Part shown: positions 1 to 64,000 of the stretch, piece after piece | Layout: each line of letters starts with the position of its first letter | Position numbering within the stretch: the first letter of the stretch is position 1 | Assembly: GCF_041248615.1 (NCBI RefSeq) | Contig: NZ_CP158426.1 | DNA length: 64,000 nucleotides | Source of the DNA: Escherichia coli | GTDB lineage: Bacteria > Pseudomonadota > Gammaproteobacteria > Enterobacterales > Enterobacteriaceae | Strand: one strand, 5' to 3' | Notes under the pieces: generated by a model | What the model was told of the DNA's origin: nothing | The model's input: only the letters and a program-made list of their open reading frames with translations | Databases searched by the model: none | Program-made: the position numbers and the translations under genes

Positions 1-71
1 TCTGGAGCGTTTCGTTGGAAGGTATTTGCAGTTTTCGCAGATGATGTCGGTGAAACTTCGTCGCTGTCGCC

Positions 72-599
72 TCATGCCGCCCTCCTGACGCCCTGCCCGA
101 TCGCCATCAATGCCGCTTTGGATACGGTAGTAAACATCCGTCGAGGACTGATGAACGGTCGCCAAATCAGCAGCATGGAGCCTTTGCTGTTTCCCTTCTT
201 CTCCAGCCCTGTCGATGGTTCGATAAAATTAATCCGTCCATCAGTGATAATGCGAACTTCGTCGACACTCTCCAGAGCCTTGCTGAACCATCCGACTGAC
301 ATATCCTCTGGCACAAGCATAACTACCGTCTGTCGCTGTTGTATGCACTGCTCAGCGGCTTTTTCCACCCACGGCCTGATATTGCTGTACGGCGGGTTAT
401 TCCAGATTGCACCGTGGCTTACCCACTCAGAATTTAGCGCGTCGTCAGCCTCAGTTAGCCAGTGAGCGCACAGAGCATTTTTGTCGCTCGCTGCCGAATC
501 CAGCCAGAATCCAAACTCAATATCCAGTGCATCAAAAAGCCAAAGCGGCGTTTGCCAGCAGTCCTTGTCGTGTGCTGGCGTATTTGATTTGATAGTCAT
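72..599 (-). CDS. Phage DNA N-6-adenine methyltransferase (Dam-like)
   Basis: ORF track 72..659 trimmed to ATG at 599, which overlaps the ninB stop (ATGA). Protein contains NNPPYS (the N6-adenine MTase NPPY motif). Position after ninB is typical of lambdoid nin regions. Confidence 0.6.
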
Positions 600-1036
600 G
601 CAGCCCGATCTCCCCATCGCGCTTTCCATTCGAGAGCTAGTCGCGCTTCGTCTGACCACTTAACGCCACGCTCTGTACCGAATGCCTGTATAAGCTCTAA
701 TAGCTCCGCAAATTCGCTTACACGCATCCTGCTGGTTGACTGGCCTATTACCACAAAGCCATTCCCGGCAAGGTTAGGAACAACGTCCTGCTGCTTTAAT
801 GCTGCTGTAAAAACGCACTTCCAGCTTTCTGCATCCAGCCAGCGACCATGCCATTCAACCTGACGAGAGACGTCACCAAGGCAAGCCCAAAGCTTTCGAT
901 TCTGGTCTAAGCTGCGGTTGCGTTCCTGAATAGTTACTACGATTGGTTTGGTTGGGTCTGGAAGGATTTGCTGTACTGCGTGAATAGCGTTCTGCTGATG
1001 TGCTGGAGATCGAATTTCAAAGGTTAGTTTTTTCAT
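596..1036 (-). CDS. ninB: NinB recombination protein
   Basis: 146 aa from MKKLTFEIRSPAHQQNAIHAV...; matches lambda NinB as remembered. ORF track 596..1054 with the internal MKK start chosen. Confidence 0.85.
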   Translation of the reverse strand: MKKLTFEIRSPAHQQNAIHAVQQILPDPTKPIVVTIQERNRSLDQNRKLWACLGDVSRQVEWHGRWLDAESWKCVFTAALKQQDVVPNLAGNGFVVIGQSTSRMRVSEFAELLELIQAFGTERGVKWSDEARLALEWKARWGDRAA

Positions 1037-1116
1037 GACTTCCCTCTCCCCCAAATAAAAAGGCCTGCGATTACCAGCAGGCCTGTTATTAGCTCAGTGA
1101 TGTAGATGGTCATCTT

Positions 1117-1389
1117 TTAACTCCATATACCGCCAATACCCGTTTCATCGCGGCACTCCTTAAAAATTAGGTTCGTGCTCATCTTTCCTTCCCGTTCTTC
1201 CTTGGTAGCAAACCGGTAATACACCGTTCGCCAGACCTTACCTTCGATAACCAGAAGACCTGCCCGTGCCATTTTAGCCGCGGCCTGATTTATGCTGGTT
1301 ACTGTTGCGCCTGTTAGCGCGGCAACGTCCGGCGCACAGAAGCTATTATGCGTCCCCAGGTAATGAATAATTGCCTCTTTGCCCGTCAT
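1117..1389 (-). CDS. ren: Ren-like protein with divergent C-terminus
   Basis: 90 aa MTGKEAIIHYLGTHNSFCAPDVAALTGATVTSINQAAAKMARAG... matches lambda Ren over most of its length, then diverges at the C-terminus. Start overlaps the P stop (ATGA). Confidence 0.7.
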   Translation of the reverse strand: MTGKEAIIHYLGTHNSFCAPDVAALTGATVTSINQAAAKMARAGLLVIEGKVWRTVYYRFATKEEREGKMSTNLIFKECRDETGIGGIWS

Positions 1390-2087
1390 ACACTTGCTCC
1401 TTTCAGTCCGAACTTAGCTTTGAGTTCTGCGATCTTCGCCAGAGCCTGTGCACGATTTAGAGGTCTACCGCCCATAACAGGAAGTTGTTTTACTGGTTCA
1501 GGTATCGTCTCACCACGGTTAATTCGCGCTGTCATACAGGTCAGTTCATCGGCAGCCTTGCGCCGTAATTCCGCGTCAGTCAGCGCATTGGCCCGCATGT
1601 TCTGGTACAAGTTGGTAACCAACCAGTAATGCGCGTTCGATTTCCACGGATAAGACTCTGCATCCGGATACAGGCCACGCTTCCGGCAATACTCGTAAAC
1701 CATATCAACCAGCTCGCTGACGTTTGGCAGCCCGGCGTTAACGGATGCTTCTTCCCGGCACCAGGCGACAAACTGCCCGGGTGATGGCAGGAATGGTCGA
1801 TTCTGCCGACGGGCTACGCGCATTCCTGCGTTAACCTGTTCCATTGTGGTGATCCCGTTTTCCCGGAAAGCCAGAACCCACTGGCGGCGGATTTCGTTCA
1901 GTTCATTCTGGTCACGGTTAGCCAGGCTCGCCGGGAAAGTTGCCAGTAACTGGCTGAACACACCGTTGATGATCTGCGCTACCTGCTGTACCTGCGGCTT
2001 TTCGTCGTACTGTTCCGGCATGTTGTTGGCGATCCGACGCATCTGCTCACGGTCAAAGTTAACCATCTGTGCGGCGATGTTTTTCAT
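1386..2087 (-). CDS. P: Replication protein P (DnaB helicase loader)
   Basis: 233 aa MKNIAAQMVNFDREQMRRIANN...; near-identical to lambda P from memory. Start overlaps the O stop. Confidence 0.9.
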   Translation of the reverse strand: MKNIAAQMVNFDREQMRRIANNMPEQYDEKPQVQQVAQIINGVFSQLLATFPASLANRDQNELNEIRRQWVLAFRENGITTMEQVNAGMRVARRQNRPFLPSPGQFVAWCREEASVNAGLPNVSELVDMVYEYCRKRGLYPDAESYPWKSNAHYWLVTNLYQNMRANALTDAELRRKAADELTCMTARINRGETIPEPVKQLPVMGGRPLNRAQALAKIAELKAKFGLKGASV

Positions 2088-2983
2088 AAATCCACCCCGT
2101 AAATCCAGTCAGTGTTTGTCAGGTCGAGTTTTGGTTTGCTGGCTATCATGCCTGCCTGTTGCTTGTTACGGTTGATTTCGAGCTGGGTCCACTTGTCGCG
2201 GAGTTTGGCCGGACTCAGCACGTTACCGGACCAGAAGTTGTCCTGGCATGCCCAGCGGAACAGTACACACATATCGCGGTGGTTACGTCCGTCACGTTCA
2301 CGCATCAGGCGGATATCGTTAGCCCACCCTGCAAAATTCGGTTTTCTGGCTGATGGCGCGATGGTCTTCACCATGTCAAACATCCACTCTGCGGCGGTCA
2401 GGTCTTCTGCTGTCCCCCACTTGCTGCCGCTCTGAATTGCAGCATCCGGTTTCACCACAGGAAGATCGTTTTCTGGCTGGTCAGAGGATTCGCCAGAATT
2501 CTCGGACGAATAATCTTTTCTTTTTTCTTTTGTAATAGTGTCTTTTGTGTCCCTCTGTTTTGAGGGATAGCAATCCCCCAATTTGAGGGATGTTTTATCC
2601 CTCGTTTTAGGGGATTTTCCCTCGTTTTGAGGGATACACCATTCTGAGATGTTTTTATTTGGTCCAAACATGCCGCCTTGCTGCTTGATAATATTCATTC
2701 TGACGAGTTCTAACTTGGCTTCATTGCACCGTTTGACAGGTAACTTTGTAATCTCGCTAAGTTGAGAATCGGTGATTCTGTCCATTGGTTTATTCCACCC
2801 ATAGGTTTTACGCAGAATGGCAAGCAGCACTTTAAACTGTCGCTTGGTCAGATCTGCGCCTGAATAAGCCTCAAGCAGCATATTTGATAGTCTGGCGTAA
2901 CCATCATCGAGATCTGCCACATTACGCTCCTGTCCGGCAAAGTTACCTCTGCCGAAGTTGAGTATTTTTGCTGTATTTGTCAT
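2084..2983 (-). CDS. O: Replication initiator protein O
   Basis: ORF track 2084..3028 trimmed to MTNTAKILNFGR... (299 aa), the lambda O start. The gene contains the ori iterons. Confidence 0.9.
   Translation of the reverse strand: MTNTAKILNFGRGNFAGQERNVADLDDGYARLSNMLLEAYSGADLTKRQFKVLLAILRKTYGWNKPMDRITDSQLSEITKLPVKRCNEAKLELVRMNIIKQQGGMFGPNKNISEWCIPQNEGKSPKTRDKTSLKLGDCYPSKQRDTKDTITKEKRKDYSSENSGESSDQPENDLPVVKPDAAIQSGSKWGTAEDLTAAEWMFDMVKTIAPSARKPNFAGWANDIRLMRERDGRNHRDMCVLFRWACQDNFWSGNVLSPAKLRDKWTQLEINRNKQQAGMIASKPKLDLTNTDWIYGVDL
2551..2636. repeat. ori-lambda-type iterons (four ~19 bp O-binding repeats) inside the O gene
   Basis: Four direct repeats of the form (a)tccctc-N6-gaggga(t) at about 2551-2569, 2573-2592, 2597-2616 and 2618-2636, with an AT-rich tract next to them at 2500-2550. 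Confidence 0.75.
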
Positions 2984-2984
2984 A

Positions 2985-3060
2985 ATGACTCCTGTGGATT
3001 GATCCAGTCTTTCTACATCAGGCCTCAAAACTGTTGCAGCAGTCTTGAGGCTTTTCTTTT
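2985..3060 (+). ncRNA. Candidate oop-like antisense RNA ending in an intrinsic terminator
   Basis: On the + strand a 7 bp stem gcctcaa/ttgaggc (3022-3028 / 3045-3051) is followed by ttttctttt. It overlaps the last codons of the cII-like gene on the opposite strand, as lambda oop does. The 5' end is not determinable from sequence. Confidence 0.35.
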
Positions 3061-3296
3061 GTCAGCACCATGGCTACTTTCTTTGCTAGCTTTGCTAATT
3101 CCTCGTCTTCAACACCCCACTCCAGCACAGCCAGAAGCATGGCCATCTTTGGGATAAAGCTGTCTTTCCATCGCGAAATTTGCGATTCATTAATCCCTAA
3201 TGCATCAGCAACCTTTCGCTGACCACGTACAGCAATTCGATTCAGGATGTTGCTTGTGATTGCATTCGCTTTCTTGCGAGTACTTGTAAGTTGCAT
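3018..3296 (-). CDS. CII-like lysogeny activator (P22 C1-type)
   Basis: ORF track 3018..3383 trimmed to ATG at 3296 (MQLTSTRKKANAITSNILNRIAVRGQRKVADALGINESQISRW...). HTH protein similar to CII/C1 family as remembered. Sits between cro and O. Confidence 0.7.
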   Translation of the reverse strand: MQLTSTRKKANAITSNILNRIAVRGQRKVADALGINESQISRWKDSFIPKMAMLLAVLEWGVEDEELAKLAKKVAMVLTKEKPQDCCNSFEA

Positions 3297-3353
3297 ATGT
3301 AAGTATTTCCTTAACAAATAAGAAGTTATACGCACCAACTGATGCGCGTTGTA

Positions 3354-3398
3354 TTCCCGCATTTCGGCGGGAATAAGGACCATGACTGTTAAAGAGCA
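3354..3398 (-). promoter_or_regulatory. nutR (boxA-like and boxB hairpin) on the rightward transcript
   Basis: Reverse complement contains tgctctttaac (boxA-like) and the hairpin cccgccgaaatgcggg, the same boxB sequence as nutL. Located between cro and the cII-like gene, as in lambda. Confidence 0.5.
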
Positions 3399-3404
3399 AT
3401 TTGC

Positions 3405-3590
3405 TTATGCCGCTTTGCGATAAGCACTTTCTTGATACTTCAGGGCGCCAGCTGTAACGACTTCCAGTCGATAGGCGTCTTTCTCTGGGATGACTTCCTT
3501 CCACTGAGAAACTGCTGCATCGCTAATGCCTAACGCTTTAGCTACCGCACGCTGGGTTCCGAAGTGGTCGATAACATCTTTCTTGTACAT
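3405..3590 (-). CDS. cro: Cro repressor (P22-type)
   Basis: 61 aa MYKKDVIDHFGTQRAVAKALGISDAAVSQWKE...; matches P22 Cro as remembered. Divergent from the repressor gene. Confidence 0.8.
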   Translation of the reverse strand: MYKKDVIDHFGTQRAVAKALGISDAAVSQWKEVIPEKDAYRLEVVTAGALKYQESAYRKAA

Positions 3591-3670
3591 AGACTCGCTC
3601 CGAAATTAAAGAACACTTAAATTATCTATCAAAGGAATCTTAAGTCAAGTTTATTTAAGATGTCTTAACT
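3591..3670. promoter_or_regulatory. OR operator / PR-PRM divergent promoter region
   Basis: 80 bp AT-rich spacer between divergent cro and c2, with repeated atttaag / cttaa(a/g)t half-site-like motifs (atttaagatgtcttaact, aatcttaagtc) resembling P22-type operators. Confidence 0.5.
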
Positions 3671-4321
3671 ATGAATACACAACTGATGGGTGAGCGTATT
3701 CGCGCTCGCAGAAAAGAACTTAAGATTAGGCAGGCTGCCCTTGGCAAGATGGTTGGCGTGTCTAATGTTGCTATTTCCCAATGGGAGCGTTCTGAAACTG
3801 AGCCCAATGGCGAAAACCTATTGGCTTTAGCCAAGGCTTTACAGTGCTCCCCTGATTACTTGTTGAAAGGAGAAGATAGTCTTTCAAACATTGCCTATCA
3901 CAGCAGGCATGATCCAAGAGGTTCGTATCCTCTAATTAGTTGGGTAAGCGCAGGATGTTGGATGGAAGCTGTAGAGCCATATCATAAGCGTGCAATAGAT
4001 AACTGGTACGATACAACCGTAGATTGTTCAGAAGATTCGTTTTGGCTGGACGTAAAGGGTGATTCGATGACGGCTCCAGCCGGTCTTAGCATCCCGGAAG
4101 GGATGATAATACTAGTCGATCCTGAAGTAGAACCTCGTAATGGGAAGCTGGTAGTGGCAAAGCTCGAAGGAGAAAACGAGGCAACTTTCAAGAAGTTAGT
4201 TATTGATGCTGGCAGAAGGTTTCTAAAACCACTTAACCCACAATATCCGATGATTGAGATCAACGGGAACTGCAAAATCATCGGTGTAGTTGTCGATGCA
4301 AAAATAGCAAACCTTCCATAA
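3671..4321 (+). CDS. c2: Prophage repressor (P22 C2-like)
   Basis: 216 aa MNTQLMGERIRARRKELKIRQAALGKMVGVSNVAISQWE... with an N-terminal HTH and a C-terminal LexA-like self-cleavage domain; matches P22 C2 from memory. Confidence 0.9.
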   Translation: MNTQLMGERIRARRKELKIRQAALGKMVGVSNVAISQWERSETEPNGENLLALAKALQCSPDYLLKGEDSLSNIAYHSRHDPRGSYPLISWVSAGCWMEAVEPYHKRAIDNWYDTTVDCSEDSFWLDVKGDSMTAPAGLSIPEGMIILVDPEVEPRNGKLVVAKLEGENEATFKKLVIDAGRRFLKPLNPQYPMIEINGNCKIIGVVVDAKIANLP

Positions 4322-4343
4322 GGGGCATTCGCCCCTTTTTTTC
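4322..4343 (+). terminator. Intrinsic terminator after c2
   Basis: Hairpin ggggcattcgcccc followed by an 8-T tract immediately after the c2 stop. Confidence 0.5.
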
Positions 4344-4440
4344 TTTCCTTTAAAAATCAAAGCAAAACTTAAACTTCGCAATAAAATTTAAGTTTTCTTC
4401 AAAAACACTCTTGACCAATAATTAAAGAAATCTTAAATTT
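4344..4440. promoter_or_regulatory. OL / PL operator-promoter region (candidate)
   Basis: AT-rich region with aatttaagttttctt and aaatcttaaatttaag motifs similar to those in the OR region, upstream of nutL and N. Confidence 0.4.
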
Positions 4441-4485
4441 AAGTCATCAGCAGGACGCTGGTAGCCAAACGGAACAGATTGGCAG

Positions 4486-4526
4486 GCTCTTTAACATTGA
4501 TGGGATTGTCCCGCCGAAATGCGGGA
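4486..4526 (+). promoter_or_regulatory. nutL (boxA gctctttaac plus boxB hairpin)
   Basis: gctctttaac at 4486-4495 and hairpin tcccgc-cgaaat-gcggga at 4509-4526, upstream of N. The boxB is identical to the nutR copy. Confidence 0.5.
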
Positions 4527-4633
4527 ACCAAAGAGTAGTTGGCTTTGGGGTGACGTGAAGTGCAGCTGCACGACGGCAACCGGAAGATAAGCACCCGGCG
4601 CGTCACCGCCAAAGTCAATCATCGGAGGTCAAC

Positions 4634-4933
4634 ATGGCAGTAGTCATTACATATCTGGCTGACGATAACGCCAGAAATCGCCGCAGAGCACGCAGACAGG
4701 CTCAACGTGAACAGGCAATGCAAGAACAGCGACTGGCGCGAAAGATTGCGCTAAAGCTCTCTGGTTGCGTCAGAGCAGATAAAGCAGCATCACTCGGAAG
4801 CCTTCGCTGCAAGAAGGCAGAAGAGGTCGAGAGTAAACGGAATCGTATTTACTACCGCAAGCCACGCAGTGAAATGGGTGTGACTTGTGTTGGTCGCCAG
4901 AAAATGAAATTAGGCAGTAAGCCACTTATTTGA
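4634..4933 (+). CDS. N: N-type transcription antiterminator (phage-21-like)
   Basis: 99 aa with an arginine-rich N-terminal motif (NARNRRRARRQAQREQ) and C-terminus GRQKMKLGSKPLI resembling lambda/phage 21 N. Located downstream of nutL. Confidence 0.75.
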   Translation: MAVVITYLADDNARNRRRARRQAQREQAMQEQRLARKIALKLSGCVRADKAASLGSLRCKKAEEVESKRNRIYYRKPRSEMGVTCVGRQKMKLGSKPLI

Positions 4934-4944
4934 GAGGAATTAAT

Positions 4945-5568
4945 ATGTCATCAATCCGCTTAACTACGAGAATGAAAGAGGAAATCGCTCGTAACGCTTT
5001 AATTAAGTCTGGGGTTTTCACTGAACTTGAAGAAGTAACAAAGTTAAAGAACCAGCTTGCACTTGACGCCAGAGTTATTGCGTTTGGCGGTAAAAAGAAA
5101 ACTGAGGAAGTGGATCAGTTATCATCCAAGTTGGTAGCTATAAGTGAAGAACTTGAAAAGATGGGATGTTCATTTTACTCATACGATGTTCGTTCTACTT
5201 CAATTTATCTGACTGTATCTGGCAGAAGGGTTGGATGGCTTTCATATGGGAAAGACGGCAACGGCGAAGATATATTGCTCCCTGCTCCGAACAAAGATAA
5301 ATGCATGTTTAGCGCAGAACACGAAATAACAAAAAGGTTTGATGAAATCTGCGCATTGCAACAAAAACTTGAAGCCAAGAAAAAGGATATCGAATCAAAT
5401 GTATGGGCTGCTTTGAACTCAGTCACAACAGTTAAGCGACTTATTGAAGTTTGGCCTGAAAGCAAAGAGTTGCTACCAAAAGAAGCAGATAAAGCAAGTA
5501 CAGCACTTCCTGCTTTACGGGTAGAAGATTTGAATAAGATGATTGGACTTCCTTCCGAGGCCGCATAG
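4945..5568 (+). CDS. Hypothetical protein (207 aa), no family recognised
   Basis: ORF track 4930..5568 trimmed to ATG 4945 preceded by gaggaa. Occupies the ral/sieB position between N and cIII. Confidence 0.5.
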   Translation: MSSIRLTTRMKEEIARNALIKSGVFTELEEVTKLKNQLALDARVIAFGGKKKTEEVDQLSSKLVAISEELEKMGCSFYSYDVRSTSIYLTVSGRRVGWLSYGKDGNGEDILLPAPNKDKCMFSAEHEITKRFDEICALQQKLEAKKKDIESNVWAALNSVTTVKRLIEVWPESKELLPKEADKASTALPALRVEDLNKMIGLPSEAA

Positions 5569-5605
5569 TCGGCCTTTATTTTTGGCATAAACAACAGAGG
5601 TGAAT

Positions 5606-5740
5606 ATGAACGCAGTTGAATTTGCAAAATGGATGGCAGAGCAAGATATCACAGGAGCCGACGAAAAGGCTGTGTACTACATGGCTCTGCTATGGATTCA
5701 CAAAGCAAAAGAGGCTGCAAATGCTCTTGGAGGTGAGTGA
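5606..5740 (+). CDS. Hypothetical small protein (44 aa)
   Basis: ATG at 5606 preceded by agagg; the stop overlaps the next start (TGATG). Not in the ORF track because it is under 60 aa. Confidence 0.3.
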   Translation: MNAVEFAKWMAEQDITGADEKAVYYMALLWIHKAKEAANALGGE

Positions 5741-5925
5741 TGTGCGAGTTTTATGAAGCAGATATCAAACGCCCAGAAATGGCAAGTGATGCGACATTAC
5801 GTGATTACTTCGCAGCAAAGTTCATGCAGGGAGTTTGTGCAAATCCAGACAGGCTTTATGACAACGAACCACTTGCTAAAGAAGCTTATGCGATGGCAGA
5901 CGCAATGCTCAAAGCTCGCGAATAA
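5740..5925 (+). CDS. Hypothetical small protein (61 aa)
   Basis: ORF track 5737..5925, with ATG at 5740 translationally coupled to the upstream small ORF. Confidence 0.4.
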   Translation: MCEFYEADIKRPEMASDATLRDYFAAKFMQGVCANPDRLYDNEPLAKEAYAMADAMLKARE

Positions 5926-6059
5926 GCACTGTGTATTCATTCCAACGAGTGAATACACGGAGCAATGTCGCTCGTAACTAAACAGGAGCCGACTTGTTCT
6001 GATTATTTGAAATCTTCTTTGCCCTCCGATGTGAGGGCAATTTTTTTGATGGAGGATAT

Positions 6060-7025
6060 ATGAGTGAAGTAACAGATTTAGTTGTTATTGAAAAAGCAAA
6101 TGCAATGACTGTATTTCAGTCTGCCGACCAGATTGAAGAAATCCTTCAAAAGGTTGAACGTGAAGTTATGTCCTTTGTGCCTGATATCACAACGGCAAAG
6201 GGCAGAAAGGAGATCGCTTCTCTGGCGTATAAAGTTGCGCAGACGAAAACATATCTCGATGGTCTTGGCAAAGACCTTGTTGCTGAACTGAAGGAAATTC
6301 CAAAGCTAATTGATGCCAACCGCAAGACAGTGCGTGATCGCCTTGATGAGCTGAAAGCCAAGGCACGCCAGCCTCTTACTGATTATGAGGAAGAACAGGC
6401 GCGGATTAAAGCCGAAGAGGAAGCTAAGGCAGCAGCTGAAGCCCTCGCAAAGCAAATTGAGTCTGACCATGAAATAGCGATTTTGATGGATCGCGAATTT
6501 GACCGCAAAAGAGAAGAGGCAAGACTCAAAGTGGAGCAGGAAAAGCGAGAGCATGAAGAACTCTTAAAAAGAGAAGCTGAAGAGAAAGCCAGAGCAGAAG
6601 CCGAAGCAAAGGCAAAAGCCGAAATTGAAGCAGCAGCAAGGCGAGAAGCAGAAGCTAAGGCAGCAGCGGAACGTGCAGAGCGTGAACGCATTGAAGCCGA
6701 GCAACGAGCACAGCGCGAAGCAAAAGAGGCAGCAGAACGAGCTGAAAGAGAAAAGCAGGCAGCAATTGAAGCAGAACGCCGAAAAGCACAGGAGGAGGCT
6801 GAACGAATCCGTCGCGATGCTGAAGCAAAAGAGCAAGCCAGAATAGCAGAAGAAAAAAGAATCAAGGAAGAAGAGCGTAGAGCAAAGGATAAAGCTCACC
6901 GGAAAGAAGTAAATAACAAAATACTTGCTGACCTTATCAAGGTTGGCGCATCAGAAGATGTTGCTAAAAATATCATAACAGCCATCGTAAAAGGCGAAGT
7001 ATTCGCAACAAAAATAACCTACTAA
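6060..7025 (+). CDS. Coiled-coil protein (321 aa) with a long Ala/Glu/Lys/Arg-rich low-complexity core
   Basis: ORF track. N-terminal approx 100 aa are of ordinary composition, followed by an approx 170 aa AEAKA/EAERR-type repeat and a short C-terminal domain. Antisense ORFs in the track here are repeat artefacts. Confidence 0.55.
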   Translation: MSEVTDLVVIEKANAMTVFQSADQIEEILQKVEREVMSFVPDITTAKGRKEIASLAYKVAQTKTYLDGLGKDLVAELKEIPKLIDANRKTVRDRLDELKAKARQPLTDYEEEQARIKAEEEAKAAAEALAKQIESDHEIAILMDREFDRKREEARLKVEQEKREHEELLKREAEEKARAEAEAKAKAEIEAAARREAEAKAAAERAERERIEAEQRAQREAKEAAERAEREKQAAIEAERRKAQEEAERIRRDAEAKEQARIAEEKRIKEEERRAKDKAHRKEVNNKILADLIKVGASEDVAKNIITAIVKGEVFATKITY

Positions 7026-7049
7026 TAAAACCAACATAAGGAACCACCC

Positions 7050-7196
7050 ATGATTTACGCAATCGCGGGAGGCGCTCGCATGGGTGCCTTCCAACTAAAT
7101 GAATCTTTACTTGAACGAATCACCCGTAAATTACGTGACGGATGGAAACGCCTTATCGACATACTTAATCAGCCAGGAGTCCCCAAAAATGGATAA
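7050..7196 (+). CDS. cIII: CIII-like FtsH inhibitor
   Basis: 48 aa MIYAIAGGARMGAFQLNESLLERITRKLRDGWKRLIDILNQPGVPKNG; the central ESLLERITRKLRDGWKRLIDILNQPGVPKNG matches lambda CIII as remembered. RBS aaggaacc. Not in the ORF track. Confidence 0.7.
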   Translation: MIYAIAGGARMGAFQLNESLLERITRKLRDGWKRLIDILNQPGVPKNG

Positions 7197-7302
7197 AACA
7201 CTTATGGCTATCCAGACTAAATTCACTATCGCCGCTTTTATTGGCGATGAAAAGATGTTTCGTGAGGCCGTCGAAGCCTACAGAAAATGGAGGTCAAAAT
7301 GA
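7189..7302 (+). CDS. kil: Kil-like host-killing / division inhibitor protein
   Basis: 37 aa MDKTLMAIQTKFTIAAFIGDEKMFREAVEAYRKW..., resembling lambda Kil from memory. Overlaps the cIII end. The longer track ORF 7099..7302 overlaps cIII in another frame. Confidence 0.6.
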   Translation: MDKTLMAIQTKFTIAAFIGDEKMFREAVEAYRKWRSK

Positions 7303-7487
7303 TTCCGGTAGAACTGGCGAAAACTCCAGAGTTAAGTCGATTAAAAAGAGAATATCACATTGCTGAGGCTCGTTACTGGCGTAAAGCGGGAGATAAATCA
7401 AAGAAACAACTTTGCTTATGGCAGGCACAAAGAGAGCGCATGAATGAGCGTGAGTTTCTTTCCTCCCCATCCGAATTACCATTCTGA
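7299..7487 (+). CDS. Hypothetical small protein (62 aa)
   Basis: ATG at 7299 overlaps the kil stop; ORF track 7287..7487. Confidence 0.4.
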   Translation: MIPVELAKTPELSRLKREYHIAEARYWRKAGDKSKKQLCLWQAQRERMNEREFLSSPSELPF

Positions 7488-7495
7488 GGCAAATT

Positions 7496-8176
7496 ATGGG
7501 AACTGCGACATTAATACTCGGTGAATCTGGCACCGGAAAATCAACCAGCATGAGAAATATCAATCCAGAGGAAGCAATACTTATAAAACCAATAGGCAAG
7601 CCGCTTCCATTTAAATCAAAAGACTGGCTGGCATGGGATGCCAGAGCAAAAAAAGGAACCGTAGTTACCACTGACAAATGGGACGTAATAGTTGCCGTAA
7701 TTAAGCGTGCTCACGAATACGGGAAAAGAATCGTTATTGTTGATGACTTCCAGTATGTGATGAGCAATGAGTTTATGCGCCGCTCAGAAGAAAAATCGTT
7801 TGATAAATTCACTGAGATAGGCCGCCACGCATGGGAGGTGATTAAGGCTGCACAGGATGCACCTGATGACCTGAGAGTCTATTTTCTTGCGCACACCGAA
7901 GAAACCCCTATGGGGCGTGTGAAAATGAAGACTATCGGCAAAATGCTGGACGAGAAAATCACTGTCGAAGGCATGTTTACTATAGTTCTTCGCACCCTTA
8001 CCCGCGATGACCAGTTCTTTTTCACCACGAAAAACAACGGTGCAGACACTGTTAAATCCCCAATGGGAATGTTTGATTCTAATGAGATTGATAACGATCT
8101 CTCTTTCGTCGATGCCACTGTTTGTGATTACTACGGCATCAATAATGTTCATCAAATTAAGGAAAACGCCGCATGA
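7496..8176 (+). CDS. Sak4-type RecA-fold ATPase (putative phage single-strand annealing / recombination protein)
   Basis: 226 aa with Walker A GESGTGKST near the N-terminus and a Walker B-like IVIVDDF. Its size and its pairing with an SSB-like gene fit the Sak4 family. Confidence 0.65.
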   Translation: MGTATLILGESGTGKSTSMRNINPEEAILIKPIGKPLPFKSKDWLAWDARAKKGTVVTTDKWDVIVAVIKRAHEYGKRIVIVDDFQYVMSNEFMRRSEEKSFDKFTEIGRHAWEVIKAAQDAPDDLRVYFLAHTEETPMGRVKMKTIGKMLDEKITVEGMFTIVLRTLTRDDQFFFTTKNNGADTVKSPMGMFDSNEIDNDLSFVDATVCDYYGINNVHQIKENAA

Positions 8177-8760
8177 GCAACGTGATTTTTACTTATAACG
8201 AAGAAGCAGCACTGACCGCAGGGCAAGGTGGTTTTATTAACGAAACTGGTGCTCATATCATTACCATTACTGAAGCAGAACTAAAGCAATCAGAAAAAGG
8301 AGCCAAATTTATTGAGTTTTCTGGCGAATCTGACGACGGACGTAAAATCCAATATCTTAGCGTCTGTGTTCAGAAAAATGACGGAACGGAAAACAAATTT
8401 GGCGCAAATGTCGTTCACGCCATGATGGGGTGTGCCGGGATTGGACAATTAACGCAACATATGGTTTCCGCCAGTAAATTTGTTGCTCCTGAGTTTCATG
8501 GAAAGAAAATCGGGTTAGTGCTCCAGAAAGTATTAACCACAAACAAAAAGACTGGCGCAGACAGCTACCAGATGGAAATACGCATCCCGTTTATTGCACA
8601 AACAGGTCAAACCCTTAAAGAAAAGGCGGAAGGCAAGCAACCAGAAACTATCGCCAACATGGTTGCCAGCCTCAAAGATAAAGACAATCGCTCTAAAAAC
8701 GTAAGCCAGAATCATGCAGATGATTATGGTTACAGCCAGAACGATTACCCTCCATTCTAG
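8173..8760 (+). CDS. Phage SSB-like protein (DUF2815-type partner of Sak4)
   Basis: 195 aa; start overlaps the Sak4 stop. C-terminal acidic/aromatic tail ...DDYGYSQNDYPPF resembles the SSB C-terminal tail. Confidence 0.5.
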   Translation: MSNVIFTYNEEAALTAGQGGFINETGAHIITITEAELKQSEKGAKFIEFSGESDDGRKIQYLSVCVQKNDGTENKFGANVVHAMMGCAGIGQLTQHMVSASKFVAPEFHGKKIGLVLQKVLTTNKKTGADSYQMEIRIPFIAQTGQTLKEKAEGKQPETIANMVASLKDKDNRSKNVSQNHADDYGYSQNDYPPF

Positions 8761-8785
8761 ATTATTGCAAAATAAGGATTCCATT

Positions 8786-9082
8786 ATGCCAGCGCCTCTG
8801 TATGGTGCGGATGACCCGCGCAATTGCTCCGGTAGCTCCAAGGCGGAGGTGCTGGAAAATATCAAAAACAATTTCGACGCGTTTCTTGCTCTGACACCAG
8901 AAACAAAAGCAGAACGGATGTACCGACGCGATATACAACTCGCGCTAAAACAGGAGAAGGACCGAACAAACGAAACAGCAATGAGACCGTTGCGAAAAGC
9001 GACAATAGACAAATTCCCTGAATATATCGACCCGCGCCTGCGTAATTACCGCTCACGCTATGGCGCTATCAGTAATGACTGA
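8786..9082 (+). CDS. Hypothetical protein (98 aa)
   Basis: ORF track 8714..9082 trimmed to ATG 8786 with RBS aaggatt. Confidence 0.45.
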
Positions 9083-9092
9083 GGAATTTACA

Positions 9093-9260
9093 ATGAGAGG
9101 ACTTGCATACAATCCCGGCATTCTTCCGGCAGAAATGATTATTCGCCAACGCGTAAAGCCAATGCCATCGAGAGAGGAATTGCTTAAGAGAAATTCTTTT
9201 CCGTCAGTAAATCAAAACAAATATCTGAATGCGATGTGGCGCAAAGGAGGCAAGCAGTGA
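9093..9260 (+). CDS. Hypothetical small protein (55 aa)
   Basis: ATG 9093 preceded by gagga; within track ORF 9060..9260. Confidence 0.35.
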
Positions 9261-9556
9261 GTGTATATCTTATTGATAAACGTCGACGTGGGCAACAAAT
9301 ACCACCTGTAGGAATTCCGAATCACACATGGTTTTGCGTACTTGATATCGATGGTATGGATGCGTTGGTTGACACTCGTCATTACTGCGATACCGCAACA
9401 GCTACTCCGGCGAAAGCAAAGAAAATGGCTGCTCTGATAGAAAACTGGACTCCACCTGATGGTTGGTGCAATGGGAATGATCGAGATTGGCATGAAAAAA
9501 TGAAGGGCTATATCTGCGATTTCTTACGTAAATGCAACGGCTTCAGGGTGATGTGA
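9257..9556 (+). CDS. Hypothetical protein (99 aa; GTG start assumed)
   Basis: Track ORF 9236..9556. aggagg at 9245-9250 favours GTG 9257 as the start, overlapping the upstream stop. Start is uncertain. Confidence 0.4.
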
Positions 9557-9557
9557 C

Positions 9558-10175
9558 ATGAACAAGATTGACTATCAGGCACTGCGTGAAGCGGCAGAGC
9601 AGGCAATGCATGACGACTGGGGATTTGACGCAGACCTTTTCCATGAATTGGTAACACCATCGATTGTGCTGGAACTGCTGGATGAACGGGAAAGAAACCA
9701 GCAATACATCAAACGCCGCGACCAGGAGAACGAGGATATTGCGCTAACGGTAGGGAGGCTTCGCGTTGAGCTGGAAGGCAAAGACAGCAAAATAGCCAAT
9801 CTTACCGCCGAACGCGATGCTCTTCGTGAAGGTGAGATGGGCGACGCTAGGCATAGCAACACACGGGCCGCAGCTGATATCTACTTCCAACTGGTCGAGG
9901 AGTGCGAAATTCCTGCTGGCGGATCTCTGGTCGAGTACGTTGACGATATGCGCGAGAAGCTGGAAGCTGCAGAGAAGCGCATTGCAGAGTTAGAAAGTGG
10001 TTCTCAGGCACAAAAGTTAGTTGAAGCAATCATTGTTGCGATAGAAAACGAACAGGAAAGGCTTTTTGATGAAGATTACCTAATGGATTCGAAAGAATGC
10101 ATTGACGTAATTCGTGAAGAAGTAAAGCGATGGAATGATTCCCGTGCCGCTGGCATTCGCATCAAAGGAGAGTGA
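9558..10175 (+). CDS. Hypothetical coiled-coil protein (205 aa), possibly Ea22-like
   Basis: ORF track. Acidic, coiled-coil-rich. Lies in the ea/b2-equivalent region between the recombination module and xis. Family assignment is by recollection only. Confidence 0.4.
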   Translation: MNKIDYQALREAAEQAMHDDWGFDADLFHELVTPSIVLELLDERERNQQYIKRRDQENEDIALTVGRLRVELEGKDSKIANLTAERDALREGEMGDARHSNTRAAADIYFQLVEECEIPAGGSLVEYVDDMREKLEAAEKRIAELESGSQAQKLVEAIIVAIENEQERLFDEDYLMDSKECIDVIREEVKRWNDSRAAGIRIKGE

Positions 10176-10176
10176 T

Positions 10177-10719
10177 ATGACCACTATAACCGATAAGAAA
10201 CAGTATCCCAGCGAGCAATATCTTAATGAGCTGATCACCAACATAGAGTTTGCTGCAAGGGCACCAGTTGAAGTCGTGAGAGCGATGGCAGCAGAGCTAC
10301 AGAAGCGGCGCGAAGCTGATAGTGCAGAACCTGCAAGTAATCATGAAGAGTTGCCGCTTGATTATCTCCAAGGTCAAAAAGATGGTCTTGAATGGGCTGC
10401 GCAGCTTGCAGAAGCAAATCACCCACAAACTGGCGACTGGCTTTACGATGACCCGCTGGAGCTGGCTAAAGCTATCAGAAAAGGTCCTGACATGCCCGAA
10501 TTCGATGGACCAACTCCGGTAACTCCGGATGGTTGGATAAGCTGTAGTGAGCGAATGCCCGCTCAAGATGATTGGATTTTAATTTATTCAAAGCACGGCG
10601 AGTATATGGCAGGACAGGTACAAGGGGAATACGTGGAGTTGAGCGACGGCACTTTATCGTGGTTAGGGAACGCCTTGTACTGGATGCCTCTACCGGAACC
10701 GCCGCAGGAGGTGAAGTGA
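10177..10719 (+). CDS. Hypothetical protein (180 aa), C-terminal DUF551-like domain
   Basis: Track ORF 10135..10719 trimmed to ATG 10177 with RBS aaaggagag. C-terminal W/Y-rich segment (GWISCSERMP...DDWILIY...WMPLPEPP) resembles DUF551. Confidence 0.45.
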   Translation: MTTITDKKQYPSEQYLNELITNIEFAARAPVEVVRAMAAELQKRREADSAEPASNHEELPLDYLQGQKDGLEWAAQLAEANHPQTGDWLYDDPLELAKAIRKGPDMPEFDGPTPVTPDGWISCSERMPAQDDWILIYSKHGEYMAGQVQGEYVELSDGTLSWLGNALYWMPLPEPPQEVK

Positions 10720-10997
10720 TGGACTCCTTCGCGAAATATACGATTATTGACTGGATAGCCTTCCTTCAGGTTTTACTCATCTGGTTTTATATGGCTTACA
10801 GGAGTGGACAGTGGATTGTCAGTATAGCCTGTAGCAAGGGATGGCGTTGGTGGAACCGAAAGAATAAAAAAGCACTGGCATTGGATTCGTTTTACGAAGC
10901 ATTCAATCTTAACAGCCTTCAGCCTGGTTCTGTCGTTGTAGTCACCACTCAAAGCGGCATGACGATACAAATTCACAAGCCAAAGGATGAAAAATGA
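10719..10997 (+). CDS. Hypothetical small membrane protein (92 aa)
   Basis: ATG 10719 overlaps the upstream stop, RBS ggagg. One hydrophobic segment (IIDWIAFLQVLLIWFYMAY). Confidence 0.4.
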   Translation: MDSFAKYTIIDWIAFLQVLLIWFYMAYRSGQWIVSIACSKGWRWWNRKNKKALALDSFYEAFNLNSLQPGSVVVVTTQSGMTIQIHKPKDEK

Positions 10998-11083
10998 TGT
11001 GGCCTATATGCGTTAATTGCGGACGGATGTGCCTATCTGGATGGTGCCGAAAGTGCGACAAATGCACGAAGAAAAGACAATAA
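10994..11083 (+). CDS. Cys-rich micro-ORF (29 aa, CxxC-x3-C-x4-CxxCxxC)
   Basis: MMWPICVNCGRMCLSGWCRKCDKCTKKRQ; start overlaps the upstream stop. Very short, so it may not be translated. Confidence 0.25.
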   Translation: MMWPICVNCGRMCLSGWCRKCDKCTKKRQ

Positions 11084-11142
11084 CAATCCTCGCACTCGCG
11101 GGGATTTCTTTTATCTGAACTCGCTACGGCGGGTTTTGTTTT

Positions 11143-11454
11143 ATGGAGATGATTATGGCCTGTTCAACATTCACCACTTTAACGTTACAGAAATACCAGC
11201 CAGACCCTGAAGATTTATACTCACTGTGTGGCGGAAATCATGGTAAAGCCGCCATGATCGAATGTAAGGACAAAATCCACATATGCCTTAATTGCGTTGA
11301 TGTCCTCGTTGATATCAAAAATGAAAGAGAAGATAAAAAGCGTAGCGAGGCTATTCGCGCCTTAGATTCATGGATGCGAGATGGGTATAGTGCTGCGCAA
11401 ATTTATGACTTAGCCATTTCAAAAGGCGAAATACCAGGAGTGCGCATCGAATAA
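11143..11454 (+). CDS. Hypothetical protein (103 aa)
   Basis: ORF track; followed by an intrinsic terminator. Confidence 0.4.
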   Translation: MEMIMACSTFTTLTLQKYQPDPEDLYSLCGGNHGKAAMIECKDKIHICLNCVDVLVDIKNEREDKKRSEAIRALDSWMRDGYSAAQIYDLAISKGEIPGVRIE

Positions 11455-11496
11455 GACGTAACCAATATTCGAATTGAAGAACTGAAAGAACACCAA

Positions 11497-11518
11497 GCCG
11501 CCTGATGGCGGTTTTTTC
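11497..11518 (+). terminator. Intrinsic terminator upstream of xis
   Basis: Stem gccgcc/ggcgg with loop tgat, followed by tttttt. Confidence 0.5.
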
Positions 11519-11544
11519 TTGCGTGTAATTGCGGAGACTTTGCG

Positions 11545-11763
11545 ATGTACTTGACACTTCAGGAGTGGAATGCACGCCAGCGACGCCCAAGAAGCCTTGA
11601 AACAGTTCGTCGATGGGTGCGCGAATGCAGGATATTCCCTCCTCCGGTTAAGGATGGAAGAGAATATCTGTTCCACGAATCAGCGGTAAAGGTTGACTTA
11701 AATCGACCAGTAACAGGTAGCCTTTTGAAGAGGATCAGAAATGGGAAGAAGGCGAAGTCATGA
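11545..11763 (+). CDS. xis: Excisionase Xis
   Basis: 72 aa MYLTLQEWNARQRRPRSLETVRRWVRECRIFPPPVKDGREYLFHESAVKVDL...; matches lambda Xis from memory. Overlaps the int start. Confidence 0.9.
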   Translation: MYLTLQEWNARQRRPRSLETVRRWVRECRIFPPPVKDGREYLFHESAVKVDLNRPVTGSLLKRIRNGKKAKS

Positions 11764-12811
11764 GCGCCGGGATTTACCCCCTAACCTTTATATAAGAAAC
11801 AATGGATATTACTGCTACAGGGACCCAAGGACGGGTAAAGAGTTTGGATTAGGCAGAGACAGGCGAATCGCAATCACTGAAGCCATACAGGCCAACATTG
11901 AGTTATTTTCAGGACACAAACACAAGCCTCTGACAGCGAGAATCAACAGTGATAATTCCGTTACGCTACATTCATGGCTTGATCGCTACGAAAAAATCCT
12001 GGCCAGCAGAGGAATCAAGCAGAAGACACTCATAAATTACATGAGCAAAATTAAAGCAATAAGGAGGGGGCTGCCTGATGCTCCACTTGAAGACATCACC
12101 ACAAAAGAAATTGCGGCAATGCTCAATGGATACATAGACGAGGGCAAGGCGGCGTCAGCCAAGTTAATCAGATCAACACTGAGCGATGCATTCCGAGAGG
12201 CAATAGCTGAAGGCCATATAACAACAAACCCTGTCGCTGCCACTCGCGCAGCAAAATCAGAGGTAAGGAGATCAAGACTTACGGCTGACGAATACCTGAA
12301 AATTTATCAAGCAGCAGAATCATCACCATGTTGGCTCAGACTTGCAATGGAACTGGCTGTTGTTACCGGGCAACGAGTTGGTGATTTATGCGAAATGAAG
12401 TGGTCTGATATCGTAGATGGATATCTTTATGTCGAGCAAAGCAAAACAGGCGTAAAAATTGCCATCCCAACAACATTGCATGTTGATGCTCTCGGGATAT
12501 CAATGAAGGAAACACTTGATAAATGCAAAGAGATTCTTGGCGGAGAAACCATAATTGCATCTACTCGTCGTGAACCGCTTTCATCCGGCACAGTATCAAG
12601 GTATTTTATGCGCGCACGAAAAGCATCAGGTCTTTCCTTCGAAGGGGATCCGCCTACCTTTCACGAGTTGCGCAGTTTGTCTGCAAGACTCTATGAGAAG
12701 CAGATAAGCGATAAGTTTGCTCAACATCTTCTCGGGCATAAGTCGGACACCATGGCATCACAGTATCGTGATGACAGAGGCAGGGAGTGGGACAAAATTG
12801 AAATCAAATAA
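11741..12811 (+). CDS. int: Tyrosine integrase Int (lambda-type)
   Basis: 356 aa MGRRRSHERRDLPPNLYIRNNGYYCYRDPRTGKEFGLGRD...; essentially lambda Int from memory. The adjacent P' arm and core follow. Confidence 0.95.
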   Translation: MGRRRSHERRDLPPNLYIRNNGYYCYRDPRTGKEFGLGRDRRIAITEAIQANIELFSGHKHKPLTARINSDNSVTLHSWLDRYEKILASRGIKQKTLINYMSKIKAIRRGLPDAPLEDITTKEIAAMLNGYIDEGKAASAKLIRSTLSDAFREAIAEGHITTNPVAATRAAKSEVRRSRLTADEYLKIYQAAESSPCWLRLAMELAVVTGQRVGDLCEMKWSDIVDGYLYVEQSKTGVKIAIPTTLHVDALGISMKETLDKCKEILGGETIIASTRREPLSSGTVSRYFMRARKASGLSFEGDPPTFHELRSLSARLYEKQISDKFAQHLLGHKSDTMASQYRDDRGREWDKIEIK

Positions 12812-12884
12812 TGATTTTATTTTGACTGATAGTGACCTGTTCGTTGCAACAAATTGATAAGCAATGCTTTTTTATAATGCCAAC

Positions 12885-12899
12885 TTAGTATAAAAAAGC
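12885..12899. other. att-lambda common core (attL junction: host B arm - core - phage P' arm)
   Basis: The + strand carries ttagtataaaaaagc, the reverse complement of the lambda core GCTTTTTTATACTAA. It is flanked on the phage side by the lambda P' arm (gttggcattataaaaaagcattgcttatcaatttgttgcaacgaacaggtcactatcagtcaaaataaaatcatta on the reverse strand) and on the host side by caggcttca, as in E. coli attB. Confidence 0.85.
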
Positions 12900-12945
12900 A
12901 GGCTTCAACGGATTCATTTTTCTATTTCATAGCCCGGAGCAACCT

Positions 12946-14229
12946 GTGAACACATTTTCAGTTTCCCGTCTGGCGCTGGCATTGGCTTTTGGCGTGACGC
13001 TGACCGCCTGTAGCTCAACACCGCCCGATCAACGTCCTTCTGATCAAACCGCGCCTGGTACCTCTTCTCGCCCGATTCTGTCGGCAAAAGAAGCGCAGAA
13101 TTTCGATGCTCAACACTATTTTGCATCCCTGACACCAGGTGCGGCAGCGTGGAATCCTTCCCCGATTACCCTGCCTGCACAACCTGACTTTGTTGTCGGC
13201 CCGGCGGGTACTCAAGGTGTAACGCATACCACGATTCAGGCGGCGGTAGATGCGGCAATTATCAAGCGTACCAACAAGCGCCAGTATATTGCCGTGATGC
13301 CTGGTGAGTATCAGGGAACGGTGTATGTCCCTGCCGCTCCGGGTGGAATTACTCTGTACGGTACAGGTGAAAAACCGATTGATGTGAAGATTGGGCTTTC
13401 CCTTGATGGGGGCATGAGCCCCGCCGACTGGCGTCACGACGTCAACCCGCGCGGCAAATATATGCCAGGTAAACCAGCGTGGTATATGTACGATAGCTGC
13501 CAGAGCAAACGCAGCGACAGTATCGGCGTTCTCTGCTCTGCGGTCTTCTGGTCACAAAACAATGGCCTGCAACTGCAAAACCTGACCATCGAAAACACGC
13601 TGGGCGATAGCGTAGATGCGGGTAACCATCCGGCGGTGGCACTGCGTACTGATGGCGACAAAGTGCAGATCAATAACGTCAACATTCTCGGTCGTCAGAA
13701 TACCTTCTTTGTCACCAACAGTGGTGTGCAAAACCGTCTGGAAACCAACCGTCAGCCGCGTACTCTGGTGACCAACAGTTACATTGAAGGGGATGTGGAT
13801 ATCGTTTCTGGTCGCGGCGCAGTGGTGTTCGATAACACCGAATTCCGCGTGGTGAACTCCCGTACCCAGCAAGAAGCGTATGTGTTTGCACCGGCTACGC
13901 TGTCCAACATTTACTACGGTTTCCTCGCCGTAAACAGCCGTTTCAATGCTTCCGGTGATGGCGTGGCGCAACTGGGCCGCTCGCTGGATGTTGATGCCAA
14001 TACCAACGGTCAGGTGGTGATCCGTGATAGTGCCATCAACGAAGGTTTTAACACAGCCAAACCGTGGGCTGATGCGGTGATCTCTAATCGTCCGTTTGCG
14101 GGTAACACCGGCAGCGTTGATGATAACGACGAAGTACAGCGCAATCTGAATGACACTAACTACAACCGCATGTGGGAATACAATAACCGCGGCGTGGGTA
14201 GCAAAGTGGTTGCAGAGGCGAAGAAGTAA
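12946..14229 (+). CDS. ybhC: Putative pectinesterase-family lipoprotein YbhC
   Basis: 427 aa, GTG start, lipoprotein signal (LTACSS). Gene adjacent to att-lambda in K-12 order. Confidence 0.85.
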   Translation: MNTFSVSRLALALAFGVTLTACSSTPPDQRPSDQTAPGTSSRPILSAKEAQNFDAQHYFASLTPGAAAWNPSPITLPAQPDFVVGPAGTQGVTHTTIQAAVDAAIIKRTNKRQYIAVMPGEYQGTVYVPAAPGGITLYGTGEKPIDVKIGLSLDGGMSPADWRHDVNPRGKYMPGKPAWYMYDSCQSKRSDSIGVLCSAVFWSQNNGLQLQNLTIENTLGDSVDAGNHPAVALRTDGDKVQINNVNILGRQNTFFVTNSGVQNRLETNRQPRTLVTNSYIEGDVDIVSGRGAVVFDNTEFRVVNSRTQQEAYVFAPATLSNIYYGFLAVNSRFNASGDGVAQLGRSLDVDANTNGQVVIRDSAINEGFNTAKPWADAVISNRPFAGNTGSVDDNDEVQRNLNDTNYNRMWEYNNRGVGSKVVAEAKK

Positions 14230-14261
14230 AAAAGAAAACCCGATAGTCTGAACCATCGGGT
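14226..14261 (-). terminator. Candidate intrinsic terminator downstream of ybhJ
   Basis: Hairpin aacccgat...atcgggtt followed on the minus strand by a T-rich tract. Confidence 0.35.
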
Positions 14262-14271
14262 TAATGAAACT

Positions 14272-14300
14272 GGGCGCTATATTTCATAGCGCCTTTTTTT
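14272..14300 (+). terminator. Intrinsic terminator downstream of ybhC
   Basis: Hairpin ggcgctat-atttc-atagcgcc followed by tttttttt. Confidence 0.5.
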
Positions 14301-16560
14301 ACATCTGACGGTTTTTATTGAAGTTAATCAAACTACCCGCCTTGATAATCTCGCGCTCTTCGGCCGTCAGGCTTTCCATGTAAAGCGTAATTTCCGTTAC
14401 CGGCGCATCTTCATGGATCACATAACCTTTAAACGTCGTACCCGGATTATCCAGCGCTGCTTTAATGCCAGGGATGTAAATGTAATCACCTACGTCAAAG
14501 TTCGGTGCTTCCGCCATTTGCAGCGGTAACATCCCCCAGTTGATGACGTTAGAACGGTAGCGTTTAGTCGCGTACTCCTCGGCAATATTCGCCAGACCGC
14601 CAATCACACGCTGGCAGCTCGCCGCCTGCTCACGCGCAGAACCATCGCCTGGTTTCACCGCATAGACCATGCTGCCAATTTCAGTTTGCAGCGGATCAAT
14701 ATGCTCCTGACCAGCAATCTGCTTAATGCGCGCAAACACCTCTGTCAGCTCGCTGACATTCCCCGCCAGACGCTGATTTTCCAGTTCAGCAGTCGCTTTA
14801 CTTCTGCCAACATAACCTGGATCGCGACGTGACAGGGTAAACTCCGCCAGACCAATCGGATTTGAACGATAAGAAGAGGTTTCACCGGAAGGAATCAATT
14901 CGTCGGTGGTGGTCACTTCGTCGAGGATCTTCGAGCACACTTTGAGGACGATATTGTCAGTCAGCGCACCCAATTCCGGCCAGTCTTTAATGTTCGGTCC
15001 GTAAATCAGCGGTTGCTGAGTTGCCCCTTTCACAAAGCCCTGATAAACACGGTTTTTATACGGCGTTACATCGAAGGCGTACTCCGGCACGTTGTCCCAG
15101 CAATCAAGTTCGCTGGCAGAGGTTAAATAGCCACCGTTTGCCGCAGTCGCAGCGATAGAACGAGCGTCCATCAACGCCACCGCTGACATCTGCCCATTAG
15201 CTGGCTTAGAGCCTTCGCGGTTCGGGAAGTTACGTGTGGTGTGGCGAATACTCAAACCGTTGTTGATTGGCGTATCGCCCGCGCCAAAGCATGGGCCGCA
15301 GAACGCGGTTCTGATGATTGCGCCTGCGCCAATCAAATCTGCTACCACACCTTTTTTGGCGAGATCCATAAACACCGGCTGTGATGACGGGTAAACCGCT
15401 AACGAGAAGGTGTCATTGCCACAGGATTGACCGCGCAGTGCATTCGCCGCCGCGATGACGTTTTCGTAGTTACCGCCAGAACAGCCCGCGATAATCCCCT
15501 GCTGCACTTTCAGGCGACCGTTTTCGACTTTATCCAGCAGCGAGAGTTTGGCTTTACCGTGCGCCACGCGCTCGGACTCAATTTCAATCTCACGCAGAAT
15601 ATCGGTCAGGTTCTGGTTCAGCGTGTCGATTTCATACACGTTGCTCGGGTGAAACGGCAGCGCAATCATTGGTTTGATGGCGCTTAAATCAACGCTGATG
15701 CAGCCATCGTAGTACGCCATCGGTTGAGGGTTAAGCTGGCAGTAATCCTGGCCGCGACCGTGCAGCGCCAGCCAGTTATGGACTTCTTCATCGGTTTGCC
15801 AGACAGAACTTAAACAGGTCGTTTCCGTGGTCATAACGTCAACGCTGTTACGGAAATCGGTAGAGAGCGCAGCAACACCGGGACCTACGAATTCCATCAC
15901 TTTGTTTTTGACGTAGCCGTTTTTGAACACGGCACCGATGATAGCCAGCGCCACATCCTGTGGCCCCACATACGGCGCTGGTTTTCCGGTCAGATGCACC
16001 GCAACAACTCCCGGATAGTCGATATCCCAGGTGTCATTAAGCAATTGTTTTACCAACTCGCCGCCGCCCTCACCGACTGCCATTGTCCCTAATGCACCGT
16101 AACGGGTGTGGCTGTCTGACCCGAGGATCATTTTGCCGCCGCCTGCCATCATCTCACGCATATATTGATGGATGACCGCAATATGCGGAGGCACAAAAAT
16201 ACCGCCATAACGCTGAGCCGCCGATAAACCAAAAACATGGTCATCACCGTTAATGGTGCCACCGACGGCGCAAAGTGAGTTATGGCAGTTGGTCAGCACA
16301 TACGGCAGCGGGAAACGTTCCATACCGGACGCTTTAGCGGTCTGTACAATACCAACAAAGGTAATATCGTGAGAGGCTAATGAATCAAACTTAATTTTAA
16401 GTTTATCCATATTTCCGGACGTATTATGAGAAGAGAGAATAGACCAGGAAATAGTGCCTTTTTTTGCTTCTTCTTTTTTAATTTCGCCGGTGAAATGTTC
16501 TTCGGCAATTATTTCGTTATTACTGGCGAGAAACACGCCTTTTTCAGATAACTTGATCAT
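14299..16560 (-). CDS. ybhJ: Aconitase-family protein YbhJ
   Basis: Track ORF 14299..16584 (761 aa) trimmed to the internal Met giving approx 753 aa. Aconitase-like sequence; conserved K-12 neighbour. Confidence 0.8.
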
Positions 16561-16742
16561 CAAATGCTCCAGATATCTGCGCACCGAGAAGTGCGCAGAA
16601 AGATAATAAATGGATATACTCTAAATAATTCGAGTTGCAGGAAGGCGACAAGCGAGTGAATCCCCAGGAGCTTACATAAGTAAGTGACTGAGGTGAGCGA
16701 ACGCAGACGCAGCACATGCAACTTGAAGTATGACGAGTATAT

Positions 16743-18176
16743 TTACAGCATGTTCCAGCCGATCAGCATATTCCACCACCACACGCCGAGGGTGATATGC
16801 ACCAGGAAGGTTAATATCGTCAGTACCGCACCGACCAACCACCAGGATTTAATATCGTTATAACCCACGCCAAAGATGACCGGACCTGCCGCGCCGCCAT
16901 AGTGAGTAACCATGCCGCCATAGGAGTTGGAGAACAACAGTGCCAGCGCGGTTAACATTAACGGTGCGCCGGAGACGTTCGCCAGCATGGCAAATACCGG
17001 TAACATAGCAACGATATAGGCACTACCGGAAGCGAAGAAATAACGAACGATGATGCTGAGGAAAATAATAACGAAGAAAGCAACGTTACCGTGACCATCA
17101 AATGCCAGGTTATTTTTAAAGACTTCAGCTAACCATTCGAAGAATTTAACTTTCGATAATAAGGAGCTTAAGCCGATAATACCGCCGTACCAGATTAAGG
17201 TATTCCAGCCGCCTTTATTTTTAACCACGTCTTCCCAGGTAACGATACCCAGCAGCAGCATGGTCGCCATAACAACGATTGCCACGGTGGATTCATCAAC
17301 CCCCAGGGACTTACTGAAAATCCAGCCCAGCAGCGCCAGCACAAAGACACCGAGCAGCATTTTTTCGCGGATTTTCATCGGTCCCAGTTCGGCAAGGCCC
17401 GCTTTGGCGATGGTTTTATTATCCACCTTCTTAATTTCTGGCGGATACATGGTGTAAATCACCAGCGGGGTGACCAGCAGCATAATGATGCCCGGCAATC
17501 CGGCGGCCAGCGCCCATCCACCCCAGCTAATTTGCAGGTGCAGAATGTCGTTGATCATTTTCAGCGCCAGAATGTTCCCCGCCATTGCGGTAAAGAACAT
17601 ATAGCTGGTGGTTTTGGTGACCATGTAAATGGACATCATCAGGTAATGTCCAACACGACGCGGACTTTTTTCCGGTTCTGACCCCAAAGCCACCGCCACG
17701 CTGTTGATGATCGGTAACACAATGCCGCCCGCACGCGCGGTGTTAGACGGTGTTGCCGGAGCCAGTACCAGATCGAGGAATACCGTAACGTAACCCAGAC
17801 CCAGCGTGGTGTTACCGATTTTACCAATCAGCAGATAGGCAATACGTTTACCTAAGCCGGTGGTCACAAATGCGGCGCTTAAGGTAAACGCCGAGAACAC
17901 CAGCCAGGTGGTACCTGAAGAGTAACCGCTTAATACGGCGGTGGTTTTAAACGCACCGTCGGATAAGTTACCGACCACCACCATGGAGGCAGCAACGGCA
18001 ATTAACAGTACGACAGGTTCCGGGAAAGGCTTGATAACCAGCCCCACAATGGCCGCCAGGTAAATACCAAAAAGCACCCACGCCAGTTCGCTTAATCCTG
18101 CCGGAGCTGGCATAAAGCCAATAATACATGGGATCGCTAATATCAGAATTAGCTTCCATAACGATTTTTTATTCAT
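16743..18176 (-). CDS. ybhI: DASS-family anion transporter YbhI
   Basis: 477 aa polytopic membrane protein; K-12 gene order. Confidence 0.8.
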   Translation of the reverse strand: MNKKSLWKLILILAIPCIIGFMPAPAGLSELAWVLFGIYLAAIVGLVIKPFPEPVVLLIAVAASMVVVGNLSDGAFKTTAVLSGYSSGTTWLVFSAFTLSAAFVTTGLGKRIAYLLIGKIGNTTLGLGYVTVFLDLVLAPATPSNTARAGGIVLPIINSVAVALGSEPEKSPRRVGHYLMMSIYMVTKTTSYMFFTAMAGNILALKMINDILHLQISWGGWALAAGLPGIIMLLVTPLVIYTMYPPEIKKVDNKTIAKAGLAELGPMKIREKMLLGVFVLALLGWIFSKSLGVDESTVAIVVMATMLLLGIVTWEDVVKNKGGWNTLIWYGGIIGLSSLLSKVKFFEWLAEVFKNNLAFDGHGNVAFFVIIFLSIIVRYFFASGSAYIVAMLPVFAMLANVSGAPLMLTALALLFSNSYGGMVTHYGGAAGPVIFGVGYNDIKSWWLVGAVLTILTFLVHITLGVWWWNMLIGWNML

Positions 18177-18251
18177 TTAAAATCCTGTTCTTTCTGTATG
18201 ACTCATACAGAAGTCCTTTATTGATTGTCCTTATCCTGACAACGAATTTTT

Positions 18252-19304
18252 TCAGGGAAGAAAAACTTCACCGGAAAATATTTTTCTGGTTGTCCGAATA
18301 ACAGATGCGCGTAACGTCGTGGCATCCTGACCTTCATTACTTAAATGAACGTCGAGCGCACCACTGGGGTGTTCAATATTGATATTGCCGTATCCTACAG
18401 AAGGGACGATTTGTCGGGTGACGGTGCCTTCCAATGCACAACTACTGGAAATGGCAATAGCACCGGTTATCGCCAGCGCGCGATGGCAAGAATGCGGCAT
18501 AAAATAACGCACATTAATTGCTCCGCCTTTCTGCGCTGGAGAAATAAGCACAGGTTTAGGGATAACCATATTACTGACATCGCCTAATCCCATTGCTTTA
18601 CCCGCTTGTAGACGGATAGATTCAATGCGGGCTAATAATGCTTTGTCGGCATCCAGCTCCGCCGGTAATTCATAGCCTGTTTTTCCCAGATATTCAGCAG
18701 GAATAATGACAACTGGCATCGCCATATCGATACAGGTCACCGGGACATCGTCAAAATAATCAATCTGATTATCAGTCGGGAAGATTTTTCCGGTTTTGGT
18801 TCCGGCGGCATTCAGGAAAGTGAGCGCAACCGGTGCGGCAGTACCCGGTACGCCGTCAATTCTGGCGCTACCCTCGTACTCGACAACACCATTTAGCGTT
18901 TGCACATCAGCTTCGATGAACGTACCCGTATTGACGTTGCGGATACGTACGCGGGTAACTGGCGAAGTCGCTGCAATCAAACCATTTTCAATGGCGAATG
19001 CCCCAACCCCAGACAACATATTGCCGCAGTTTGGTGTTGTATCGACACGCTGCTCATGGACAATAACCTGAGCAAACAGATAATCGACATCTGCACGCGG
19101 ATCGCTGGAGCGGCTAATAATGGCGACTTTACTGGTCAGCGGATTACCGCCGCCAATACCGTCAATTTCCAGATCGTTACCGGAACCCATAATTGCCATC
19201 AATATTTTATCGCGCTGCGTTTGATCTTCGGGTAAATGTTCCGCTAACAGGAACGCGCCCCTCGAGGTTCCACCTCGCATCATCACGCAGGGTATTTTTT
19301 TCAT
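18252..19304 (-). CDS. ybhH: PrpF-family isomerase YbhH
   Basis: 350 aa; K-12 gene order. Confidence 0.8.
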   Translation of the reverse strand: MKKIPCVMMRGGTSRGAFLLAEHLPEDQTQRDKILMAIMGSGNDLEIDGIGGGNPLTSKVAIISRSSDPRADVDYLFAQVIVHEQRVDTTPNCGNMLSGVGAFAIENGLIAATSPVTRVRIRNVNTGTFIEADVQTLNGVVEYEGSARIDGVPGTAAPVALTFLNAAGTKTGKIFPTDNQIDYFDDVPVTCIDMAMPVVIIPAEYLGKTGYELPAELDADKALLARIESIRLQAGKAMGLGDVSNMVIPKPVLISPAQKGGAINVRYFMPHSCHRALAITGAIAISSSCALEGTVTRQIVPSVGYGNINIEHPSGALDVHLSNEGQDATTLRASVIRTTRKIFSGEVFLP

Positions 19305-19487
19305 AATAATGCCCTCAATTTAAAAACATAACTTATTGCGATATGGTTACATTAAGGGCAAAACATCTCTAATGACTTTAGCTCAACGATTAATAACATT
19401 TTTTCATTAATTTAAGTTGGCTAAATGCAGTTAAAATTTTTAACGGCCAGCCACCCAAAATCGACGCTTCCATTTTCCGGAGTAATA

Positions 19488-20441
19488 ATGAAGCATGAAT
19501 TATCAAGTATGAAGGCATTTGTCATACTGGCAGAGTCCAGTTCATTTAACAATGCTGCTAAATTACTCAATATTACGCAACCTGCATTAACGCGAAGAAT
19601 AAAAAAGATGGAGGAAGATTTACACATTCAACTATTTGAGCGTACAACTCGCAAGGTTACGTTAACAAAAGCAGGAAAAAGGTTGCTCCCGGAGGCGCGG
19701 GAATTAATAAAAAAATTCGATGAAACGCTTTTTAATATTCGTGATATGAATGCTTATCATCGTGGTATGGTGACGTTAGCGTGTATTCCGACCGCAGTAT
19801 TTTATTTTTTACCGCTGGCAATCGGTAAATTTAATGAGCTGTATCCCAATATTAAAGTGCGGATTCTGGAACAAGGCACGAATAATTGCATGGAATCGGT
19901 GCTGTGTAACGAATCAGACTTTGGCATAAACATGAACAACGTCACAAATTCATCCATTGATTTTACCCCACTGGTCAACGAGCCGTTCGTGCTGGCCTGT
20001 CGGCGTGACCATCCATTGGCCAAAAAGCAGCTTGTAGAATGGCAGGAGTTAGTGGGTTACAAAATGATTGGCGTACGCTCCTCCAGCGGCAACCGACTGT
20101 TGATAGAACAACAGCTGGCCGACAAGCCCTGGAAGCTGGACTGGTTTTACGAAGTGCGTCATCTTTCGACGTCATTAGGACTGGTGGAGGCGGGACTGGG
20201 GATTTCGGCGCTTCCTGGTCTGGCAATGCCCCATGCACCCTATTCTTCGATTATTGGTATCCCGCTGGTGGAACCGGTTATACGTCGGACATTGGGGATT
20301 ATTCGCCGCAAAGATGCCGTGCTTTCTCCGGCAGCTGAACGCTTTTTTGCCTTGCTGATTAATTTGTGGACTGACGATAAAGACAATTTGTGGACCAATA
20401 TCGTCGAACGCCAGAGACATGCGTTACAGGAGATAGGTTAA
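19488..20441 (+). CDS. ybhD: LysR-family transcriptional regulator YbhD
   Basis: Track ORF 19425..20441 trimmed to MKHELSSMKAFVILAESSSFNNAAKLLNITQPALTRRIK (317 aa) with an N-terminal LysR HTH. Divergent from ybhH. Confidence 0.8.
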   Translation: MKHELSSMKAFVILAESSSFNNAAKLLNITQPALTRRIKKMEEDLHIQLFERTTRKVTLTKAGKRLLPEARELIKKFDETLFNIRDMNAYHRGMVTLACIPTAVFYFLPLAIGKFNELYPNIKVRILEQGTNNCMESVLCNESDFGINMNNVTNSSIDFTPLVNEPFVLACRRDHPLAKKQLVEWQELVGYKMIGVRSSSGNRLLIEQQLADKPWKLDWFYEVRHLSTSLGLVEAGLGISALPGLAMPHAPYSSIIGIPLVEPVIRRTLGIIRRKDAVLSPAAERFFALLINLWTDDKDNLWTNIVERQRHALQEIG

Positions 20442-20481
20442 TACACCGGCGCAGGAGAGACTGCGCCGGGTAAATCAGCGG

Positions 20482-21513
<1,032 letters not shown>

Positions 21514-21631
21514 CTAAAATTAGTCGCTTTTGGCGGTGAATGCTGAATTAAAACGCAGAATTTTGTCCGATAGTGGTATCGGTGTACCATTCGCGCAGAC
21601 GAAAATTCTTAACCTTAATCTGGAATACGCC

Positions 21632-22450
21632 ATGACCACACGCGTGATTGCTCTCGACTTAGACGGCACCTTATTGACCCCGAAAAAGACCCTGCTTCCT
21701 TCATCGATAGAAGCCCTGGCCCGCGCTCGCGAAGCAGGCTATCAATTAATCATCGTCACAGGTCGCCATCACGTCGCTATTCATCCTTTTTATCAGGCGC
21801 TGGCGCTGGATACACCTGCTATTTGCTGTAATGGCACCTATTTGTATGATTATCATGCAAAAACAGTGCTGGAAGCGGACCCAATGCCCGTTAATAAAGC
21901 CCTGCAACTCATTGAGATGCTGAATGAACACCACATTCACGGTCTGATGTATGTCGATGATGCAATGGTCTATGAGCACCCGACCGGGCATGTCATTCGC
22001 ACGTCTAACTGGGCGCAAACCCTGCCGCCGGAACAGCGTCCGACTTTCACACAAGTCGCTTCTCTGGCTGAAACGGCGCAACAAGTTAACGCCGTATGGA
22101 AGTTCGCCCTGACGCACGATGACCTGCCGCAATTGCAGCATTTTGGTAAGCATGTCGAACATGAACTGGGACTTGAGTGTGAATGGTCCTGGCACGATCA
22201 GGTTGATATTGCACGCGGCGGCAACAGCAAAGGTAAACGTTTGACGAAATGGGTTGAGGCACAAGGTTGGTCGATGGAAAACGTCGTGGCATTCGGCGAT
22301 AACTTTAATGATATCAGTATGCTGGAAGCCGCTGGTACAGGCGTGGCGATGGGCAACGCCGATGACGCGGTAAAAGCGCGCGCCAACATTGTGATTGGTG
22401 ATAACACCACCGACAGCATTGCCCAGTTCATTTATAGCCACCTGATTTAA
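21632..22450 (+). CDS. ybhA: HAD-family phosphatase YbhA (pyridoxal phosphate phosphatase)
   Basis: Track ORF 21530..22450 trimmed to MTTRVIALDLDGTLL (272 aa), a HAD motif I. Confidence 0.85.
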   Translation: MTTRVIALDLDGTLLTPKKTLLPSSIEALARAREAGYQLIIVTGRHHVAIHPFYQALALDTPAICCNGTYLYDYHAKTVLEADPMPVNKALQLIEMLNEHHIHGLMYVDDAMVYEHPTGHVIRTSNWAQTLPPEQRPTFTQVASLAETAQQVNAVWKFALTHDDLPQLQHFGKHVEHELGLECEWSWHDQVDIARGGNSKGKRLTKWVEAQGWSMENVVAFGDNFNDISMLEAAGTGVAMGNADDAVKARANIVIGDNTTDSIAQFIYSHLI

Positions 22451-23509
22451 TCAGGCGGTTATCGACACACTTTTAATTTGCGCGTACAGCCACAGGCCTG
22501 GTTTGATCGCCAGTTCATCCCTGGCCCACGGGCTGATACGCGCCCACAGCGTTTTACCGCCGACTTCCAGCTCCACTTCCACCTGGCCGTTGTCGTCATA
22601 ACTATTAACAACTTTTGCCCGCAATACGTTACGAATGCTGGTTTGCTGCGGCGGTTGTAAAACCAGAGAAACATCTGAAGCCTGAATGCGGATGCGTAGC
22701 GCAGCTTGCAGCGGTTCGTCCAGCTTATTGACCCACAAATGCTGATCGCCCAGCGCCAGCGCGGTCATCGCGTAATGCGGATGATGCTCAAGCACCGTCA
22801 CTTTCAGAATGCTACTTTGTTGCTCTTTCGGCAGCCACGGATTCATCACGCTACTGCCCCACACTTCCTCCAGCACGCCAAAGGCTTTCACCTGACCGTT
22901 TTCCAGTACCATCACTCTGTCTGCCAGATGGAGGATCTCATCCAGCGAATGGCTGACATACAACATCGGAATGTTGATTTCCCGTGTCAGCCGTTGCAGA
23001 TAAGGCAACAGTTCGCGTTTACGCGGAATATCCAGTGACGCCAGCGGTTCATCCAGCAACAGCAATTCCGGTGCTGTCAGCAAAGCCCGACCAATCGCCA
23101 CGCGCTGTTTTTCGCCTCCGGACAGGCTGCCTGGTAAACGGTCAAGCAACGGTTCAATGCCTAAAAGCGCCACCAGCTTATCGAACTGATCGACCATACT
23201 TTTCGACATGCCGTAGCGCAGATTGCCACGCACTTTGTAATGCGGGAACAGCCGCGCATCCTGAAAAACATAGCCAACGCGACGCTTTTCCGGCGTCAGG
23301 CAGATACCTTTTTCGGCATCATTTAGTACCCGCCCATTGAGGACAATCCGCCCTTTTTGCGGGCGCGTCAGTCCACTGATGGCGTTAATCAGCGAAGTTT
23401 TTCCGGCACCGGAGACGCCAAAGATAGCAGTGATACCATTGGCGGGCAGCGTTTCATTAATGGTCAGGCAATGGTTGCCCAACGTCTGGGAAAAATTCAG
23501 TTCCAGCAT
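22451..23509 (-). CDS. modC: Molybdate ABC transporter ATP-binding protein ModC
   Basis: 352 aa with Walker [10 protein letters not shown] and ABC signature LSGGEKQR. Confidence 0.9.
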
Positions 23510-23511
23510 GA

Positions 23512-24201
23512 TTAGCGCCCCGCCCGTTCACGGCTGATTCTGGCCAGCCATTCTGAAATCAACAGGGAGATCATCGCCAGTGCAATAGAAATAATGCACA
23601 GTCTCGCCGCGCCACTTTCCCCGCCGGGGGTCTGGATCAGGGTATACATGGCAGAAGGAATGGTTCGCGTTTCACCAGGAATGTTCGACACAAAGGTGAT
23701 GGTTGCACCAAACTCACCGAGAGAACGAGCAAAAGCCAGTACCGTACCAACAATAATGCCCGGTAAGGTCAGCGGTAACGTGATAGTAAAGAAAACGCGC
23801 CAGCGCCCGGCACCCAGTGTTCTTGCGGCCTGTTCCAGTTTGACATCAACCCCTTCCAGCGCCAGACGAATTGCCCGCACCATCAGCGGAAACGACATGA
23901 CGGCGGCAGCGAGAACCGCGCCGCGCCAGCTAAAGGCGAAGGTAATGCCAAACCAGTCATACAGACGTTCACCGATAAATCCGCGCCGTCCCATCGAAAC
24001 TAATAATAAGTAACCGACGACCACGGGCGGTAACACCAGCGGTAGATGCAGTACGCTATCGAGCAGAGCTTTGCCCGGAAACGTGCAACGCACCAGTAAC
24101 CAGGCAAAAAAGATCCCAAACGGCAGGCTAAACAGCACAGCCAGGGAAGAAACTTTCAGGCTTAGTAAAACCGCCTGCCATTCTGGATCGGTCAGTATCA
24201 T
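23512..24201 (-). CDS. modB: Molybdate ABC transporter permease ModB
   Basis: 229 aa membrane protein; operon with modA/modC. Confidence 0.9.
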
Positions 24202-24974
24202 TACTTGGTTGTAAATCCGTAACGTTTAAAGATTTCCGCAGCCTGCGGCCCCTTCAGATAATCATAAAATGCTTTCACTGTCGCATTGTTATGCCCTTCC
24301 ACAACAGCAACCGGGTATTCCACTTTTTTATGTGAATCTTCCGGGAAGGTGGCAACCACTTTTACCCCTTTGCTGGCAACTGCGTCAGAACCGTAAACAA
24401 TACCCAGCGGCGCTTCATTGCGTTCGACCAACGCCAGCGCGCCACGAACATCTTCCGCCGGAGCCAGTTTCGGGGAGAGCGTATCCCATGCGCCCAGTTT
24501 TTGCAGTGCTTCTTTTGCATAAATGCCAGCGGGAACATGTTCCGGATCGCCAACCGCCAGGCGACCGCCATTCAGCAGTGAAGTCCAGTTGGTTTTGCTG
24601 TCGATGGTGAAATCTTTCTGCTCACTGGCTTTCGGTGCTACAACGACCAGGCTATTGCCGAGCAGTGTCTGACGCGTAGCTGTATCGATCGCTTTTTTAT
24701 CAACCGCATAATCCATCCATTTCTGATCGGCAGAAATAAACAGATCCGCAGGGGCTCCCGCTTCAATCTGACGGGCGAGAGTAGATGACGAAGCGAAAGA
24801 AGAAACCACATCCACGCCTTTCTCTTTTTTATACTGCGTAGCAATGTCCTGCATTGCGTTAGTCAGTGATGCGGCGGCGAACACCGTGATTTTCCCTTCA
24901 TCTGCCAGTGCATTGCCAGCAACAGCGAAAGAGAGTGCCGCCCCGGCAAACAAGTTCAACCATTTACGAGCCAT
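24201..24974 (-). CDS. modA: Molybdate-binding periplasmic protein ModA
   Basis: 257 aa with signal peptide; start of the modABC operon. Confidence 0.9.
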   Translation of the reverse strand: MARKWLNLFAGAALSFAVAGNALADEGKITVFAAASLTNAMQDIATQYKKEKGVDVVSSFASSSTLARQIEAGAPADLFISADQKWMDYAVDKKAIDTATRQTLLGNSLVVVAPKASEQKDFTIDSKTNWTSLLNGGRLAVGDPEHVPAGIYAKEALQKLGAWDTLSPKLAPAEDVRGALALVERNEAPLGIVYGSDAVASKGVKVVATFPEDSHKKVEYPVAVVEGHNNATVKAFYDYLKGPQAAEIFKRYGFTTK

Positions 24975-24987
24975 TGGTAACCCCTTA

Positions 24988-25018
24988 ATGTAACGTTATG
25001 TAGGCGTCAATATAACGG
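24988..25018. promoter_or_regulatory. ModE operator at the modA promoter (candidate)
   Basis: Reverse complement reads cgttatattgacgcctacataacgttaca, with inverted CGTTATAT / ATAACG elements typical of the ModE site upstream of modA. Confidence 0.5.
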
Positions 25019-25140
25019 CAAGTTCGGAATTTTCCCAGCAGTTATTGCTAACCTTTGTGAGGTAGATGAGAAAAAATATCGGCAGGAAAAGCAGGAAGTT
25101 GAGAAAAAGAAAATGCCCGACTAAGCGGGCATTCAGGGAA

Positions 25141-25308
<168 letters not shown>

Positions 25309-25418
25309 TCATGAGACTATTCTAACCGCTAAGCACAGAAAAGCACTCCCCTTTTGTGCGGTCAGCTTTGCGTGGCGTTCGTTTTCCGTCACAATAAGAC
25401 TTTTGCCAGGACATTGTT

Positions 25419-26207
25419 ATGCAGGCCGAAATCCTTCTCACCCTTAAGCTCCAACAAAAATTATTCGCCGACCCGCGCCGCATTTCGCTACTAAAACACA
25501 TTGCGCTTTCCGGTTCCATTAGCCAGGGAGCGAAAGATGCCGGTATCAGCTATAAAAGCGCCTGGGATGCCATTAACGAGATGAATCAGTTAAGTGAGCA
25601 TATTCTGGTTGAGCGCGCAACAGGCGGTAAAGGTGGAGGCGGCGCAGTACTGACCCGCTATGGTCAGCGACTGATTCAGCTCTATGACTTACTGGCGCAA
25701 ATCCAGCAAAAAGCCTTTGATGTGTTAAGTGACGATGACGCCCTGCCGCTGAACAGCCTGCTGGCCGCGATCTCACGTTTTTCACTGCAAACCAGCGCCC
25801 GTAACCAGTGGTTCGGTACCATCACCGCCCGCGATCATGATGACGTTCAACAGCATGTTGATGTCTTACTGGCTGATGGAAAAACACGCCTGAAAGTCGC
25901 AATTACCGCACAAAGCGGCGCACGTCTGGGGCTGGATGAAGGCAAAGAAGTGTTGATATTGCTAAAAGCGCCGTGGGTAGGCATTACTCAGGACGAAGCG
26001 GTCGCACAAAACGCCGACAACCAATTACCGGGTATTATTAGTCATATTGAGCGCGGCGCAGAGCAGTGCGAAGTATTAATGGCGCTACCCGACGGGCAAA
26101 CACTGTGCGCCACAGTGCCGGTAAATGAAGCGACTTCTCTTCAGCAAGGACAGAATGTCACGGCCTACTTTAATGCCGACAGCGTGATTATCGCCACGCT
26201 ATGCTAA
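25419..26207 (+). CDS. modE: Molybdate-responsive transcriptional regulator ModE
   Basis: 262 aa; K-12 order. Confidence 0.9.
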   Translation: MQAEILLTLKLQQKLFADPRRISLLKHIALSGSISQGAKDAGISYKSAWDAINEMNQLSEHILVERATGGKGGGGAVLTRYGQRLIQLYDLLAQIQQKAFDVLSDDDALPLNSLLAAISRFSLQTSARNQWFGTITARDHDDVQQHVDVLLADGKTRLKVAITAQSGARLGLDEGKEVLILLKAPWVGITQDEAVAQNADNQLPGIISHIERGAEQCEVLMALPDGQTLCATVPVNEATSLQQGQNVTAYFNADSVIIATLC

Positions 26208-26274
26208 GCGTGTTGACAATTTGTTATGAAACACGTATCCCTGTCAGTAATCGCTGCACAAAATGAGATATAAA

Positions 26275-27747
26275 ATGTCATCGTTGCAAATTTTGCAAGG
26301 CACGTTTCGTCTTAGCGACACAAAAACGCTGCAATTGCCTCAGCTAACGTTAAACGCGGGTGATAGTTGGGCGTTTGTCGGTTCGAATGGAAGCGGGAAA
26401 TCGGCCCTGGCCCGCGCGCTGGCGGGGGAACTTCCGCTTTTGAAAGGTGAACGGCAAAGCCAGTTTTCCCACATCACTCGTCTCTCCTTCGAGCAATTGC
26501 AAAAGCTCGTCAGCGACGAATGGCAGCGGAATAACACCGATATGCTTAGTCCTGGCGAAGATGACACCGGGCGTACCACGGCTGAGATCATTCAGGATGA
26601 AGTAAAGGATACTCCGCGTTGCATGCAACTGGCGCAGCAGTTCGGTATTACCGCCCTCCTCGACCGACGCTTTAAATACCTTTCCACTGGCGAGACACGA
26701 AAAACCCTGCTGTGTCAGGCGCTGATGTCGGAGCCTGACTTGTTGATTCTTGATGAGCCGTTCGATGGCCTGGATGTTGCCTCACGTCAGCAGCTGGCTG
26801 AGCGACTCGCCTCGTTACATCAGTCCGGTATTACTCTGGTACTGGTGCTCAATCGCTTCGATGAGATCCCGGAGTTTGTCCAGTTTGCTGGCGTGCTGGC
26901 GGATTGCACGTTAGCGGAAACTAGCGCTAAAGAGGAACTGCTCCAACAAGCACTCGTCGCGCAACTGGCGCATAGTGAACAGCTTGAAGGTGTACAACTG
27001 CCGGAGCCGGATGAACCTTCAGCACGTCACGCCTTACCCGCCAACGAACCGCGCATTGTGCTGAACAACGGCGTGGTTTCTTATAACGATCGCCCCATTC
27101 TTAATAACCTTAGCTGGCAGGTGAATCCAGGCGAGCACTGGCAAATTGTCGGGCCAAATGGCGCGGGAAAATCGACGTTATTAAGCCTGATTACTGGCGA
27201 TCATCCGCAAGGTTACAGCAACGATTTGACGCTTTTCGGACGACGTCGCGGCAGCGGCGAAACCATCTGGGATATCAAAAAGCATATCGGTTACGTCAGC
27301 AGTAGTTTGCATCTGGATTACCGGGTCAGCACTACCGTGCGTAATGTGATCCTTTCTGGCTATTTTGATTCGATTGGCATTTATCAGGCCGTTTCGGATC
27401 GCCAGCAAAAACTGGTGCAGCAGTGGCTGGATATTCTCGGCATTGATAAACGCACGGCTGACGCTCCGTTCCATAGTCTTTCCTGGGGGCAACAACGCCT
27501 GGCGCTGATCGTCCGTGCACTGGTGAAACATCCGACGTTGCTTATTCTCGATGAACCACTACAGGGGCTTGATCCGCTCAATCGCCAGCTTATCCGCCGT
27601 TTTGTTGATGTGCTGATTAGCGAAGGTGAAACGCAATTGTTGTTTGTTTCGCACCACGCTGAAGATGCGCCTGCCTGTATTACCCATCGTCTTGAGTTCG
27701 TGCCAGACGGCGGACTCTATCGCTATGTGCTGACAAAAATAAATTGA
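26275..27747 (+). CDS. modF: ABC-family ATPase ModF (two ATP-binding domains)
   Basis: Track ORF 26263..27747 trimmed to MSSLQILQG (490 aa). Two Walker A motifs (GSNGSGKS, GPNGAGKS). Confidence 0.85.
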   Translation: MSSLQILQGTFRLSDTKTLQLPQLTLNAGDSWAFVGSNGSGKSALARALAGELPLLKGERQSQFSHITRLSFEQLQKLVSDEWQRNNTDMLSPGEDDTGRTTAEIIQDEVKDTPRCMQLAQQFGITALLDRRFKYLSTGETRKTLLCQALMSEPDLLILDEPFDGLDVASRQQLAERLASLHQSGITLVLVLNRFDEIPEFVQFAGVLADCTLAETSAKEELLQQALVAQLAHSEQLEGVQLPEPDEPSARHALPANEPRIVLNNGVVSYNDRPILNNLSWQVNPGEHWQIVGPNGAGKSTLLSLITGDHPQGYSNDLTLFGRRRGSGETIWDIKKHIGYVSSSLHLDYRVSTTVRNVILSGYFDSIGIYQAVSDRQQKLVQQWLDILGIDKRTADAPFHSLSWGQQRLALIVRALVKHPTLLILDEPLQGLDPLNRQLIRRFVDVLISEGETQLLFVSHHAEDAPACITHRLEFVPDGGLYRYVLTKIN

Positions 27748-27915
27748 GTCGGTAGTGCTGACCGTGCCGGAGGCGGCCTAAGCGCCCTCTCCGGCCAACG
27801 GTTCGACGCATCCAGGCATGAAACCGCGTCTTTTTTTTCAGATAAAAAGCGCAATCATTCATAAACCCTCTGTTTTATAATCACTTAATCGCGCATAAAA
27901 AACGGCTAAATTCTT

Positions 27916-27931
27916 GTGTAAACGATTCCAC
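27916..27931. promoter_or_regulatory. gal operator OE (GalR/GalS site) in the galE promoter region
   Basis: gtgtaaacgattccac, the classic gal OE sequence from memory, about 80 bp upstream of galE with the P1/P2 -10 region (tatggttat) following. Confidence 0.7.
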
Positions 27932-28009
27932 TAATTTATTCCATGTCACACTTTTCGCATCTTTGTTATGCTATGGTTATTTCATACCATAAGCCTAATG
28001 GAGCGAATT

Positions 28010-29026
28010 ATGAGAGTTCTGGTTACCGGTGGTAGCGGTTACATTGGAAGTCATACCTGTGTGCAATTACTGCAAAACGGTCATGATGTCATCATTCTTG
28101 ATAACCTCTGTAACAGTAAGCGCAGCGTACTGCCCGTTATCGAGCGTTTAGGCGGCAAACATCCAACGTTTGTTGAAGGCGATATTCGTAACGAAGCGTT
28201 GATGACCGAGATCCTGCACGATCACGCTATCGACACCGTGATCCACTTCGCCGGGCTGAAAGCCGTTGGCGAATCGGTACAAAAACCGCTGGAATATTAC
28301 GACAACAATGTCAACGGCACCCTGCGCCTGATTAGCGCCATGCGCGCCGCGAACGTCAAAAACTTTATTTTTAGCTCCTCCGCCACCGTCTATGGCGATC
28401 AGCCCAAAATTCCATACGTTGAAAGCTTCCCGACCGGCACACCGCAAAGCCCTTACGGCAAAAGCAAGCTAATGGTGGAACAGATCCTCACCGATCTGCA
28501 AAAAGCCCAGCCGGACTGGAGCATTGCCCTGCTGCGCTACTTCAACCCGGTTGGCGCGCATCCGTCGGGCGATATGGGCGAAGATCCGCAAGGCATTCCG
28601 AATAATCTGATGCCATACATCGCCCAGGTTGCTGTAGGCCGTCGCGACTCGCTGGCGATTTTTGGTAACGATTATCCGACCGAAGACGGTACTGGCGTGC
28701 GCGATTACATCCACGTAATGGATCTGGCGGACGGTCACGTCGTGGCGATGGAAAAACTGGCGAACAAGCCAGGCGTACACATCTACAACCTCGGCGCTGG
28801 CGTAGGCAGCAGCGTGCTGGACGTGGTTAATGCCTTCAGCAAAGCCTGCGGCAAACCGGTTAACTATCATTTTGCACCGCGTCGCGAGGGCGACCTTCCG
28901 GCCTACTGGGCGGACGCCAGCAAAGCCGACCGTGAACTGAACTGGCGCGTGACGCGCACACTCGATGAAATGGCGCAGGACACCTGGCACTGGCAGTCAC
29001 GCCATCCACAGGGATATCCCGATTAA
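28010..29026 (+). CDS. galE: UDP-glucose 4-epimerase
   Basis: Track ORF 27968..29026 trimmed to MRVLVTGGSGYIGSH (338 aa), a Rossmann GxxGxxG start. Confidence 0.95.
   Translation: MRVLVTGGSGYIGSHTCVQLLQNGHDVIILDNLCNSKRSVLPVIERLGGKHPTFVEGDIRNEALMTEILHDHAIDTVIHFAGLKAVGESVQKPLEYYDNNVNGTLRLISAMRAANVKNFIFSSSATVYGDQPKIPYVESFPTGTPQSPYGKSKLMVEQILTDLQKAQPDWSIALLRYFNPVGAHPSGDMGEDPQGIPNNLMPYIAQVAVGRRDSLAIFGNDYPTEDGTGVRDYIHVMDLADGHVVAMEKLANKPGVHIYNLGAGVGSSVLDVVNAFSKACGKPVNYHFAPRREGDLPAYWADASKADRELNWRVTRTLDEMAQDTWHWQSRHPQGYPD
28029..28044. promoter_or_regulatory. gal internal operator OI inside the 5' end of galE
   Basis: gtggtagcggttacat within the first codons of galE, the known OI position. Confidence 0.65.
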
Positions 29027-29035
29027 GGAACGACC

Positions 29036-30082
29036 ATGACGCAATTTAATCCCGTTGATCATCCACATCGCCGCTACAACCCGCTCACCGGGCAATGGAT
29101 TCTGGTTTCACCGCACCGCGCTAAGCGCCCCTGGCAGGGGGCGCAGGAAACGCCAGCCAAACAGGTGTTACCTGCGCACGATCCAGATTGCTTCCTCTGC
29201 GCAGGTAATGTGCGGGTGACAGGCGATAAAAACCCCGATTACACCGGGACTTACGTTTTCACTAATGACTTTGCGGCCTTGATGTCTGACACGCCAGATG
29301 CGCCAGAAAGCAACGATCCGCTGATGCGTTGCCAGAGCGCGCGCGGTACCAGCCGGGTGATCTGCTTTTCACCGGATCACAGTAAAACGTTGCCAGAACT
29401 GAGCGTTGCGGCATTGACGGAAATCGTCAAAACCTGGCAGGAGCAAACCGCAGAACTGGGGAAAACATACCCATGGGTGCAGGTCTTTGAAAACAAAGGT
29501 GCGGCGATGGGCTGCTCTAACCCGCATCCGCACGGACAGATTTGGGCAAATAGCTTCCTGCCTAACGAAGCTGAGCGTGAAGACCGCCTGCAAAAAGAAT
29601 ATTTTGCCGAACAGAAATCACCAATGCTGGTGGATTATGTTCAGCGCGAGCTGGCAGACGGTAGCCGTACCGTTGTCGAAACCGAACACTGGTTAGCCGT
29701 TGTGCCTTACTGGGCTGCCTGGCCGTTCGAAACGCTACTGCTGCCCAAAGCCCACGTTTTGCGGATCACCGATTTGACCGACGCCCAGCGCAGCGATTTG
29801 GCGCTGGCGTTGAAAAAGCTGACCAGTCGTTATGACAACCTCTTCCAGTGCTCCTTCCCCTACTCTATGGGCTGGCACGGCGCGCCATTTAATGGCGAAG
29901 AGAATCAACACTGGCAGCTGCACGCGCACTTTTATCCGCCTCTGTTGCGCTCCGCCACCGTACGTAAATTTATGGTTGGTTATGAAATGCTGGCAGAGAC
30001 CCAGCGAGACCTGACCGCAGAACAGGCAGCAGAGCGTTTGCGCGCAGTCAGCGATATCCATTTTCGCGAATCCGGAGTGTAA
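29036..30082 (+). CDS. galT: Galactose-1-phosphate uridylyltransferase
   Basis: 348 aa with the HPH active-site motif ([12 protein letters not shown]). Confidence 0.95.
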
Positions 30083-30085
30083 GAA

Positions 30086-31234
30086 ATGAGTCTGAAAGAA
30101 AAAACACAATCTCTGTTTGCCAACGCATTTGGCTACCCTGCCACTCACACCATTCAGGCGCCTGGCCGCGTGAATTTGATTGGTGAACACACCGACTACA
30201 ACGACGGTTTCGTTCTGCCCTGCGCGATTGATTATCAAACCGTGATCAGTTGTGCACCACGCGATGACCGTAAAGTTCGCGTGATGGCAGCCGATTATGA
30301 AAATCAGCTCGACGAGTTTTCCCTCGATGCGCCCATTGTCGCGCATGAAAGCTATCAATGGGCTAACTACGTTCGTGGCGTGGTGAAACATCTGCAACTG
30401 CGTAACAACAGCTTCGGCGGCGTGGACATGGTGATCAGCGGCAATGTGCCGCAGGGTGCCGGGTTAAGTTCTTCCGCTTCACTGGAAGTCGCGGTCGGAA
30501 CCGTATTGCAGCAGCTTTATCATTTGCCGCTGGACGGCGCACAAATCGCGCTTAACGGTCAGGAAGCAGAAAACCAGTTTGTTGGCTGTAACTGCGGGAT
30601 CATGGATCAGCTAATTTCCGCACTCGGCAAGAAAGATCATGCCTTGCTGATTGACTGCCGCTCACTGGGGACTAAAGCAGTTTCCATGCCGAAAGGTGTG
30701 GCTGTCGTCATCATTAACAGTAACTTCAAACGTACCCTGGTTGGCAGCGAATACAACACCCGTCGTGAACAGTGCGAAACTGGTGCGCGTTTCTTCCAGC
30801 AGCCAGCGCTGCGCGATGTCACCATTGAAGAGTTCAACGCTGTTGCGCATGAACTGGACCCAATCGTGGCGAAACGCGTGCGTCATATCCTGACTGAAAA
30901 CGCCCGCACCGTTGAAGCTGCCAGCGCGCTGGAGCAAGGCGACCTGAAACGTATGGGCGAGTTGATGGCGGAGTCTCATGCCTCTATGCGCGATGATTTC
31001 GAAATCACCGTGCCGCAAATTGACACTCTGGTAGAAATCGTCAAAGCTGTGATTGGTGACAAAGGTGGCGTACGCATGACCGGCGGCGGATTTGGCGGCT
31101 GTATCGTCGCGCTGATCCCGGAAGAGCTGGTGCCTGCCGTACAGCAAGCTGTCGCTGAACAATATGAAGCAAAAACAGGTATTAAAGAGACTTTTTACGT
31201 TTGTAAACCATCACAAGGAGCAGGACAGTGCTGA
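30086..31234 (+). CDS. galK: Galactokinase
   Basis: 382 aa GHMP kinase ([14 protein letters not shown]). Confidence 0.95.
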
Positions 31235-32268
31235 ACGAAACTCCCGCACTGGCACCCGATGGTCAGCCGTACCGACTGTTAACTTTGCGTAACAACGCAG
31301 GGATGGTAGTCACGCTGATGGACTGGGGTGCGACTTTACTTTCAGCCCGTATTCCGCTTTCCGATGGCAGCGTCCGCGAGGCGCTGCTCGGCTGTGCCAG
31401 CCCGGAATGCTATCAGGATCAGGCCGCGTTTCTGGGGGCCTCTATTGGTCGTTATGCCAACCGTATCGCCAATAGCCGTTATACCTTTGACGGTGAAACC
31501 GTGACGCTTTCGCCAAGTCAGGGCGTTAACCAGCTGCACGGCGGCCCGGAAGGGTTCGACAAACGTCGCTGGCAGATTGTGAACCAGAACGATCGTCAGG
31601 TACTGTTTGCCCTGAGTTCAGATGATGGCGATCAGGGCTTCCCGGGTAATCTCGGTGCGACGGTGCAATATCGTCTGACCGACGATAACCGTATCTCCAT
31701 TACTTATCGCGCCACAGTTGATAAACCTTGCCCGGTGAATATGACTAATCACGTCTATTTCAATCTTGACGGCGAGCAGTCTGACGTGCGCAATCACAAG
31801 TTGCAGATTCTGGCGGACGAATATCTGCCGGTTGATGAAGGCGGCATTCCGCTCGACGGCCTGAAATCTGTCGCCGGAACGTCTTTTGATTTCCGCAGCG
31901 CCAAAATCATCGCCAGTGAGTTTCTTGCCGACGACGATCAGCGCAAAGTGAAAGGTTACGATCACGCATTCTTGTTACAGGCCAAAGGCGATGGCAAGAA
32001 AGTGGCGGCGCATGTCTGGTCAGCAGATGAAAAATTGCAGCTGAAGGTCTACACCACCGCTCCGGCTCTGCAATTCTACTCCGGCAACTTCCTCGGCGGC
32101 ACACCGTCGCGGGGAACCGAACCTTACGCCGACTGGCATGGGCTGGCTCTGGAAAGCGAGTTTCTGCCGGACAGCCCGAACCACCCTGAATGGCCGCAAC
32201 CGGACTGCTTCCTGCGTCCTGGCGAAGAGTATTCCAGCCTGACGGAATATCAGTTTATTGCTGAGTAA
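31228..32268 (+). CDS. galM: Aldose 1-epimerase (galactose mutarotase)
   Basis: 346 aa; overlaps the galK end. Confidence 0.9.
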
Positions 32269-32470
32269 TGTTAAGCCCTCGTCATGAGGGCTTTATCTTC
32301 ATATTGTTCAAATCACCAGCGAACACCGACATATTTGCAACTCAATATTCACAACAACCTTACACTGCGACACTATTTTCGCTATGGTTATGCGTAAGCA
32401 TTGCTGTTGCTTCGTCACGGCAATATAATGAGAATTATTATCATTAAAAGATGATTTGAGGAGTAAGTAT

Positions 32471-33223
32471 ATGGCTGTAACTAAGCTGGTTCTGGTTCGT
32501 CATGGCGAAAGTCAGTGGAACAAAGAAAACCGTTTCACCGGTTGGTACGACGTGGATCTGTCTGAGAAAGGCGTAAGCGAAGCAAAAGCAGCAGGTAAGC
32601 TGCTGAAAGAGGAAGGTTACAGCTTTGACTTTGCTTACACCTCTGTGCTGAAACGCGCTATCCATACCCTGTGGAATGTGCTGGACGAACTGGATCAGGC
32701 ATGGCTGCCCGTTGAGAAATCCTGGAAACTGAACGAACGTCACTACGGTGCGTTGCAGGGTCTGAACAAAGCGGAAACTGCTGAAAAGTATGGCGACGAG
32801 CAGGTGAAACAGTGGCGTCGTGGTTTTGCAGTGACTCCGCCGGAACTGACTAAAGATGATGAGCGTTATCCGGGTCACGATCCGCGTTACGCGAAACTGA
32901 GCGAGAAAGAACTGCCGCTGACGGAAAGCCTGGCGCTGACCATTGACCGCGTGATCCCTTACTGGAATGAAACTATTCTACCGCGTATGAAGAGCGGTGA
33001 GCGCGTAATCATCGCTGCACACGGTAACTCGTTACGTGCGCTGGTGAAATATCTTGATAACATGAGCGAAGAAGAGATTCTTGAGCTGAATATCCCGACC
33101 GGCGTGCCGCTGGTTTATGAGTTTGACGAGAACTTCAAACCGCTGAAACGCTATTATCTGGGTAATGCTGACGAGATCGCGGCGAAAGCAGCAGCCGTTG
33201 CGAACCAGGGTAAAGCGAAGTAA
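32471..33223 (+). CDS. gpmA: 2,3-bisphosphoglycerate-dependent phosphoglycerate mutase
   Basis: Track ORF 32456..33223 trimmed to [17 protein letters not shown] (250 aa), the histidine phosphatase RHGE motif. Confidence 0.95.
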
Positions 33224-33251
33224 ACGTCATTCGTTTAAAAATAAATATCCT

Positions 33252-33276
33252 CCGGCATAGCCGGAGGTTTTTCAAA
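33252..33276 (+). terminator. Intrinsic terminator after gpmA
   Basis: Hairpin cctccggc-ata-gccggagg followed by ttttt. Confidence 0.5.
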
Positions 33277-33284
33277 TGCGCCTA

Positions 33285-33995
33285 TAAGGCTCTCTTACCA
33301 GCCGCGCCCTAACAGGCGCACACGATCTGACATTTGCATCCAACTTCGTTACTTACGGCCCGTAAACGGGCTGCCCGGATAGGGAATCGATAACTGCTCT
33401 CCCATTTTATCCTCTTCAAGCTGGTGCTTTATGTAATCCTGTATCTTCGCCGTGTTCTTACCCACCGTATCGACGTAGTACCCTCTGCACCAGAACTCTC
33501 TGTTCCTGTATTTGAATTTCAAATCACCAAACTGCTCGTAAAGCATCAGACTGCTTTTCCCTTTCAGATATCCCATAAAGCCGGATACGCTCATTTTGGG
33601 CGGGATCTCCACAAGCATATGGATATGATCTGCACAGCATTCAGCTTCAAGAATCCGTACGCTTTTCCACTCACACAGCTTTCTCAAAATACTGCCTATT
33701 GCTCTACGCTTCTCTCTGTAGAACACTTGTCTTCGGTATTTTGGCGCAAAAACTATGTGATATTTACAGTTCCATCGGGTGTGCGCTAAGCTCTTTTCGT
33801 TCCCCATTGGGACCCCCTTTTGATTTCTTGTTTGACACTTGCAGTTGCCAGACCGCAAGGTGTTTTAACAAATCAAAAGGGGTTTTAATAACTGGCTCAA
33901 AGCTGAAAGCTTTCCGGAACCCCCAGCCTAGCTGGGGGTTTTCTGTGCACAATGAGAAAGCCGACTGCAAGTGAGTCGGCTTTTTTGTTTGTCGT
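33285..33995 (-). mobile_element. IS200-family insertion sequence (approximate ends)
   Basis: Contains a 152 aa Y1 (HUH) transposase gene; element size approx 0.7 kb consistent with IS200. A strong hairpin gccgactgcaagtgagtcggc with T-tract at 33961-33988 lies near the tnpA-proximal end. Exact ends not determined. Confidence 0.6.
33349..33807 (-). CDS. tnpA: IS200/IS605-family transposase TnpA (Y1 HUH transposase)
   Basis: Track ORF 33349..33858 trimmed to MGNEKSLAHTRWNCKYHIVFAPKYRRQVFY... (152 aa), with the HxH motif (DHIHMLVEIPP) and a conserved Tyr region. Confidence 0.85.
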   Translation of the reverse strand: MGNEKSLAHTRWNCKYHIVFAPKYRRQVFYREKRRAIGSILRKLCEWKSVRILEAECCADHIHMLVEIPPKMSVSGFMGYLKGKSSLMLYEQFGDLKFKYRNREFWCRGYYVDTVGKNTAKIQDYIKHQLEEDKMGEQLSIPYPGSPFTGRK

Positions 33996-34009
33996 TGCTA
34001 ACAATGGAG

Positions 34010-34090
34010 CACATTGCCTGATGCGACGCTGCGCGTCTTGCCAGGGCTACGGTGATTCATCGGATACGCCACTCTGACGGCGCATCCGAC
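34010..34090. repeat. REP-like palindromic unit(s) downstream of aroG
   Basis: gcctgatgcgacgctgcgcgtcttgccagggctac and inverted cggatacgccactctgacggcgcatccgac resemble E. coli REP/BIME elements. Confidence 0.4.
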
Positions 34091-34099
34091 AATTAAACC

Positions 34100-35152
34100 T
34101 TACCCGCGACGCGCTTTTACTGCATTCGCCAGTTGACGTAACAGAGCATCGGTATCATCCCAGCCAATGCAGGCATCGGTGATGCTCTTGCCATAGGCCA
34201 GCGGTTCCCCACTCTCGAGGCTCTGATTGCCTTCCACCAGATGGCTTTCCACCATCACGCCAATAATGGCCTTTTCGCCACCGGCAATCTGCTGGCAAAC
34301 GTCAGTACAAACATCCATCTGCTTTTTGAATTGTTTGGACGAATTAGCATGGCTGAAATCGATCATCACCTGTGCTGGCAGGCCTGCTTTGTTCAGCCCT
34401 TCTTTCACTTCAGCAACGTGCTTCGCGCTGTAGTTAGGCTCTTTACCGCCGCGCAGAATGATATGGCAATCGCCGTTACCGCTGGTATTCACAATCGCCG
34501 AATGCCCCCATTTCGTTACGGACAGGAAGCAGTGCGGCGCACCGGCGGCATTAATGGCATCGATAGCCACTTTAATCGTACCATCAGTGCCATTTTTGAA
34601 GCCTACCGGGCAAGAAAGACCAGACGCCAGTTCGCGGTGCACCTGCGATTCCGTGGTACGTGCGCCAATTGCGCCCCAGCTCATCAGGTCAGCGAGATAC
34701 TGCGGGGTGATCATATCGAGAAATTCACCCGCCGCTGGCAGACCGCTATCGTTAATATCGAGCAGCAATTTACGGGCGATTCGCAAACCGTCGTTGATCT
34801 GGAAGCTGTTATCCATATGTGGATCGTTAATCAGCCCTTTCCAGCCCACCGTGGTGCGCGGCTTTTCAAAATAGACGCGCATCACGATTTCCAGCTCATC
34901 TTGCAGCTCTTCACGCAGCGCCAGCAAGCGAGTGGCATACTCTTTAGCAGCGACAGGATCATGAATTGAGCACGGACCAATCACAACCAACAGGCGATCA
35001 TCATTACCTTTCAGGATCTTATGGATCGCTTTTCGGGCATGGGCGACCGTATTCGCGGCATTTTCAGTAGCGGGGAATTTTTCCAGCAATGCGACAGGAG
35101 GAAGTAACTCTTTGATTTCTTTGATGCGTAAATCGTCGTTCTGATAATTCAT
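34100..35152 (-). CDS. aroG: DAHP synthase, Phe-sensitive
   Basis: 350 aa MNYQNDDLRIKEIKELLPPVALLEKFPATENAANTVAHARKAIHKILKGNDDRLLVVIGPCSIHDP; matches AroG from memory. Confidence 0.95.
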   Translation of the reverse strand: MNYQNDDLRIKEIKELLPPVALLEKFPATENAANTVAHARKAIHKILKGNDDRLLVVIGPCSIHDPVAAKEYATRLLALREELQDELEIVMRVYFEKPRTTVGWKGLINDPHMDNSFQINDGLRIARKLLLDINDSGLPAAGEFLDMITPQYLADLMSWGAIGARTTESQVHRELASGLSCPVGFKNGTDGTIKVAIDAINAAGAPHCFLSVTKWGHSAIVNTSGNGDCHIILRGGKEPNYSAKHVAEVKEGLNKAGLPAQVMIDFSHANSSKQFKKQMDVCTDVCQQIAGGEKAIIGVMVESHLVEGNQSLESGEPLAYGKSITDACIGWDDTDALLRQLANAVKARRG

Positions 35153-35467
35153 GTCTGTTCCAGTGTTGCCATACTTATCTTAGTGAATGCAATACTTCCA
35201 ATCTATATCTTCCGTCAGAATGTGTAAACGGGGTTTTACACTATGAACGGATTAATCCTGGAATTAGCAAGAAAAACGCCAGATTGTCGCGAAAAACGAG
35301 ATCTCTCCTACAATTTCTAACTGTAACTCCTTTGTTTGTTAATTATTTCAAGATTCTCTGCTGGGTATCTTTGCCTGGCTGAAATCTTAAACCATTGCCT
35401 TATATTCACCTGCAAATGCACTGTTGGAAGAGGTTATCCGACATAACGACCATAACAGGAGCATCCT

Positions 35468-35848
35468 ATGAAAATGACAAAACTGGCCACACTATTTTTG
35501 ACTGCCACTCTAAGCCTTGCCAGCGGTGCCGCACTGGCTGCCGATAGCGGAGCGCAAAGCAATAACGGCCAGGCAAACGCCGCAGCTGATGCGGGCCAGG
35601 TAGCCCCTGATGCCCGTGAAAATGTCGCGCCAAATAACGTCGACAATAACGGGGTAAATACCGGTTCTGGCGGCACAATGCTGCATCCGGATGGTTCTTC
35701 AATGAACAATGACGGCATGACCAAAGATGAAGAGCACAAGAACACCATGTGCAAAGATGGTCGCTGTCCGGATATCAATAAAAAGGTACAAACTGGTGAT
35801 GGCATCAACAATGATGTCGATACCAAAACCGACGGTACCACGCAGTAA
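35468..35848 (+). CDS. ybgS: Periplasmic protein YbgS
   Basis: 126 aa with signal peptide and low-complexity N/G/D-rich sequence; K-12 order. Confidence 0.8.
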
Positions 35849-35961
35849 CCCTGCGAAATAGCCAATAATGGGAGAGCGGAGTCTCTCCCTTTTAATTTTT
35901 CCCTTCTAAAAGCAGTATGATGTCATAAAGTTAAGTGAGAATAATTAAGGGATGACTCGTC

Positions 35962-36903
35962 ATGGCGCACTCACACTCACACACTTCCTCACACCTGCCA
36001 GAAGATAATAATGCTCGTCGCTTGTTGTATGCTTTCGGCGTGACTGCCGGGTTTATGCTCGTAGAAGTCATTGGTGGTTTTCTTTCCGGTTCTCTGGCAT
36101 TGCTGGCCGATGCGGGTCATATGTTGACCGATACTGCCGCCCTGCTTTTCGCCCTACTCGCAGTGCAATTTTCCCGTCGTCCTCCCACCATTCGCCACAC
36201 TTTCGGTTGGCTAAGATTGACCACGCTCGCGGCGTTTGTGAATGCCATCGCCCTGGTGGTGATTACTATTTTGATTGTCTGGGAGGCGATAGAACGCTTC
36301 CGCACTCCGCGTCCGGTCGAGGGCGGCATGATGATGGCAATTGCCGTGGCTGGGCTGCTGGCAAATATACTTTCTTTCTGGTTACTTCATCACGGCAGCG
36401 AAGAGAAAAACCTCAACGTGCGAGCAGCGGCACTGCATGTGCTCGGGGACCTGCTGGGTTCGGTTGGGGCTATTATTGCCGCGTTGATTATTATCTGGAC
36501 CGGCTGGACACCTGCTGACCCCATTCTCTCAATACTGGTGTCGCTTCTGGTTCTGCGTAGCGCGTGGCGACTGTTGAAAGATAGCGTGAATGAATTACTT
36601 GAAGGTGCACCGGTATCGCTGGATATCGCCGAACTGAAGCGTCGTATGTGCCGGGAAATCCCGGAAGTCCGCAATGTGCACCATGTACATGTATGGATGG
36701 TAGGCGAGAAGCCGGTGATGACGCTGCATGTGCAGGTGATCCCGCCACACGATCACGATGCCTTGTTAGATCAGATCCAACACTACCTGATGGATCACTA
36801 TCAGATTGAGCACGCCACTATTCAGATGGAATATCAACCTTGTCATGGGCCAGACTGCCACCTGAATGAAGGGGTGTCTGGCCATTCACATCATCACCAT
36901 TAA
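35962..36903 (+). CDS. zitB: Zinc efflux transporter ZitB (cation diffusion facilitator)
   Basis: 313 aa; His-rich N-terminus and C-terminus (GHSHHHH). Confidence 0.9.
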
Positions 36904-37619
36904 TGGGACAGCGCGCGTGAACCTCTTTCGCGTGCGCTGTTGATCCACATCCGGCTGCCGTTGAGGGCAATAAAGGTCAGGATGATGTACTCCAGAGACA
37001 TGGCGTAAACGCCCTGAAGTGCAAAAATAACGACGCTAATCACGTTAATAATCACCCACAACAGCCAGTTTTCCACATACTTACGCGTCATCAGAATCAT
37101 TGCCACGATAGATAACACCATCATGCATGAATCCCAGAACGGGAAAGCGTCCGGTTGCAGTTCAGGCATCACAACCTGTAATCCTAATGCTTGCATGATC
37201 ATGACTGCCACGCGGGTCAAAAATGCAAACACCGGATTGATAAATACCGTCATCAGACCAATCGAAACAACGCAAACCGCCAACCAGCTTAGCGCCTTCG
37301 GCAATGGCAACCAGCGAATTTTCAACTCCGCCTCGTTCTGACTGGTTTGTCGCGACCACGCATACCAACCGTAAATATTCGCGGCAAAGAAAAACACCTG
37401 TAATAGCAGGCTGGCATACAGCTGAATCTGAAAGAAAATAATGCCAAACAAGGTGACGTTGATCAGGCCAAAGAAGTAGTTGCTGATCTTCTCCAGACTG
37501 GCAAGGCCAATACACAGCAACCCGGCGATCGTGCCTACCGCTTCGATCCATGAGAGATCATAACCGCCTGCTCCTATTGGTATATGTACCAGGATATTCT
37601 GCACACTAAAAAAATCCAT
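36900..37619 (-). CDS. pnuC: Nicotinamide riboside transporter PnuC
   Basis: 239 aa membrane protein; operon with nadA. Confidence 0.9.
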
Positions 37620-37656
37620 CTTTCCCCCAAAGCGTAACGTTACGCCTTATTATTCG

Positions 37657-38700
37657 TTATCCACGTAGTGTAGCCGCAAAATCCAGCATACGATTGAGCG
37701 GCACCAGCGCCCTCTCTCGCAGCCTTTCCTCAACATGAACCTCATGATTGCTTCCTTCCTGTTCTAATGCCTCTGCGATGGCCTGAAGGCCATTCATGGC
37801 CATCCACGGACAATGCGCGCAGCTGCGGCAGGTTGCACCCTCACCTGCGGTTGGTGCTTCCAGTAACTCTTTATCTGGCACCGCCTGCTGCATTTTGTAG
37901 AAAATACCCCGATCGGTTGCCACAATAAGCCTCTGATGTGGCAATGTTTTCGCAGCAGCGATCAGTTGACTGGTGGAACCGACCGCATCCGCCATATCGA
38001 CAATAGCTTGTGGTGATTCTGGATGCACCAGTATGGCAGCATCCGGGTATTCTTCTTGCAAGCGGGTTAACGCCTGAGTCTTAAATTCATCATGCACAAT
38101 GCAGGCACCCTGCCAGCATAAAATGTCTGCGCCCGTCTGTTTTTGCACGTAACGCCCCAGATGTTTGTCGGGTGCCCAGATGATTTTTTCACCCAAACTA
38201 TCCAGATGATCAATAAGTTCGACGGCAATGCTTGAAGTTACCACCCAATCTGCCCGCGCTTTTACCGCAGCAGAAGTGTTGGCGTAGACGACGACAGTAC
38301 GATCGGGATGGGCATCGCAAAATGCGTTAAATTCCTCAACAGGGCAGCCGAGATCCAGTGAACATTCAGCCTGAAGTGTCGGCATCAGAATTGTTTTTTC
38401 CGGACTGAGAATTTTGGCGGTTTCTCCCATAAATCTCACCCCAGCGACTAACAACGTAGAAGCGGGATGCTTTGCACCGAAGCGCGCCATTTCCAGAGAA
38501 TCAGAAATACAGCCACCGGTTTCTTCTGCCAGTTGTTGAATTTCGGGATCGGTATAGTAATGGGCAACCATCACCGCATTACGTTCTTTTAGCAGACATT
38601 TTATCTTCTCGCGGTAATACGCTTTTTCATCAATGCTTAACGGTGTCGGCTTCGGGGGGAAAGGATAAATCGCCGTGTCTGGATCAAACATCACGCTCAT
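37657..38700 (-). CDS. nadA: Quinolinate synthase A
   Basis: 347 aa; K-12 order. Confidence 0.9.
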
Positions 38701-38939
38701 CTTACCATCTCGTTTTACAGGCTTAACGTTAAAACCGACATGAGCGTAATATTCGCTGTTATCGGTGAAATTTGTTTTATATGCTAAACAAGATAGTCGA
38801 ATGGTGGGGAAAAGTCACTCGAATTACGTATGAGATGACGAATGCCACACTTTGCGTCTTATTCCTCCGACGTAGAGTTGTTTACGCAGCAAGCGCGGAG
38901 TATGTCATCAGGGTTAAGAATTGAAATTGAGAGATGCCT

Positions 38940-39308
38940 GATAGCAAAAAAGCGCCTTTAGGGCGCTTTTTTACATTGGTGGGTCGTGCAGGATGACTCG
39001 CTTCGCTCGCCCTTCGGGCCGTCGCCGCGAGCGGCTCCGTTGTTTCGCTGCGCTCAACTCAAACCTGCTGCAGGTTCGAATCTTTGAGTATCGCAGATAG
39101 CAAAAAAGCGCCTTTAGGGCGCTTTTTTACATTGGTGGGTCGTGCAGGATGACTCGCTTCGCTCGCCCTTCGGGCCGTCGCCGCGAGCGGCTCCGTTGTT
39201 TCGCTGCGCTCAACTCGAACCTGCTGCAGGTTCGAATCTTTGAGTATCGCAGATAGCAAAAAAGCGCCTTTAGGGCGCTTTTTTACATTGGTGGGTCGTG
39301 CAGGATTC
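38940..39308. repeat. Tandem repeat, 156 bp unit x ~2.4, downstream of the tRNA operon; each unit has a terminator hairpin and a 17 nt tRNA-Lys 3' fragment
   Basis: Units at 38940-39095 and 39096-39251, with a partial third copy merging into the 3' end of the last tRNA-Lys. Each unit holds aaaaaagcgcctttagggcgctttttt plus tggtgggtcgtgcagga plus tgactcgcttcgctcgcccttcgggccg... Confidence 0.8.
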
Positions 39309-39364
39309 GAACCTGCGACCAATTGATTAAAAGTCAACTGCTCTACCAACTGAGCTAACGACCC
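39289..39364 (-). tRNA. lysQ: tRNA-Lys (anticodon UUU)
   Basis: 76 nt; reverse complement matches E. coli tRNA-Lys (GGGTCGTTAGCTCAGTTGGTAGAGCAGTTGACTTTTAATCAATTGGTCGCAGGTTCGAATCCTGCACGACCCACCA). Name assigned by K-12 operon order. Confidence 0.9.
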
Positions 39365-39397
39365 CTTGCGGGATTATGCTGCTTTAATCATTCAGGA

Positions 39398-39473
39398 TGG
39401 TGGGTCGTGCAGGATTCGAACCTGCGACCAATTGATTAAAAGTCAACTGCTCTACCAACTGAGCTAACGACCC
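39398..39473 (-). tRNA. lysZ: tRNA-Lys (UUU)
   Basis: Same 76 nt tRNA-Lys sequence; name by K-12 operon order. Confidence 0.9.
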
Positions 39474-39619
39474 ATACGGGTGTTACCTGAAAGATTTCTA
39501 CTCGGAACCAATCTTTAAAATTGGTGGGTCGTGCAGGATGACTCGCTTCGCTCGCCCTTCGGGCCGTTGCTGGCGCAACGTTATCCTTCACGCTTAACAT
39601 CTGAGTTTGATGTTAAAAT

Positions 39620-39695
39620 TGGTGGGTCGTGCAGGATTCGAACCTGCGACCAATTGATTAAAAGTCAACTGCTCTACCAACTGAGCTAACGACCC
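39620..39695 (-). tRNA. lysY: tRNA-Lys (UUU)
   Basis: Same 76 nt tRNA-Lys sequence; name by K-12 operon order. Confidence 0.9.
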
Positions 39696-39698
39696 GAG

Positions 39699-39774
39699 TG
39701 GTGGGTGATGACGGGATCGAACCGCCGACCCCCTCCTTGTAAGGGAGGTGCTCTCCCAGCTGAGCTAATCACCC
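39699..39774 (-). tRNA. valZ: tRNA-Val (anticodon UAC)
   Basis: 76 nt; reverse complement matches E. coli tRNA-Val(UAC) (GGGTGATTAGCTCAGCTGGGAGAGCACCTCCCTTACAAGGAGGGGGTCGGCGGTTCGATCCCGTCATCACCCACCA). Confidence 0.9.
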
Positions 39775-39825
39775 GATACTGCGCTGGATACTACAAACTA
39801 CTTCCACCGAACCCACCGTAATTAG

Positions 39826-39901
39826 TGGTGGGTCGTGCAGGATTCGAACCTGCGACCAATTGATTAAAAGTCAACTGCTCTACCAACTGAGCTAACGACC
39901 C
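39826..39901 (-). tRNA. lysW: tRNA-Lys (UUU)
   Basis: Same 76 nt tRNA-Lys sequence. Confidence 0.9.
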
Positions 39902-39903
39902 GG

Positions 39904-39979
39904 TGGTGGGTGATGACGGGATCGAACCGCCGACCCCCTCCTTGTAAGGGAGGTGCTCTCCCAGCTGAGCTAATCACCC
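39904..39979 (-). tRNA. valT: tRNA-Val (UAC)
   Basis: Same 76 nt tRNA-Val sequence. Confidence 0.9.
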
Positions 39980-40114
39980 GATACTACGCTGGATACTACA
40001 ACTAACTATGTTAGTGGTGGGTCGTGCAGGATGACTCGACTTCGTCTCGCCCTTCGGGCCGTTGCTGACGCAACGTTATCCTTCACGTTTTACTACCGCT
40101 TCCACCTTAGCGAT

Positions 40115-40190
40115 TGGTGGGTCGTGCAGGATTCGAACCTGCGACCAATTGATTAAAAGTCAACTGCTCTACCAACTGAGCTAACGACCC
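40115..40190 (-). tRNA. lysT: tRNA-Lys (UUU), first gene of the operon
   Basis: Same 76 nt tRNA-Lys sequence; the promoter is expected upstream at higher coordinates. Confidence 0.9.
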
Positions 40191-40354
40191 ACTTTTTCGT
40201 TGCTTTCGGTTTGTTTGATATCCCGTGGCAACGGCGGCATATATTACTGATTTCAGACTTGAGCGCAACAAAAATTTCGATGTAGATCACTCAACTGCTT
40301 ATGATTCGCACGACACGACCAGAAATAATGCGACTTCTGGTCGTGTGTTATGCA

Positions 40355-41146
40355 TTACATCGCGTTCAGACGTTTTTGCGCCTGTTTAGCGCCATCAGTA
40401 CCAGGGTATTTACTGATAACCTGCTGGTATACGGCTTTCGCTTTTGCGGTATCACCTTTGTCCTGCATGATGACGCCGACTTTAAACATCGCATCTGCAG
40501 CCTTTGGTGACTTCGGATAGTTTTTCACTACCGAAGCAAAATAATACGCCGCATCATCTTTTTTACCCTTGTTGTAGTTTAACTGACCCAGCCAATAATT
40601 GGCGTTTGGCAGGTAAGTTGAATCAGGGTAATTTTTGATGAAATTCTGAAATGCCACCATTGCGTCATCCTGGCGGGATTTATCCTGCACCAGCGCAATA
40701 GCTGCATTGTAATCCGTGTTTGCATCACCGCTTTTCACCGGCGCGCCAGCATTCGCAGTACCAGCATCAGCTGTCGGCGTCGTTGATGCCGCCGCACCGC
40801 TTTGATCGCCGCTGGTTGATTGCGCCGCTGCACCACCGCTGCTGAGGCTATCGATCTGCAACAGGATCTGCTTTTGCCGCTCCACGACCTGATTCAGTTG
40901 ATACTGATTTTCCTGAATCTGACCACGCAGGGAATCAATATCGGATTGATTATCAGAGAGTTGTTGCTGGAGTTGGGTTAAAAGCTGGCTGTGAGCATTT
41001 GAAATACGCTCAAGTTGAGTGACGCGGTCTTCGACCGAGCCTGAGCCGACACTACTGATTGGTGCCTGAGCAAAAGCGGCCCAGGGGGCCGCTATACCAA
41101 CCAGTAACGACAGACTCAATAGTTGATGTCTGAAGTTACTGCTCAT
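40355..41146 (-). CDS. cpoB: Cell division coordinator CpoB (YbgF), TPR protein
   Basis: 263 aa with signal peptide, coiled coil and C-terminal TPR repeats; downstream of pal. Confidence 0.9.
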   Translation of the reverse strand: MSSNFRHQLLSLSLLVGIAAPWAAFAQAPISSVGSGSVEDRVTQLERISNAHSQLLTQLQQQLSDNQSDIDSLRGQIQENQYQLNQVVERQKQILLQIDSLSSGGAAAQSTSGDQSGAAASTTPTADAGTANAGAPVKSGDANTDYNAAIALVQDKSRQDDAMVAFQNFIKNYPDSTYLPNANYWLGQLNYNKGKKDDAAYYFASVVKNYPKSPKAADAMFKVGVIMQDKGDTAKAKAVYQQVISKYPGTDGAKQAQKRLNAM

Positions 41147-41155
41147 GCAATTCTC

Positions 41156-41701
<546 letters not shown>

Positions 41702-41711
41702 TTAATTATTA

Positions 41712-43004
41712 TCACAGATACGGCGACCAGGCAGGGAATTTGACCTGTCCATCAGTTGCCGGAAGACGCGCTTTGAAACGCCCATCTGTAGAAACCAAAT
41801 TCAGCACGGATCCCATCCCCTGAGAAGAGCTGTAGATTACCATAGTGCCGTTAGGTGCCAGACTTGGCGTTTCATCCAGGAACGTGGACGACAGAACTTG
41901 TACGCCTCCCGTTGCCAGATCTTGTTTGGCAATGTGCTGCTGCCCACCATTGGAGCTGACCATTACCATAAATTTACCGTCGCTGCTGACATCCGCATCC
42001 TGGTTCTGCGAACCTTCCCAGGTAATACGTTGTGGCGCACCGCCGTTGATATTCACTTTATAAACCTGTGGACGACCGGCCTGGTCAGAAGTAAATGCCA
42101 GGTTCTGGCTGTCCGGGAACCAGGTCGGTTCGGTATTGTTACTGCGACCATCCGTCACCTGGCGGATCTGACCAGAAGCCAAATCCATTACGTACAGGTT
42201 CAGACTACCGGTTTTCGACAAGGCGAATGCCAGTTTGCTGCCGTCTGGCGAGAATGCAGGTGCACCGTTGTGACGCGGGAATGAAGCCACCTGACGTACA
42301 GCGCCATTTGCCAGCGTTTGGATGACCAGCGCGGAACGACCGCTTTCGAAGGTCACATAAGCCAGTTTAGAACCGTCTGGTGACCACGCCGGAGACATCA
42401 GCGGCTGCGGTGAACGGTGAACGACAAACTGGTTGTAACCGTCATAGTCAGATACGCGCAGTTCATACGGGAACTGACCGCCGTTGGTCTGAACAACGTA
42501 GGCAATACGGGTACGGAACGCACCTTTAATGCCGGTCAGTTTTTCAAACACTTCATCACTGGCGGTATGACCAGCATAACGCAGCCACTGCTTGTTCACT
42601 TTGTACGAGTTCTGAGCAAGTACAGTACCCGGTGCGCCGCCAGTGTCAACAAGTTGATAAGCAACATTGTAAGAACCATCCGGATTCGGAGTGACCTGAC
42701 CGACAACTACAGCGTCAATGCCCAGTGCGGACCATGCAGCTGGTTGTACTTCCTGCGCACTACCCGGCTGCTGTGGCAGACGAGCGCGATCTAACGGATT
42801 AAATTTACCGCTGTTACGCAAGTCAGCAGCAACGATGCCGCCAATATCTTCAGGTGCCGCACCAGGACCCGCCCACTGGAAAGGAACAACTCCAATAGGA
42901 CGACCGGAATCTACACCGCTGTCGATCACAATGCGGACTTCAGCATGCAGAACTGATGCCCACAGTATGAGAAAACCAAATGCTACTCGTAATGCCTGCT
43001 TCAT
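41712..43004 (-). CDS. tolB: Tol-Pal system periplasmic protein TolB
   Basis: 430 aa from [21 protein letters not shown]; beta-propeller. Confidence 0.95.
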
Positions 43005-43136
43005 CATATCTCCCTTATCTGGACCGATGGCCCACGATAATTTAGCAGAATGTTAACAAACTAAAATACACAAAACTACCAGAACCCCGTGGCAACCGGT
43101 GCCTGATGTTGACCGTCGGAACAGTCAACATCGCGA

Positions 43137-44402
43137 TTACGGTTTGAAGTCCAATGGCGCGTTTTTGAACACTTCATATACTGCCTGGCTTGGTGGTTTC
43201 GGGATCTTCGCAAGTTTAGCTGCTGCCAACGCAGCCTGACAAAGTGCGGGATCGCCACCTTCAGGTTTGATATCCAGTAACATACCATCGGGTGCCAGTT
43301 TTATGCGCAGCGTACAGGTTTTGCCTGCATAGGACGATGCGTCATAGAACTTACTTTCGATAGCAGATTTAATCTGCCCGGCATAGTTATTGATATCGGC
43401 CCCTGATGCGCCATTGTTTTTAGTATTACCACTCCCGGCTGGCGAAGCATTGTTCCCTTTCGCCCCTCCCCCCGTTTTCGGTGCATTCTTACCAGAGCTT
43501 AGCTCACCGAAAATATCATCTGCCTCTGCGGCAGCTTTTGCTGCAGCGGCTTTTTCAGCTGCTGCTTTTGCAGCTGCCGCTTTTTTGTCTGCGGCGGCTT
43601 TTTCTGCCGCTGCTTTCTTATCAGCTGCTGCCTTTTCAGCAGCCGCTTTTTCTGCTGCTTTTTTGTCGGCTGCAGCTTTCTCTGCTGCCGCTTTCTTATC
43701 AGCTGCAGCCTTTTCAGCAGCCGCTTTCTTCTCAGCTTCTGCTTTGGCTTTTTCAGCAGCTTCAGTTGCCGCTTTCTTTCTTGCTTCAGCTGCAGCTGCT
43801 TCTGCCGCTTCCGCTTTCTTCTTCAGTGCCGCCGCGGCTGCCTCGACTTTTTTCTGCGCTTCGGCTGCGGCTTTGGCGGCTTCTGCTTCTGCTTTTTTCT
43901 TCGCGTCTGCAGCCGCTTTCTTCGCAGCTTCTTCCGCAGCTTTAGCATCCGCTTCGGCCTTCGCTTTAGCATCTGCCGCCGCTTTCGCTGCCGCTTCTTC
44001 CGCTTGCTTCTGCTTTAACTCGGCCTGTTTTGCGGCTTCTTCAGCCTGCTTTTTCTGTTCCTGAGCAGCTAACCGCTCTTTCTCAAGTTGCTTCAGGCGT
44101 TCCTGTTCAGCCGCTTGTTTCTCACGCAGTTCTTCAGCAGCCTGCTGTTCCTTCATCTTGCGCTGCTCATCAGAACGCTTCGCGCTTGATTCCTGGCTTT
44201 GCATGCGTTTGTACTGCTCAACTACCGCACCTGAATCAACCATGACAGCGTCGATGGATGAACCACCGCCGCCTCCGGCTGAAGCTTCTATATTCTCATC
44301 GAACGAACTCCAGATCAGCGCCGCAAATAAGATGACATGCAGCACTGCTGAAATAATTATCGCCCGCTTGAGCTTGTCGTTTTGTTCGGTTGCCTTTGAC
44401 AC
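43137..44402 (-). CDS. tolA: Tol-Pal system protein TolA
   Basis: 421 aa; N-terminal TM segment, long Ala/Lys/Glu-rich helical domain II encoded by imperfect DNA repeats, C-terminal domain III. Confidence 0.95.
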   Translation of the reverse strand: MSKATEQNDKLKRAIIISAVLHVILFAALIWSSFDENIEASAGGGGGSSIDAVMVDSGAVVEQYKRMQSQESSAKRSDEQRKMKEQQAAEELREKQAAEQERLKQLEKERLAAQEQKKQAEEAAKQAELKQKQAEEAAAKAAADAKAKAEADAKAAEEAAKKAAADAKKKAEAEAAKAAAEAQKKVEAAAAALKKKAEAAEAAAAEARKKAATEAAEKAKAEAEKKAAAEKAAADKKAAAEKAAADKKAAEKAAAEKAAADKKAAAEKAAADKKAAAAKAAAEKAAAAKAAAEADDIFGELSSGKNAPKTGGGAKGNNASPAGSGNTKNNGASGADINNYAGQIKSAIESKFYDASSYAGKTCTLRIKLAPDGMLLDIKPEGGDPALCQAALAAAKLAKIPKPPSQAVYEVFKNAPLDFKP

Positions 44403-44466
44403 TCTCGGTTTCCAAAAACTGTTCGCCTGTTACCCGCTCTCTTTCAAGCAAGGGAAACGCAGATGT

Positions 44467-44895
44467 TTAGATAGGCTGCGTCATTAAACCAACCGATTTC
44501 ACACCCGCACTATGTAACAAGTTCAGTGCTTTAATTATTTCATCGTAAGGCACATCTTTTGCGCCACCGATCAGAAAGACCGTTTTCGGGTTGGCCTTGA
44601 AACGGCTGGACACTTCCGCCACCACCTGCTCTGGTGGCAAACGCTCCAGGCGATCTTTCTCAACCACCACGGTGTACTGACCAATACCAGACACTTCAAC
44701 AATCACTGGCGGATTATCGTTACTGCTCACCGCCTGTGATTCAGTAGCGTCTGGCAGATCGACCTCCACGCTCTGGGTGATGATGGGCGCTGTCGCCATA
44801 AAGATCAGCAACAGCACCAGCAGTACGTCCAGCAACGGTACAATGTTGATTTCGGACTTGAGATCGCGACGACCTCGTCCACGCGCTCTGGCCAT
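44467..44895 (-). CDS. tolR: Tol-Pal system protein TolR
   Basis: 142 aa; ExbD/TolR family. Confidence 0.95.
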   Translation of the reverse strand: MARARGRGRRDLKSEINIVPLLDVLLVLLLIFMATAPIITQSVEVDLPDATESQAVSSNDNPPVIVEVSGIGQYTVVVEKDRLERLPPEQVVAEVSSRFKANPKTVFLIGGAKDVPYDEIIKALNLLHSAGVKSVGLMTQPI

Positions 44896-44898
44896 GGC

Positions 44899-45992
<1,094 letters not shown>

Positions 45993-46141
45993 TTTACATC
46001 CCGGTAATGCAACAAAAGTTAGAGCTTTTAAACGCTGCTACTATACGCGCGCGATTGAGGTTTGGGAATGAGGGCAAGTTAAGGGAGCGTAAAAATTTAT
46101 GGGCCTGGAGCGGCCCATAATTTTTTAAAGAGAATTCTGAT

Positions 46142-46435
46142 TTAAAAGAAGAAGAAAATCAGCCCGACAATGAGAACAATATCGGCAAGCAATGGGCAAA
46201 AAATCCCTTGCCAAAGAACCTTCTGCGGACGAAAGCCCACGCCGTGAATCACACCAGCACAGACGGCCCACATCAGCAATAAACCATGCCAGATTTCCAG
46301 TTCACTGGTCTTCGCGGCGAAACGTGATGGGTCCCAAAACATACATCCGGCTAACAGAAGCGCCATCACGAAGGAAAGCGCCCGCAGGGGGCGCTTGTCC
46401 ATTACCGCATACAAGGTTGCGATAATCTTACTCAT
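46142..46435 (-). CDS. ybgE: Small inner membrane protein YbgE
   Basis: 97 aa; follows cydX. Confidence 0.85.
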   Translation of the reverse strand: MSKIIATLYAVMDKRPLRALSFVMALLLAGCMFWDPSRFAAKTSELEIWHGLLLMWAVCAGVIHGVGFRPQKVLWQGIFCPLLADIVLIVGLIFFFF

Positions 46436-46548
46436 CAGATGTCTTCTTGACCGGCTTTGCCTGATTCGACGTGCTCAAGCGCCAGCGCGGTGATTACCCC
46501 AAACGAACAGGCAAGAAGCGTTCCCAGAATCCATGCGAAATACCACAT
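46435..46548 (-). CDS. cydX: Cytochrome bd-I small subunit CydX
   Basis: 37 aa MWYFAWILGTLLACSFGVITALALEHVESGKAGQEDI read on the minus strand; the stop overlaps the ybgE start. Not in the ORF track because it is under 60 aa. Confidence 0.85.
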   Translation of the reverse strand: MWYFAWILGTLLACSFGVITALALEHVESGKAGQEDI

Positions 46549-46562
46549 TTTTAGCTCCTTAC

Positions 46563-47702
46563 TTAGTACAGAGAGTGGGTGTTACGTTCAATATCTTCTT
46601 TGGTGATACGACCGAACATTTTCCAGTAACACCAGGCGGTGTAGAGCAGAATGATCGGTACCAGAACCACCGCAACCCAGGTCATGACGTTAAGCGTCAG
46701 CTGGCTGGATGTTGCATCCCACATTGTCAGACTTGCGTTCATCATGGTGCTGGACGGCATCACAAACGGGAACATTGCGATACCGGCAGTCAGGATGATG
46801 CAGGCCAGCGTCAGGGAGGAGAACACAAACGCCCACGCGGCTTTATCCATACGTGCAGTCAGGATGGTCAGCAGCGGCAGAACCACACCCAGTGCCGGAA
46901 TAGCCCACAGAATTGGCGTGTTGTTGAAGTTAACCAGCCATGCGCCAGCTTCACGAACCACTTCTTTATTCAGCGGGTTAGAGGCTGCGTAATGGTCCAT
47001 TGTCGATTTCACGACATAACCATCGATACCGTACATCACCCATACGCCAGCCAGTGCGAAACAGACCAGTGTCACCAGTGCCGCCACCTGAGCCGTTGCA
47101 CGGGTACGCAGGTGCAGTTCGCCCACGGTACGCATTTGCAGGTAAGTCGCGCCCTGAGTAATGATCATCCCTACGCTCACCACGCCAGCCAGCAGGCCGA
47201 ACGGGTTAAGCAGCTGGAAGAAGTTACCGGTGTAGTACAGACGCAGATATTCATCAACGTTGAACGGTACGCCCTGCAACAGGTTACCGAACGCTACACC
47301 AATCACCAACGGCGGAACGAAGCTACCAATGAAGATGCCCCAGTCCCACATGTTACGCCAGCGGGTTTCTTCAATCTTGGAGCGGTAGTCAAAACCGACC
47401 GGACGGAAGAACAAAGACGCCAGCACGAGGATCATCGCCACATAGAATCCGGAGAACGCAGCGGCATAGACCATCGGCCAGGCAGCAAAGAGTGCGCCGC
47501 CCGCGGTGATCAGCCAAACCTGGTTACCGTCCCAGTGTGGTGCAATGGAGTTAATCATAATTCGACGCTCGGTGTCGTTACGACCGAGGAAACGGGTGAG
47601 CATGCCCACCCCCATGTCGAAACCGTCAGTGACTGCAAAACCAATCAGCAGAACGCCAACCAGCAGCCACCAGATAAAACGCAATACTTCATAATCGATC
47701 AT
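46563..47702 (-). CDS. cydB: Cytochrome bd-I ubiquinol oxidase subunit II
   Basis: 379 aa polytopic membrane protein. Confidence 0.95.
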   Translation of the reverse strand: MIDYEVLRFIWWLLVGVLLIGFAVTDGFDMGVGMLTRFLGRNDTERRIMINSIAPHWDGNQVWLITAGGALFAAWPMVYAAAFSGFYVAMILVLASLFFRPVGFDYRSKIEETRWRNMWDWGIFIGSFVPPLVIGVAFGNLLQGVPFNVDEYLRLYYTGNFFQLLNPFGLLAGVVSVGMIITQGATYLQMRTVGELHLRTRATAQVAALVTLVCFALAGVWVMYGIDGYVVKSTMDHYAASNPLNKEVVREAGAWLVNFNNTPILWAIPALGVVLPLLTILTARMDKAAWAFVFSSLTLACIILTAGIAMFPFVMPSSTMMNASLTMWDATSSQLTLNVMTWVAVVLVPIILLYTAWCYWKMFGRITKEDIERNTHSLY

Positions 47703-47717
47703 TTGACGACTCCTGTC

Positions 47718-49286
47718 TTAGCGTGCCGGCTGAGTAGTCGTGGAAGACTGCTCAAAGTGATAGCGACCGGTTTTCAGGCTGCTTGGGCCGAGGCGTGCAA
47801 ACTTGAACATTAAGAACAATTCTGCCACCAGGAACAGGGTATACAGGCCGCAAATCAGCACCATTGAGAAGATGAGATCGCCTGCGGTCAGTGACGAGTT
47901 CGCCACAGCTGTCGGCAGCACTTCACCGATAGCCCACGGTTGGCGGCCATATTCAGCCACGAACCAGCCCGCTTCTACAGCAATCCACGGCAGCGGAATA
48001 CCGTACAGCGCGGCGCGCAGCAGCCATTTTTTCTCGCCAATGCGGTTGCGGATGACACTCCAGAAAGAGAGCGCGATGATTGCCAGCAGCAGGAAGCCAC
48101 ACGCCACCATGATACGGAACGCGAAGTACAGCGGCGCTACACGCGGAATGGAGTCTTTGGTTGCCTGTTGAATCTGCGCTTCAGTCGCATCAGCCACGTT
48201 TGGCGTATAGCGTTTCAGCAGCAGACCGTAACCGAGGTCTTTCTTCATGCTATTGAACTGGTCACGAACCGCCTGGTCGGTAGAACCAGAACGCAGTTGT
48301 TCGAGCAGAGAGTACGCCTTCATCCCGTTACGAATGCGTTCTTCATGCTGCACCATCAGTTCTTTCAGGCCGATAACTGGAGTATCCACGGAACGCGTTG
48401 CAATGATGCCCAGCGCGTAAGGGATCTGGATCGCAAATTTGTTCGTCTCCTCTTCCTGATCAGGAATGCCGAACAGAGTAAAGGCAGCAGGCGCAGGTTG
48501 CGTTTCCCACTCGGCTTCAATAGCAGCCAGTTTGGTTTTCTGCACGTCGCCCATTTCGTAACCAGATTCATCACCCAGAACAATAACAGACAGAACGGCA
48601 GCCATACCGAAGCTGGCAGCGATAGCAAAGGAGCGTTTAGCGAAGGCGAAGTCACGACCTTTCAGCATATACCATGCGCTGATACCGAGGATGAACATCG
48701 CGCCAGTCACATAACCAGACGCTACAGTGTGAACGAATTTCACCTGAGCAACCGGGTTAAGCACCAGCTCGGAGAAGCTCACCATCTCCATACGCATAGT
48801 TTCAAAGTTGAAATCGGACGCGATTGGGTTTTGCATCCAGCCGTTCGCAACCAGAATCCACAGTGCGGACAGGTTTGAACCGAGCGCCACCAGCCAAGTG
48901 ACACACATATGCTGAACTTTACCCAGACGATCCCAACCGAAGAAGAACAGACCTACAAAGGTGGATTCGAGGAAGAAGGCCATTAGACCTTCGATTGCCA
49001 GCGGCGCACCGAAGATATCCCCTACATAGTGGGAATAGTAAGACCAGTTAGTCCCGAACTGGAACTCCATAGTCAGACCGGTAGCCACACCCAGAGCGAA
49101 GTTGATACCAAACAACTTGCCCCAGAACTTGGTCATATCTTTATAAATCTGTTTGCCGGAAAGGACGTAGACCGTTTCCATAATGGCCAGCAGGAACGCC
49201 ATACCGAGCGTCAGTGGCACAAAAAGGAAGTGGTACATCGCGGTCAAGGCAAACTGTAAGCGCGACAGTTCGACTATATCTAACAT
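47718..49286 (-). CDS. cydA: Cytochrome bd-I ubiquinol oxidase subunit I
   Basis: Track ORF 47718..49289 trimmed to [28 protein letters not shown] (522 aa). Confidence 0.95.
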
Positions 49287-49289
49287 CAT

Positions 49290-50091
49290 GACTCCTTGCT
49301 CATCGCATGAAGACTCCGAGAGTGAACCCCGTTAGAAAGGGTCACACGCATGCCCCAATACAAAATTATTTGCTCGCCTCTATCGTTGCCATTTCATCAA
49401 AAGAGGAAAAGACAATGATAAAAAAGTTACAAATATGTTAATGAATAAACCAAATTGATCCCGTAATTATATTACGCCGCAAAATCCTTACAATAAACAG
49501 GTTTTTATTGAGCAAATTTGCATTTTTCGACAGTGATCAATTTATAGCGAAATTGTCACGATCTCACCAATTTGATCTACGACAATTTATCGTGTTTTGC
49601 AGATTTTTTTCAAGAATTAAAAATTGATTTATATCAAAACCAACCAAATATGTTAATTATGTATAAACCATAGATCATTGGTGATTTTATTGTTAATTTA
49701 TTGTGAAATATTTATGCAACACAATTATTACAATGAAAAGGTATAGATAAAAAACCAGTGTTTTATTTAACAGAACCGCCCTATCCACTTTTTATAATAC
49801 CAATTGATTAGATTAGCCAATTTGTTGCTATTTTACATAACATATTTTTATCAAAGTTAATTGATTGTTGCCTTTATGAGCACCGGCCGTAAGCCCGTTA
49901 TGTTATTGTTTCATTAGTAATAATCACTTAAATGTATCGATGAAACAGGTATGACTTAGCGGGAGTGATTGTTTCTGAGTGAACAGAGACCACTTTCGCC
50001 TGATAAATGAAAAATGAGCGATTTTTGCAAGTTAGTTTTTCTATAGCCGAGTACGCTCAGCGCCTCGCTTGATTACAATGAGGTTGCTGCT
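49290..50091. promoter_or_regulatory. cydAB upstream regulatory region (long AT-rich leader/promoter)
   Basis: About 800 bp non-coding, strongly AT-rich, immediately upstream of cydA; by established knowledge cydAB has a long multi-promoter control region. Individual sites not mapped here. Confidence 0.5.
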
Positions 50092-51036
50092 ATGAGTCCT
50101 GATAATATCAGTTCTGCTGTCAATCGCTTCTCAGGTTGGCCATCTAATGATCCTCTAAAAACAGATAAAGAATCAATGACATCACCCATGACTGTGCAGG
50201 TAATAAAGATGATTGCCGCCATCCTTGATCCACATCGGATAGTCGTTGGAATCGATACACTTTATACAACGCAGCGCGAAACATTTACCTCAGAGAGTCA
50301 ACAGCTCATTGAATCAGCATTGCAAACACTTCATGTGATGAATTTAAATAACCTGGAAACAAATCTCGATGAGGAAGGTCACTATCTGGCTTTTGGATAT
50401 AACGTTGACACTCCTGACAGAATAACCGTTTCTGCTTATAATGAAAAAAAGCCTGGCTGCTATGGTCAATGTCTTTTAATACAGGATGACGAAACAGACT
50501 TATTTAACCTGATAAAAGTTAAAATTTTTGAAGCCAGGCATAATTATGTCGCTCAATTGATGAGCGATCCGGAATTTATGTTCAAATTTAGTTATAGCGC
50601 TCAACAAAATAGATTAGAACCTCATCTTCTGGTTCCCACTTATTTCCCTCTAAAAACAAACGAACCGGTTACGCAAGAGGATGTACTGTTACTTTATCGT
50701 TTCTTTAAAATGGATGGTGATTTTAATATATTAACATCAGATGAATACATGAGTATCATGACACCTCTGATGAAGTGTGAGCGCAGCATCCACGACCACA
50801 ACAGGTATGTGACGGGCAAAGATACCCTTCTTCTGGACTATCCTCCTTCTGGTAACCAGATATATTTCCATATTTTTCCTGACGAATCAGCAACACTAGT
50901 CCTTTATTTTTCAAACAATGACATTGAATGTTTCGTCTTTGAAAGAGATATTCCGAGCCAGTATCGCTTTTTCAAAATGTTTACCAATCTGGCACTGGTT
51001 ATTGATCAGTTAACCGATGCCAATCAAATACTTTAA
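50092..51036 (+). CDS. Hypothetical protein (314 aa), AT-rich orphan gene
   Basis: ORF track. Low GC and codon usage unlike flanking core genes; no recognisable motifs. Confidence 0.45.
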   Translation: MSPDNISSAVNRFSGWPSNDPLKTDKESMTSPMTVQVIKMIAAILDPHRIVVGIDTLYTTQRETFTSESQQLIESALQTLHVMNLNNLETNLDEEGHYLAFGYNVDTPDRITVSAYNEKKPGCYGQCLLIQDDETDLFNLIKVKIFEARHNYVAQLMSDPEFMFKFSYSAQQNRLEPHLLVPTYFPLKTNEPVTQEDVLLLYRFFKMDGDFNILTSDEYMSIMTPLMKCERSIHDHNRYVTGKDTLLLDYPPSGNQIYFHIFPDESATLVLYFSNNDIECFVFERDIPSQYRFFKMFTNLALVIDQLTDANQIL

Positions 51037-51116
51037 TTTTTATATATTCCCTGTGGCAAATATTGCCAAACAATGCCCGGGGATTAATTTTTATTACTCA
51101 CGGAAAGATTTAAATA

Positions 51117-51539
51117 ATGATCCCATCTCAAATCTCTTTCAACACCCTTCCTGTCAATGCAACATACGCTTCAGAGACAACAGTTGACACACAAAAATTC
51201 TCTGACATCCTCTACTCAGCGGGGTGTTCCCTAAAGGATCTGGCTTATCTGAGCAGATGTCTGGCATCAATACATCCGACTATCGCCAAAAACATTTATG
51301 AAACAGAAAATCTCAGCGATCAAAAATTACTGCATATTGATTGCCGTAGTACAAATGAAATCAAGATAAATATCTTTTTTGGTCAACAACGAGAAGGATT
51401 AATTGAAATTAATTCTGACACTGTCATTTTTCCGATATTGTCTTCATTAATTGACTCCGCCATTTCTAAATTTCAACACCAAATCCCCGTTAACGGTTCA
51501 GTAAATCCTGACCTATTGTATGAGGATTATACTGATTAA
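51117..51539 (+). CDS. Hypothetical protein (140 aa), AT-rich orphan gene
   Basis: ORF track. Low GC; follows the 314 aa ORF on the same strand. Confidence 0.4.
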   Translation: MIPSQISFNTLPVNATYASETTVDTQKFSDILYSAGCSLKDLAYLSRCLASIHPTIAKNIYETENLSDQKLLHIDCRSTNEIKINIFFGQQREGLIEINSDTVIFPILSSLIDSAISKFQHQIPVNGSVNPDLLYEDYTD

Positions 51540-52085
51540 ATCCACCCAGTCGCGAAAATGGCCTGCGTTATTGCCAGACGTAATAAAACTTTTGATTAAC
51601 GTTACTCGTACTGGTAGCACCTTCATGTACTTTTCTTTTTTACGAAAAATCAAAAGAGCTAACAAAGGTCATAATTCGCATGAATCATTAATTATTTGTT
51701 ATTTTCAACATTATTTTTACATTAAGCAGAGATGAATTGCAGTGAAATTCGACTTAACTTTTATGAAATGCATTTACTCATGGCTAAAGCCACGTCACAA
51801 AAATGCAAATTAGAAGTTGATCACAATTATCTCAATACATCAAATCAAGTTAATTTTAAAAATTTAACATTCATGACATTAGTTGACATAACACACTGAA
51901 TTAAAATGAGAATTTGAAAACACACTTTAAACAATCATTTCCCGAAAGACATTTTGAAAATAGATCAATTGCAACATTACGGTCAGATAAAGACACTCCT
52001 GTGATATTAAACCTGTGCCGTTATGAGCGGCCATAAATACGACGTGTGTAACTTATTTTACTCTCTGTCTTACAAAGGATTACCC

Positions 52086-52535
52086 ATGAAGAAAGCAACA
52101 CTTGTGATTGGCGTTATTGGCGCGGACTGCCATGCAGTAGGCAATAAAGTTCTGGACCGCGTTTTTAGCAACCATGACTTCAGAGTTATTAATCTGGGCG
52201 TAATGGTCAGCCAGGACGAATATATTGATGCTGCCATTGAAACTGGTGCTGACGCGATTGTCGTCTCCTCTATCTATGGGCATGGCGATATCGATTGTCT
52301 GGGCATGCGCGAACGCTGCATCGAGCGTGGGCTGGGTAACATCCTGCTCTATGTGGGCGGTAACCTGGTGGTCGGAAAACATGACTTCGCTGACGTGGAA
52401 ACCAAGTTCAAAGAGATGGGATTTGATCGCGTCTTTTCCCCAAGTCATGACTTAGAAGATGTTTGTCAGCTGATGGCCCACGATATCAACCAACGTCATA
52501 ACGTTGATACTCGCATTCTTGAAGAGGCAATCTGA
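52086..52535 (+). CDS. glmS: Glutamate mutase sigma subunit (methylaspartate mutase S chain, B12-binding)
   Basis: Track ORF 52023..52535 trimmed to [24 protein letters not shown] (149 aa), a cobalamin-binding DxHxxG-type motif (ADCHAVGNK). Confidence 0.8.
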
Positions 52536-53923
52536 TGCAAATCGTCTCTGTCGATATTGGTTCGACGTGGACCAAAGCAGCCCTCTTCGCCCGGGAGGGG
52601 GACGCGTTAACGTTGGTTAACCACGTACTGACCCCAACCACCACCCATCATCTGGCGAAGGGGTTTTTCTCCAGCCTGAACCTGGTGTTAAACGTAGATA
52701 ATGCCCTCCCCCTGTTTAACAGCGGTGAGGTTACATTGAAGTATTCCTCCTCTGCCAAAGGTGGGCTGGCGGTTGCCGCAATGGGATTGGTGCCTTCTAT
52801 CACCCTGGAAACCGCGAAAGTAACCGCTCACTCTGCGGGGGCTAAAATTGCGCAATATTACGCCTACAAGCTGAACCGCCGTGATATCCAGGCACTGGAA
52901 GAAACGCAGCCCGATATTCTCTTGTTCACCGGCGGCACCGACGGCGGAGAAGAAAGCTACGGCCTGAATAACGCCCGTGTGCTGGCAGAATCCAAACTCG
53001 ACTGCGCCATTATTTATGCCGGAAACCGGGATATTCAGGACGAGGTGCAGGAGATCCTAGGGCATAAAGACCTGACCATCGTCGACAACGTTCTGCCCGA
53101 TCTTGACCATCCGAACCCTTTAGCCGCACGCCAGGCTATCTGCGACATATTCCTTAAACGCATCGTTAAAGGGAAAGGGCTGGATGTCGTTGTTGATAAA
53201 ACAGGCGAAGAACCAATGCCGACACCATGGACGGTCTTTGAACTGGTTAAGGCAATCAGTAACGTCGATCACAGCTGGAAAGAGTTCATGCTGATCGACA
53301 TGGGCGGCGCAACCACCGATGTCTATTCCGCCTGTGCCAACACGCTCTCGCCCGACACCGTTTTACACGGCGTACCGGAACCCTTCGTGAAACGGACGGT
53401 GGAAGGCGATCTGGGAATGCGCGTCTCGGCAATGGTGGTTGGTGAAAGTGCGAAAGAGTTAGTCAATGTGAATTTTGCTCAGCAACCCGCACAGCTGGAC
53501 GCTTTTTATCATTACCTCCGTCATCTAGTCGCTCATCCCGACTACTTACCCGCGAATGCAGAAGAAAAATATTTCGATACCGTCCTGGCCGGACTGTGTG
53601 TGGGTTATGCCACCGAAAGACATGCGGGCACCAAAAAAGAGGTCTGCACCTGCGTCGGCAATGTCGATTTACAGATGGGACGTGACCTGACAACCGTGCG
53701 TAAAGTCGTCGGATCCGGCGGATGGCTCTCGCGTGCCAGTCAGTTCGATATGCATCACTGGTTGAAATACCGCGAGTTAAACGACGACGGTAAACGCATT
53801 CTCTTACCGACCGAATTTGAATATTACCGCGATTCCCGGGGGCTATTACCACTGCTGGCAAACGTCGCCAGAGTCGATCCGCTGGCCGCCGCGCGCACCA
53901 GTATTCAATGCTTAACCCTATAA
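52535..53923 (+). CDS. glmL: Glutamate mutase accessory protein (MutL/GlmL-like)
   Basis: 462 aa located between the S and E subunit genes, the arrangement known from Clostridium glutamate mutase operons. Confidence 0.7.
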   Translation: MQIVSVDIGSTWTKAALFAREGDALTLVNHVLTPTTTHHLAKGFFSSLNLVLNVDNALPLFNSGEVTLKYSSSAKGGLAVAAMGLVPSITLETAKVTAHSAGAKIAQYYAYKLNRRDIQALEETQPDILLFTGGTDGGEESYGLNNARVLAESKLDCAIIYAGNRDIQDEVQEILGHKDLTIVDNVLPDLDHPNPLAARQAICDIFLKRIVKGKGLDVVVDKTGEEPMPTPWTVFELVKAISNVDHSWKEFMLIDMGGATTDVYSACANTLSPDTVLHGVPEPFVKRTVEGDLGMRVSAMVVGESAKELVNVNFAQQPAQLDAFYHYLRHLVAHPDYLPANAEEKYFDTVLAGLCVGYATERHAGTKKEVCTCVGNVDLQMGRDLTTVRKVVGSGGWLSRASQFDMHHWLKYRELNDDGKRILLPTEFEYYRDSRGLLPLLANVARVDPLAAARTSIQCLTL

Positions 53924-53941
53924 CAATTAAGGCTGCAATCA

Positions 53942-55387
53942 ATGGAACTTCGAAATAAGAAATTAACCCATGACGAATTCATGACCGAGCGGCAACAGGT
54001 ACTGAAAACCTGGGAAACCGGCAAGGATGTTGAAAACTTTGAAGATGGCGTTAAATACCAACAAACCATTCCTGAGCATAAACGCTTCTCTCTTGCGCTG
54101 TTGAAAGCAGACAAGGAAGGTAAAACCCTTAGCCAACCGCGCGCAGGTGTGGCGCTGATGGACGAACACATCGAACTACTGAAAACACTACAAGAAGAGT
54201 GCGATCTGCTGCCGAGCACTATCGATGCATATACCCGTCTGAATCGGTACGAAGAAGCGGCTGTAGGGATTAAAAAATCCATCGAAGCCGGAACCTCTAA
54301 ACTGAACGGTTTGCCGGTAGTTAACCATGGCGTCGCAGCTTGCCGTCGCCTCACCGAAACCCTGCAAAAACCGCTACAGATCCGCCACGGCACGCCAGAT
54401 GCGCGTCTGCTGGCTGAAATCTCAATGGCCAGCGGCTTTACCAGTTATGAAGGCGGTGGCATTTCCTACAACATTCCGTATGCCAAACGCGTAACGCTGG
54501 AAAAATCGATCCGCGACTGGCAGTACTGCGACCGTTTAATGGGGATGTATGAAGAACACGGGATCCGCATCAACCGCGAACCGTTTGGCCCACTAACGGG
54601 TACGCTGATCCCGCCGTTTATCTCGCACTCTATCGCGATAATCGAAGGCTTGCTGGCGCTGGAACAGGGTGTGAAATCTATCACCGTTGGTTATGGACAG
54701 GTCGGCAGCCTGACGCAGGATGTTGCGGCGATCCAGTCTCTGCGTGAACTTGCACACGAATATTTTCAGAGCTATGGCTATACCGACTATGAATTAAGTA
54801 CCGTGTTTCACCAGTGGATGGGCGGCTTTCCGGAAGACGAATCGAAAGCGTTCGCTATTATCTCCTGGGGCGCAGCCGTCGCGGGGATGTCTGGTGCCAC
54901 CAAAGTCATCACCAAAAGTCCGCACGAAGCCTGGGGCATCCCGACTGCCGCTGCCAACATTCAGGGGCTGAAAGCCTCCCGCCAGATGCTCAACATGGTC
55001 AACGAGCAGAAATTCCCGCCGTGCCCTGCGGTTGAACTGGAAATTGAACTGATTAAGAGCGAGGTTCGCGCGGTACTGAATAAAGTGTTCGAACTGGGTA
55101 ATGGTGATATTGCGCGCGGTACGGTGCTGGCATTTGAAGCGGGCGTACTGGATGTGCCGTTTGCGCCAGCCGCCTGCAACGCGGGCAAAATTCTTCCGGT
55201 CCGTGACAACACCGGCGCGATACGCGTACTGGAAGCCGGAGCCGTTCCATTGCCAAAAGATATTCTCGACCTCCACCACGATTACGTTGCTGAACGCGCA
55301 CGCTTTGAAGGACGCCAACCGACATTCCAGATGGTTGTAGATGACATCAATGCTGTATCCCACAGTAAATTAATAGGAAGACCATAA
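53942..55387 (+). CDS. glmE: Glutamate mutase epsilon subunit (methylaspartate mutase E chain)
   Basis: 481 aa; size and position match GlmE. Confidence 0.8.
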   Translation: MELRNKKLTHDEFMTERQQVLKTWETGKDVENFEDGVKYQQTIPEHKRFSLALLKADKEGKTLSQPRAGVALMDEHIELLKTLQEECDLLPSTIDAYTRLNRYEEAAVGIKKSIEAGTSKLNGLPVVNHGVAACRRLTETLQKPLQIRHGTPDARLLAEISMASGFTSYEGGGISYNIPYAKRVTLEKSIRDWQYCDRLMGMYEEHGIRINREPFGPLTGTLIPPFISHSIAIIEGLLALEQGVKSITVGYGQVGSLTQDVAAIQSLRELAHEYFQSYGYTDYELSTVFHQWMGGFPEDESKAFAIISWGAAVAGMSGATKVITKSPHEAWGIPTAAANIQGLKASRQMLNMVNEQKFPPCPAVELEIELIKSEVRAVLNKVFELGNGDIARGTVLAFEAGVLDVPFAPAACNAGKILPVRDNTGAIRVLEAGAVPLPKDILDLHHDYVAERARFEGRQPTFQMVVDDINAVSHSKLIGRP

Positions 55388-56628
55388 TGAAAATAAAACA
55401 GGCTCTGTTCACCGCTGGCTACTCCTCATTCTATTTCGATGACCAGCAGGCGATAAAAAACGGAGCGGGTCATGACGGCTTTTTTTATACCGGGGAGCCA
55501 GTAACACAGGGGTTTAACGCCGTACGTCAGGCCGGGGAGTGCGTATCGGTACAGTTGATTCTGGAAAACGGCGCGGTCGCCGTAGGTGACTGTGCTGCCG
55601 TACAGTATTCCGGGGCAGGTGGTCGCGATCCACTGTTCCTCGCAGAGCACTTTATTCCGTTCCTCAACGACCATATCAAGCCATTACTGGTAGGCCGCGA
55701 TGTGGATGCTTTCCTGCCGAATGCCCGTTTCTTCGACAAATTGCGTATTGACGGCAACTTGCTACATACCGCCGTGCGCTACGGATTATCACAGGCGCTG
55801 CTTGATGCTACCGCGCTGGCAACCGGCCGTCTGAAAACTGAAGTAGTTTGCGATGAATGGCAGTTGCCACGCGTGGCGGAATCCATTCCATTATTTGGTC
55901 AGAGCGGTGACGATCGATATATCGCCGTCGATAAGATGATCCTTAAGGGCATCGACGTGCTGCCCCATGCACTGATTAATAACGTCGAAGAGAAACTAGG
56001 CTTTAAAGGTGAAAAACTGCGCGAATATGTCCGCTGGCTGTCGGATCGTATTCTGAGCAAGCGCACCAGCGCACGCTACCACCCTACCCTGCACATCGAT
56101 GTATACGGCACTATCGGTCTGATCTTCGATATGGATCCGCTTCGCTGTGCGCAATACATCGCCAGCCTGGAAAAAGAAGCGCAAGGCCTGCCGCTCTACA
56201 TTGAAGGGCCGGTCGATGCCGGTAACAAGCCCGATCAAATTCGCCTGCTGACCGCGATTACCAAAGAGCTGACGCGCCTCGGTTCCGGCGTGAAAATTGT
56301 GGCCGATGAATGGTGTAACACCTACCAGGATATTGTTGATTTTACTGATGCCGCCAGTTGCCACATGGTGCAAATCAAAACCCCGGATCTGGGCAGTATT
56401 CACAACATCGTCGATGCGGTTCTTTACTGCAACAGCCACAGCATGGAAGCGTACCAGGGCGGCACCTGCAATGAAACTGATGTCAGTGCCCGCACCTGTG
56501 TCCACGTCGCCCTTGCCGCTCGCCCTATGCGTATGCTGGTAAAGCCAGGGATGGGCTTTGACGAAGGCCTCGATATCGTCTTCAACGAAATGAATCGTAC
56601 TATCGCGCTGTTGCAGGCTAAGGATTAA
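55387..56628 (+). CDS. 3-methylaspartate ammonia-lyase (enolase superfamily)
   Basis: 413 aa MKIKQALFTAGYSSFYFDDQQAIKNGAGHDGF...; size and N-terminus match methylaspartase as remembered. Start overlaps the glmE stop. Confidence 0.8.
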   Translation: MKIKQALFTAGYSSFYFDDQQAIKNGAGHDGFFYTGEPVTQGFNAVRQAGECVSVQLILENGAVAVGDCAAVQYSGAGGRDPLFLAEHFIPFLNDHIKPLLVGRDVDAFLPNARFFDKLRIDGNLLHTAVRYGLSQALLDATALATGRLKTEVVCDEWQLPRVAESIPLFGQSGDDRYIAVDKMILKGIDVLPHALINNVEEKLGFKGEKLREYVRWLSDRILSKRTSARYHPTLHIDVYGTIGLIFDMDPLRCAQYIASLEKEAQGLPLYIEGPVDAGNKPDQIRLLTAITKELTRLGSGVKIVADEWCNTYQDIVDFTDAASCHMVQIKTPDLGSIHNIVDAVLYCNSHSMEAYQGGTCNETDVSARTCVHVALAARPMRMLVKPGMGFDEGLDIVFNEMNRTIALLQAKD

Positions 56629-56631
56629 CAA

Positions 56632-58002
56632 ATGGCTCGTTCTTTTAAAGTCTTATCGCCAACGGCAATCCTCGGGTATGGATTCCCGGAAGAGAGCTTC
56701 CGTAAAGCGATGGCAGAATCGCCCGATCTGATCGCCGTTGATGCAGGCTCTTCCGATCCTGGCCCCCACTACCTCGGGGCGGGCAAACCGTTTACCGATC
56801 GCGCAGGGGTCAAGCGCGATCTGCGCTATATGATCACCGCAGGCGTGCAAAATAATATACCGGTGGTGATCGGAACGGCTGGCGGTTCTGGTGCCGCACC
56901 ACACCTGGAGTGGTGCCGAGAAATAATTCATGAGATTGCCCAGGAAGAGCACCTCTCGTTCTCAATGGCGCTGATCCCGGCAGACGTTGACAAAGCCATC
57001 GTCCACCAGGCGCTGGATAACGGCAAAATCACGGCGCTGGAGTTTGTCCCGCCGTTAACCCACGACGCGATTGACGAAAGTACGTATATCGTTGCGCAAA
57101 TGGGCATCGAACCCTTCCAGCGGGCGCTGAAAGAAGGCGCGCAAGTGGTGCTGGGCGGGCGCGCTTACGACCCGGCCTGCTTTGCTGCGCTTCCGATCAT
57201 GCAAGGCTTTGATGAAGGTCTGGCGCTGCATTGTGGGAAAATCCTTGAATGCGCGGCAATCGCCGCAACGCCCGGCTCAGGCTCTGACTGTGCGATGGGC
57301 ATCATTGATGACAACGGCTTTACGCTGAAGACATTTAATCCGAAGCGTAAATTTACCGAAACGTCAGCGGCTGCACACACACTGTATGAGAAATCCGATC
57401 CCTACTTCCTGCCTGGACCTGGCGGCGTGTTGAACCTGAAAGGCTGCACATTTAAAGCGGTCAATGACAGCGAAGTGTACGTCAGCGGTTCTAAGCATGA
57501 AGAAACGCCGTATGCCCTGAAACTGGAAGGTGCGCGACGAGTGGGCTTCCGCTGTCTGACCATCGCAGGAACGCGCGACCCGATCATGATCGCCGGGATC
57601 GATAAAATCATCGATGAAGTCAAAACCAGCGTTTCGCGTAACCTGTCGCTCGACGATGACAGCATTCGCATCAATTTCCACCTGTACGGCAAAAACGGGG
57701 TGATGGGAGACCATGAACCGATGCAAACTGCCGGGCATGAGCTGGGGATTGTCCTTGATGTAGTTGCACCGACCCAGGAAATTGCCAACAGCGTTTGCTC
57801 GCTGGTGCGCTCTACCATGCTGCACTACGGCTATGAAAACCGCATCGCTACCGCAGGTAATCTGGCGTTCCCGTTCTCCCCTTCTGATATCCAGGGCGGG
57901 CCGGTATACGAATTTTCCATATATCACCTGATTGAAGCCAACGACGCTCTGCGTTTTGATTTCCATATTGAACAGGTGACGCCAGAAGGAGTTCAGGCAT
58001 GA
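56632..58002 (+). CDS. DUF1446 (AtuA-like) family protein, function unknown
   Basis: 456 aa ORF inside the mesaconate operon; family assignment from memory of AtuA-like sequences, unverified. Confidence 0.45.
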   Translation: MARSFKVLSPTAILGYGFPEESFRKAMAESPDLIAVDAGSSDPGPHYLGAGKPFTDRAGVKRDLRYMITAGVQNNIPVVIGTAGGSGAAPHLEWCREIIHEIAQEEHLSFSMALIPADVDKAIVHQALDNGKITALEFVPPLTHDAIDESTYIVAQMGIEPFQRALKEGAQVVLGGRAYDPACFAALPIMQGFDEGLALHCGKILECAAIAATPGSGSDCAMGIIDDNGFTLKTFNPKRKFTETSAAAHTLYEKSDPYFLPGPGGVLNLKGCTFKAVNDSEVYVSGSKHEETPYALKLEGARRVGFRCLTIAGTRDPIMIAGIDKIIDEVKTSVSRNLSLDDDSIRINFHLYGKNGVMGDHEPMQTAGHELGIVLDVVAPTQEIANSVCSLVRSTMLHYGYENRIATAGNLAFPFSPSDIQGGPVYEFSIYHLIEANDALRFDFHIEQVTPEGVQA

Positions 58003-58316
58003 AACAGTCAATTGTCTCACTGGCGCAAGTCATTCGTTCGAAAAATGCCGGACCTTACGAACTGGTTTTAGATATTTTATTTAAAACCAAAGAAAACTAT
58101 GAGCGTGTCAAATCATCAGGGCAATTAACCCCAGAACTGATCGCGCGCTTATATCATGTTGAACCTGACTTTATTCATCGTATTGTCTGGTTTGATCCTT
58201 CTAACGCAGTAAAAATCGTCATGCCACGAGATATTATCTCCGGGAATGTAGGTGACAATGATGTCTATGGTGCACAGCAACATGCACCTTTATTAAATAT
58301 GAGTTTCGATTTGTAA
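57999..58316 (+). CDS. DUF4387-like small protein, function unknown
   Basis: 105 aa; start overlaps the DUF1446-like stop (ATGA), suggesting translational coupling and a two-protein unit. Confidence 0.4.
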   Translation: MKQSIVSLAQVIRSKNAGPYELVLDILFKTKENYERVKSSGQLTPELIARLYHVEPDFIHRIVWFDPSNAVKIVMPRDIISGNVGDNDVYGAQQHAPLLNMSFDL

Positions 58317-58476
58317 AAATCCGAATACTTTTAGCCAACTGACATCCCGTCACTTATTGCAGTTCAACACTTCAGCTATTTGTAAGGTTGTAATAGCAGG
58401 TAGATGCCTGAATCTCTATTCGGGCATCTACTTCTCCTGATTCTGATTTATCGCCGTGCACCTGATGGAGGAAAAA

Positions 58477-59757
58477 ATGAAGAAAATAAGTTTAACCACG
58501 ATGATTCTTTTGGCGCTGGTACTTGGAATGATTATCGGCGTAGTGCTCAATAACACTGCTTCACCGGAAACCGAAAAACTCTATGCGCAAGAAATATCGA
58601 TATTCACGACGATTTTCTTACGACTGATAAAAATGATTATCGCTCCGTTAGTGGTCTCTACCCTGGTGGTAGGTATAGCTAAAATGGGCGATGCCAAAGC
58701 CCTTGGTCGTATTTTTTCTAAAACACTCTTTTTATTTATTTGCGCCTCATTGCTGTCAATTGCCTTAGGCTTGATAACAGTAAATTTCTTCATGCCAGGC
58801 ACAGGAATTAATTTTGTTGCACACGGAGCCGAAACCACCGGAGTGGTCGCGTCAGAACCCTTTACGCTAAAAGTATTTATTTCGCATGCTTTCCCCACCA
58901 GCATTGTCGATGCCATGGCGCACAATGAAATTTTGCAAATCGTGGTGTTCTCAATTTTCCTCGGCTGTAGCCTGACGGCGATTGGCGAGAAAGGCAGCGC
59001 CATCGTTCACGCCTTAGATTCGCTGGCACATGCCATGTTAAAGCTCACTGGCTACGTCATGCTCTTCGCTCCCCTGACCGTATTCGCTGCTATTTCAGCA
59101 TTGATTGCTGAACGAGGACTGGCAGTTATGGTGAGCGCCGGGATCTTTATGGGTGAATTTTATTTCACCATGTTATTACTTTGGGTGCTGCTTATCGGTC
59201 TGGCCATCGTTTATGTTGGCCCCTGCATCAGACGCCTGACCCGCGCCCTTTCGGAACCCGCCCTGCTGGCATTTACCACATCCAGTTCTGAAGCGGCTTT
59301 TCCGGGAACGCTTGAAAAACTGGAGCAATTTGGCGTTTCCCCCAAAATTGCCAGCTTTGTCTTACCCATTGGCTACTCATTTAATCTTGTTGGATCAATG
59401 GCCTACTGCTCCTTCGCCACAGTTTTCATCGCCCAGGCCTGCAATATCCATTTATCCATCGGTGAGCAAATCACCATGCTGTTGATCCTGATGTTGACCT
59501 CGAAAGGAATGGCTGGCGTACCACGCGCCTCAATGGTGGTTATCGCCGCCACGCTCAACCAGTTCAATATTCCGGAAGCGGGGCTGATCTTGCTGATGGG
59601 CGTTGATCCGTTCCTTGATATGGGGCGTTCCGCGACAAACGTCATGAGCAACGCAATGGGCGCTGCGATGGTGAGTCGGTGGGAAGGCGAACATTTCGGC
59701 GAGGGTTGTCGGGGTAAAGCATTAAAACCCAATGAATCGAACGTTGCTCTGCCCTGA
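58477..59757 (+). CDS. Dicarboxylate/amino acid:cation symporter (GltP/DAACS family), likely glutamate or C4/C5-dicarboxylate uptake
   Basis: Track ORF 58456..59757 trimmed to ATG 58477 with RBS ggagg (426 aa). Polytopic with conserved DAACS-like motifs. Confidence 0.75.
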   Translation: MKKISLTTMILLALVLGMIIGVVLNNTASPETEKLYAQEISIFTTIFLRLIKMIIAPLVVSTLVVGIAKMGDAKALGRIFSKTLFLFICASLLSIALGLITVNFFMPGTGINFVAHGAETTGVVASEPFTLKVFISHAFPTSIVDAMAHNEILQIVVFSIFLGCSLTAIGEKGSAIVHALDSLAHAMLKLTGYVMLFAPLTVFAAISALIAERGLAVMVSAGIFMGEFYFTMLLLWVLLIGLAIVYVGPCIRRLTRALSEPALLAFTTSSSEAAFPGTLEKLEQFGVSPKIASFVLPIGYSFNLVGSMAYCSFATVFIAQACNIHLSIGEQITMLLILMLTSKGMAGVPRASMVVIAATLNQFNIPEAGLILLMGVDPFLDMGRSATNVMSNAMGAAMVSRWEGEHFGEGCRGKALKPNESNVALP

Positions 59758-59864
59758 GGGGGATCTTAAGCAATCAGAAGCCAATGACTACGCATTTTTA
59801 TAAGCCGGATCATGAAGTTAGACGGCAATTAAGTAAAACTAACGTTTAAGGTGAAAAGTGAAAT

Positions 59865-61517
59865 ATGTCCAAACCATTTATCTGGCAAGAACCGTTTCTA
59901 CAAAATAAAGACGGTACAGAATATACATTAATTAGCGATCAACATATTACAGTAACGGAATTAGACGGCGAAGAAGTAATAAAAATCGCTCCTGAAGCAT
60001 TAACGCTGCTTGCCCGGCAGGCATTTTATGAAGCCTCTTTTTTCTTACGTTCCGCTCATTTGCAACAGGTCGCCAGCATTCTTAACGATCCGCAGGCCAG
60101 TAGTAATGATAAATACGTTGCGTTGCAGTTATTACGTAATGCTGAAGTCTCAGCAAAAGGGGTATTACCCAACTGTCAGGATACCGGCACCGCAACTATT
60201 GTTGCCAGTAAAGGGCAACAGATATGGACGGGAGGTAACGACGCTGAAGCCTTAAGCAAAGGCATTTACAGTACTTTCCAGGAAAATAACCTGCGCTTTT
60301 CACAAAATGCGCCGCTGGATATGTACACCGAAGTCAATACGCAAACCAATCTCCCGGGGCAGATTGATATCAGCGCTGTCGCTGGTGATGAGTACCATTT
60401 TCTCTGTATTAATAAAGGGGGCGGCTCTGCCAATAAAGCCGCGCTTTATCAGGAAACCAAATCCTTATTGCAACCAGAAAAACTGACCGCATTTTTAATC
60501 GAAAAAATGAAATCGCTGGGCACCGCTGCCTGCCCGCCTTACCACATCGCCTTTGTCGTCGGAGGGCTTTCAGCCGATCAAACCTTAAAAGTTGCCAAGC
60601 TGGCCTCAACGAAATATTACGACAATTTGCCCACCAGCGGAAACGAGCAAGGACAAGCATTCCGTGATATTGAGCTGGAAAAAGTATTGCTCGAGGCCAG
60701 TCAGCAATTTGGTATTGGTGCGCAATTTGGAGGTAAATATTTCGCTCATGATATTCGCGTCATTCGTCTGCCGCGTCACGGTGGCTCCTGCCCGATAGCT
60801 ATGGCGCTCTCCTGTTCTGCCGATCGCAATATCAAAGCAAAAATTAACAAGCACGGTATCTGGCTGGAAAAACTCGAACACAATCCGGGGCAATATATTC
60901 CAGCCTCACTGCGGGAAGAAAATCACGCGCAACATGTACAACTGGATCTAAACCGTCCGTTGCGTGACGTGATGCAGGATCTCGCCAGATTACCGGTAGG
61001 CACCCGCGTGTCGTTAAGTGGTCCCATCGTAGTGGCACGCGATATCGCCCACGCCAAAATAAAAGCGCGGCTGGATAACGCCGAACCGATGCCGGATTAC
61101 CTGAAGCATCATATTGTCTATTACGCTGGCCCGGCGAAAACACCGGAGAACATGGCCTGCGGTTCACTGGGTCCAACCACGGGCGGTCGAATGGACGGTT
61201 ATGTCGATACCTTCCAGGCGGCTGGCGGCAGTCTGGTGATGTTATCGAAAGGTAACCGCAGCCAGCAGGTCACCGATGCCTGTCACAAACATGGTGGCTT
61301 CAATCTGGGTAGTATTGGCGGTGCAGCTGCGTTACTGGCGCAAGAATATGTCAAAAGTCTGCGTTGCCTGGAATACCCGGAGCTGGGTATGGAAGCGGTG
61401 TGGATGATGGAAGTGGAAAATCTGCCCGCATTCATCCTGGTAGATGATAAAGGCAATAATTTCTTTAGTCAGTTTGAGCAGCAACACCGCTGCGCCAGTT
61501 GCCCTGCGGGACATTAA
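59865..61517 (+). CDS. fumD: Class I fumarate hydratase family enzyme (mesaconase/fumarase FumD-type)
   Basis: 550 aa FumA/FumB-like Fe-S hydratase (C-terminal CxxC-containing region). Its context with glutamate mutase and methylaspartase implies mesaconate hydration. Confidence 0.75.
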
Positions 61518-61526
61518 GGAAAATGA

Positions 61527-62129
61527 ATGGAAGCGCGAATTTCAACTGAACGGCATGTGCAGCGCCAGCAGAAATTGAAGGAACAGGTCGATACGCGCGT
61601 CGCGGCGGCGATAGAGAAAAAAGGGATTTTGATTGTTTTCACCGGCAATGGCAAAGGGAAATCCACTGCCGCGTTTGGTACTGTGACGCGCGCGGTGGGT
61701 CATGGCAAAACGGTGGGGGTTGCGCAGTACATCAAGGGGCAATGGGACAACGGCGAATACAACCTTCTCCAGCCGCTGGGGGTTGAGTTTCATATTATGG
61801 GAACCGGTTTTACCTGGGAGACACAGAACCGGCAAGCGGATATCGACGCGGCGAAAGAGGTCTGGTCGGAAAGCAAACGGATGCTGGCTGACAAGCGTTA
61901 CGACTTAGTGGTGCTTGATGAGCTGACCTATATGCTGGCTTACCATTATCTGGACACCGAAGAAGTGATCGCTTCTCTGCAAAACCGCCCGGCACAACAA
62001 AGTGTCATTGTCACCGGACGCGGTTGCCACAGTCAGATATTAAAAATGGCGGATACGGTCAGCGAAATCCGCCCCGTCAAACATGCTTTTGATAACGGCA
62101 TTCAGGCGCAGCCGGGTATCGACTGGTAA
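61527..62129 (+). CDS. Cob(I)alamin adenosyltransferase (CobA/BtuR-type)
   Basis: 200 aa with P-loop GNGKGKSTAAFG; highly similar to E. coli BtuR from memory. Likely supplies adenosylcobalamin for glutamate mutase. Confidence 0.8.
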   Translation: MEARISTERHVQRQQKLKEQVDTRVAAAIEKKGILIVFTGNGKGKSTAAFGTVTRAVGHGKTVGVAQYIKGQWDNGEYNLLQPLGVEFHIMGTGFTWETQNRQADIDAAKEVWSESKRMLADKRYDLVVLDELTYMLAYHYLDTEEVIASLQNRPAQQSVIVTGRGCHSQILKMADTVSEIRPVKHAFDNGIQAQPGIDW

Positions 62130-62162
62130 TAACTGCGCCTGGCATCCCGCCAGGCGCAGGTT

Positions 62163-63068
62163 TTACATCTCCTGCGGTACGACCGATTTCGCCAGCAACC
62201 ATTCACGAAATTGCTGCAAGTGCGGCGAGTCAGACTTCTCTTCCTGCCACGTCATAATAAAACGATTACCGGTACGAATAGGCACATCACAGGGAATCAC
62301 CATATCGCCACTATCCAAATCATGTTGAATAGCGAACCGTGGTAACAGCGCCACGCCGAGATTAGAGCGCACGGCGGCAATCAGCATTGAAAGCAAATCG
62401 AAACGTGGTCCGTTATTGACCAGCGGACTGCTAACGCCAGATAAAGCAAACCACTCTTCCCAGCCAGTAATACGGGTGCTTTGATGCAGAAGTGGTAACT
62501 CAGTAAGCAGTTCTGCCACTGACAGTTTTTGATCGGACATTGCAAGCAAACTGCCGCTGCATACCGGCAAAATCTCCTCATCAAAGAGATATTCTACTTC
62601 CGCCCAGGGCGCGCAAAAATTTTCGCGCATAATGACAGCATCGTACTCCCGATTAAGAAAATCGCCGTTATTAGCTAAAGAATGAATATTAACAATAATA
62701 TCGGGATGTAACTTTGTGAATTCATGTAAATTTGGGATTAACCAGTGGGTACTAAAAGTAGGATTAACGGCAAGTTCAATAACCTGAACCGTAGGCTGCC
62801 AGGTCATAATGGTATTGGTATCGCGTTCCAGCTTATTTAATGTTTCTTTTACTATCCCCAGGTAATACTTCCCTGCATCATTAAGAAAAATACGTTTTTT
62901 AGAGTGTGAAAATAACGGAGTATGTAAAAATTCCTCCAGCGCACTCACTTGTCTGAATACAGCACTTTGGGTTAACGCTAACTCCTCTGCCGCTCTGGTA
63001 TAACTTTCATGACGTGCGACGACCTCAAAAGTCACCAGCAGCTCCGTTTTAGGTATTTTTCCTCGCAT
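62163..63068 (-). CDS. LysR-family transcriptional regulator
   Basis: 301 aa with N-terminal LysR HTH (ESYTRAAEELALTQSAVFRQVSALE). Convergent with the operon. Confidence 0.8.
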   Translation of the reverse strand: MRGKIPKTELLVTFEVVARHESYTRAAEELALTQSAVFRQVSALEEFLHTPLFSHSKKRIFLNDAGKYYLGIVKETLNKLERDTNTIMTWQPTVQVIELAVNPTFSTHWLIPNLHEFTKLHPDIIVNIHSLANNGDFLNREYDAVIMRENFCAPWAEVEYLFDEEILPVCSGSLLAMSDQKLSVAELLTELPLLHQSTRITGWEEWFALSGVSSPLVNNGPRFDLLSMLIAAVRSNLGVALLPRFAIQHDLDSGDMVIPCDVPIRTGNRFIMTWQEEKSDSPHLQQFREWLLAKSVVPQEM

Positions 63069-63635
63069 AATGCCGTCCCTTAAAAATAGTTTAAACCATC
63101 AAAAATACATTACTTATTACGAAGTAATGGTAACCAAAGCAGCAATAAATAATTTATAAGAATCATGATTGACATTTATAACCCAGTAAGCCTAGCGTGA
63201 CAAATATCTTAATCAGATAATAATAATCCGAAAAGCACAGCGCCTTTCGAATTATCCGGAATCACATTAAGTGAAAATTATTAAATTGATATCATTTATC
63301 ATATCTGTGGATATTATGATAAACAATCAACAAAGATTTTATTTTTGATTTATAGCATATCCCTCTAAGAATTTTTGCGATGCTGCAATATCCGGGTAAA
63401 GACCCGATCCTGGCTGACAAATGGCACGACTTGACGATAAGCGGTGAACATCGCTTTTGTTGATTTACTTAACGCTACGGTCAAACGCTGGGAAGCCAGT
63501 GCATCAGGTAACGATTCGAAATTCGCCGTCGTTCTTATTCGTGGCTTGCGGTCGGTTGCGGCAATCCACAGTGGCTGTGGTCATGCAGTCAAGCCAGCGG
63601 TCAGATTTCGACCGTGGTTAACATTTAAGGCATAA

Positions 63636-63661
63636 AAAAGGCCATCATACGATGGCCAACC
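63636..63661 (-). terminator. Intrinsic terminator downstream of sucD
   Basis: Hairpin ggccatcgtatgatggcc followed by tttttt on the minus strand. Confidence 0.45.
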
Positions 63662-63732
63662 ATGTCGAAACCGACAGCCCTTCGCCATTCCTGTAGAGGG
63701 AAGCGGCGAGGGCTATTTCTTATTACAGATAT

Positions 63733-64000
63733 TTATTTCAGAACAGTTTTCAGTGCTTCACCGATATCCGCCAGGCTGCGAACGGTTTTCACGCCTGCGG
63801 CTTCCAGAGCAGCGAATTTCTCATCCGCAGTCCCTTTTCCACCGGCAATGATCGCACCCGCGTGGCCCATACGTTTGCCTTTCGGCGCAGTCACACCAGC
63901 GATGTAACCCACAACAGGCTTGGTAACGTGCTCTTTGATGTACGCAGCCGCTTCTTCTTCAGCGCTACCGCCGATCTCACCGATCATCACGATCGCTTCG
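63733..64000 (-). CDS. sucD: Succinyl-CoA synthetase alpha subunit, 3' part (partial; continues beyond window end)
   Basis: C-terminal 85 aa ...[44 protein letters not shown] matches the SucD C-terminus from memory. Confidence 0.85.

What the first reader, a model, noticed from the sequence alone, without database searches (positions are those of the whole stretch)
50092..51539. Two AT-rich orphan ORFs at the cydA-proximal edge of the island
ORFs of 314 and 140 aa lie in strongly AT-rich sequence with codon usage unlike the flanking core genes and unlike the rest of the island, preceded and followed by AT-rich non-coding DNA (49300..50090 and 51540..52080). The proteins have no signal peptide, TM segment or recognisable catalytic motif. 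The composition suggests separate horizontal acquisition and probable H-NS silencing; such genes in enterobacteria are often secreted effectors, toxin/immunity components or regulators.
Basis: partly seen in the sequence, partly recalled or inferred. Interest (0 to 1): 0.6.

Follow-up and report, generated by a model that had tools for sequence, protein, structure and literature searches.

The report
Two Escherichia-only orphan genes beside cydA
Two AT-rich genes next to the cytochrome bd operon are real, selectively maintained protein-coding genes found only in Escherichia, with no detectable relatives, no predictable fold and almost no expression in the laboratory, so they are typical lineage-restricted orphan genes and not a recognisable effector, toxin or regulator.

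Summary
ORF314 (50092-51036, +) and ORF140 (51117-51539, +) exist. Their GC is 0.37-0.38 (GC3 0.34-0.35), against 0.48-0.55 (GC3 0.51-0.65) for cydAB and the glm genes. AT-rich spacers flank them. They are the E. coli O157 Sakai genes ECs_0767 and ECs_0766, annotated everywhere as hypothetical proteins.

Both are coding. The frames are intact across E. coli, and ORF314 is intact in most E. albertii at 65% identity. dN/dS is 0.15-0.6, significantly below 1. Random substitution keeps the long frame open in only 0.065% of trials.

They occur in 1135 of 5426 complete E. coli genomes, always at this site, and the glutamate-mutase island shows the same count. E. albertii keeps ORF314 alone, without ORF140 or the island. 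Some lineages have lost them through a frameshift, ERIC insertions or an IS4 insertion.

Pfam, NCBIfam, PADLOC, PHROGs, PDB sequences, 5.8 billion clustered proteins and an exhaustive HMMER scan of 1.84 billion representatives gave no relative outside Escherichia/Shigella. AlphaFold models are unreliable (pLDDT 43-46) and fold searches return noise. Published EDL933 RNA-seq shows near silence in 11 conditions.

Verdict: ordinary, vertically inherited orphan genes, probably H-NS-silenced, biochemical function unknown. The effector, toxin and regulator ideas have no support.

The parts
49290..50091 (.). 802-bp AT-rich divergent intergenic region between cydA (- strand) and ORF314 (+ strand). Its cydA-proximal part is the conserved cydAB control region.
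   Evidence: GC 0.33. Bases 49290-49662 match K-12-type genomes at about 81%, and 49290-49927 match B2-type genomes at about 90%. A perfect FNR consensus TTGATTTATATCAA lies at 49624-49637. No consensus sigma-70 promoter pointing into ORF314 was found.
50010..50091 (+). Conserved block immediately upstream of ORF314. It includes the Shine-Dalgarno GAGG (50080-50083), 8 nt before the ATG.
   Evidence: In a five-way alignment of three E. coli, E. albertii and a cryptic-clade Escherichia, this block is nearly invariant while the DNA 5' of it is not. A predicted hairpin pairing CCUC with the SD is not supported: z-score -0.57 and 0 compensatory pairs.
50092..51036 (+). ORF314, equivalent to Sakai ECs_0767 (the window's own allele is WP_001305591.1): a 36-kDa acidic soluble protein and an Escherichia-restricted orphan.
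   Evidence: ORF. Annotation. dN/dS 0.33-0.61, Fisher p 6e-8 against neutrality. Only Escherichia/Shigella relatives. No family hit. AlphaFold model pLDDT 43.
51037..51116 (+). 80-bp spacer between the two ORFs, with no terminator-like site, so co-transcription is possible.
   Evidence: Sequence. Terminator scan. GC 0.31.
51117..51539 (+). ORF140, equivalent to Sakai ECs_0766 (the window's own allele is WP_000613113.1): a 15.7-kDa acidic soluble protein and an Escherichia-restricted orphan. Its core (residues 25-117) is conserved and its tails are variable.
   Evidence: ORF. dN/dS 0.15-0.55 overall, 0.17 in the core and about 2 in residues 118-140. Relatives only in Escherichia/Shigella; degraded in E. 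albertii; frameshifted variants exist. AlphaFold model pLDDT 46.
51540..52085 (.). 546-bp AT-rich spacer separating ORF140 from glmS, the first gene of the methylaspartate-pathway island (annotated start 52086).
   Evidence: GC 0.32. glmS annotation in the identical strain. No Rfam match.

Best explanation
ORF314 and ORF140 are genuine protein-coding genes restricted to the genus Escherichia (ORFans). They lie in a 2.8-kb AT-rich tract that continues from the H-NS-regulated cydAB control region. They were probably already at this site, divergent from cydA, in the common ancestor of E. coli, E. albertii and the cryptic clades. They have since been inherited vertically, kept under moderate purifying selection, and lost or broken in several lineages. 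They encode small, acidic, soluble alpha/beta proteins with no catalytic signature, so I infer they act by binding a partner and not as enzymes. ORF314 is the self-sufficient unit because it persists alone in E. albertii, and ORF140 is dispensable. They are transcriptionally near-silent in laboratory conditions. The most likely cause is H-NS-type xenogeneic silencing spreading over the AT-rich tract, so expression would need a counter-silencing signal. Shown here: coding status, selection, distribution, synteny, absence of homologues, low expression. Inferred: H-NS silencing, a binding rather than catalytic role, ancestral presence. They are not part of the conserved glutamate-mutase pathway module, although within E. 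coli the pair and that module were found in the same number of genomes.
Against: No experiment or dataset examined here shows H-NS on this DNA in a carrier strain. The mapping of Z-numbers to the two ORFs is uncertain: four ORFs were annotated in EDL933 between glmS and cydA. The RNA-seq depth was low, and no protein-level evidence was found (one search returned nothing). dN/dS of 0.4, together with repeated pseudogenisation, shows that selection is weak and may have lapsed in some lineages. 'Binding rather than catalysis' rests only on the absence of motifs in a family too shallow to reveal them: four sequences at 65% identity or more, with most columns invariant. Vertical inheritance is inferred from synteny and divergence, not from a phylogeny.
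Confidence: 0.6

Rival explanations
1. The ORFs are relics that no longer have a function. They were once useful, are now silent, and are decaying slowly. Their apparent purifying selection would reflect past selection, not present selection.
For: Near-zero transcription in 11 conditions. Independent inactivations: a frameshift in the E. albertii type strain; two ERIC insertions plus a 306-bp deletion in Escherichia sp. MOD1-EC7003; an IS4 insertion in one E. coli (H65); frameshifted ORF140 variants and Shigella fragments. dN/dS is several-fold higher than in neighbouring genes.
Against: Both frames are intact in all six E. coli loci examined and are annotated as two proteins in 39 of 40 sampled records, out of about 1134 genomes that span up to about 8% nucleotide divergence. 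ORF314 is full-length in most E. albertii variants. dN/dS is significantly below 1 even between close E. coli alleles. The ORF140 core has dN/dS 0.17.
Confidence: 0.15
2. One or both proteins are substrates (effectors) of a type III secretion system (LEE or ETT2). Their polar, disordered N-termini would be the secretion signal, and ORF140 might serve as a chaperone.
For: The first 30 residues of both proteins are 47-50% Ser/Thr/Asn/Pro/Gln and are predicted unstructured. ORF140 is small and acidic (140 aa, pI 4.65), like class I chaperones, and is adjacent to a larger gene. The genes are AT-rich and silent in vitro, as many effector genes are. Known carriers O157:H7, O145:H28 and E. albertii have a LEE (the LEE status is from general knowledge).
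Against: There is no similarity to any known effector or chaperone family in Pfam, NCBIfam, PDB or 1.84 billion proteins. ORF140's predicted order of elements (24 disordered residues, three helices, three strands, one helix) does not match the CesT/SycE pattern, which starts with a helix at the N-terminus (general knowledge; the model is low confidence). The genes are not in a prophage or integrative element, where most E. coli non-LEE effectors lie. Carriers include urinary and environmental isolates such as the window's own 100%-identical urine isolate and SMS-3-5, which to my knowledge lack a LEE. An N-terminal composition like this is expected from AT-rich coding DNA anyway.
Confidence: 0.08
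3. The pair is a two-gene conflict module, either an anti-phage defence system or a toxin-immunity/toxin-antitoxin pair, lodged in a variable hot spot.
For: It is a two-gene AT-rich cassette with no known domains. It sits in a chromosomal gap (sucD-cydA) that holds at least four alternative cargos in different Escherichia lineages. The ORF140 C-terminal tail shows an excess of amino-acid changes (12.5 non-synonymous vs 1.5 synonymous).
Against: There is no PADLOC or PHROG hit. The pair is absent from phages and true plasmids. It shows strict single-site, single-genus, apparently vertical distribution, not the patchy cross-taxon spread typical of defence and toxin modules. ORF314 survives without ORF140 in E. 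albertii, which is hard to reconcile with an obligate toxin-antidote pair. The ORFs are 80 bp apart, not overlapping, and there is no nuclease, NTPase or protease motif.
Confidence: 0.07
4. The proteins are accessory or regulatory factors of the adjacent methylaspartate (glutamate mutase) pathway, or of cytochrome bd.
For: In E. coli the pair and the glm genes were each found in 1135 genomes. ORF314 is always divergent from cydA and shares its oxygen-responsive control region, which includes a perfect FNR box.
Against: The glm/fumD cluster occurs in many other enterobacteria (PMC4682846), yet the ORFs have no homologue outside Escherichia. E. albertii keeps ORF314 without the glm genes. Composition differs sharply from both neighbours, and a 546-bp spacer separates ORF140 from glmS. 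Most E. coli, including K-12, run cydAB without these genes. Adjacency to cydA carries little information for a gene found at only one locus.
Confidence: 0.08

Closest known systems
Lineage-restricted ORFan genes of E. coli (short, AT-rich, fast-evolving genes without homologues, as described by Daubin and Ochman 2004; recalled from memory, not checked here)
   Same: AT-rich relative to the genome, no homologues outside a narrow clade, dN/dS several-fold above core genes but below 1, and low expression.
   Different: At 314 aa, ORF314 is long for an ORFan. The pair is not associated with a prophage or any mobile element, and it appears old, having been present before the E. coli/E. albertii split.
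H-NS-silenced xenogeneic DNA in enterobacteria (AT-rich islets repressed by H-NS and relieved by counter-silencers such as Ler or ArcA)
   Same: A 2.8-kb tract with GC of about 0.33-0.38 in a roughly 51% GC genome. It is contiguous with the cydAB promoter region, where H-NS repression and ArcA antagonism are documented in K-12. It is near-silent in RNA-seq.
   Different: H-NS occupancy and de-repression were not tested for this tract, and no counter-silencer is known.
Non-LEE type III effector genes with adjacent class I chaperones
   Same: AT-rich, silent in vitro, polar disordered N-termini, and a large gene plus a small acidic protein gene side by side.
   Different: No sequence or predicted-structure relationship to any effector or chaperone family, not prophage-borne, and present in strains without a LEE.
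O157 methylaspartate-pathway island (glmS-glmL-glmE, methylaspartate ammonia-lyase, fumD), PMC4682846
   Same: Physically adjacent, and found in the same number of E. coli genomes (1135 each).
   Different: Different base composition, a separate transcription unit, absent beside glm clusters of other genera, and retained without the island in E. albertii.

Membership tests
Lineage-restricted, H-NS-type silenced ORFan genes | Real coding sequence (frame conserved, dN/dS below 1) | tested here: met
   dN/dS 0.15-0.61, Fisher p 6e-8 to 3e-3, and the frame survives 0.065% of random-substitution trials.
Lineage-restricted, H-NS-type silenced ORFan genes | No homologues outside a narrow clade | tested here: met
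   only Escherichia/Shigella. The two hits in other genera are 99-100% identical contigs in metagenome bins and are contamination.
Lineage-restricted, H-NS-type silenced ORFan genes | AT-rich relative to host core genes | tested here: met
   GC 0.37-0.38 and GC3 0.34-0.35, against 0.48-0.55 and 0.51-0.65.
Lineage-restricted, H-NS-type silenced ORFan genes | Low or absent transcription in standard conditions | tested here: met
Lineage-restricted, H-NS-type silenced ORFan genes | H-NS occupancy and de-repression in an hns mutant | not testable with these tools
   Indirect only: H-NS represses the adjacent cydAB promoter in K-12. The Sakai H-NS/Pch ChIP supplement held no entry for these genes.
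Type III effector / class I chaperone pair | Homology to a known effector or to a CesT/SycE-type chaperone | tested here: not met
   no hit.
Type III effector / class I chaperone pair | Chaperone fold (helix, three strands, helix, two strands, helix, starting at the N-terminus) | tested here: inconclusive
Type III effector / class I chaperone pair | T3SS-dependent secretion or translocation, and co-occurrence with a T3SS | not testable with these tools
   N-terminal composition is compatible but non-specific. Carriers include urine and environmental isolates.
Anti-phage defence or toxin-antitoxin/immunity module | Match to a known defence, toxin or antitoxin model | tested here: not met
Anti-phage defence or toxin-antitoxin/immunity module | Patchy, horizontally spread distribution, or carriage on mobile elements | tested here: not met
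   one genus and one chromosomal site, not in phages or true plasmids.
Anti-phage defence or toxin-antitoxin/immunity module | Obligate pairing of the two genes | tested here: not met
   E. albertii keeps a full-length ORF314 with ORF140 degraded.
Methylaspartate-pathway (glm/fumD) gene cluster | Conserved next to glm genes across the taxa that carry the cluster | tested here: not met
   The cluster is reported in Klebsiella, Citrobacter, Salmonella, Yersinia and others, but the ORFs have no homologue there. The counts match only within E. coli.
Methylaspartate-pathway (glm/fumD) gene cluster | Same transcription unit and same composition | tested here: not met
   A 546-bp spacer with GC 0.32 separates them, and ORF GC3 is 0.35 against 0.51-0.61 in the glm genes.

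The most novel reading that the evidence does not exclude
ORF314, with or without ORF140, founds a new Escherichia-specific protein family with a new fold. It would be expressed only when H-NS silencing of the shared cydA control region is lifted, for example by ArcA/FNR at low oxygen in the gut, and it would contribute to host colonisation, either as an unrecognised secreted effector or as a modulator of a host-cell or bacterial partner.
Probability: 0.1. Interest if true: 0.55.

Novelty: new member of a known kind. Interest (0 to 1): 0.27.

Why it matters
About a fifth of complete E. coli genomes carry these two genes, including O157:H7, O145:H28 and many extra-intestinal isolates, and most E. 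albertii carry ORF314. The genes have been annotated as hypothetical for 25 years. This work shows they are truly coding, selectively maintained, genus-restricted and beyond the reach of current homology and structure-prediction methods. That makes them a clean, small test case for what old bacterial orphan genes do and how they are kept while silent. Their position on the H-NS/ArcA/FNR-controlled cydAB regulatory region suggests a concrete condition to test, which is oxygen limitation or hns deletion. As it stands, the finding adds no new mechanism and is a routine example of AT-rich orphan genes.

Tried and rejected
1. Family searches with Pfam, NCBIfam, PADLOC and PHROGs returned nothing at or below E 0.1.
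2. Remote homology: a word-indexed search of 5.8 billion clusters for both proteins and for an ORF140 profile, and an exhaustive HMMER scan of 1.84 billion representatives with an ORF314 profile. These returned only the same proteins and their fragments.
3. PDB sequence search returned nothing.
5. I tested whether ORF140 and the two halves of ORF314 are diverged copies of one helix, three-strand, helix module, as suggested by the predicted secondary structure and by a recurring motif (ORF314 LMKCERSIHD..RYVTGKDTL, compare VIKMIAAILDPHRIVVGIDTL in ORF314 and LSRCLASIHP in ORF140). BLASTP gave E 2.3 and hhalign gave E 0.04-0.19 with probability about 1%. This is not significant, so I rejected it as unproven.
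6. Mobile-element origin: there was no phage hit, and the three 'plasmid' hits are mislabelled chromosomes of 0.73-4.9 Mb.
7. RNA elements: there was no Rfam match in 49200-52200. The conserved 5' block upstream of ORF314 folds no better than shuffles (z -0.57) and shows no covariation.
8. Promoter and terminator scans were at background level, with no consensus promoter facing ORF314.
9. Literature: full-text search for the locus tags found nothing relevant. The supplements of an EHEC translatome paper, an H-NS/Pch ChIP paper, a Ler-regulon paper and a bovine-gut transcriptome paper held no entry for these genes.
10. The reading 'non-coding AT-rich DNA' is rejected.

Full report
**Observation**

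The window holds cydB and cydA on the minus strand (46563-49289). Next come an 802-bp spacer and two plus-strand ORFs: ORF314 at 50092-51036 and ORF140 at 51117-51539. A 546-bp spacer follows, and then the glutamate-mutase genes glmS, glmL and glmE.

GC falls to 0.27-0.41 across about 49200-52200, against 0.48-0.59 on either side. By codon position, ORF314 has GC1/2/3 of 0.48/0.31/0.35 and ORF140 has 0.43/0.35/0.34. GC3 is 0.62-0.65 in cydAB and 0.51-0.61 in the glm genes. The three spacers have GC 0.31-0.33.

ORF314 has a GAGG Shine-Dalgarno 8 nt before its ATG. That element is conserved in all five Escherichia sequences aligned. Both products are acidic (pI 4.7), have no TM-grade hydrophobic stretch, and have no Pfam domain.

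**Are they genes?**

Yes. The window is 100% identical over 49290-52100 to a Norwegian urinary E. coli isolate, where both ORFs are annotated as hypothetical proteins. In O157:H7 Sakai they are ECs_0767 (314 aa) and ECs_0766 (140 aa).

- Against alleles 2-8% divergent in E. coli, and against a 65%-identical orthologue in E. albertii, ORF314 keeps exactly 314 codons with no stop or indel.
- dN/dS is 0.33-0.61 for ORF314 and 0.15-0.55 for ORF140. For comparison it is 0.01 for cydA and 0.07-0.16 for glmS.
- The deficit of non-synonymous change is significant: Fisher p is 6e-8, 3e-5 and 3e-3.
- With the 215 observed E. coli/E. albertii differences placed at random, the frame stays open in 0.065% of 20,000 trials. 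The real differences are skewed to third codon positions.
- Selection is uneven. ORF314 residues 41-80 have pN/pS 0.15. The ORF140 core (25-117) has 0.17, and its C-terminal tail has about 2, although on few sites.

**Distribution and history**

The ORF pair is present in 1135 of 5426 complete E. coli genomes, once per genome and always at this locus. Of 40 records sampled across the ranking, 39 are annotated with two hypothetical proteins and one has an IS4 insertion. The glm genes were also found in 1135 genomes, so in E. coli the ORFs and the island appear to travel together.

The sucD-cydA gap is a replacement hot spot:
- K-12-type genomes carry mngRAB there.
- B2 strain LF82 carries a TPR protein there.

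Outside E. coli, an E. albertii contig has cydA, ORF314 (65% identity), a 258-aa gene and sucD, with no glm island. ORF140 there is reduced to short remnants. At least 12 distinct full-length 314-aa variants exist in E. albertii, but the type strain has a frameshift that splits the ORF into 209 and 108 aa. In Escherichia sp. MOD1-EC7003 the glm operon is intact while both ORFs are wrecked by two ERIC elements and a 306-bp deletion. Shigella dysenteriae retains only fragments.

Synonymous divergence between E. coli and E. albertii is 0.53 for ORF314 and 0.28 for strongly expressed cydA. Together with the fixed synteny, this fits presence in the common ancestor and vertical descent with repeated loss, and does not fit recent transfer.

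**What are they related to?**

Nothing detectable.
- NCBIfam, PADLOC, PHROGs and Pfam gave no hit.
- Searches of 5.8 billion protein clusters returned only Escherichia/Shigella sequences.
- An exhaustive HMMER scan of 1.84 billion representatives with an ORF314 profile returned 14 hits, all fragments of the same protein.
- PDB sequences gave nothing. Phage genomes gave nothing. The three 'plasmid' hits are chromosomes filed as plasmids.
- A scan of one genome per GTDB species found only E. albertii, a cryptic-clade Escherichia, and two metagenome bins labelled Collinsella and Citrobacter. Those bin contigs are 99-100% identical to E. coli and are contamination.
- AlphaFold2 models are unreliable, with mean pLDDT 43 and 46.

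The predicted secondary structure hints at helix, three-strand, helix modules, twice in ORF314 and once in ORF140. Sequence and profile comparisons between these parts are not significant, so I do not claim a repeat architecture.

**Relation to the neighbours**

Most of the 802-bp spacer is the cydAB control region, not island DNA. Its first 373 bp match K-12-type genomes at about 81%, and its first 638 bp match B2 genomes at about 90%. It contains a perfect FNR box at 49624-49637. In K-12 this region is repressed by H-NS and de-repressed by ArcA (Govantes et al. 2000, as cited in PMC3708157). The AT-rich tract that starts there runs uninterrupted through both ORFs to glmS.

The glm/fumD cluster is reported in many enterobacterial genera (PMC4682846), but the ORFs have no relatives in those genera. 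They also differ sharply from the cluster in composition, and ORF314 persists without the cluster in E. albertii.

**Expression**

- cydA ranges from 2 to 212.

I could not resolve which Z-number corresponds to which ORF. No consensus sigma-70 promoter faces ORF314. The supplements of four other EHEC omics papers held nothing on these genes. The data fit transcriptional silencing. H-NS as the cause is an inference from composition and from the neighbouring cydAB promoter.

**Most likely explanation**

These are old, genus-restricted orphan genes encoding small acidic soluble proteins. They are kept under moderate purifying selection, are silent in the laboratory (probably through H-NS), and are dispensable enough to be lost repeatedly. 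ORF314 is the autonomous unit, and ORF140 is an optional companion. I infer a non-catalytic, partner-binding role, with low confidence, because nothing enzymatic is visible.

**Rivals**

- A now functionless relic: supported by the pseudogenes and the silence, and opposed by intact frames in about 1100 genomes and by dN/dS below 1.
- A type III effector, possibly with a chaperone: only the polar N-termini and the gene layout speak for it. It has no homology, no prophage context, and is present in strains without a LEE.
- A defence or toxin-immunity cassette: it sits in a hot spot, but it matches no model, is not mobile, is not patchy, and ORF314 survives alone.
- An accessory of the glm pathway or of cytochrome bd: the genome counts match in E. 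coli only, and other genera and K-12 contradict it.

**Novelty and interest**

The ORFs are already annotated as hypothetical proteins in more than a thousand genomes. What is added here is evidence that they are coding, selected, genus-restricted and without detectable relatives or predictable fold, together with their evolutionary history. That makes them a further example of AT-rich lineage-restricted ORFans, not a new kind of system. Interest is modest. It would rise if the genes prove to be expressed on relief of silencing at low oxygen and to affect colonisation or secretion.

Noticed in passing
window 46563-63068; loci L002, L006, L010, L012: The sucD-cydA gap is a replacement hot spot with at least four alternative contents in Escherichia: mngRAB (HS/K-12 type), a TPR-repeat protein (LF82, B2), ORF314+ORF140 plus the glm/fumD island (this window, O157), and ORF314 plus a 258-aa gene with a signal-peptide-like N-terminus (E. 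albertii).
   Followed up: partly
window 49290-49927: The cydAB upstream control region itself comes in diverged haplotypes that track the neighbouring cargo. K-12-type genomes match only the first 373 nt, at about 81%. B2-type genomes match 638 nt at about 90%. cydA itself encodes the identical protein (WP_000884361.1) in all six annotated E. coli loci. A perfect FNR consensus TTGATTTATATCAA lies at 49624-49637.
   Followed up: partly
window 50010-50210: An 82-nt block just upstream of the ORF314 start is nearly invariant between E. coli, E. albertii and a cryptic clade, while the DNA 5' of it is not. The first 40 codons of ORF314 also have unusually low synonymous divergence (pS 0.15, against 0.31-0.53 in later blocks). 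A predicted hairpin that would mask the Shine-Dalgarno has no statistical or covariation support (z -0.57, 0 compensatory pairs). The cause of the conservation is unexplained.
   Followed up: partly
window 51468-51539 (ORF140 codons 118-140): The C-terminal tail of ORF140 shows 12.5 non-synonymous against 1.5 synonymous differences between two E. coli allele classes (pN/pS about 2), while the core has 0.17. The numbers are too small to call positive selection.
   Followed up: no
L011 6349-6469 and 7091-7218 (Escherichia sp. MOD1-EC7003): Two ERIC (enterobacterial repetitive intergenic consensus) elements are inserted into ORF314 and at ORF140, with 22/22 and 19-21/22 matches to the ERIC1R/ERIC2 primer sequences. 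A 306-bp deletion accompanies them, while the adjacent glm operon stays intact.
   Followed up: yes
L008 (JAIJJM010000209.1) and L009 (DXKH01000067.1): Metagenome-assembled genomes labelled Collinsella sp. and Citrobacter sp. contain contigs whose ORF314 product is 99-100% identical to the window's. This is almost certainly E. coli contamination of the bins.
   Followed up: no
PLSDB records CP088669.1, NZ_CP141089.1, NZ_CP134663.1: Records of 0.73-4.9 Mb filed as plasmids carry this chromosomal locus. They are chromosomes or chromosome fragments mislabelled as plasmids.
   Followed up: no
NZ_LT903847.1 4109900-4110409 (E. coli O127:H6): This genome retains only a 510-bp remnant of glmS (97.5% identity) and lacks the rest of the glm genes searched. 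That suggests the island was once present in this lineage and was later deleted.
   Followed up: no
window 52023-52535: The mechanical ORF for glmS starts at an ATG at 52023 (170 aa), but RefSeq annotates the start at 52086 (149 aa, MKKATL...). The 21-codon upstream extension lies in AT-rich spacer DNA and is probably not translated.
   Followed up: no

What the first reader, a model, noticed from the sequence alone, without database searches (positions are those of the whole stretch)
56632..58316. Translationally coupled DUF1446/DUF4387-like pair of unknown function inside the mesaconate operon
A 456 aa and a 105 aa protein with an overlapping stop/start lie between the methylaspartase and transporter genes. 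This family pair (AtuA-like plus small partner) has no established biochemical function as far as I know. The operon otherwise encodes consecutive steps of glutamate to methylaspartate to mesaconate to citramalate, so the pair is a candidate for a missing or auxiliary activity such as citramalate or citramalyl-CoA handling, mutase reactivation or isomerisation.
Basis: inference. Interest (0 to 1): 0.7.

Follow-up and report, generated by a model that had tools for sequence, protein, structure and literature searches.

The report
Two-subunit citramalate lyase CmlAB of E. coli
The two overlapping genes encode the E. coli version of a recently solved two-subunit citramalate lyase that performs the last, long-missing step of glutamate breakdown through methylaspartate, so the finding is real but its function is already known.

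Summary
ORFs 56632-58002 (456 aa) and 57999-58316 (105 aa) overlap by ATGA and match Pfam AtuA/DUF1446 and DUF4387. They lie between the methylaspartase gene and a GltP/DctA-type transporter gene in an E. coli accessory operon.

The function is no longer unknown. The proteins are 92.1% and 84.6% identical, without gaps, to chains A and B of PDB 9ERQ and 9EVF. The depositors named these "citramalate lyase subunit A (cmlA) / B (cmlB)". They were crystallised with AMPPNP plus citramalate and with ADP plus pyruvate, and released in October 2025. A 2026 preprint shows that the Raoultella planticola cmlAB genes are needed in vivo to turn mesaconate into pyruvate and acetate/acetyl-CoA.

In 80 species from at least seven phyla or classes, cmlA-cmlB follows mal in 77 loci. 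No CitDEF-type lyase is conserved in the 34 non-enteric loci I clustered. The fold has no close relative among solved structures.

The claim of "no established function" is out of date. RefSeq, Pfam and NCBIfam still do not name the function.

My inference from the ligands is ATP-dependent activation of the carboxylate, probably yielding acetyl phosphate. This is not shown. Novelty: already known. Interest: modest.

The parts
56632..58002 (+). cmlA: large subunit of citramalate lyase (456 aa; Pfam AtuA/DUF1446)
57999..58316 (+). cmlB: small subunit of citramalate lyase (105 aa; Pfam DUF4387)
   Evidence: ORF. Pfam DUF4387, E 2.9e-39. 88/104 = 84.6% identity to PDB 9erq/9evf chain B, 'Citramalate lyase, subunit B (cmlB)'. 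In more distant family members the DUF4387 domain is fused to the C-terminus of AtuA-like proteins.
57999..58002 (+). ATGA stop/start overlap of cmlA and cmlB (translational coupling)
   Evidence: Read from the sequence. The same 4-nt overlap occurs in 59 of 78 loci scored; the others have spacers of 2-300 nt.
57985..57991 (+). Shine-Dalgarno-like GAAGGAG for cmlB, inside the end of cmlA
   Evidence: Read from the sequence; 7 nt before the ATG. Functional status is inferred.
56620..56624 (+). Shine-Dalgarno-like AAGGA for cmlA, inside the end of mal
   Evidence: Read from the sequence; 7 nt before the ATG at 56632. Functional status is inferred.
52086..52535 (+). glmS: glutamate (methylaspartate) mutase subunit S (context, pathway step 1)
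   Evidence: NF002612, E 1.3e-75. Start taken from the RefSeq annotation of the identical locus.
52535..53923 (+). glmL: mutase accessory/reactivating protein (context)
   Evidence: TIGR01319, E 3.4e-267; NF040745, E 1.3e-152.
53942..55387 (+). glmE: glutamate mutase subunit E (context, step 1)
   Evidence: TIGR01503, E 1.1e-260.
55387..56628 (+). mal: 3-methylaspartate ammonia-lyase (context, step 2)
   Evidence: TIGR01502, E 2.4e-163.
58477..59757 (+). dicarboxylate/amino acid:cation symporter, GltP/DctA family (context, uptake)
   Evidence: NF002461 and NF008440, below their curated cut-offs. Start taken from RefSeq.
59865..61517 (+). fumD: class I fumarase/mesaconase (context, step 3: mesaconate to (S)-citramalate)
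   Evidence: NF011921, 1281 bits, above its cut-off. FumD of E. coli O157:H7 was shown to be a mesaconase in PMC4682846.
61527..62129 (+). cobA/cobO: corrinoid adenosyltransferase (context, B12 cofactor supply for the mutase)
   Evidence: NF004637, E 1.6e-88.
62133..62159 (+). Terminator-like hairpin at the end of the operon (11 bp stem, 9 G-C pairs, T-rich tail)
   Evidence: This is a consensus match only.
62163..63068 (-). LysR-family regulator, convergent with the operon (context)
   Evidence: GcvA-like NF008352, E 1.1e-65, below its cut-off. Conserved next to the operon in 37 loci.

Best explanation
The pair encodes the E. coli orthologue of the heteromeric citramalate lyase CmlAB. CmlA is the large subunit and CmlB the small DUF4387 subunit. 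The enzyme catalyses the last step of the methylaspartate (mesaconate) pathway encoded by this operon. GlmSE converts glutamate to methylaspartate, with GlmL and CobA in support. Mal converts methylaspartate to mesaconate. FumD converts mesaconate to (S)-citramalate. CmlAB converts (S)-citramalate to pyruvate plus a C2 unit.

CmlAB replaces the unrelated acyl-carrier-protein-dependent CitDEF-type citramalate lyase of clostridia.

What is shown: orthology, the depositors' naming of the 9ERQ/9EVF chains, the in vivo requirement for the R. planticola genes, and the gene context.

What I infer: the crystallised enzyme holds AMPPNP with citramalate and ADP with pyruvate. I therefore think ATP phosphorylates the C4 carboxylate. 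The resulting acyl phosphate would make C-C cleavage chemically feasible, as the thioester does in the classical enzyme, and would release pyruvate plus acetyl phosphate. Acetyl phosphate would then go to acetate plus ATP through acetate kinase, or to acetyl-CoA through Pta. Alternatively, the same enzyme could recycle the phosphoryl group so that ATP acts catalytically.
For: (1) Identity to PDB 9erq/9evf, named 'Citramalate lyase, subunit A (cmlA)/B (cmlB)', is 92.1% for chain A and 84.6% for chain B, without gaps.
(2) The entry titles are 'Citramalate lyase - AMPPNP - citramalate complex' and 'Citramalate lyase - ADP - pyruvate complex'. They describe one complex with substrate and ATP analogue and one with product and ADP.
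[quoted passage not shown] Growth of an acetyl-CoA auxotroph on mesaconate depends on the plasmid, and 13C labelling confirms that mesaconate carbon reaches acetyl-CoA.
(4) The order glmS-glmL-glmE-mal-cmlA-cmlB is conserved in Enterobacterales, Betaproteobacteria, Riflebacteria, Spirochaetes, Lentisphaerae, Myxococcota and Erysipelotrichia. Of 80 species loci, 77 have mal, 77 have cmlB and 49 have a class I fumarase. In a Holophagaceae locus without glm/mal, cmlAB is still followed by a two-subunit fumarase-type hydratase.
(5) No CitDEF-like cluster is conserved among the neighbours in the 34 non-enteric loci clustered.
(6) In E. coli the pair and the 10-kb operon travel together: 1,121 versus 1,117 genomes.
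(7) Kronen & Berg 2015 found that citrate lyase, isocitrate lyase and methylisocitrate lyase do not cleave citramalate in E. coli O157 and left the step open.
Against: Neither the E. coli proteins nor any orthologue was assayed here. I found no primary paper on CmlAB in the library, so the function rests on the depositors' names, the ligand lists and one preprint that used the genes as a tool.

That preprint writes the products as pyruvate and acetate and never mentions ATP or acetyl phosphate. The nucleotide could therefore be a regulator or a catalytic cofactor rather than a co-substrate.

Kronen & Berg could not find conditions in which E. coli O157 expresses the operon, and they detected no citramalate lyase activity. 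However, their assay contained no ATP, and the cells were grown on citrate, acetate or propionate.

The similarity to the amino-acid-kinase fold lies in the range that many alpha/beta domains reach by chance.
Confidence: 0.9

Rival explanations
1. CmlAB is a citramalate lyase, but the nucleotide is only an allosteric or structural ligand. The chemistry would be a direct, metal-assisted retro-aldol-type cleavage to pyruvate and free acetate, comparable to isocitrate lyase, with no phosphorylated intermediate.
For: The preprint describes the reaction as direct cleavage to pyruvate and acetate. It attributes failure at 20 mM acetate to thermodynamics, and it never mentions ATP.
Against: The two crystal complexes pair an ATP analogue with the substrate and ADP with the product, which is the pattern of a co-substrate. 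The alpha-carbanion of a free carboxylate is chemically unfavourable; this is established chemistry and the reason classical citrate and citramalate lyases work on thioesters. The invariant glycine-rich loops and the weak resemblance to acyl-phosphate-forming kinases also argue against it.
Confidence: 0.3
2. The pair is an auxiliary factor of the pathway rather than the lyase. It could be a mutase or methylaspartase helper, an isomerase, or a protein that handles citramalyl-CoA.
For: There is only the tight linkage to mal and glm. RefSeq and older records sometimes mislabel the large protein as '3-methylaspartate ammonia-lyase'.
Against: The orthologue alone, expressed in E. coli K-12 with no glm or mal genes, confers mesaconate-dependent acetyl-CoA formation. 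The crystal ligands are citramalate and pyruvate. GlmL already supplies mutase reactivation. cmlAB also occurs with a mesaconase-type hydratase but without glm or mal (L081). No CoA-transferase or CoA-ligase is conserved nearby.
Confidence: 0.04
3. In E. coli the pair is a silent or decaying remnant of a horizontally acquired island and has no current function.
For: Kronen & Berg could not induce the operon in E. coli O157 under any condition tried. The operon is accessory, present in about 21% of complete genomes. It is flanked by AT-rich DNA with a GC fraction of 0.34-0.39.
Against: Both ORFs are full length. They are gapless against the crystallised orthologue and retain every one of the 171 family-invariant residues. 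The whole operon is 95-100% conserved in 1,117 genomes, with Shine-Dalgarno-like motifs 7 nt upstream of both start codons. This is the pattern of purifying selection.
Confidence: 0.05

Closest known systems
CmlAB citramalate lyase of Raoultella planticola (PDB 9ERQ, 9EVF; used in bioRxiv 10.64898/2026.01.16.699985)
   Different: Different species. The E. coli proteins themselves have not been assayed, and expression of the operon in E. coli has not been observed.
[quoted passage not shown]
   Same: Same Pfam family (PF07287). The reaction type assigned in the literature is the same: an acetate unit is cut from a tertiary carbinol, leaving a ketone (PMC4847356). Fused family members of 530-735 aa carry the AtuA-like and DUF4387 domains in one chain; the 615-aa Thauera AtuA has a length consistent with such a fusion, but I did not check it.
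   Different: The fused family members I compared are only 29-46% identical to CmlA. The substrate is a CoA ester of a C12 acid, not a free C5 diacid. The CmlA-specific P214-G-S-G-S-D loop is not conserved in three fused paralogues aligned. AtuA activity has never been shown biochemically as far as the papers I read say.
Classical citramalate lyase EC 4.1.3.22 of Clostridium tetanomorphum (CitDEF-like complex with an acetylated acyl carrier protein)
   Same: Same net reaction and same position in the methylaspartate pathway. In both, the carboxylate must be activated before C-C cleavage (PMC4682846; established biochemistry).
Amino-acid-kinase-fold carboxylate kinases (N-acetylglutamate kinase, aspartokinase, carbamate kinase)
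   Same: These are the best non-self structural neighbours of the CmlA N-domain. They use ATP to turn a carboxylate into an acyl phosphate, which is the activation step I propose.
ATP-citrate lyase
   Same: An ATP-dependent lyase that removes a C2 unit from a tertiary hydroxy acid through a phosphorylated intermediate (established biochemistry).
   Different: It needs CoA and a phosphohistidine, belongs to the succinyl-CoA synthetase and citrate synthase folds, and is unrelated in sequence and structure.

Membership tests
CmlAB citramalate lyase (orthologous group of PDB 9ERQ/9EVF) | Large subunit is full-length orthologous to crystallised CmlA | tested here: met
CmlAB citramalate lyase (orthologous group of PDB 9ERQ/9EVF) | Small DUF4387 subunit is encoded immediately downstream and is orthologous to CmlB | tested here: met
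   88/104 identical, E 5.2e-57. ATGA overlap.
CmlAB citramalate lyase (orthologous group of PDB 9ERQ/9EVF) | Genomic association with enzymes that produce (S)-citramalate (methylaspartase, mesaconase) | tested here: met
   mal is directly upstream and FumD mesaconase is two genes downstream in the window. mal is upstream in 77 of 80 species loci.
CmlAB citramalate lyase (orthologous group of PDB 9ERQ/9EVF) | Residues that bind citramalate/pyruvate and the nucleotide are conserved | tested here: inconclusive
   All 171 invariant alignment columns are identical between the window protein and the crystallised protein. However, the coordinates and ligand contacts of 9ERQ/9EVF cannot be read with these tools.
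CmlAB citramalate lyase (orthologous group of PDB 9ERQ/9EVF) | Catalyses cleavage of (S)-citramalate to pyruvate plus a C2 product | not testable with these tools
   This needs an enzyme assay. There is only indirect support from the orthologue.
Pfam AtuA (PF07287, formerly DUF1446) plus DUF4387 (PF14330) | Significant match to the family profile HMMs | tested here: met
   AtuA E 5e-19, residues 63-393. DUF4387 E 2.9e-39, residues 6-101.
Classical CitDEF-type citramalate/citrate lyase (EC 4.1.3.22 / 4.1.3.6) | Homology to the CitE (HpcH/HpaI), CitF (CoA-transferase-like) and CitD (ACP) subunits | tested here: not met
Amino-acid-kinase fold (acyl-phosphate-forming kinases) | Shared fold of the nucleotide- and carboxylate-binding domain | tested here: inconclusive

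The most novel reading that the evidence does not exclude
CmlAB may be the first understood member of a large and structurally unprecedented AtuA/DUF4387 superfamily of nucleotide-dependent lyases that remove acetate units. In this reading the enzymes activate a free carboxymethyl group as an acyl phosphate instead of a thioester and release acetyl phosphate. Three things would follow. The enterobacterial methylaspartate pathway would conserve the activation energy through acetate kinase. AtuA proper and the fungal AtuA-DUF4387 fusions (one carries about 500 further C-terminal residues, P0355) would use the same chemistry on other tertiary hydroxy acids. The unannotated P-loop protein that follows cmlB in 26 of 34 non-enteric loci would be a dedicated accessory NTPase of the enzyme.
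Probability: 0.35. Interest if true: 0.6.

Novelty: already known. Interest (0 to 1): 0.33.

Why it matters
Which enzyme cleaves citramalate in enterobacteria carrying the glutamate mutase island was an explicit open question in 2015; that study reported the island in 90.6% of E. coli O157:H7 strains, and I find it in about a fifth of complete E. coli genomes. The CmlAB structures and their use in a preprint close that gap, and this window holds a clear orthologue.

The practical value of the finding is in annotation. RefSeq still labels the genes 'AtuA family protein' and 'DUF4387 domain-containing protein'. NCBIfam has no model for either protein, and older records call the large subunit a methylaspartase. 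Transferring the name would complete a pathway from glutamate to pyruvate plus acetate in thousands of gut enterobacterial genomes.

The enzyme also gives synthetic biology a route from mesaconate or citramalate to central metabolism that needs neither CoA nor an acyl carrier protein. It offers as well a testable hypothesis for the many uncharacterised AtuA/DUF4387 proteins of bacteria and fungi.

Tried and rejected
- NCBIfam has no model for either protein.
- The primary CmlAB paper did not turn up in eight full-text searches: citramalate lyase/DUF1446, CmlA/CmlB, Raoultella, AtuA/DUF4387/citramalate, the PDB codes, methylaspartate pathway, acetyl phosphate/ATP-dependent, and the Pfam accessions. 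The only hits were the 2015 Kronen & Berg paper and the 2026 preprint that used the genes.
- Rfam at gathering thresholds found nothing in 49000-64000, so there is no recognisable cobalamin riboswitch ahead of glmS.
- The promoter scan found fewer sites than the shuffled controls, and the terminator scan was at chance level apart from the strong hairpin after cobA.
- Mutase reactivation was rejected because GlmL is present.
- Citramalyl-CoA handling was rejected because no CoA-transferase, CoA-ligase or CitE-like neighbour is conserved and the crystal ligand is free citramalate.
- PADLOC and NCBIfam gave nothing for the two AT-rich ORFs upstream of glmS.
- The conserved P-loop neighbour seen in other phyla has no counterpart in this window.

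Full report
**Observation**

One runs 56632-58002 (+, 456 aa) and the other 57999-58316 (+, 105 aa). The start of the second overlaps the stop of the first by four bases, ATGA. A GAAGGAG motif lies 7 nt upstream of the second start. The first ORF begins 3 nt after the stop of the methylaspartase gene and is preceded by AAGGA.

Pfam assigns the large protein to AtuA (PF07287, formerly DUF1446; E 5e-19) and the small one to DUF4387 (PF14330; E 2.9e-39). NCBIfam has no model for either protein. It does confirm every neighbour:
- GlmS, GlmL and GlmE (glutamate mutase and its accessory protein)
- methylaspartate ammonia-lyase
- a GltP/DctA-type symporter
- a class I fumarase of the FumD type
- a corrinoid adenosyltransferase
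- a convergent LysR regulator

**Origin of the window**

The window is E. coli chromosome. The pair is 100% identical to several complete genomes, and it is present in 1,125 of 5,426 complete genomes. The whole 10.1-kb operon is present at 80% coverage or more in 1,117 genomes, so the pair and the operon travel together. In the annotated twin locus the island lies between cydA and sucD. RefSeq calls the two genes 'acyclic terpene utilization AtuA family protein' and 'DUF4387 domain-containing protein'.

**What the pair is**

A sequence search of the PDB settles the identity. The large protein matches chain A of 9ERQ/9EVF over all 456 residues (E 8.8e-292; 420/456 = 92.1% identical, no gaps). 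The small protein matches chain B (E 5.2e-57; 88/104 = 84.6%). The depositors name these chains 'Citramalate lyase, subunit A (cmlA)' and 'subunit B (cmlB)'.

[quoted passage not shown] In that work an evolved acetyl-CoA-auxotrophic E. coli grows on mesaconate only while it carries the cmlAB plasmid. 13C labelling shows mesaconate carbon entering acetyl-CoA.

This answers a question the same laboratory had left open in 2015. That paper drew the DUF1446 gene downstream of mal as a protein of unknown function. It found that citrate lyase, isocitrate lyase and methylisocitrate lyase do not cleave citramalate in E. coli O157:H7, and it concluded that the fate of citramalate was unclear.

**Independent genomic test**

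A scan of one genome per species with a CmlA profile returned 80 loci with 60-99% identity. They come from Enterobacterales, Betaproteobacteria, Riflebacteria, Spirochaetes, Lentisphaerae, Myxococcota, Erysipelotrichia and others.

tblastn with the operon proteins gave these counts among the 80 scanned loci (the 81-locus totals printed there include L001, the E. coli twin of the window):
- mal directly upstream of cmlA: 77
- cmlB downstream: 77 (the other three loci are cut by contig ends)
- glmE: 72
- a class I fumarase within 10 kb: 49

Of the three loci without mal, one is truncated. One is an Accumulibacter locus where cmlAB stands alone. One is a Holophagaceae locus where cmlAB is followed by a two-subunit fumarase-type hydratase, that is, a mesaconase-like enzyme without the glutamate branch.

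A Rifleibacterium locus reads GntR-glmS-mutL-glmE-mal-AtuA-DUF4387-unknown-fumarase. Clustering all neighbours in the 34 non-enteric loci gives no conserved CitD/E/F-like, CoA-transferase, AckA or Pta gene. CmlAB therefore occupies the slot that the CitDEF-type citramalate lyase fills in clostridial clusters. This is a non-orthologous replacement.

**The two subunits**

The ATGA overlap is present in 59 of 78 scored loci. In the others the spacer is 2-300 nt, so adjacency is universal and overlap is mainly an enterobacterial trait.

In a search of 1.84 billion representative proteins, DUF4387 also occurs as the C-terminal domain of AtuA-like proteins of 530-735 aa that are 29-46% identical to CmlA. 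This is a classical fusion argument that the two polypeptides work as one enzyme. It agrees with their co-crystallisation.

**Fold and mechanism**

Three lines of evidence point the same way:
- One crystal pairs an ATP analogue with the substrate, and the other pairs ADP with the product.
- Family-wide invariant glycine-rich loops are present (D37-x-G-S-x-D-P-G-P, G84-G-x-G, H200-x-G-K-I-L-E-C). Two of them are the lowest-confidence, presumably mobile, segments of the model.
- The classical lyases must first convert the carboxylate into a thioester before C-C cleavage. This is established biochemistry.

From these I infer that CmlAB phosphorylates the C4 carboxylate of citramalate and cleaves citramalyl phosphate to pyruvate and acetyl phosphate. 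This step is inference, not a shown result.

The preprint writes acetate as the product and never mentions ATP. That is compatible with acetate kinase acting downstream, with ATP acting catalytically, or with the nucleotide being only a regulator. I put the phosphorylation mechanism at about 0.5 and the identity as citramalate lyase at about 0.9. One detail fits an ATP requirement: the citramalate lyase assay that gave no activity in 2015 contained no ATP.

**Comparison with known families**

*Orthologous group of R. planticola CmlAB.* The window pair is a member by every test I could run: full-length identity, partner subunit, context and invariant residues. Catalysis and ligand contacts could not be tested.

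*Pfam families AtuA and DUF4387.* The pair is a member of both.

*CitDEF-type citramalate lyases.* The pair is not a member, although the net reaction is the same.

[quoted passage not shown] That reaction also removes an acetate unit from a tertiary carbinol, so the CmlAB result makes the old assignment more plausible. The P214-G-S-G-S-D loop is invariant in CmlA orthologues but replaced in three fused paralogues I aligned. It is a candidate specificity determinant.

**Verdict**

The claim of unknown function is out of date, so the finding is 'already known'. A caveat is that the knowledge sits in two PDB entries and a preprint that used the genes, and has not reached RefSeq, Pfam or NCBIfam.

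What remains open:
- the role of the nucleotide
- the nature of the C2 product
- the conditions under which E. coli expresses the operon
- the function of the wider AtuA/DUF4387 family
- the function of a conserved P-loop neighbour in other phyla

Interest is modest, at 0.33.

Noticed in passing
L084:11712-12665 (Rifleibacterium); also L081:11367-12338, L055, L046-L049, L053, L058-L080: An unannotated protein of about 317 aa with a Walker A motif (G-x-E-G-S-G-K-S-T) lies directly downstream of cmlB in 26 of 34 non-enterobacterial loci. It has no Pfam family, no NCBIfam model, and only P-loop-level PDB matches. It has no counterpart in the E. coli window. It may be an accessory NTPase of the lyase.
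   Followed up: partly
L081:9633-13764 (Holophagaceae MAG) and L082:10001-11679 (Accumulibacter MAG): cmlAB occurs without glutamate mutase or methylaspartase. In L081 it is followed by the P-loop gene and a two-subunit fumarase-type hydratase, which looks like a mesaconate-only module. In L082 it stands alone between a GH77 gene and rpoC.
   Followed up: partly
proteins P0346, P0349, P0377, P0388, P0345, P0355, P0247, P0294: DUF4387 is fused to the C-terminus of AtuA-like proteins 29-46% identical to CmlA. P0355 (1096 aa) carries about 500 further C-terminal residues, which by eye resemble a family III CoA-transferase (not tested). In P0247 and P0294, DUF4387 is fused to an unrelated domain of about 230-250 aa.
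   Followed up: partly
window 58399-58432: A perfect 15-bp hairpin with a 4-nt loop lies in the 160-nt spacer between cmlB and the transporter gene and is followed by a U-rich stretch. The spacer folds better than shuffled controls (z -2.75). It may be a partial terminator or an mRNA-stabilising element that splits the operon into two expression units.
   Followed up: partly
window 49300-52000 (ORFs 50092-51036 and 51117-51539, + strand): An AT-rich segment (GC fraction 0.34-0.39, against about 0.52 in the flanks) lies between cydA and glmS. Its two ORFs (314 and 140 aa) are annotated as hypothetical in RefSeq and have no NCBIfam or PADLOC match. It is probably the edge of the horizontally acquired island.
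   Followed up: partly
window 57500-60500: The GC fraction falls from 0.55 in cmlA to 0.42-0.48 across cmlB, the transporter gene and the first half of fumD. This suggests that the two halves of the operon have different histories.
   Followed up: no
window 49000-52100: No cobalamin riboswitch or other Rfam family reaches its gathering score upstream of the B12-dependent mutase genes. Regulation is presumably left to the convergent LysR gene (62163-63068).
   Followed up: partly
NZ_OY754377.1 (hit H11): In one E. coli genome an IS200/IS605 transposase is inserted within the cmlA-cmlB stretch, splitting the match into two pieces. This is a natural disruption of the lyase genes.
   Followed up: no
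L003 (contig JAIJJM010000101.1, labelled MAG: Collinsella sp.): A 7.3-kb contig binned as the actinobacterium Collinsella carries mal, cmlAB, the transporter gene and fumD at 99-100% protein identity to E. coli. This is almost certainly a binning contaminant rather than gene transfer.
   Followed up: no

Follow-up and report, generated by a model that had tools for sequence, protein, structure and literature searches.

A cluster-linked CobA-type adenosyltransferase gene, distinct from btuR, in the glutamate mutase cluster of Escherichia coli

Why should an E. coli genome that already encodes the housekeeping cob(I)alamin adenosyltransferase BtuR carry another adenosyltransferase gene inside the cluster for an adenosylcobalamin (AdoCbl)-dependent enzyme, glutamate mutase, and would that enzyme be dedicated to the mutase? 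The question is raised by cobO, a gene found in a 64,000-nucleotide stretch of E. coli DNA (contig NZ_CP158426.1), the whole of which is referred to here as the window. A preliminary description had presented the gene as an island-encoded paralog, highly similar to chromosomal BtuR, that secures the coenzyme for glutamate mutase and makes the island self-sufficient for cofactor activation. We examined the family membership of cobO, its genomic setting, its relatives in E. coli and in other genera, and the residues that set it apart from the housekeeping enzyme.

Identity of cobO and layout of the cluster

The open reading frame of cobO, which runs from an ATG start to a TAA stop and encodes 200 amino acids, is intact in the window. 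Its product matches the Pfam family CobA_CobO_BtuR (PF02572) with an E-value of 4.7e-64 and 216.2 bits against a cut-off of 25.7, over profile positions 1-172 of 172, and scores 246.6 bits against the NCBIfam equivalog TIGR00708 (cobA; cut-off 167.75) and 295.6 bits against NF004637 (cut-off 185). The curated cut-offs that define CobA/CobO/BtuR proteins are exceeded across the entire domain, and the family match is far beyond chance. A search of solved structures with the cobO product returned matches to Salmonella enterica CobA only (1g5r, 1g5t, 1g64 and 4hut); the alignment with 1g5r (E-value 2.5e-88) places residues 6-200 on residues 2-196 without gaps, and the identity to the solved Salmonella protein is 68% over the full length. 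The identical gene in RefSeq is annotated by PGAP as cobO (WP_000388207.1). The CobA/BtuR-type adenosyltransferase originally proposed at this position is thus borne out by PF02572, TIGR00708, NF004637 and 1g5r alike.

The gene closes a series of plus-strand genes extending from 52086 to 62129 in the order glmS-glmL-glmE-mal-AtuA-DUF4387-transporter-fumD-cobO (Table 1), and lies immediately behind fumD, as expected from its reported location at the 3' end of the glutamate mutase cluster. The FumD protein of E. coli O157:H7 (ECs0757) has been characterised biochemically as a mesaconase (PMC4682846). At the other end of the series, the longest open reading frame for glmS begins at 52023 (170 aa), while the RefSeq ATG lies at 52086 (149 aa) and the profile match begins at residue 22-24. 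In the window, the LysR-family gene that converges on cobO has an undisturbed reading frame (301 aa); it is annotated as frameshifted in CFSAN018748 (L001:14637-15541), the cobO of which is 100% identical.

Table 1. Features of the glutamate mutase cluster and of the sequence around cobO, in window co-ordinates
Feature	Position	Strand	Basis
glmS, B12-binding subunit S of glutamate mutase	52086..52535	+	RefSeq start, NCBIfam
glmL/mutL, glutamate mutase accessory protein	52535..53923	+	Pfam; NCBIfam NF040745, 508.9 bits
glmE, glutamate (methylaspartate) mutase subunit E	53942..55387	+	Pfam; TIGR01503, 865 bits
mal, methylaspartate ammonia-lyase	55387..56628	+	Pfam; TIGR01502, 543.9 bits
AtuA/DUF1446 family protein	56632..58002	+	Pfam
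DUF4387 protein	57999..58316	+	Pfam
Sodium:dicarboxylate symporter (SDF) family transporter, GltP-like	58477..59757	+	Pfam/NCBIfam; RefSeq start; longest ORF from 58456
fumD, class I fumarase/mesaconase	59865..61517	+	NF011921, 1281 bits; PMC4682846
AAGGA, a Shine-Dalgarno-like motif with 6 nt between it and the following cobO ATG; overlaps the stop codon of fumD (61515-61517)	61516..61520	+	Sequence reading
cobO, cluster-linked CobA/BtuR-type ATP:co(I)rrinoid adenosyltransferase	61527..62129	+	ORF, Pfam/NCBIfam, 1g5r match, RefSeq WP_000388207.1
Hairpin: 11 bp stem with 9 G-C pairs, 5-nt loop, then GTTTTA	62133..62159		Terminator scan and fold
LysR-family regulator, convergent with cobO	62163..63068	-	ORF and Pfam; neighbour of cobO in every related cluster

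Most junctions between glmS and cobO overlap or measure less than 20 nt, the exceptions being a gap of 140 nt before the transporter open reading frame (58316-58456) and one of 108 nt before fumD (59757-59865), in which internal promoters or terminators could lie. Only 9 nt separate the fumD stop from the cobO start and, with the putative ribosome-binding site of cobO placed over the end of fumD, the two genes are presumably coupled in translation. A scan of the plus strand upstream of cobO for sigma-70-like promoters found no site. Downstream, a hairpin begins 3 nt past the cobO stop and folds with -28.1 kcal/mol (z -6.95 against shuffled sequences); the 3' end of the convergent LysR gene (62163) lies 4 nt beyond it, and the hairpin is a probable terminator for both genes. 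Because of the 9-nt gap, the lack of a promoter-like site directly before cobO and the terminator-like structure behind it, fumD and cobO are likely to be co-transcribed, and a single operon from glmS to cobO is plausible. An Rfam scan of positions 49000-64000 found no family at the gathering score, cobalamin riboswitches included, and control of the cluster by a B12 riboswitch or another known RNA was set aside on this result.

The claim of self-sufficiency in cofactor activation goes too far. An adenosyltransferase and the accessory protein GlmL are encoded in the cluster; searches with Pfam and NCBIfam profiles found neither a Co(II)-to-Co(I) reductase (a counterpart of PduS or CobR) nor genes for corrinoid uptake or synthesis among its members. 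A CobA-type enzyme depends on flavodoxin or reduced flavin (PMC4083273), and these would have to come from the host.

Two adenosyltransferase lineages in one genome

Positions 49000-64000 of the window are 100% identical to a segment of the chromosome of E. coli NRZ14408 (NZ_LT599825.1, 3668665-3683665). This chromosome also holds yciK-cobO (btuR) at 2958635-2959225, about 724 kb from the cluster and in the context sohB-yciK-btuR-rluB, as in K-12, so that the second btuR postulated elsewhere in the genome does exist. When btuR was used as query, 5422 of 5425 matching records possessed a copy at least 90% identical that is located next to yciK, whether the cluster is present or not. These records, together with the presence of yciK-btuR in the same chromosome as the cluster, rule out that cobO is the only btuR copy, that is, a relocated core gene.

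The cluster-linked gene is itself widespread within the species. Among 5,426 complete E. coli genomes, 1122 records contain a cluster copy with at least 95% identity, and those listed show matches at two places; a further 4303 records contain only the match to cobO of approximately 68%. Sequence identity reaches at least 99% in 937 records, and at least 80% of the query is covered in all 1122 carriers. In 1116 E. coli genomes the surrounding 15-kb stretch is recovered over 80% or more of its length, as compared with 1122 records with cobO, and gene and cluster therefore co-occur almost perfectly.

The E. coli counts include seven places labelled as plasmid. In the one inspected, pFXCREC043-3 (NZ_CP195869.1, positions 1-11000), the genes extend from mal through cobO and the LysR gene to sucD, and nearly every coding sequence is frameshifted or contains internal stops. 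The copy is probably an artefact of an assembly that is chimeric or rich in errors, and not a cluster that has been mobilised; one or more of these seven places are likely due to it, and we accordingly set plasmid-borne copies aside.

The description of cobO as highly similar to chromosomal BtuR proved to be overstated. The two proteins of the same genome share 67% amino acid identity (83% positives) and the genes approximately 68% nucleotide identity; the protein value is under the median of 79% obtained when the housekeeping copies of most Enterobacterales are compared. In a scan for relatives in which each species was represented by one genome, the matches were distributed bimodally, with 13 full-length loci at 81-86% identity and then a gap down to the housekeeping copies at 71% or less. 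These 13 loci derive from eight Citrobacter genomes, a Raoultella metagenome-assembled genome, Lelliottia, two Buttiauxella and Klebsiella michiganensis, hence from five genera other than Escherichia. All 13 are collinear with the window, in the order glmL-glmE-mal-AtuA-DUF4387-transporter-(glutaminase)-fumD-cobO followed by the convergent LysR gene, and at least nine of the 13 genomes also yielded a housekeeping copy in the same scan.

Neighbour-joining analysis placed the cluster-linked copies in a separate clade with a bootstrap value of 100/100, while the housekeeping copies group by genus, broadly in keeping with taxonomy. Identity between cluster-linked and housekeeping copies is 62-72%, as against the median of 79% among the latter. 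All 14 members of the clade, from six genera, are located after fumD in a glm cluster. Judged by these sequence relationships, cobO belongs to an old separate lineage, either a xenolog or an ancient paralog. A recent duplicate of btuR within the species is ruled out by the 67% identity to BtuR, set against 81-86% to the cluster copies of other genera, and by the 100/100 support for the clade. The gene is also under strong purifying selection: in comparisons of E. coli with the other genera, pN is approximately 0.09 and pS approximately 0.68-0.84 (saturated), and dN/dS is 0.04-0.055 where it can be estimated, that is, about 0.05 or less and similar to btuR, a value to be read as an upper bound only, since half of the comparisons show saturation at synonymous sites.

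The sister of the cluster-linked clade is a copy from Morganella morganii (bootstrap 97/100), in which the arrangement of genes is different. In this organism (NZ_CP066129.1, 6573-17112) the order is transporter-fumD-cobO-(M48 peptidase fragment)-LysR, directly adjoining the end of a cobalamin synthesis operon that encodes CobT, a histidine-phosphatase, CobS, CobU and CbiP; no glm or mal genes are found within 10 kb of the M. morganii locus. A further variation concerns a glutaminase gene (PF04960), which lies between the transporter gene and fumD in the Citrobacter, Klebsiella, Lelliottia, Buttiauxella and Raoultella clusters (e.g. L003:7135-8136). The corresponding interval in E. coli (59757-59865) is a gap of 108 nt without glutaminase.

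In K-12-type genomes the interval between sucD and cydA is occupied by mngR-mngA-mngB (L087, 764376-769834), whereas in the window the same interval (49289-63733) contains orphan genes, the glm-to-cobO cluster and the LysR gene. The mngRAB genes and the glm-to-cobO genes are thus two alternative cassettes at one site. The Citrobacter and K. michiganensis clusters also adjoin sucD-sucC. With respect to base composition, the G+C content is 0.535 for cobO, 0.51 for the cluster and 0.49 for the window, so that the cluster resembles the E. coli core, and an island of foreign composition is ruled out by these core-like values. The word island is therefore better replaced by old variable cassette, given the sucD-sucC neighbours in other genera, the core-like G+C content and the alternation with mngRAB, and the cluster has the look of an ancient cassette that alternates with another, not of a mobile island acquired in recent times. 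The one part that does look foreign in composition is an AT-rich segment between cydA and glmS (49300-52000), where G+C falls to 0.34-0.39 from approximately 0.52 on the flanks. Two plus-strand open reading frames in this segment (50092-51036, 314 aa, and 51117-51539, 140 aa) have no Pfam match and are hypothetical proteins in RefSeq.

Conserved residues and probable role of the cluster-linked enzyme

Salmonella CobA and E. coli BtuR (compare 1g5r, 1g5t, 1g64 and 4hut) are of the same family and fold as the cobO product and align with it over the full length without gaps, at 67-68% identity. The P-loop of the cobO product, GNGKGKST (residues 40-47), fits the modified MgATP-binding motif GNGKGK[TS]T, and alignment indicates that the CobA residues R9, N37, K39, K41, T43, R51, F91, W93, E128 and R161 are all retained; N37, K39, K41 and T43 (CobA numbering) are invariant in the alignment. 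In the window protein, F95 and W97 correspond to F91 and W93 of CobA and are invariant in 83 of 83 sequences. The title of Moore et al. 2012, as cited in PMC5282855, presents these two residues as critical for forming four-coordinate cob(II)alamin by displacement of the lower ligand.

Set against this conservation, the cluster-linked copies differ from CobA and BtuR not only as a separate clade but also in an N-terminal extension of four residues, in the replacement of the P-loop residue T42 (CobA numbering) by Ser in 14 of 14 copies, and in 18 positions that are fixed within the clade and different from those of the housekeeping copies. At the position equivalent to Arg165 of CobA, 68 of 68 housekeeping copies have Arg, whereas each of the 14 cluster-linked copies has Ala, Ser or Thr (Ser169 in the window protein, codon 62031-62033). 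Arg9 is kept, as R13 of the window protein. Both arginines are reported by Buan and Escalante-Semerena (J Biol Chem 2005) to be needed for flavodoxin docking and flavodoxin-dependent activity and to be dispensable for catalysis. Arg165 is not a catalytic residue that defines the family.

Taken together, we consider it probable that cobO encodes a functional CobA-type enzyme that belongs to an old lineage tied to the cluster and raises the supply of AdoCbl for glutamate mutase. In the mechanism envisaged, CobO would be produced alongside FumD at the least, and probably alongside the products of the whole glmS-to-cobO string; it would convert reduced cob(I)alamin and ATP into adenosylcobalamin, and the local supply of coenzyme for GlmS/GlmE would rise once the cluster is switched on. 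Family membership, intact catalytic residues, the status of a second copy, conserved linkage and purifying selection are shown by the analysis; from these we infer that the enzyme is active, that its gene is co-transcribed with those of the mutase and that glutamate mutase is what benefits. Because the linkage is conserved, AdoCbl supply for the mutase is a reasonable supposition and, by analogy with other systems, a dedicated supply would be the best reading of the locus. Two features characteristic of pathway-dedicated adenosyltransferases are found here, namely the conserved linkage within the cluster (14 of 14 copies in six genera) and the coexistence of a housekeeping copy.

A cluster copy would not be strictly required, since the host has BtuR and glutamate mutase from Clostridium works in E. 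coli, where its expression has given mesaconate titres near 23 g/L (PMC7100375). We assume that the hosts used in that work carried only btuR, a point on which the review is silent. Nor does the mutase seem to have a general need for a dedicated adenosyltransferase, as none is listed in the clostridial clusters for glutamate fermentation (Fig 4 legend, PMC4682846). It is conceivable, if on balance unlikely, that cobO is a redundant general-purpose adenosyltransferase that feeds the AdoCbl pool or corrinoid salvage, its position in the cluster reflecting history and not a special tie to glutamate mutase. An ancestor with a layout like that of Morganella may have had cobO as a housekeeping or biosynthetic cobA beside the cob operon: the nearest outgroup, the M. 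morganii copy, adjoins a B12 synthesis operon and is remote from glm and mal genes. The catalytic residues, all of which are as in the housekeeping enzyme, and the performance of the clostridial mutase in hosts with, as we assume, btuR alone would also agree with a role of this kind. It does not account readily, however, for the position after fumD kept by every copy of the clade in six genera despite a housekeeping copy, nor for the positions fixed differently from housekeeping enzymes, and strong purifying selection is unexpected for a truly redundant gene.

The replacement of Arg165 raises another possibility, that the cluster-linked proteins form a specialised CobA subfamily which, having lost this arginine and fixed about 18 other positions, takes its electrons from another donor or passes AdoCbl directly to GlmS or to the chaperone GlmL. 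We regard this proposition for the subfamily as very doubtful and its application to cobO as a specialised variant, with another electron donor or with direct delivery of AdoCbl to GlmS in a chaperone-like manner, as human MMAB does for methylmalonyl-CoA mutase, as slightly more doubtful still. The uniform loss of Arg165 in the clade is the sole hint in this direction, read together with the part that Arg9 and Arg165 are said to play in flavodoxin docking; the 18 clade-specific positions and the N-terminal extension would be compatible with it. Arg9 is nevertheless retained, and the cluster has no gene for a partner reductase. Direct transfer of the cofactor is a known property of PduO-type enzymes and is not known of the CobA type. 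Were the proposition true, the cluster-linked CobO proteins would be the first enzymes of the CobA type to deliver the cofactor to a mutase as its dedicated partner.

That cobO is, in E. coli, the silent or decaying remnant of a disused cluster is highly improbable: the cluster could not be brought to expression in O157:H7 and the fate of citramalate is given as unknown (PMC4682846), the adjoining LysR gene is frameshifted in CFSAN018748 and E. coli lacks the glutaminase gene of the other genera, but the reading frame is intact in the window, carriers retain the gene at near identity and over most of its length, and the dN/dS between genera is low.

Relation to known systems

Three families of adenosyltransferases are distinguished, namely CobA, EutT and PduO (PMC5282855). 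In the favoured interpretation, as a supplier of AdoCbl to the mutase, the role of CobO would parallel that of PduO and EutT in the propanediol and ethanolamine operons, by way of a different enzyme family. The likeness lies in an extra adenosyltransferase gene placed among the cluster genes for an AdoCbl-dependent enzyme, the housekeeping CobA/BtuR being encoded in the genome as well. In contrast to PduO and EutT, to which it is unrelated in sequence, CobO is of the CobA family, and its cluster has neither a counterpart of PduS (PMC4083273) nor microcompartment genes. The dedicated role proposed here is assigned by analogy. It differs from BtuR, which is encoded beside yciK, in being encoded within a catabolic cluster.

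The gene has been noticed before. The legend to Fig 5 of Kronen & Berg 2015 (PLoS One 10:e0145098, PMC4682846) names GltP, FumD, CobA (cob(I)alamin adenosyltransferase) and a LysR-type regulator, and this CobA and the cobO of the window are one gene in one cluster, named there and not analysed. According to the same authors, 26.5% of E. coli strains and 90.6% of O157:H7 strains carry the cluster; they never obtained expression of it and state that the fate of citramalate is unknown (PMC4682846). A literature search with the Sakai locus tags for expression or phenotype retrieved the FumD paper only. As a gene annotated by PGAP and drawn as CobA in Kronen & Berg 2015, cobO is therefore an already known and ordinary feature. 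What is added here is the presence of two copies in one genome, the separate clade, the evidence of selection, the conserved chromosomal position and the replacement of Arg165.

The locus accordingly carries little weight as a discovery, and is of modest practical value for moving the cluster to another host. In such a transfer the cluster would supply its own adenosyltransferase and GlmL, whereas corrinoid uptake and reductant would still be provided by the host, and it is relevant that the clade is altered at a position reported to function in flavodoxin docking. The main biological interest resides less in cobO than in the cluster as a whole, including the conditions under which it is expressed, the fate of citramalate and the role of the AtuA and DUF4387 proteins. 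The genes for the AtuA/DUF1446 and DUF4387 pair (56632-58316) overlap at their stop and start codons, and identities of approximately 91% and 85% are kept in every related cluster; the pair is a candidate for the step beyond citramalate.

Follow-up and report, generated by a model that had tools for sequence, protein, structure and literature searches.

The 664 bp that lie between the LysR-family regulator and sucD (63069..63732 of the window, that is, of the whole stretch of 64,000 nucleotides of Escherichia coli DNA analysed here) are read as an old and progressively eroded deletion scar followed by the small RNA gene sdhX, with no mngR sequence in it, and we put the probability of this reading at roughly 90%. 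The residue of the scar consists of the spacer between the hut genes and LysR, 137 + 64 bp of an ammonia-lyase gene and 57 + 44 bp of rtcB (Table 1). For annotation purposes the stretch should be described as HAL/HutH-like and RtcB-family pseudogene remnants plus sdhX, neither as mngR nor as a hypothetical protein. The junction is a case of ordinary genome decay which leaves general concepts unchanged, and the main worth of the finding is the correct annotation.

Table 1. Features of the junction in the window and their counterparts in the intact island of strain M25631H (L005)
Feature	Window	Strand	L005	Basis or remark
Segment with cobO, LysR, spacer and last 138 bp of HAL	61500-63475		13161-15137	
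LysR-family regulator, 301 aa, intact	62163..63068	-		ORF; last gene of the methylaspartate-pathway cluster
LysR leader	63069..63086	-		last bases common to every island form, including strain 5283
AT-rich spacer, 27.8% GC	63087..63338	.	14748..14999	formerly intergenic, from the HAL stop codon to LysR
Inverted repeat CATTACTT-N6-AAGTAATG, then T-run	63108..63129	-	14792..14767	hairpin, hut/LysR strand
Second conserved hairpin, stem ~15 bp	63221..63257	-		downstream of the HAL stop codon
HAL/PAL/TAL (HutH-like) ammonia-lyase pseudogene fragment 1	63339..63475	-	15000..15137	blastn, tblastn
Absent from window: 343 bp of HAL			15138-15480	
HAL/PAL/TAL (HutH-like) ammonia-lyase pseudogene fragment 2	63471..63534	-	15481-15541 (window 63471-63531)	blastn, tblastn
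Absent from window: remaining HAL, hut genes, most of rtcB			15542-24634	
RtcB-family pseudogene fragment 1, residues ~375-393	63535..63591	+	24635-24691	blastn, tblastn
Absent from window: 175 bp of rtcB			24692-24866	
RtcB-family pseudogene fragment 2	63592..63635	+		blastn, tblastn
Segment with rtcB end, sdhX and sucD	63594-64000		24867-25273	
63-aa ORF, chimeric frame	63444..63635	+		ORF list; frames from tblastn
sdhX (RybD) sRNA	63632..63732	-		K-12 annotation b4764 and identity
sucD, 3' part	63733..64000	-		ORF and annotation of the identical region; stop codon 63733-63735

Composition of the junction

The initial annotation had estimated about 660 bp between the LysR start and the sucD stop, in agreement with the length measured, and had divided them into an AT-rich stretch (63100..63360) and a GC-normal part with only a 63-aa ORF and the sucD terminator. 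Low GC is indeed present, with 28.5% in 200-bp windows over 63100-63399, but the spacer proper stops at 63338 and the last ~25 bp of the AT-rich stretch as it was claimed are the 3' end of the ammonia-lyase pseudogene. From 63339 to 63631 the GC content is 47.4%, and that of the whole window is 49.2%. The open frame of 63 aa exists but it is not the sole small ORF, as four others overlap it (54 aa at 63457..63621 on the + strand, 42 aa, 39 aa and 35 aa). The G+C-rich hairpin and T-run at 63657..63640 on the sucD strand, which had been taken for the sucD terminator, are also there, but they belong to the sRNA sdhX.

The intact form of the island is found in strain M25631H, in the order cydA, two hypothetical genes, the methylaspartate cluster (glmS-glmL-mutE-methylaspartate ammonia-lyase-AtuA-DUF4387-symporter-class I fumarase-cobO), LysR (-), a hut cluster with all genes on the - strand (HAL, hutG, hutI, hutD, permease, hutU), rtcB (+) and sucD (-). 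The strain represented by L003 (L003 + L009) has the same intact order, with a 465-aa RtcB-family gene that is convergent with sucD and has its end in the sdhX terminator. In intact islands, such as those of M25631H and IAI39, rtcB adjoins sucD, and the lost block of hut genes and rtcB amounts to ~10 kb. The LysR gene of the window is 99.0% identical to that of M25631H, and its best NCBIfam match is the GcvA subfamily, under the curated cut-off. A global alignment to the rtcB 3' end with MAFFT misplaced the pieces because of the internal deletions, and local blastn was used instead. K-12-type E. coli are not known to have any hut genes, and no relevant description was found in the literature on the methylaspartate/mngR/sucD locus or on hutH/hutU/phylogroup in E. 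coli.

The intact relatives cluster hutU, hutI, hutG, hutD, a permease and a HAL-family lyase, as the hut operons of enterics and of Pseudomonas do. They differ in the lyase itself, for which the best NCBIfam matches are HutH models at 277-295 bits against cut-offs of 524-539, so its assignment to HutH rests on the clustering with hutU, hutI and hutG; in the window only 201 bp of the gene are left. HAL fragment 1 shows 86% identity to its M25631H counterpart (blastn) and covers residues 511-556, the final 46 codons of the gene. Its frame is shifted by the loss of 1 bp near 63394, and tblastn places residues 511-538 in frame -2 and residues 539-556, with 18/18 identical, in frame -1 (E = 2e-17). 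Fragment 2 is 87% identical (blastn, E = 2e-15) and encodes residues ~375-397 (tblastn, E = 3e-7). The TTC at its end belongs to a more upstream part of the gene (L005 15729-15731) and matches the junction of Escherichia sp. E1V33. A sensitive search with 63340-63540 retrieved the 3' part of a gene annotated as "HAL/PAL/TAL family ammonia-lyase" in ~140 genomes.

Both rtcB pieces derive from the 3' quarter of the intact 465-aa gene (L003, L005, L011), which matches NCBIfam RtcB models below their cut-offs. Fragment 1 is 91% identical to L003 7769..7825 (blastn, E = 7e-19) and to the M25631H gene, 93% identical to strain 5283 and identical at 56/57 positions to Escherichia sp. E1V33, and 18/24 of its residues agreed in tblastn (residues ~375-398 in the match, E = 2e-10). 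Fragment 2, which matches L003 from 8001 and L005 from 24867 onward (blastn), lies in another frame than fragment 1 and holds the last 13-14 codons and the stop TAA (63633-63635); here tblastn matched PAVRFRPWLTFKA and the stop to RtcB residues 451-465. Relative to the intact gene 175 bp are missing between the two, and of its 1,398 bp ~100 are left, in two frames and with no intact reading frame. When the region was searched against genomes, a third class of matches was found from 63594 onward, beneath genes annotated as "RtcB family protein". The HAL and rtcB remnants are presumably non-functional.

Homology between the window and strain 5283 (L011) runs over 61500..63086 and ends 18 bp upstream of the LysR start codon, so the upstream signals of LysR would have to come from the AT-rich tract. 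This tract may still supply a putative LysR promoter, and may carry a weakened hut terminator. In a consensus promoter scan the number of sites did not exceed that in shuffled sequence, and the LysR strand of the window had none. The inverted repeat at 63108..63129, whose arms are conserved in L005 and in E. whittamii, forms 8 pairs in the window and is not called as a terminator; in the intact island the same element forms 11 pairs and is called terminator-like on the - strand. It is probably a weakened intrinsic terminator of the lost hut operon, the alternative being an LTTR operator (T-N11-A). The second hairpin folds with -19.0 kcal/mol (z = -3.6) in the window and with -22.6 kcal/mol (z = -6.1) in the intact island, and both spacer hairpins are read as 3' signals of the lost hut operon.

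In strain 5283 the region upstream of LysR (L011 13429..13891) is a spacer of 463 bp and 30.5% GC, without homology to the tract of the window, and contains an ERIC-like repeat (L011 ~13614-13748). A 137-bp stretch of the window far from the junction (16606..16741) is 85% identical to this ERIC/IRU-like repeat of the LysR-rtcB spacer and is apparently a copy of an intergenic repeat that is dispersed in enterobacteria. The fact that island variants have non-homologous regions upstream of LysR may matter for the regulation of the methylaspartate pathway.

sdhX and the comparison with K-12

The K-12 ncRNA gene sdhX (b4764, 765050-765150) aligns to window 63732-63632, directly after the sucD stop and on the sucD strand, within a region that matches K-12 at 99.1-99.3% up to 63630. 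The sdhX of the window has 101 nt, of which 100/101 are identical to K-12, and the sole difference is found at 63633 in the 3' tail (U in the window, G in K-12). The Rho-independent terminator is formed by a hairpin at 63640..63657 and a U-run at 63634..63639 (GGCCATCGTATGATGGCC then TTTTTTAT), and the whole RNA folds with -42.1 kcal/mol (z = -4.6). The seed UUCGACAUGGU (core CGACAU), as defined by Miyakoshi et al. (2019, PMC6393394), lies at 63659..63669 (-), just upstream of the terminator stem-loop. According to the same authors SdhX is an Hfq-dependent sRNA that RNase E releases from the sdhCDAB-sucABCD mRNA at its 3' end, and the SdhX of the window would likewise be expected to be processed by RNase E, to bind Hfq and to repress ackA. 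Position, length, seed and terminator are the same as in K-12 and nothing of substance differs, except that the convergent neighbour is an rtcB stump rather than mngR. A permissive Rfam search of 62000-64000 gave only a spurious match to a Rickettsia sRNA (E = 0.74) and no SdhX family, and sdhX was identified from the K-12 annotation since Rfam lacks a detecting model. We infer that sdhX and its terminator alone are under selection in the junction, which would explain why every arrangement of the locus ends at the sdhX 3' end.

In K-12 sucD and sdhX are followed by two bases and then by the stop codon of the convergent mngR. K-12 765000-765152 corresponds to window 63782-63630 and K-12 771085-773500 to window 49662-47244, and between them 5.9 kb of K-12 (765153-771084, with mngR, mngA, mngB and part of the cydA spacer) stand against 14.0 kb of the window (49663-63629). 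The mngR-mngA-mngB genes occupy the same chromosomal interval, from sdhX to cydA, and have left no sequence trace in the window.

It had been proposed that the GC-normal part could be what is left of the gene next to sucD in other strains, mngR in K-12, and that it would mark the island boundary and indicate replacement rather than simple insertion. A gene remnant is what was found, but its pieces are RtcB and HAL instead of mngR. The chance that the 3' end of mngR was left behind when the island replaced mngRAB is vanishingly small: in most E. coli genomes, K-12 included, mngR does adjoin sdhX, and mngRAB is missing from the window relative to K-12, but similarity to mngR is absent at both the DNA and the protein level. 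When 62900-63740 was aligned to K-12 by blastn (word 7, E<=1) the sole match was 63630..63740 (99.1%), made up of sdhX, 2 further nt and the first sucD bases, so the sucD-mngR run of K-12 is similar on its sdhX side only, and tblastn with MngR (a GntR/UTRA repressor) on the same region gave no match at E<=10. Moreover the K-12 homology stops at 63630, one base beyond the position of the mngR stop codon, and the HAL and rtcB fragments account for the full sequence. It is likewise very unlikely, though less extremely so, that selection has preserved in the GC-normal part either a functional small protein (the 63-aa ORF) or a new small RNA. This tract is 98.5-100% conserved among ~835 E. coli genomes and a few RefSeq annotations place a hypothetical protein at the ORF (H39, H41), but such identity is the usual E. 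coli background, and in most genomes RefSeq has no annotation at this position. The ORF is made up of antisense HAL fragments, of rtcB fragment 1 out of frame and of the last 14 rtcB codons in frame, it has no family match in NCBIfam, and it is broken by differing indels in E1V33 and E. whittamii; Rfam found nothing. The 63-aa ORF is a chimera of unrelated frames and not a gene.

Under the preferred reading of an eroded scar, the junction is not the boundary of the island that it had been taken for, but an internal deletion scar in a larger island that comprised the methylaspartate cluster, hut and rtcB. Relative to K-12 the boundary lies at 63630, at the sdhX 3' end. Replacement does fit the comparison of K-12 with the window, but it was not one swap, as strain 5283 carries both contents.

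Deletion history and age of the scar

The fullest form of the locus has the order cydA, two hypothetical genes, the methylaspartate cluster, LysR, the hut cluster, convergent rtcB and sdhX-sucD. The sequence comparisons show that an 8.9-kb deletion, with one end midway in the lyase gene and the other in the 3' quarter of rtcB, fused the two genes at the junction CGCCGTCGTTC/TTATTCGTGG, after which a deletion of ~151 bp between GCAGCC(A/T)GCG repeats took out more of rtcB. The last step was lineage-specific, with the loss of 343 bp in the lyase remnant, of 187 bp between two CGCCGTCG repeats and of 13 bp in rtcB (CGGAGCGGGACGC), together with a 1-bp frameshift.

A scan of the HAL protein against one genome per species revealed remnants in Escherichia sp. 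E1V33 (L016) and in E. whittamii (L017). The window and E1V33 agree in the rtcB-side breakpoint and in the junction string (...TACGCCGTCGTTC/TTATTCGTGGCTTGCGG...) and share the ~151-bp rtcB deletion, and since the junction is also present in this species the main 8.9-kb deletion must be old. Within HAL, E1V33 has a 260-bp deletion different from the 343-bp one of the window, and it retains 385 bp of the gene with both CGCCGTCG copies. The scar of E. whittamii is different and independent, with 315 bp of HAL, 133 bp of hutU and ~100 bp of rtcB (3' end). The longer scar of E1V33 type was searched in the E. coli genomes and none carries it, the only genomes that cover at least 80% of the query being the 145 with an intact HAL; the order of the secondary deletions is taken from another species.

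Erosion goes on in some E. coli: strain MMC-J-0078 has lost the spacer and the 5' half of LysR through an additional deletion. Strain CFSAN018748 (L002 19096..20000) has a junction 100% identical to that of the window and a LysR gene annotated as frameshifted (905 bp). In the window LysR is an intact 906-bp ORF, and in L006 its 5' half is deleted. The frameshifted gene of CFSAN018748, compared with the intact one of the window, indicates that some scar-type strains are losing the regulator.

Bacterial pseudogenes are reportedly eroded through successive small deletions under a deletional bias, as Mira, Ochman and Moran are said to have described in 2001. The scar resembles this process in that a large inactivating deletion is followed by smaller ones at short direct repeats and by a frameshift, and in that the residual fragments differ between lineages. 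It departs from it in that the primary junction is common to two Escherichia species and that intact alleles persist in other E. coli.

The spacer is collinear with that of M25631H at ~86%, the adjoining LysR coding sequence being at 99%. Both intact E. coli alleles, which have spacers identical to each other, share only 86% identity with the spacer and HAL remnant of the window, and LysR, cobO and the class I fumarase gene show 1-3% third-codon-position divergence between the window and the intact alleles. When the window, L005, E1V33 and E. whittamii were aligned, 22 substitutions were private to the window and 5-9 to each of the other three. A scar tract at 86% next to flanks diverged by 1-3% means that the scar of the window has not descended recently from the sampled intact E. 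coli alleles, and the genealogy of the scar haplotype is either older than, or foreign to, that of its flanks.

Two other histories have to be weighed against these data. It is extremely improbable that the scar is an ancestral empty site into which the hut-rtcB block was inserted in the carrier strains. The rarity of the hut block (145/5,426 genomes) would agree with such an insertion, as would the nearest relatives of the lyase outside Escherichia, which belong to the Sutterellaceae (56-57%) and suggest an earlier horizontal origin, but the HAL and rtcB pieces of the window, internal as well as terminal, are out of frame and yet correctly ordered and oriented, which no insertion can bring about, and in each of three Escherichia lineages these genes are truncated in a different way. 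Where a gene is intact in other genomes, truncated and frame-shifted ends of it arise only by deletion, and the scar is for this reason the derived state. A more serious possibility, to which we would give somewhat less than even odds, is that the scar haplotype was recombined into E. coli from a diverged Escherichia lineage and then spread, instead of being inherited vertically since before the diversification of the species. Identity falls abruptly from 99% to 86% at the start codon of LysR, the rtcB remnant agrees at 56/57 positions with E1V33 and at just 91% with the intact alleles of E. coli, and within E. coli the scar hardly varies, with 775 genomes at least 99% identical. However, the AT-rich and HAL parts are just 82-88% identical to E1V33, so E1V33 itself is not the donor, and the excess of substitutions unique to the window could also mean relaxed constraint.

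In the species-level genome scan the nearest lyase relatives outside Escherichia were those of Sutterella sp. (L013) and Turicimonas muris (L015), gut Sutterellaceae, and relatives in Serratia (L014, L018) had 43-44% identity. Together with HutH scores below the NCBIfam cut-offs, these matches suggest that the hut lyase of E. coli is horizontally acquired and atypical. A lyase 100% identical to that of E. coli was found in the metagenome-assembled genome Citrobacter sp. HRGM_Genome_0066 (L012), probably an E. coli bin that is contaminated or carries the wrong label.

Distribution in E. coli and the interval between cydA and sdhX

Among the 5,426 complete E. coli genomes searched, all but one carry the sdhX part of the junction. 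The scar type, with at least 80% of the query covered, was found in ~835 of them, including O157:H7 strains and SMS-3-5, and an intact HAL/hut in 145, including IAI39, CE10 and ST648. A gene for RtcB is present in 290 (at least 80% covered), from which ~145 genomes of the strain 5283 type, with rtcB and without hut, were deduced; the remaining genomes are K-12-like or other. About one sixth of E. coli genomes, O157:H7 among them, descend from a hut-positive arrangement. The deletion series is clean and datable and could act as a lineage marker. Two of the 5,551 matches of the query containing sdhX are on plasmids, and in the strain with the identical sequence the 40 kb that surround the junction contain no annotated integrase.

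Strain 5283 has the methylaspartate cluster, LysR, the 463-bp spacer, an intact rtcB and then mngB-mngA-mngR-sdhX-sucD. As the methylaspartate cluster, rtcB and mngBAR occur together in this strain, the contents of K-12 and of the window are not mutually exclusive. The difference between the two is best explained, from the arrangements compared, by several independent gains and losses at a hypervariable site and not by one replacement. In strain 5283 rtcB ends in ...TTTAAGGGGTAA and mngR in ...CGATAAGCATAAAAAAGG. Where the native rtcB end is TTTAAGGGGTAA, that of the window reads TTTAAGGCATAA, and the window, L003, L005, E1V33 and E. whittamii all read ...TTTAAGGCATAAAAAAGG. The fused rtcB is joined to the base that follows the stop codon of mngR, the two sides overlapping by 1 bp at 63630, and the last 5-6 nt of 63592..63635 are the mngR-sdhX spacer and the sdhX side of this older fusion. 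The rtcB-sdhX join may be either a 5.6-kb deletion of mngBAR or the reciprocal insertion.

At the fusion (window 63630..63635; L005 24903..24908) the rtcB end GGG TAA has become GCA TAA, from the mngR-sdhX spacer and the sdhX tail. The fused gene of L005 still encodes 465 aa with one residue changed, G to A, and its stop codon overlaps the sdhX 3' end.

The interval contains mngRAB alone, a TPR-protein gene alone, the methylaspartate cluster with rtcB and mngBAR, the methylaspartate cluster with hut and rtcB, or the methylaspartate cluster with the scar. Tentatively, and with the odds slightly against it, the interval may be seen as hypervariable, with at least five E. coli contents that all end within 2 nt of the sdhX terminator, and the hut-loss allele of the window, whose deletion junction recurs in another Escherichia species, would be either a presence/absence polymorphism that predates the species or a loss allele that entered by introgression and spread to ~15% of E. 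coli, including O157:H7.

The fifth arrangement, cydA-TPR protein-sdhX-sucD, was observed in strains HH45 and CFIAFB20120266 (L019, L020). In L004 a TPR gene lies beyond mngB, and mngA and mngR are truncated. In all three sequences the homology to the window ends exactly at the sdhX 3' end.
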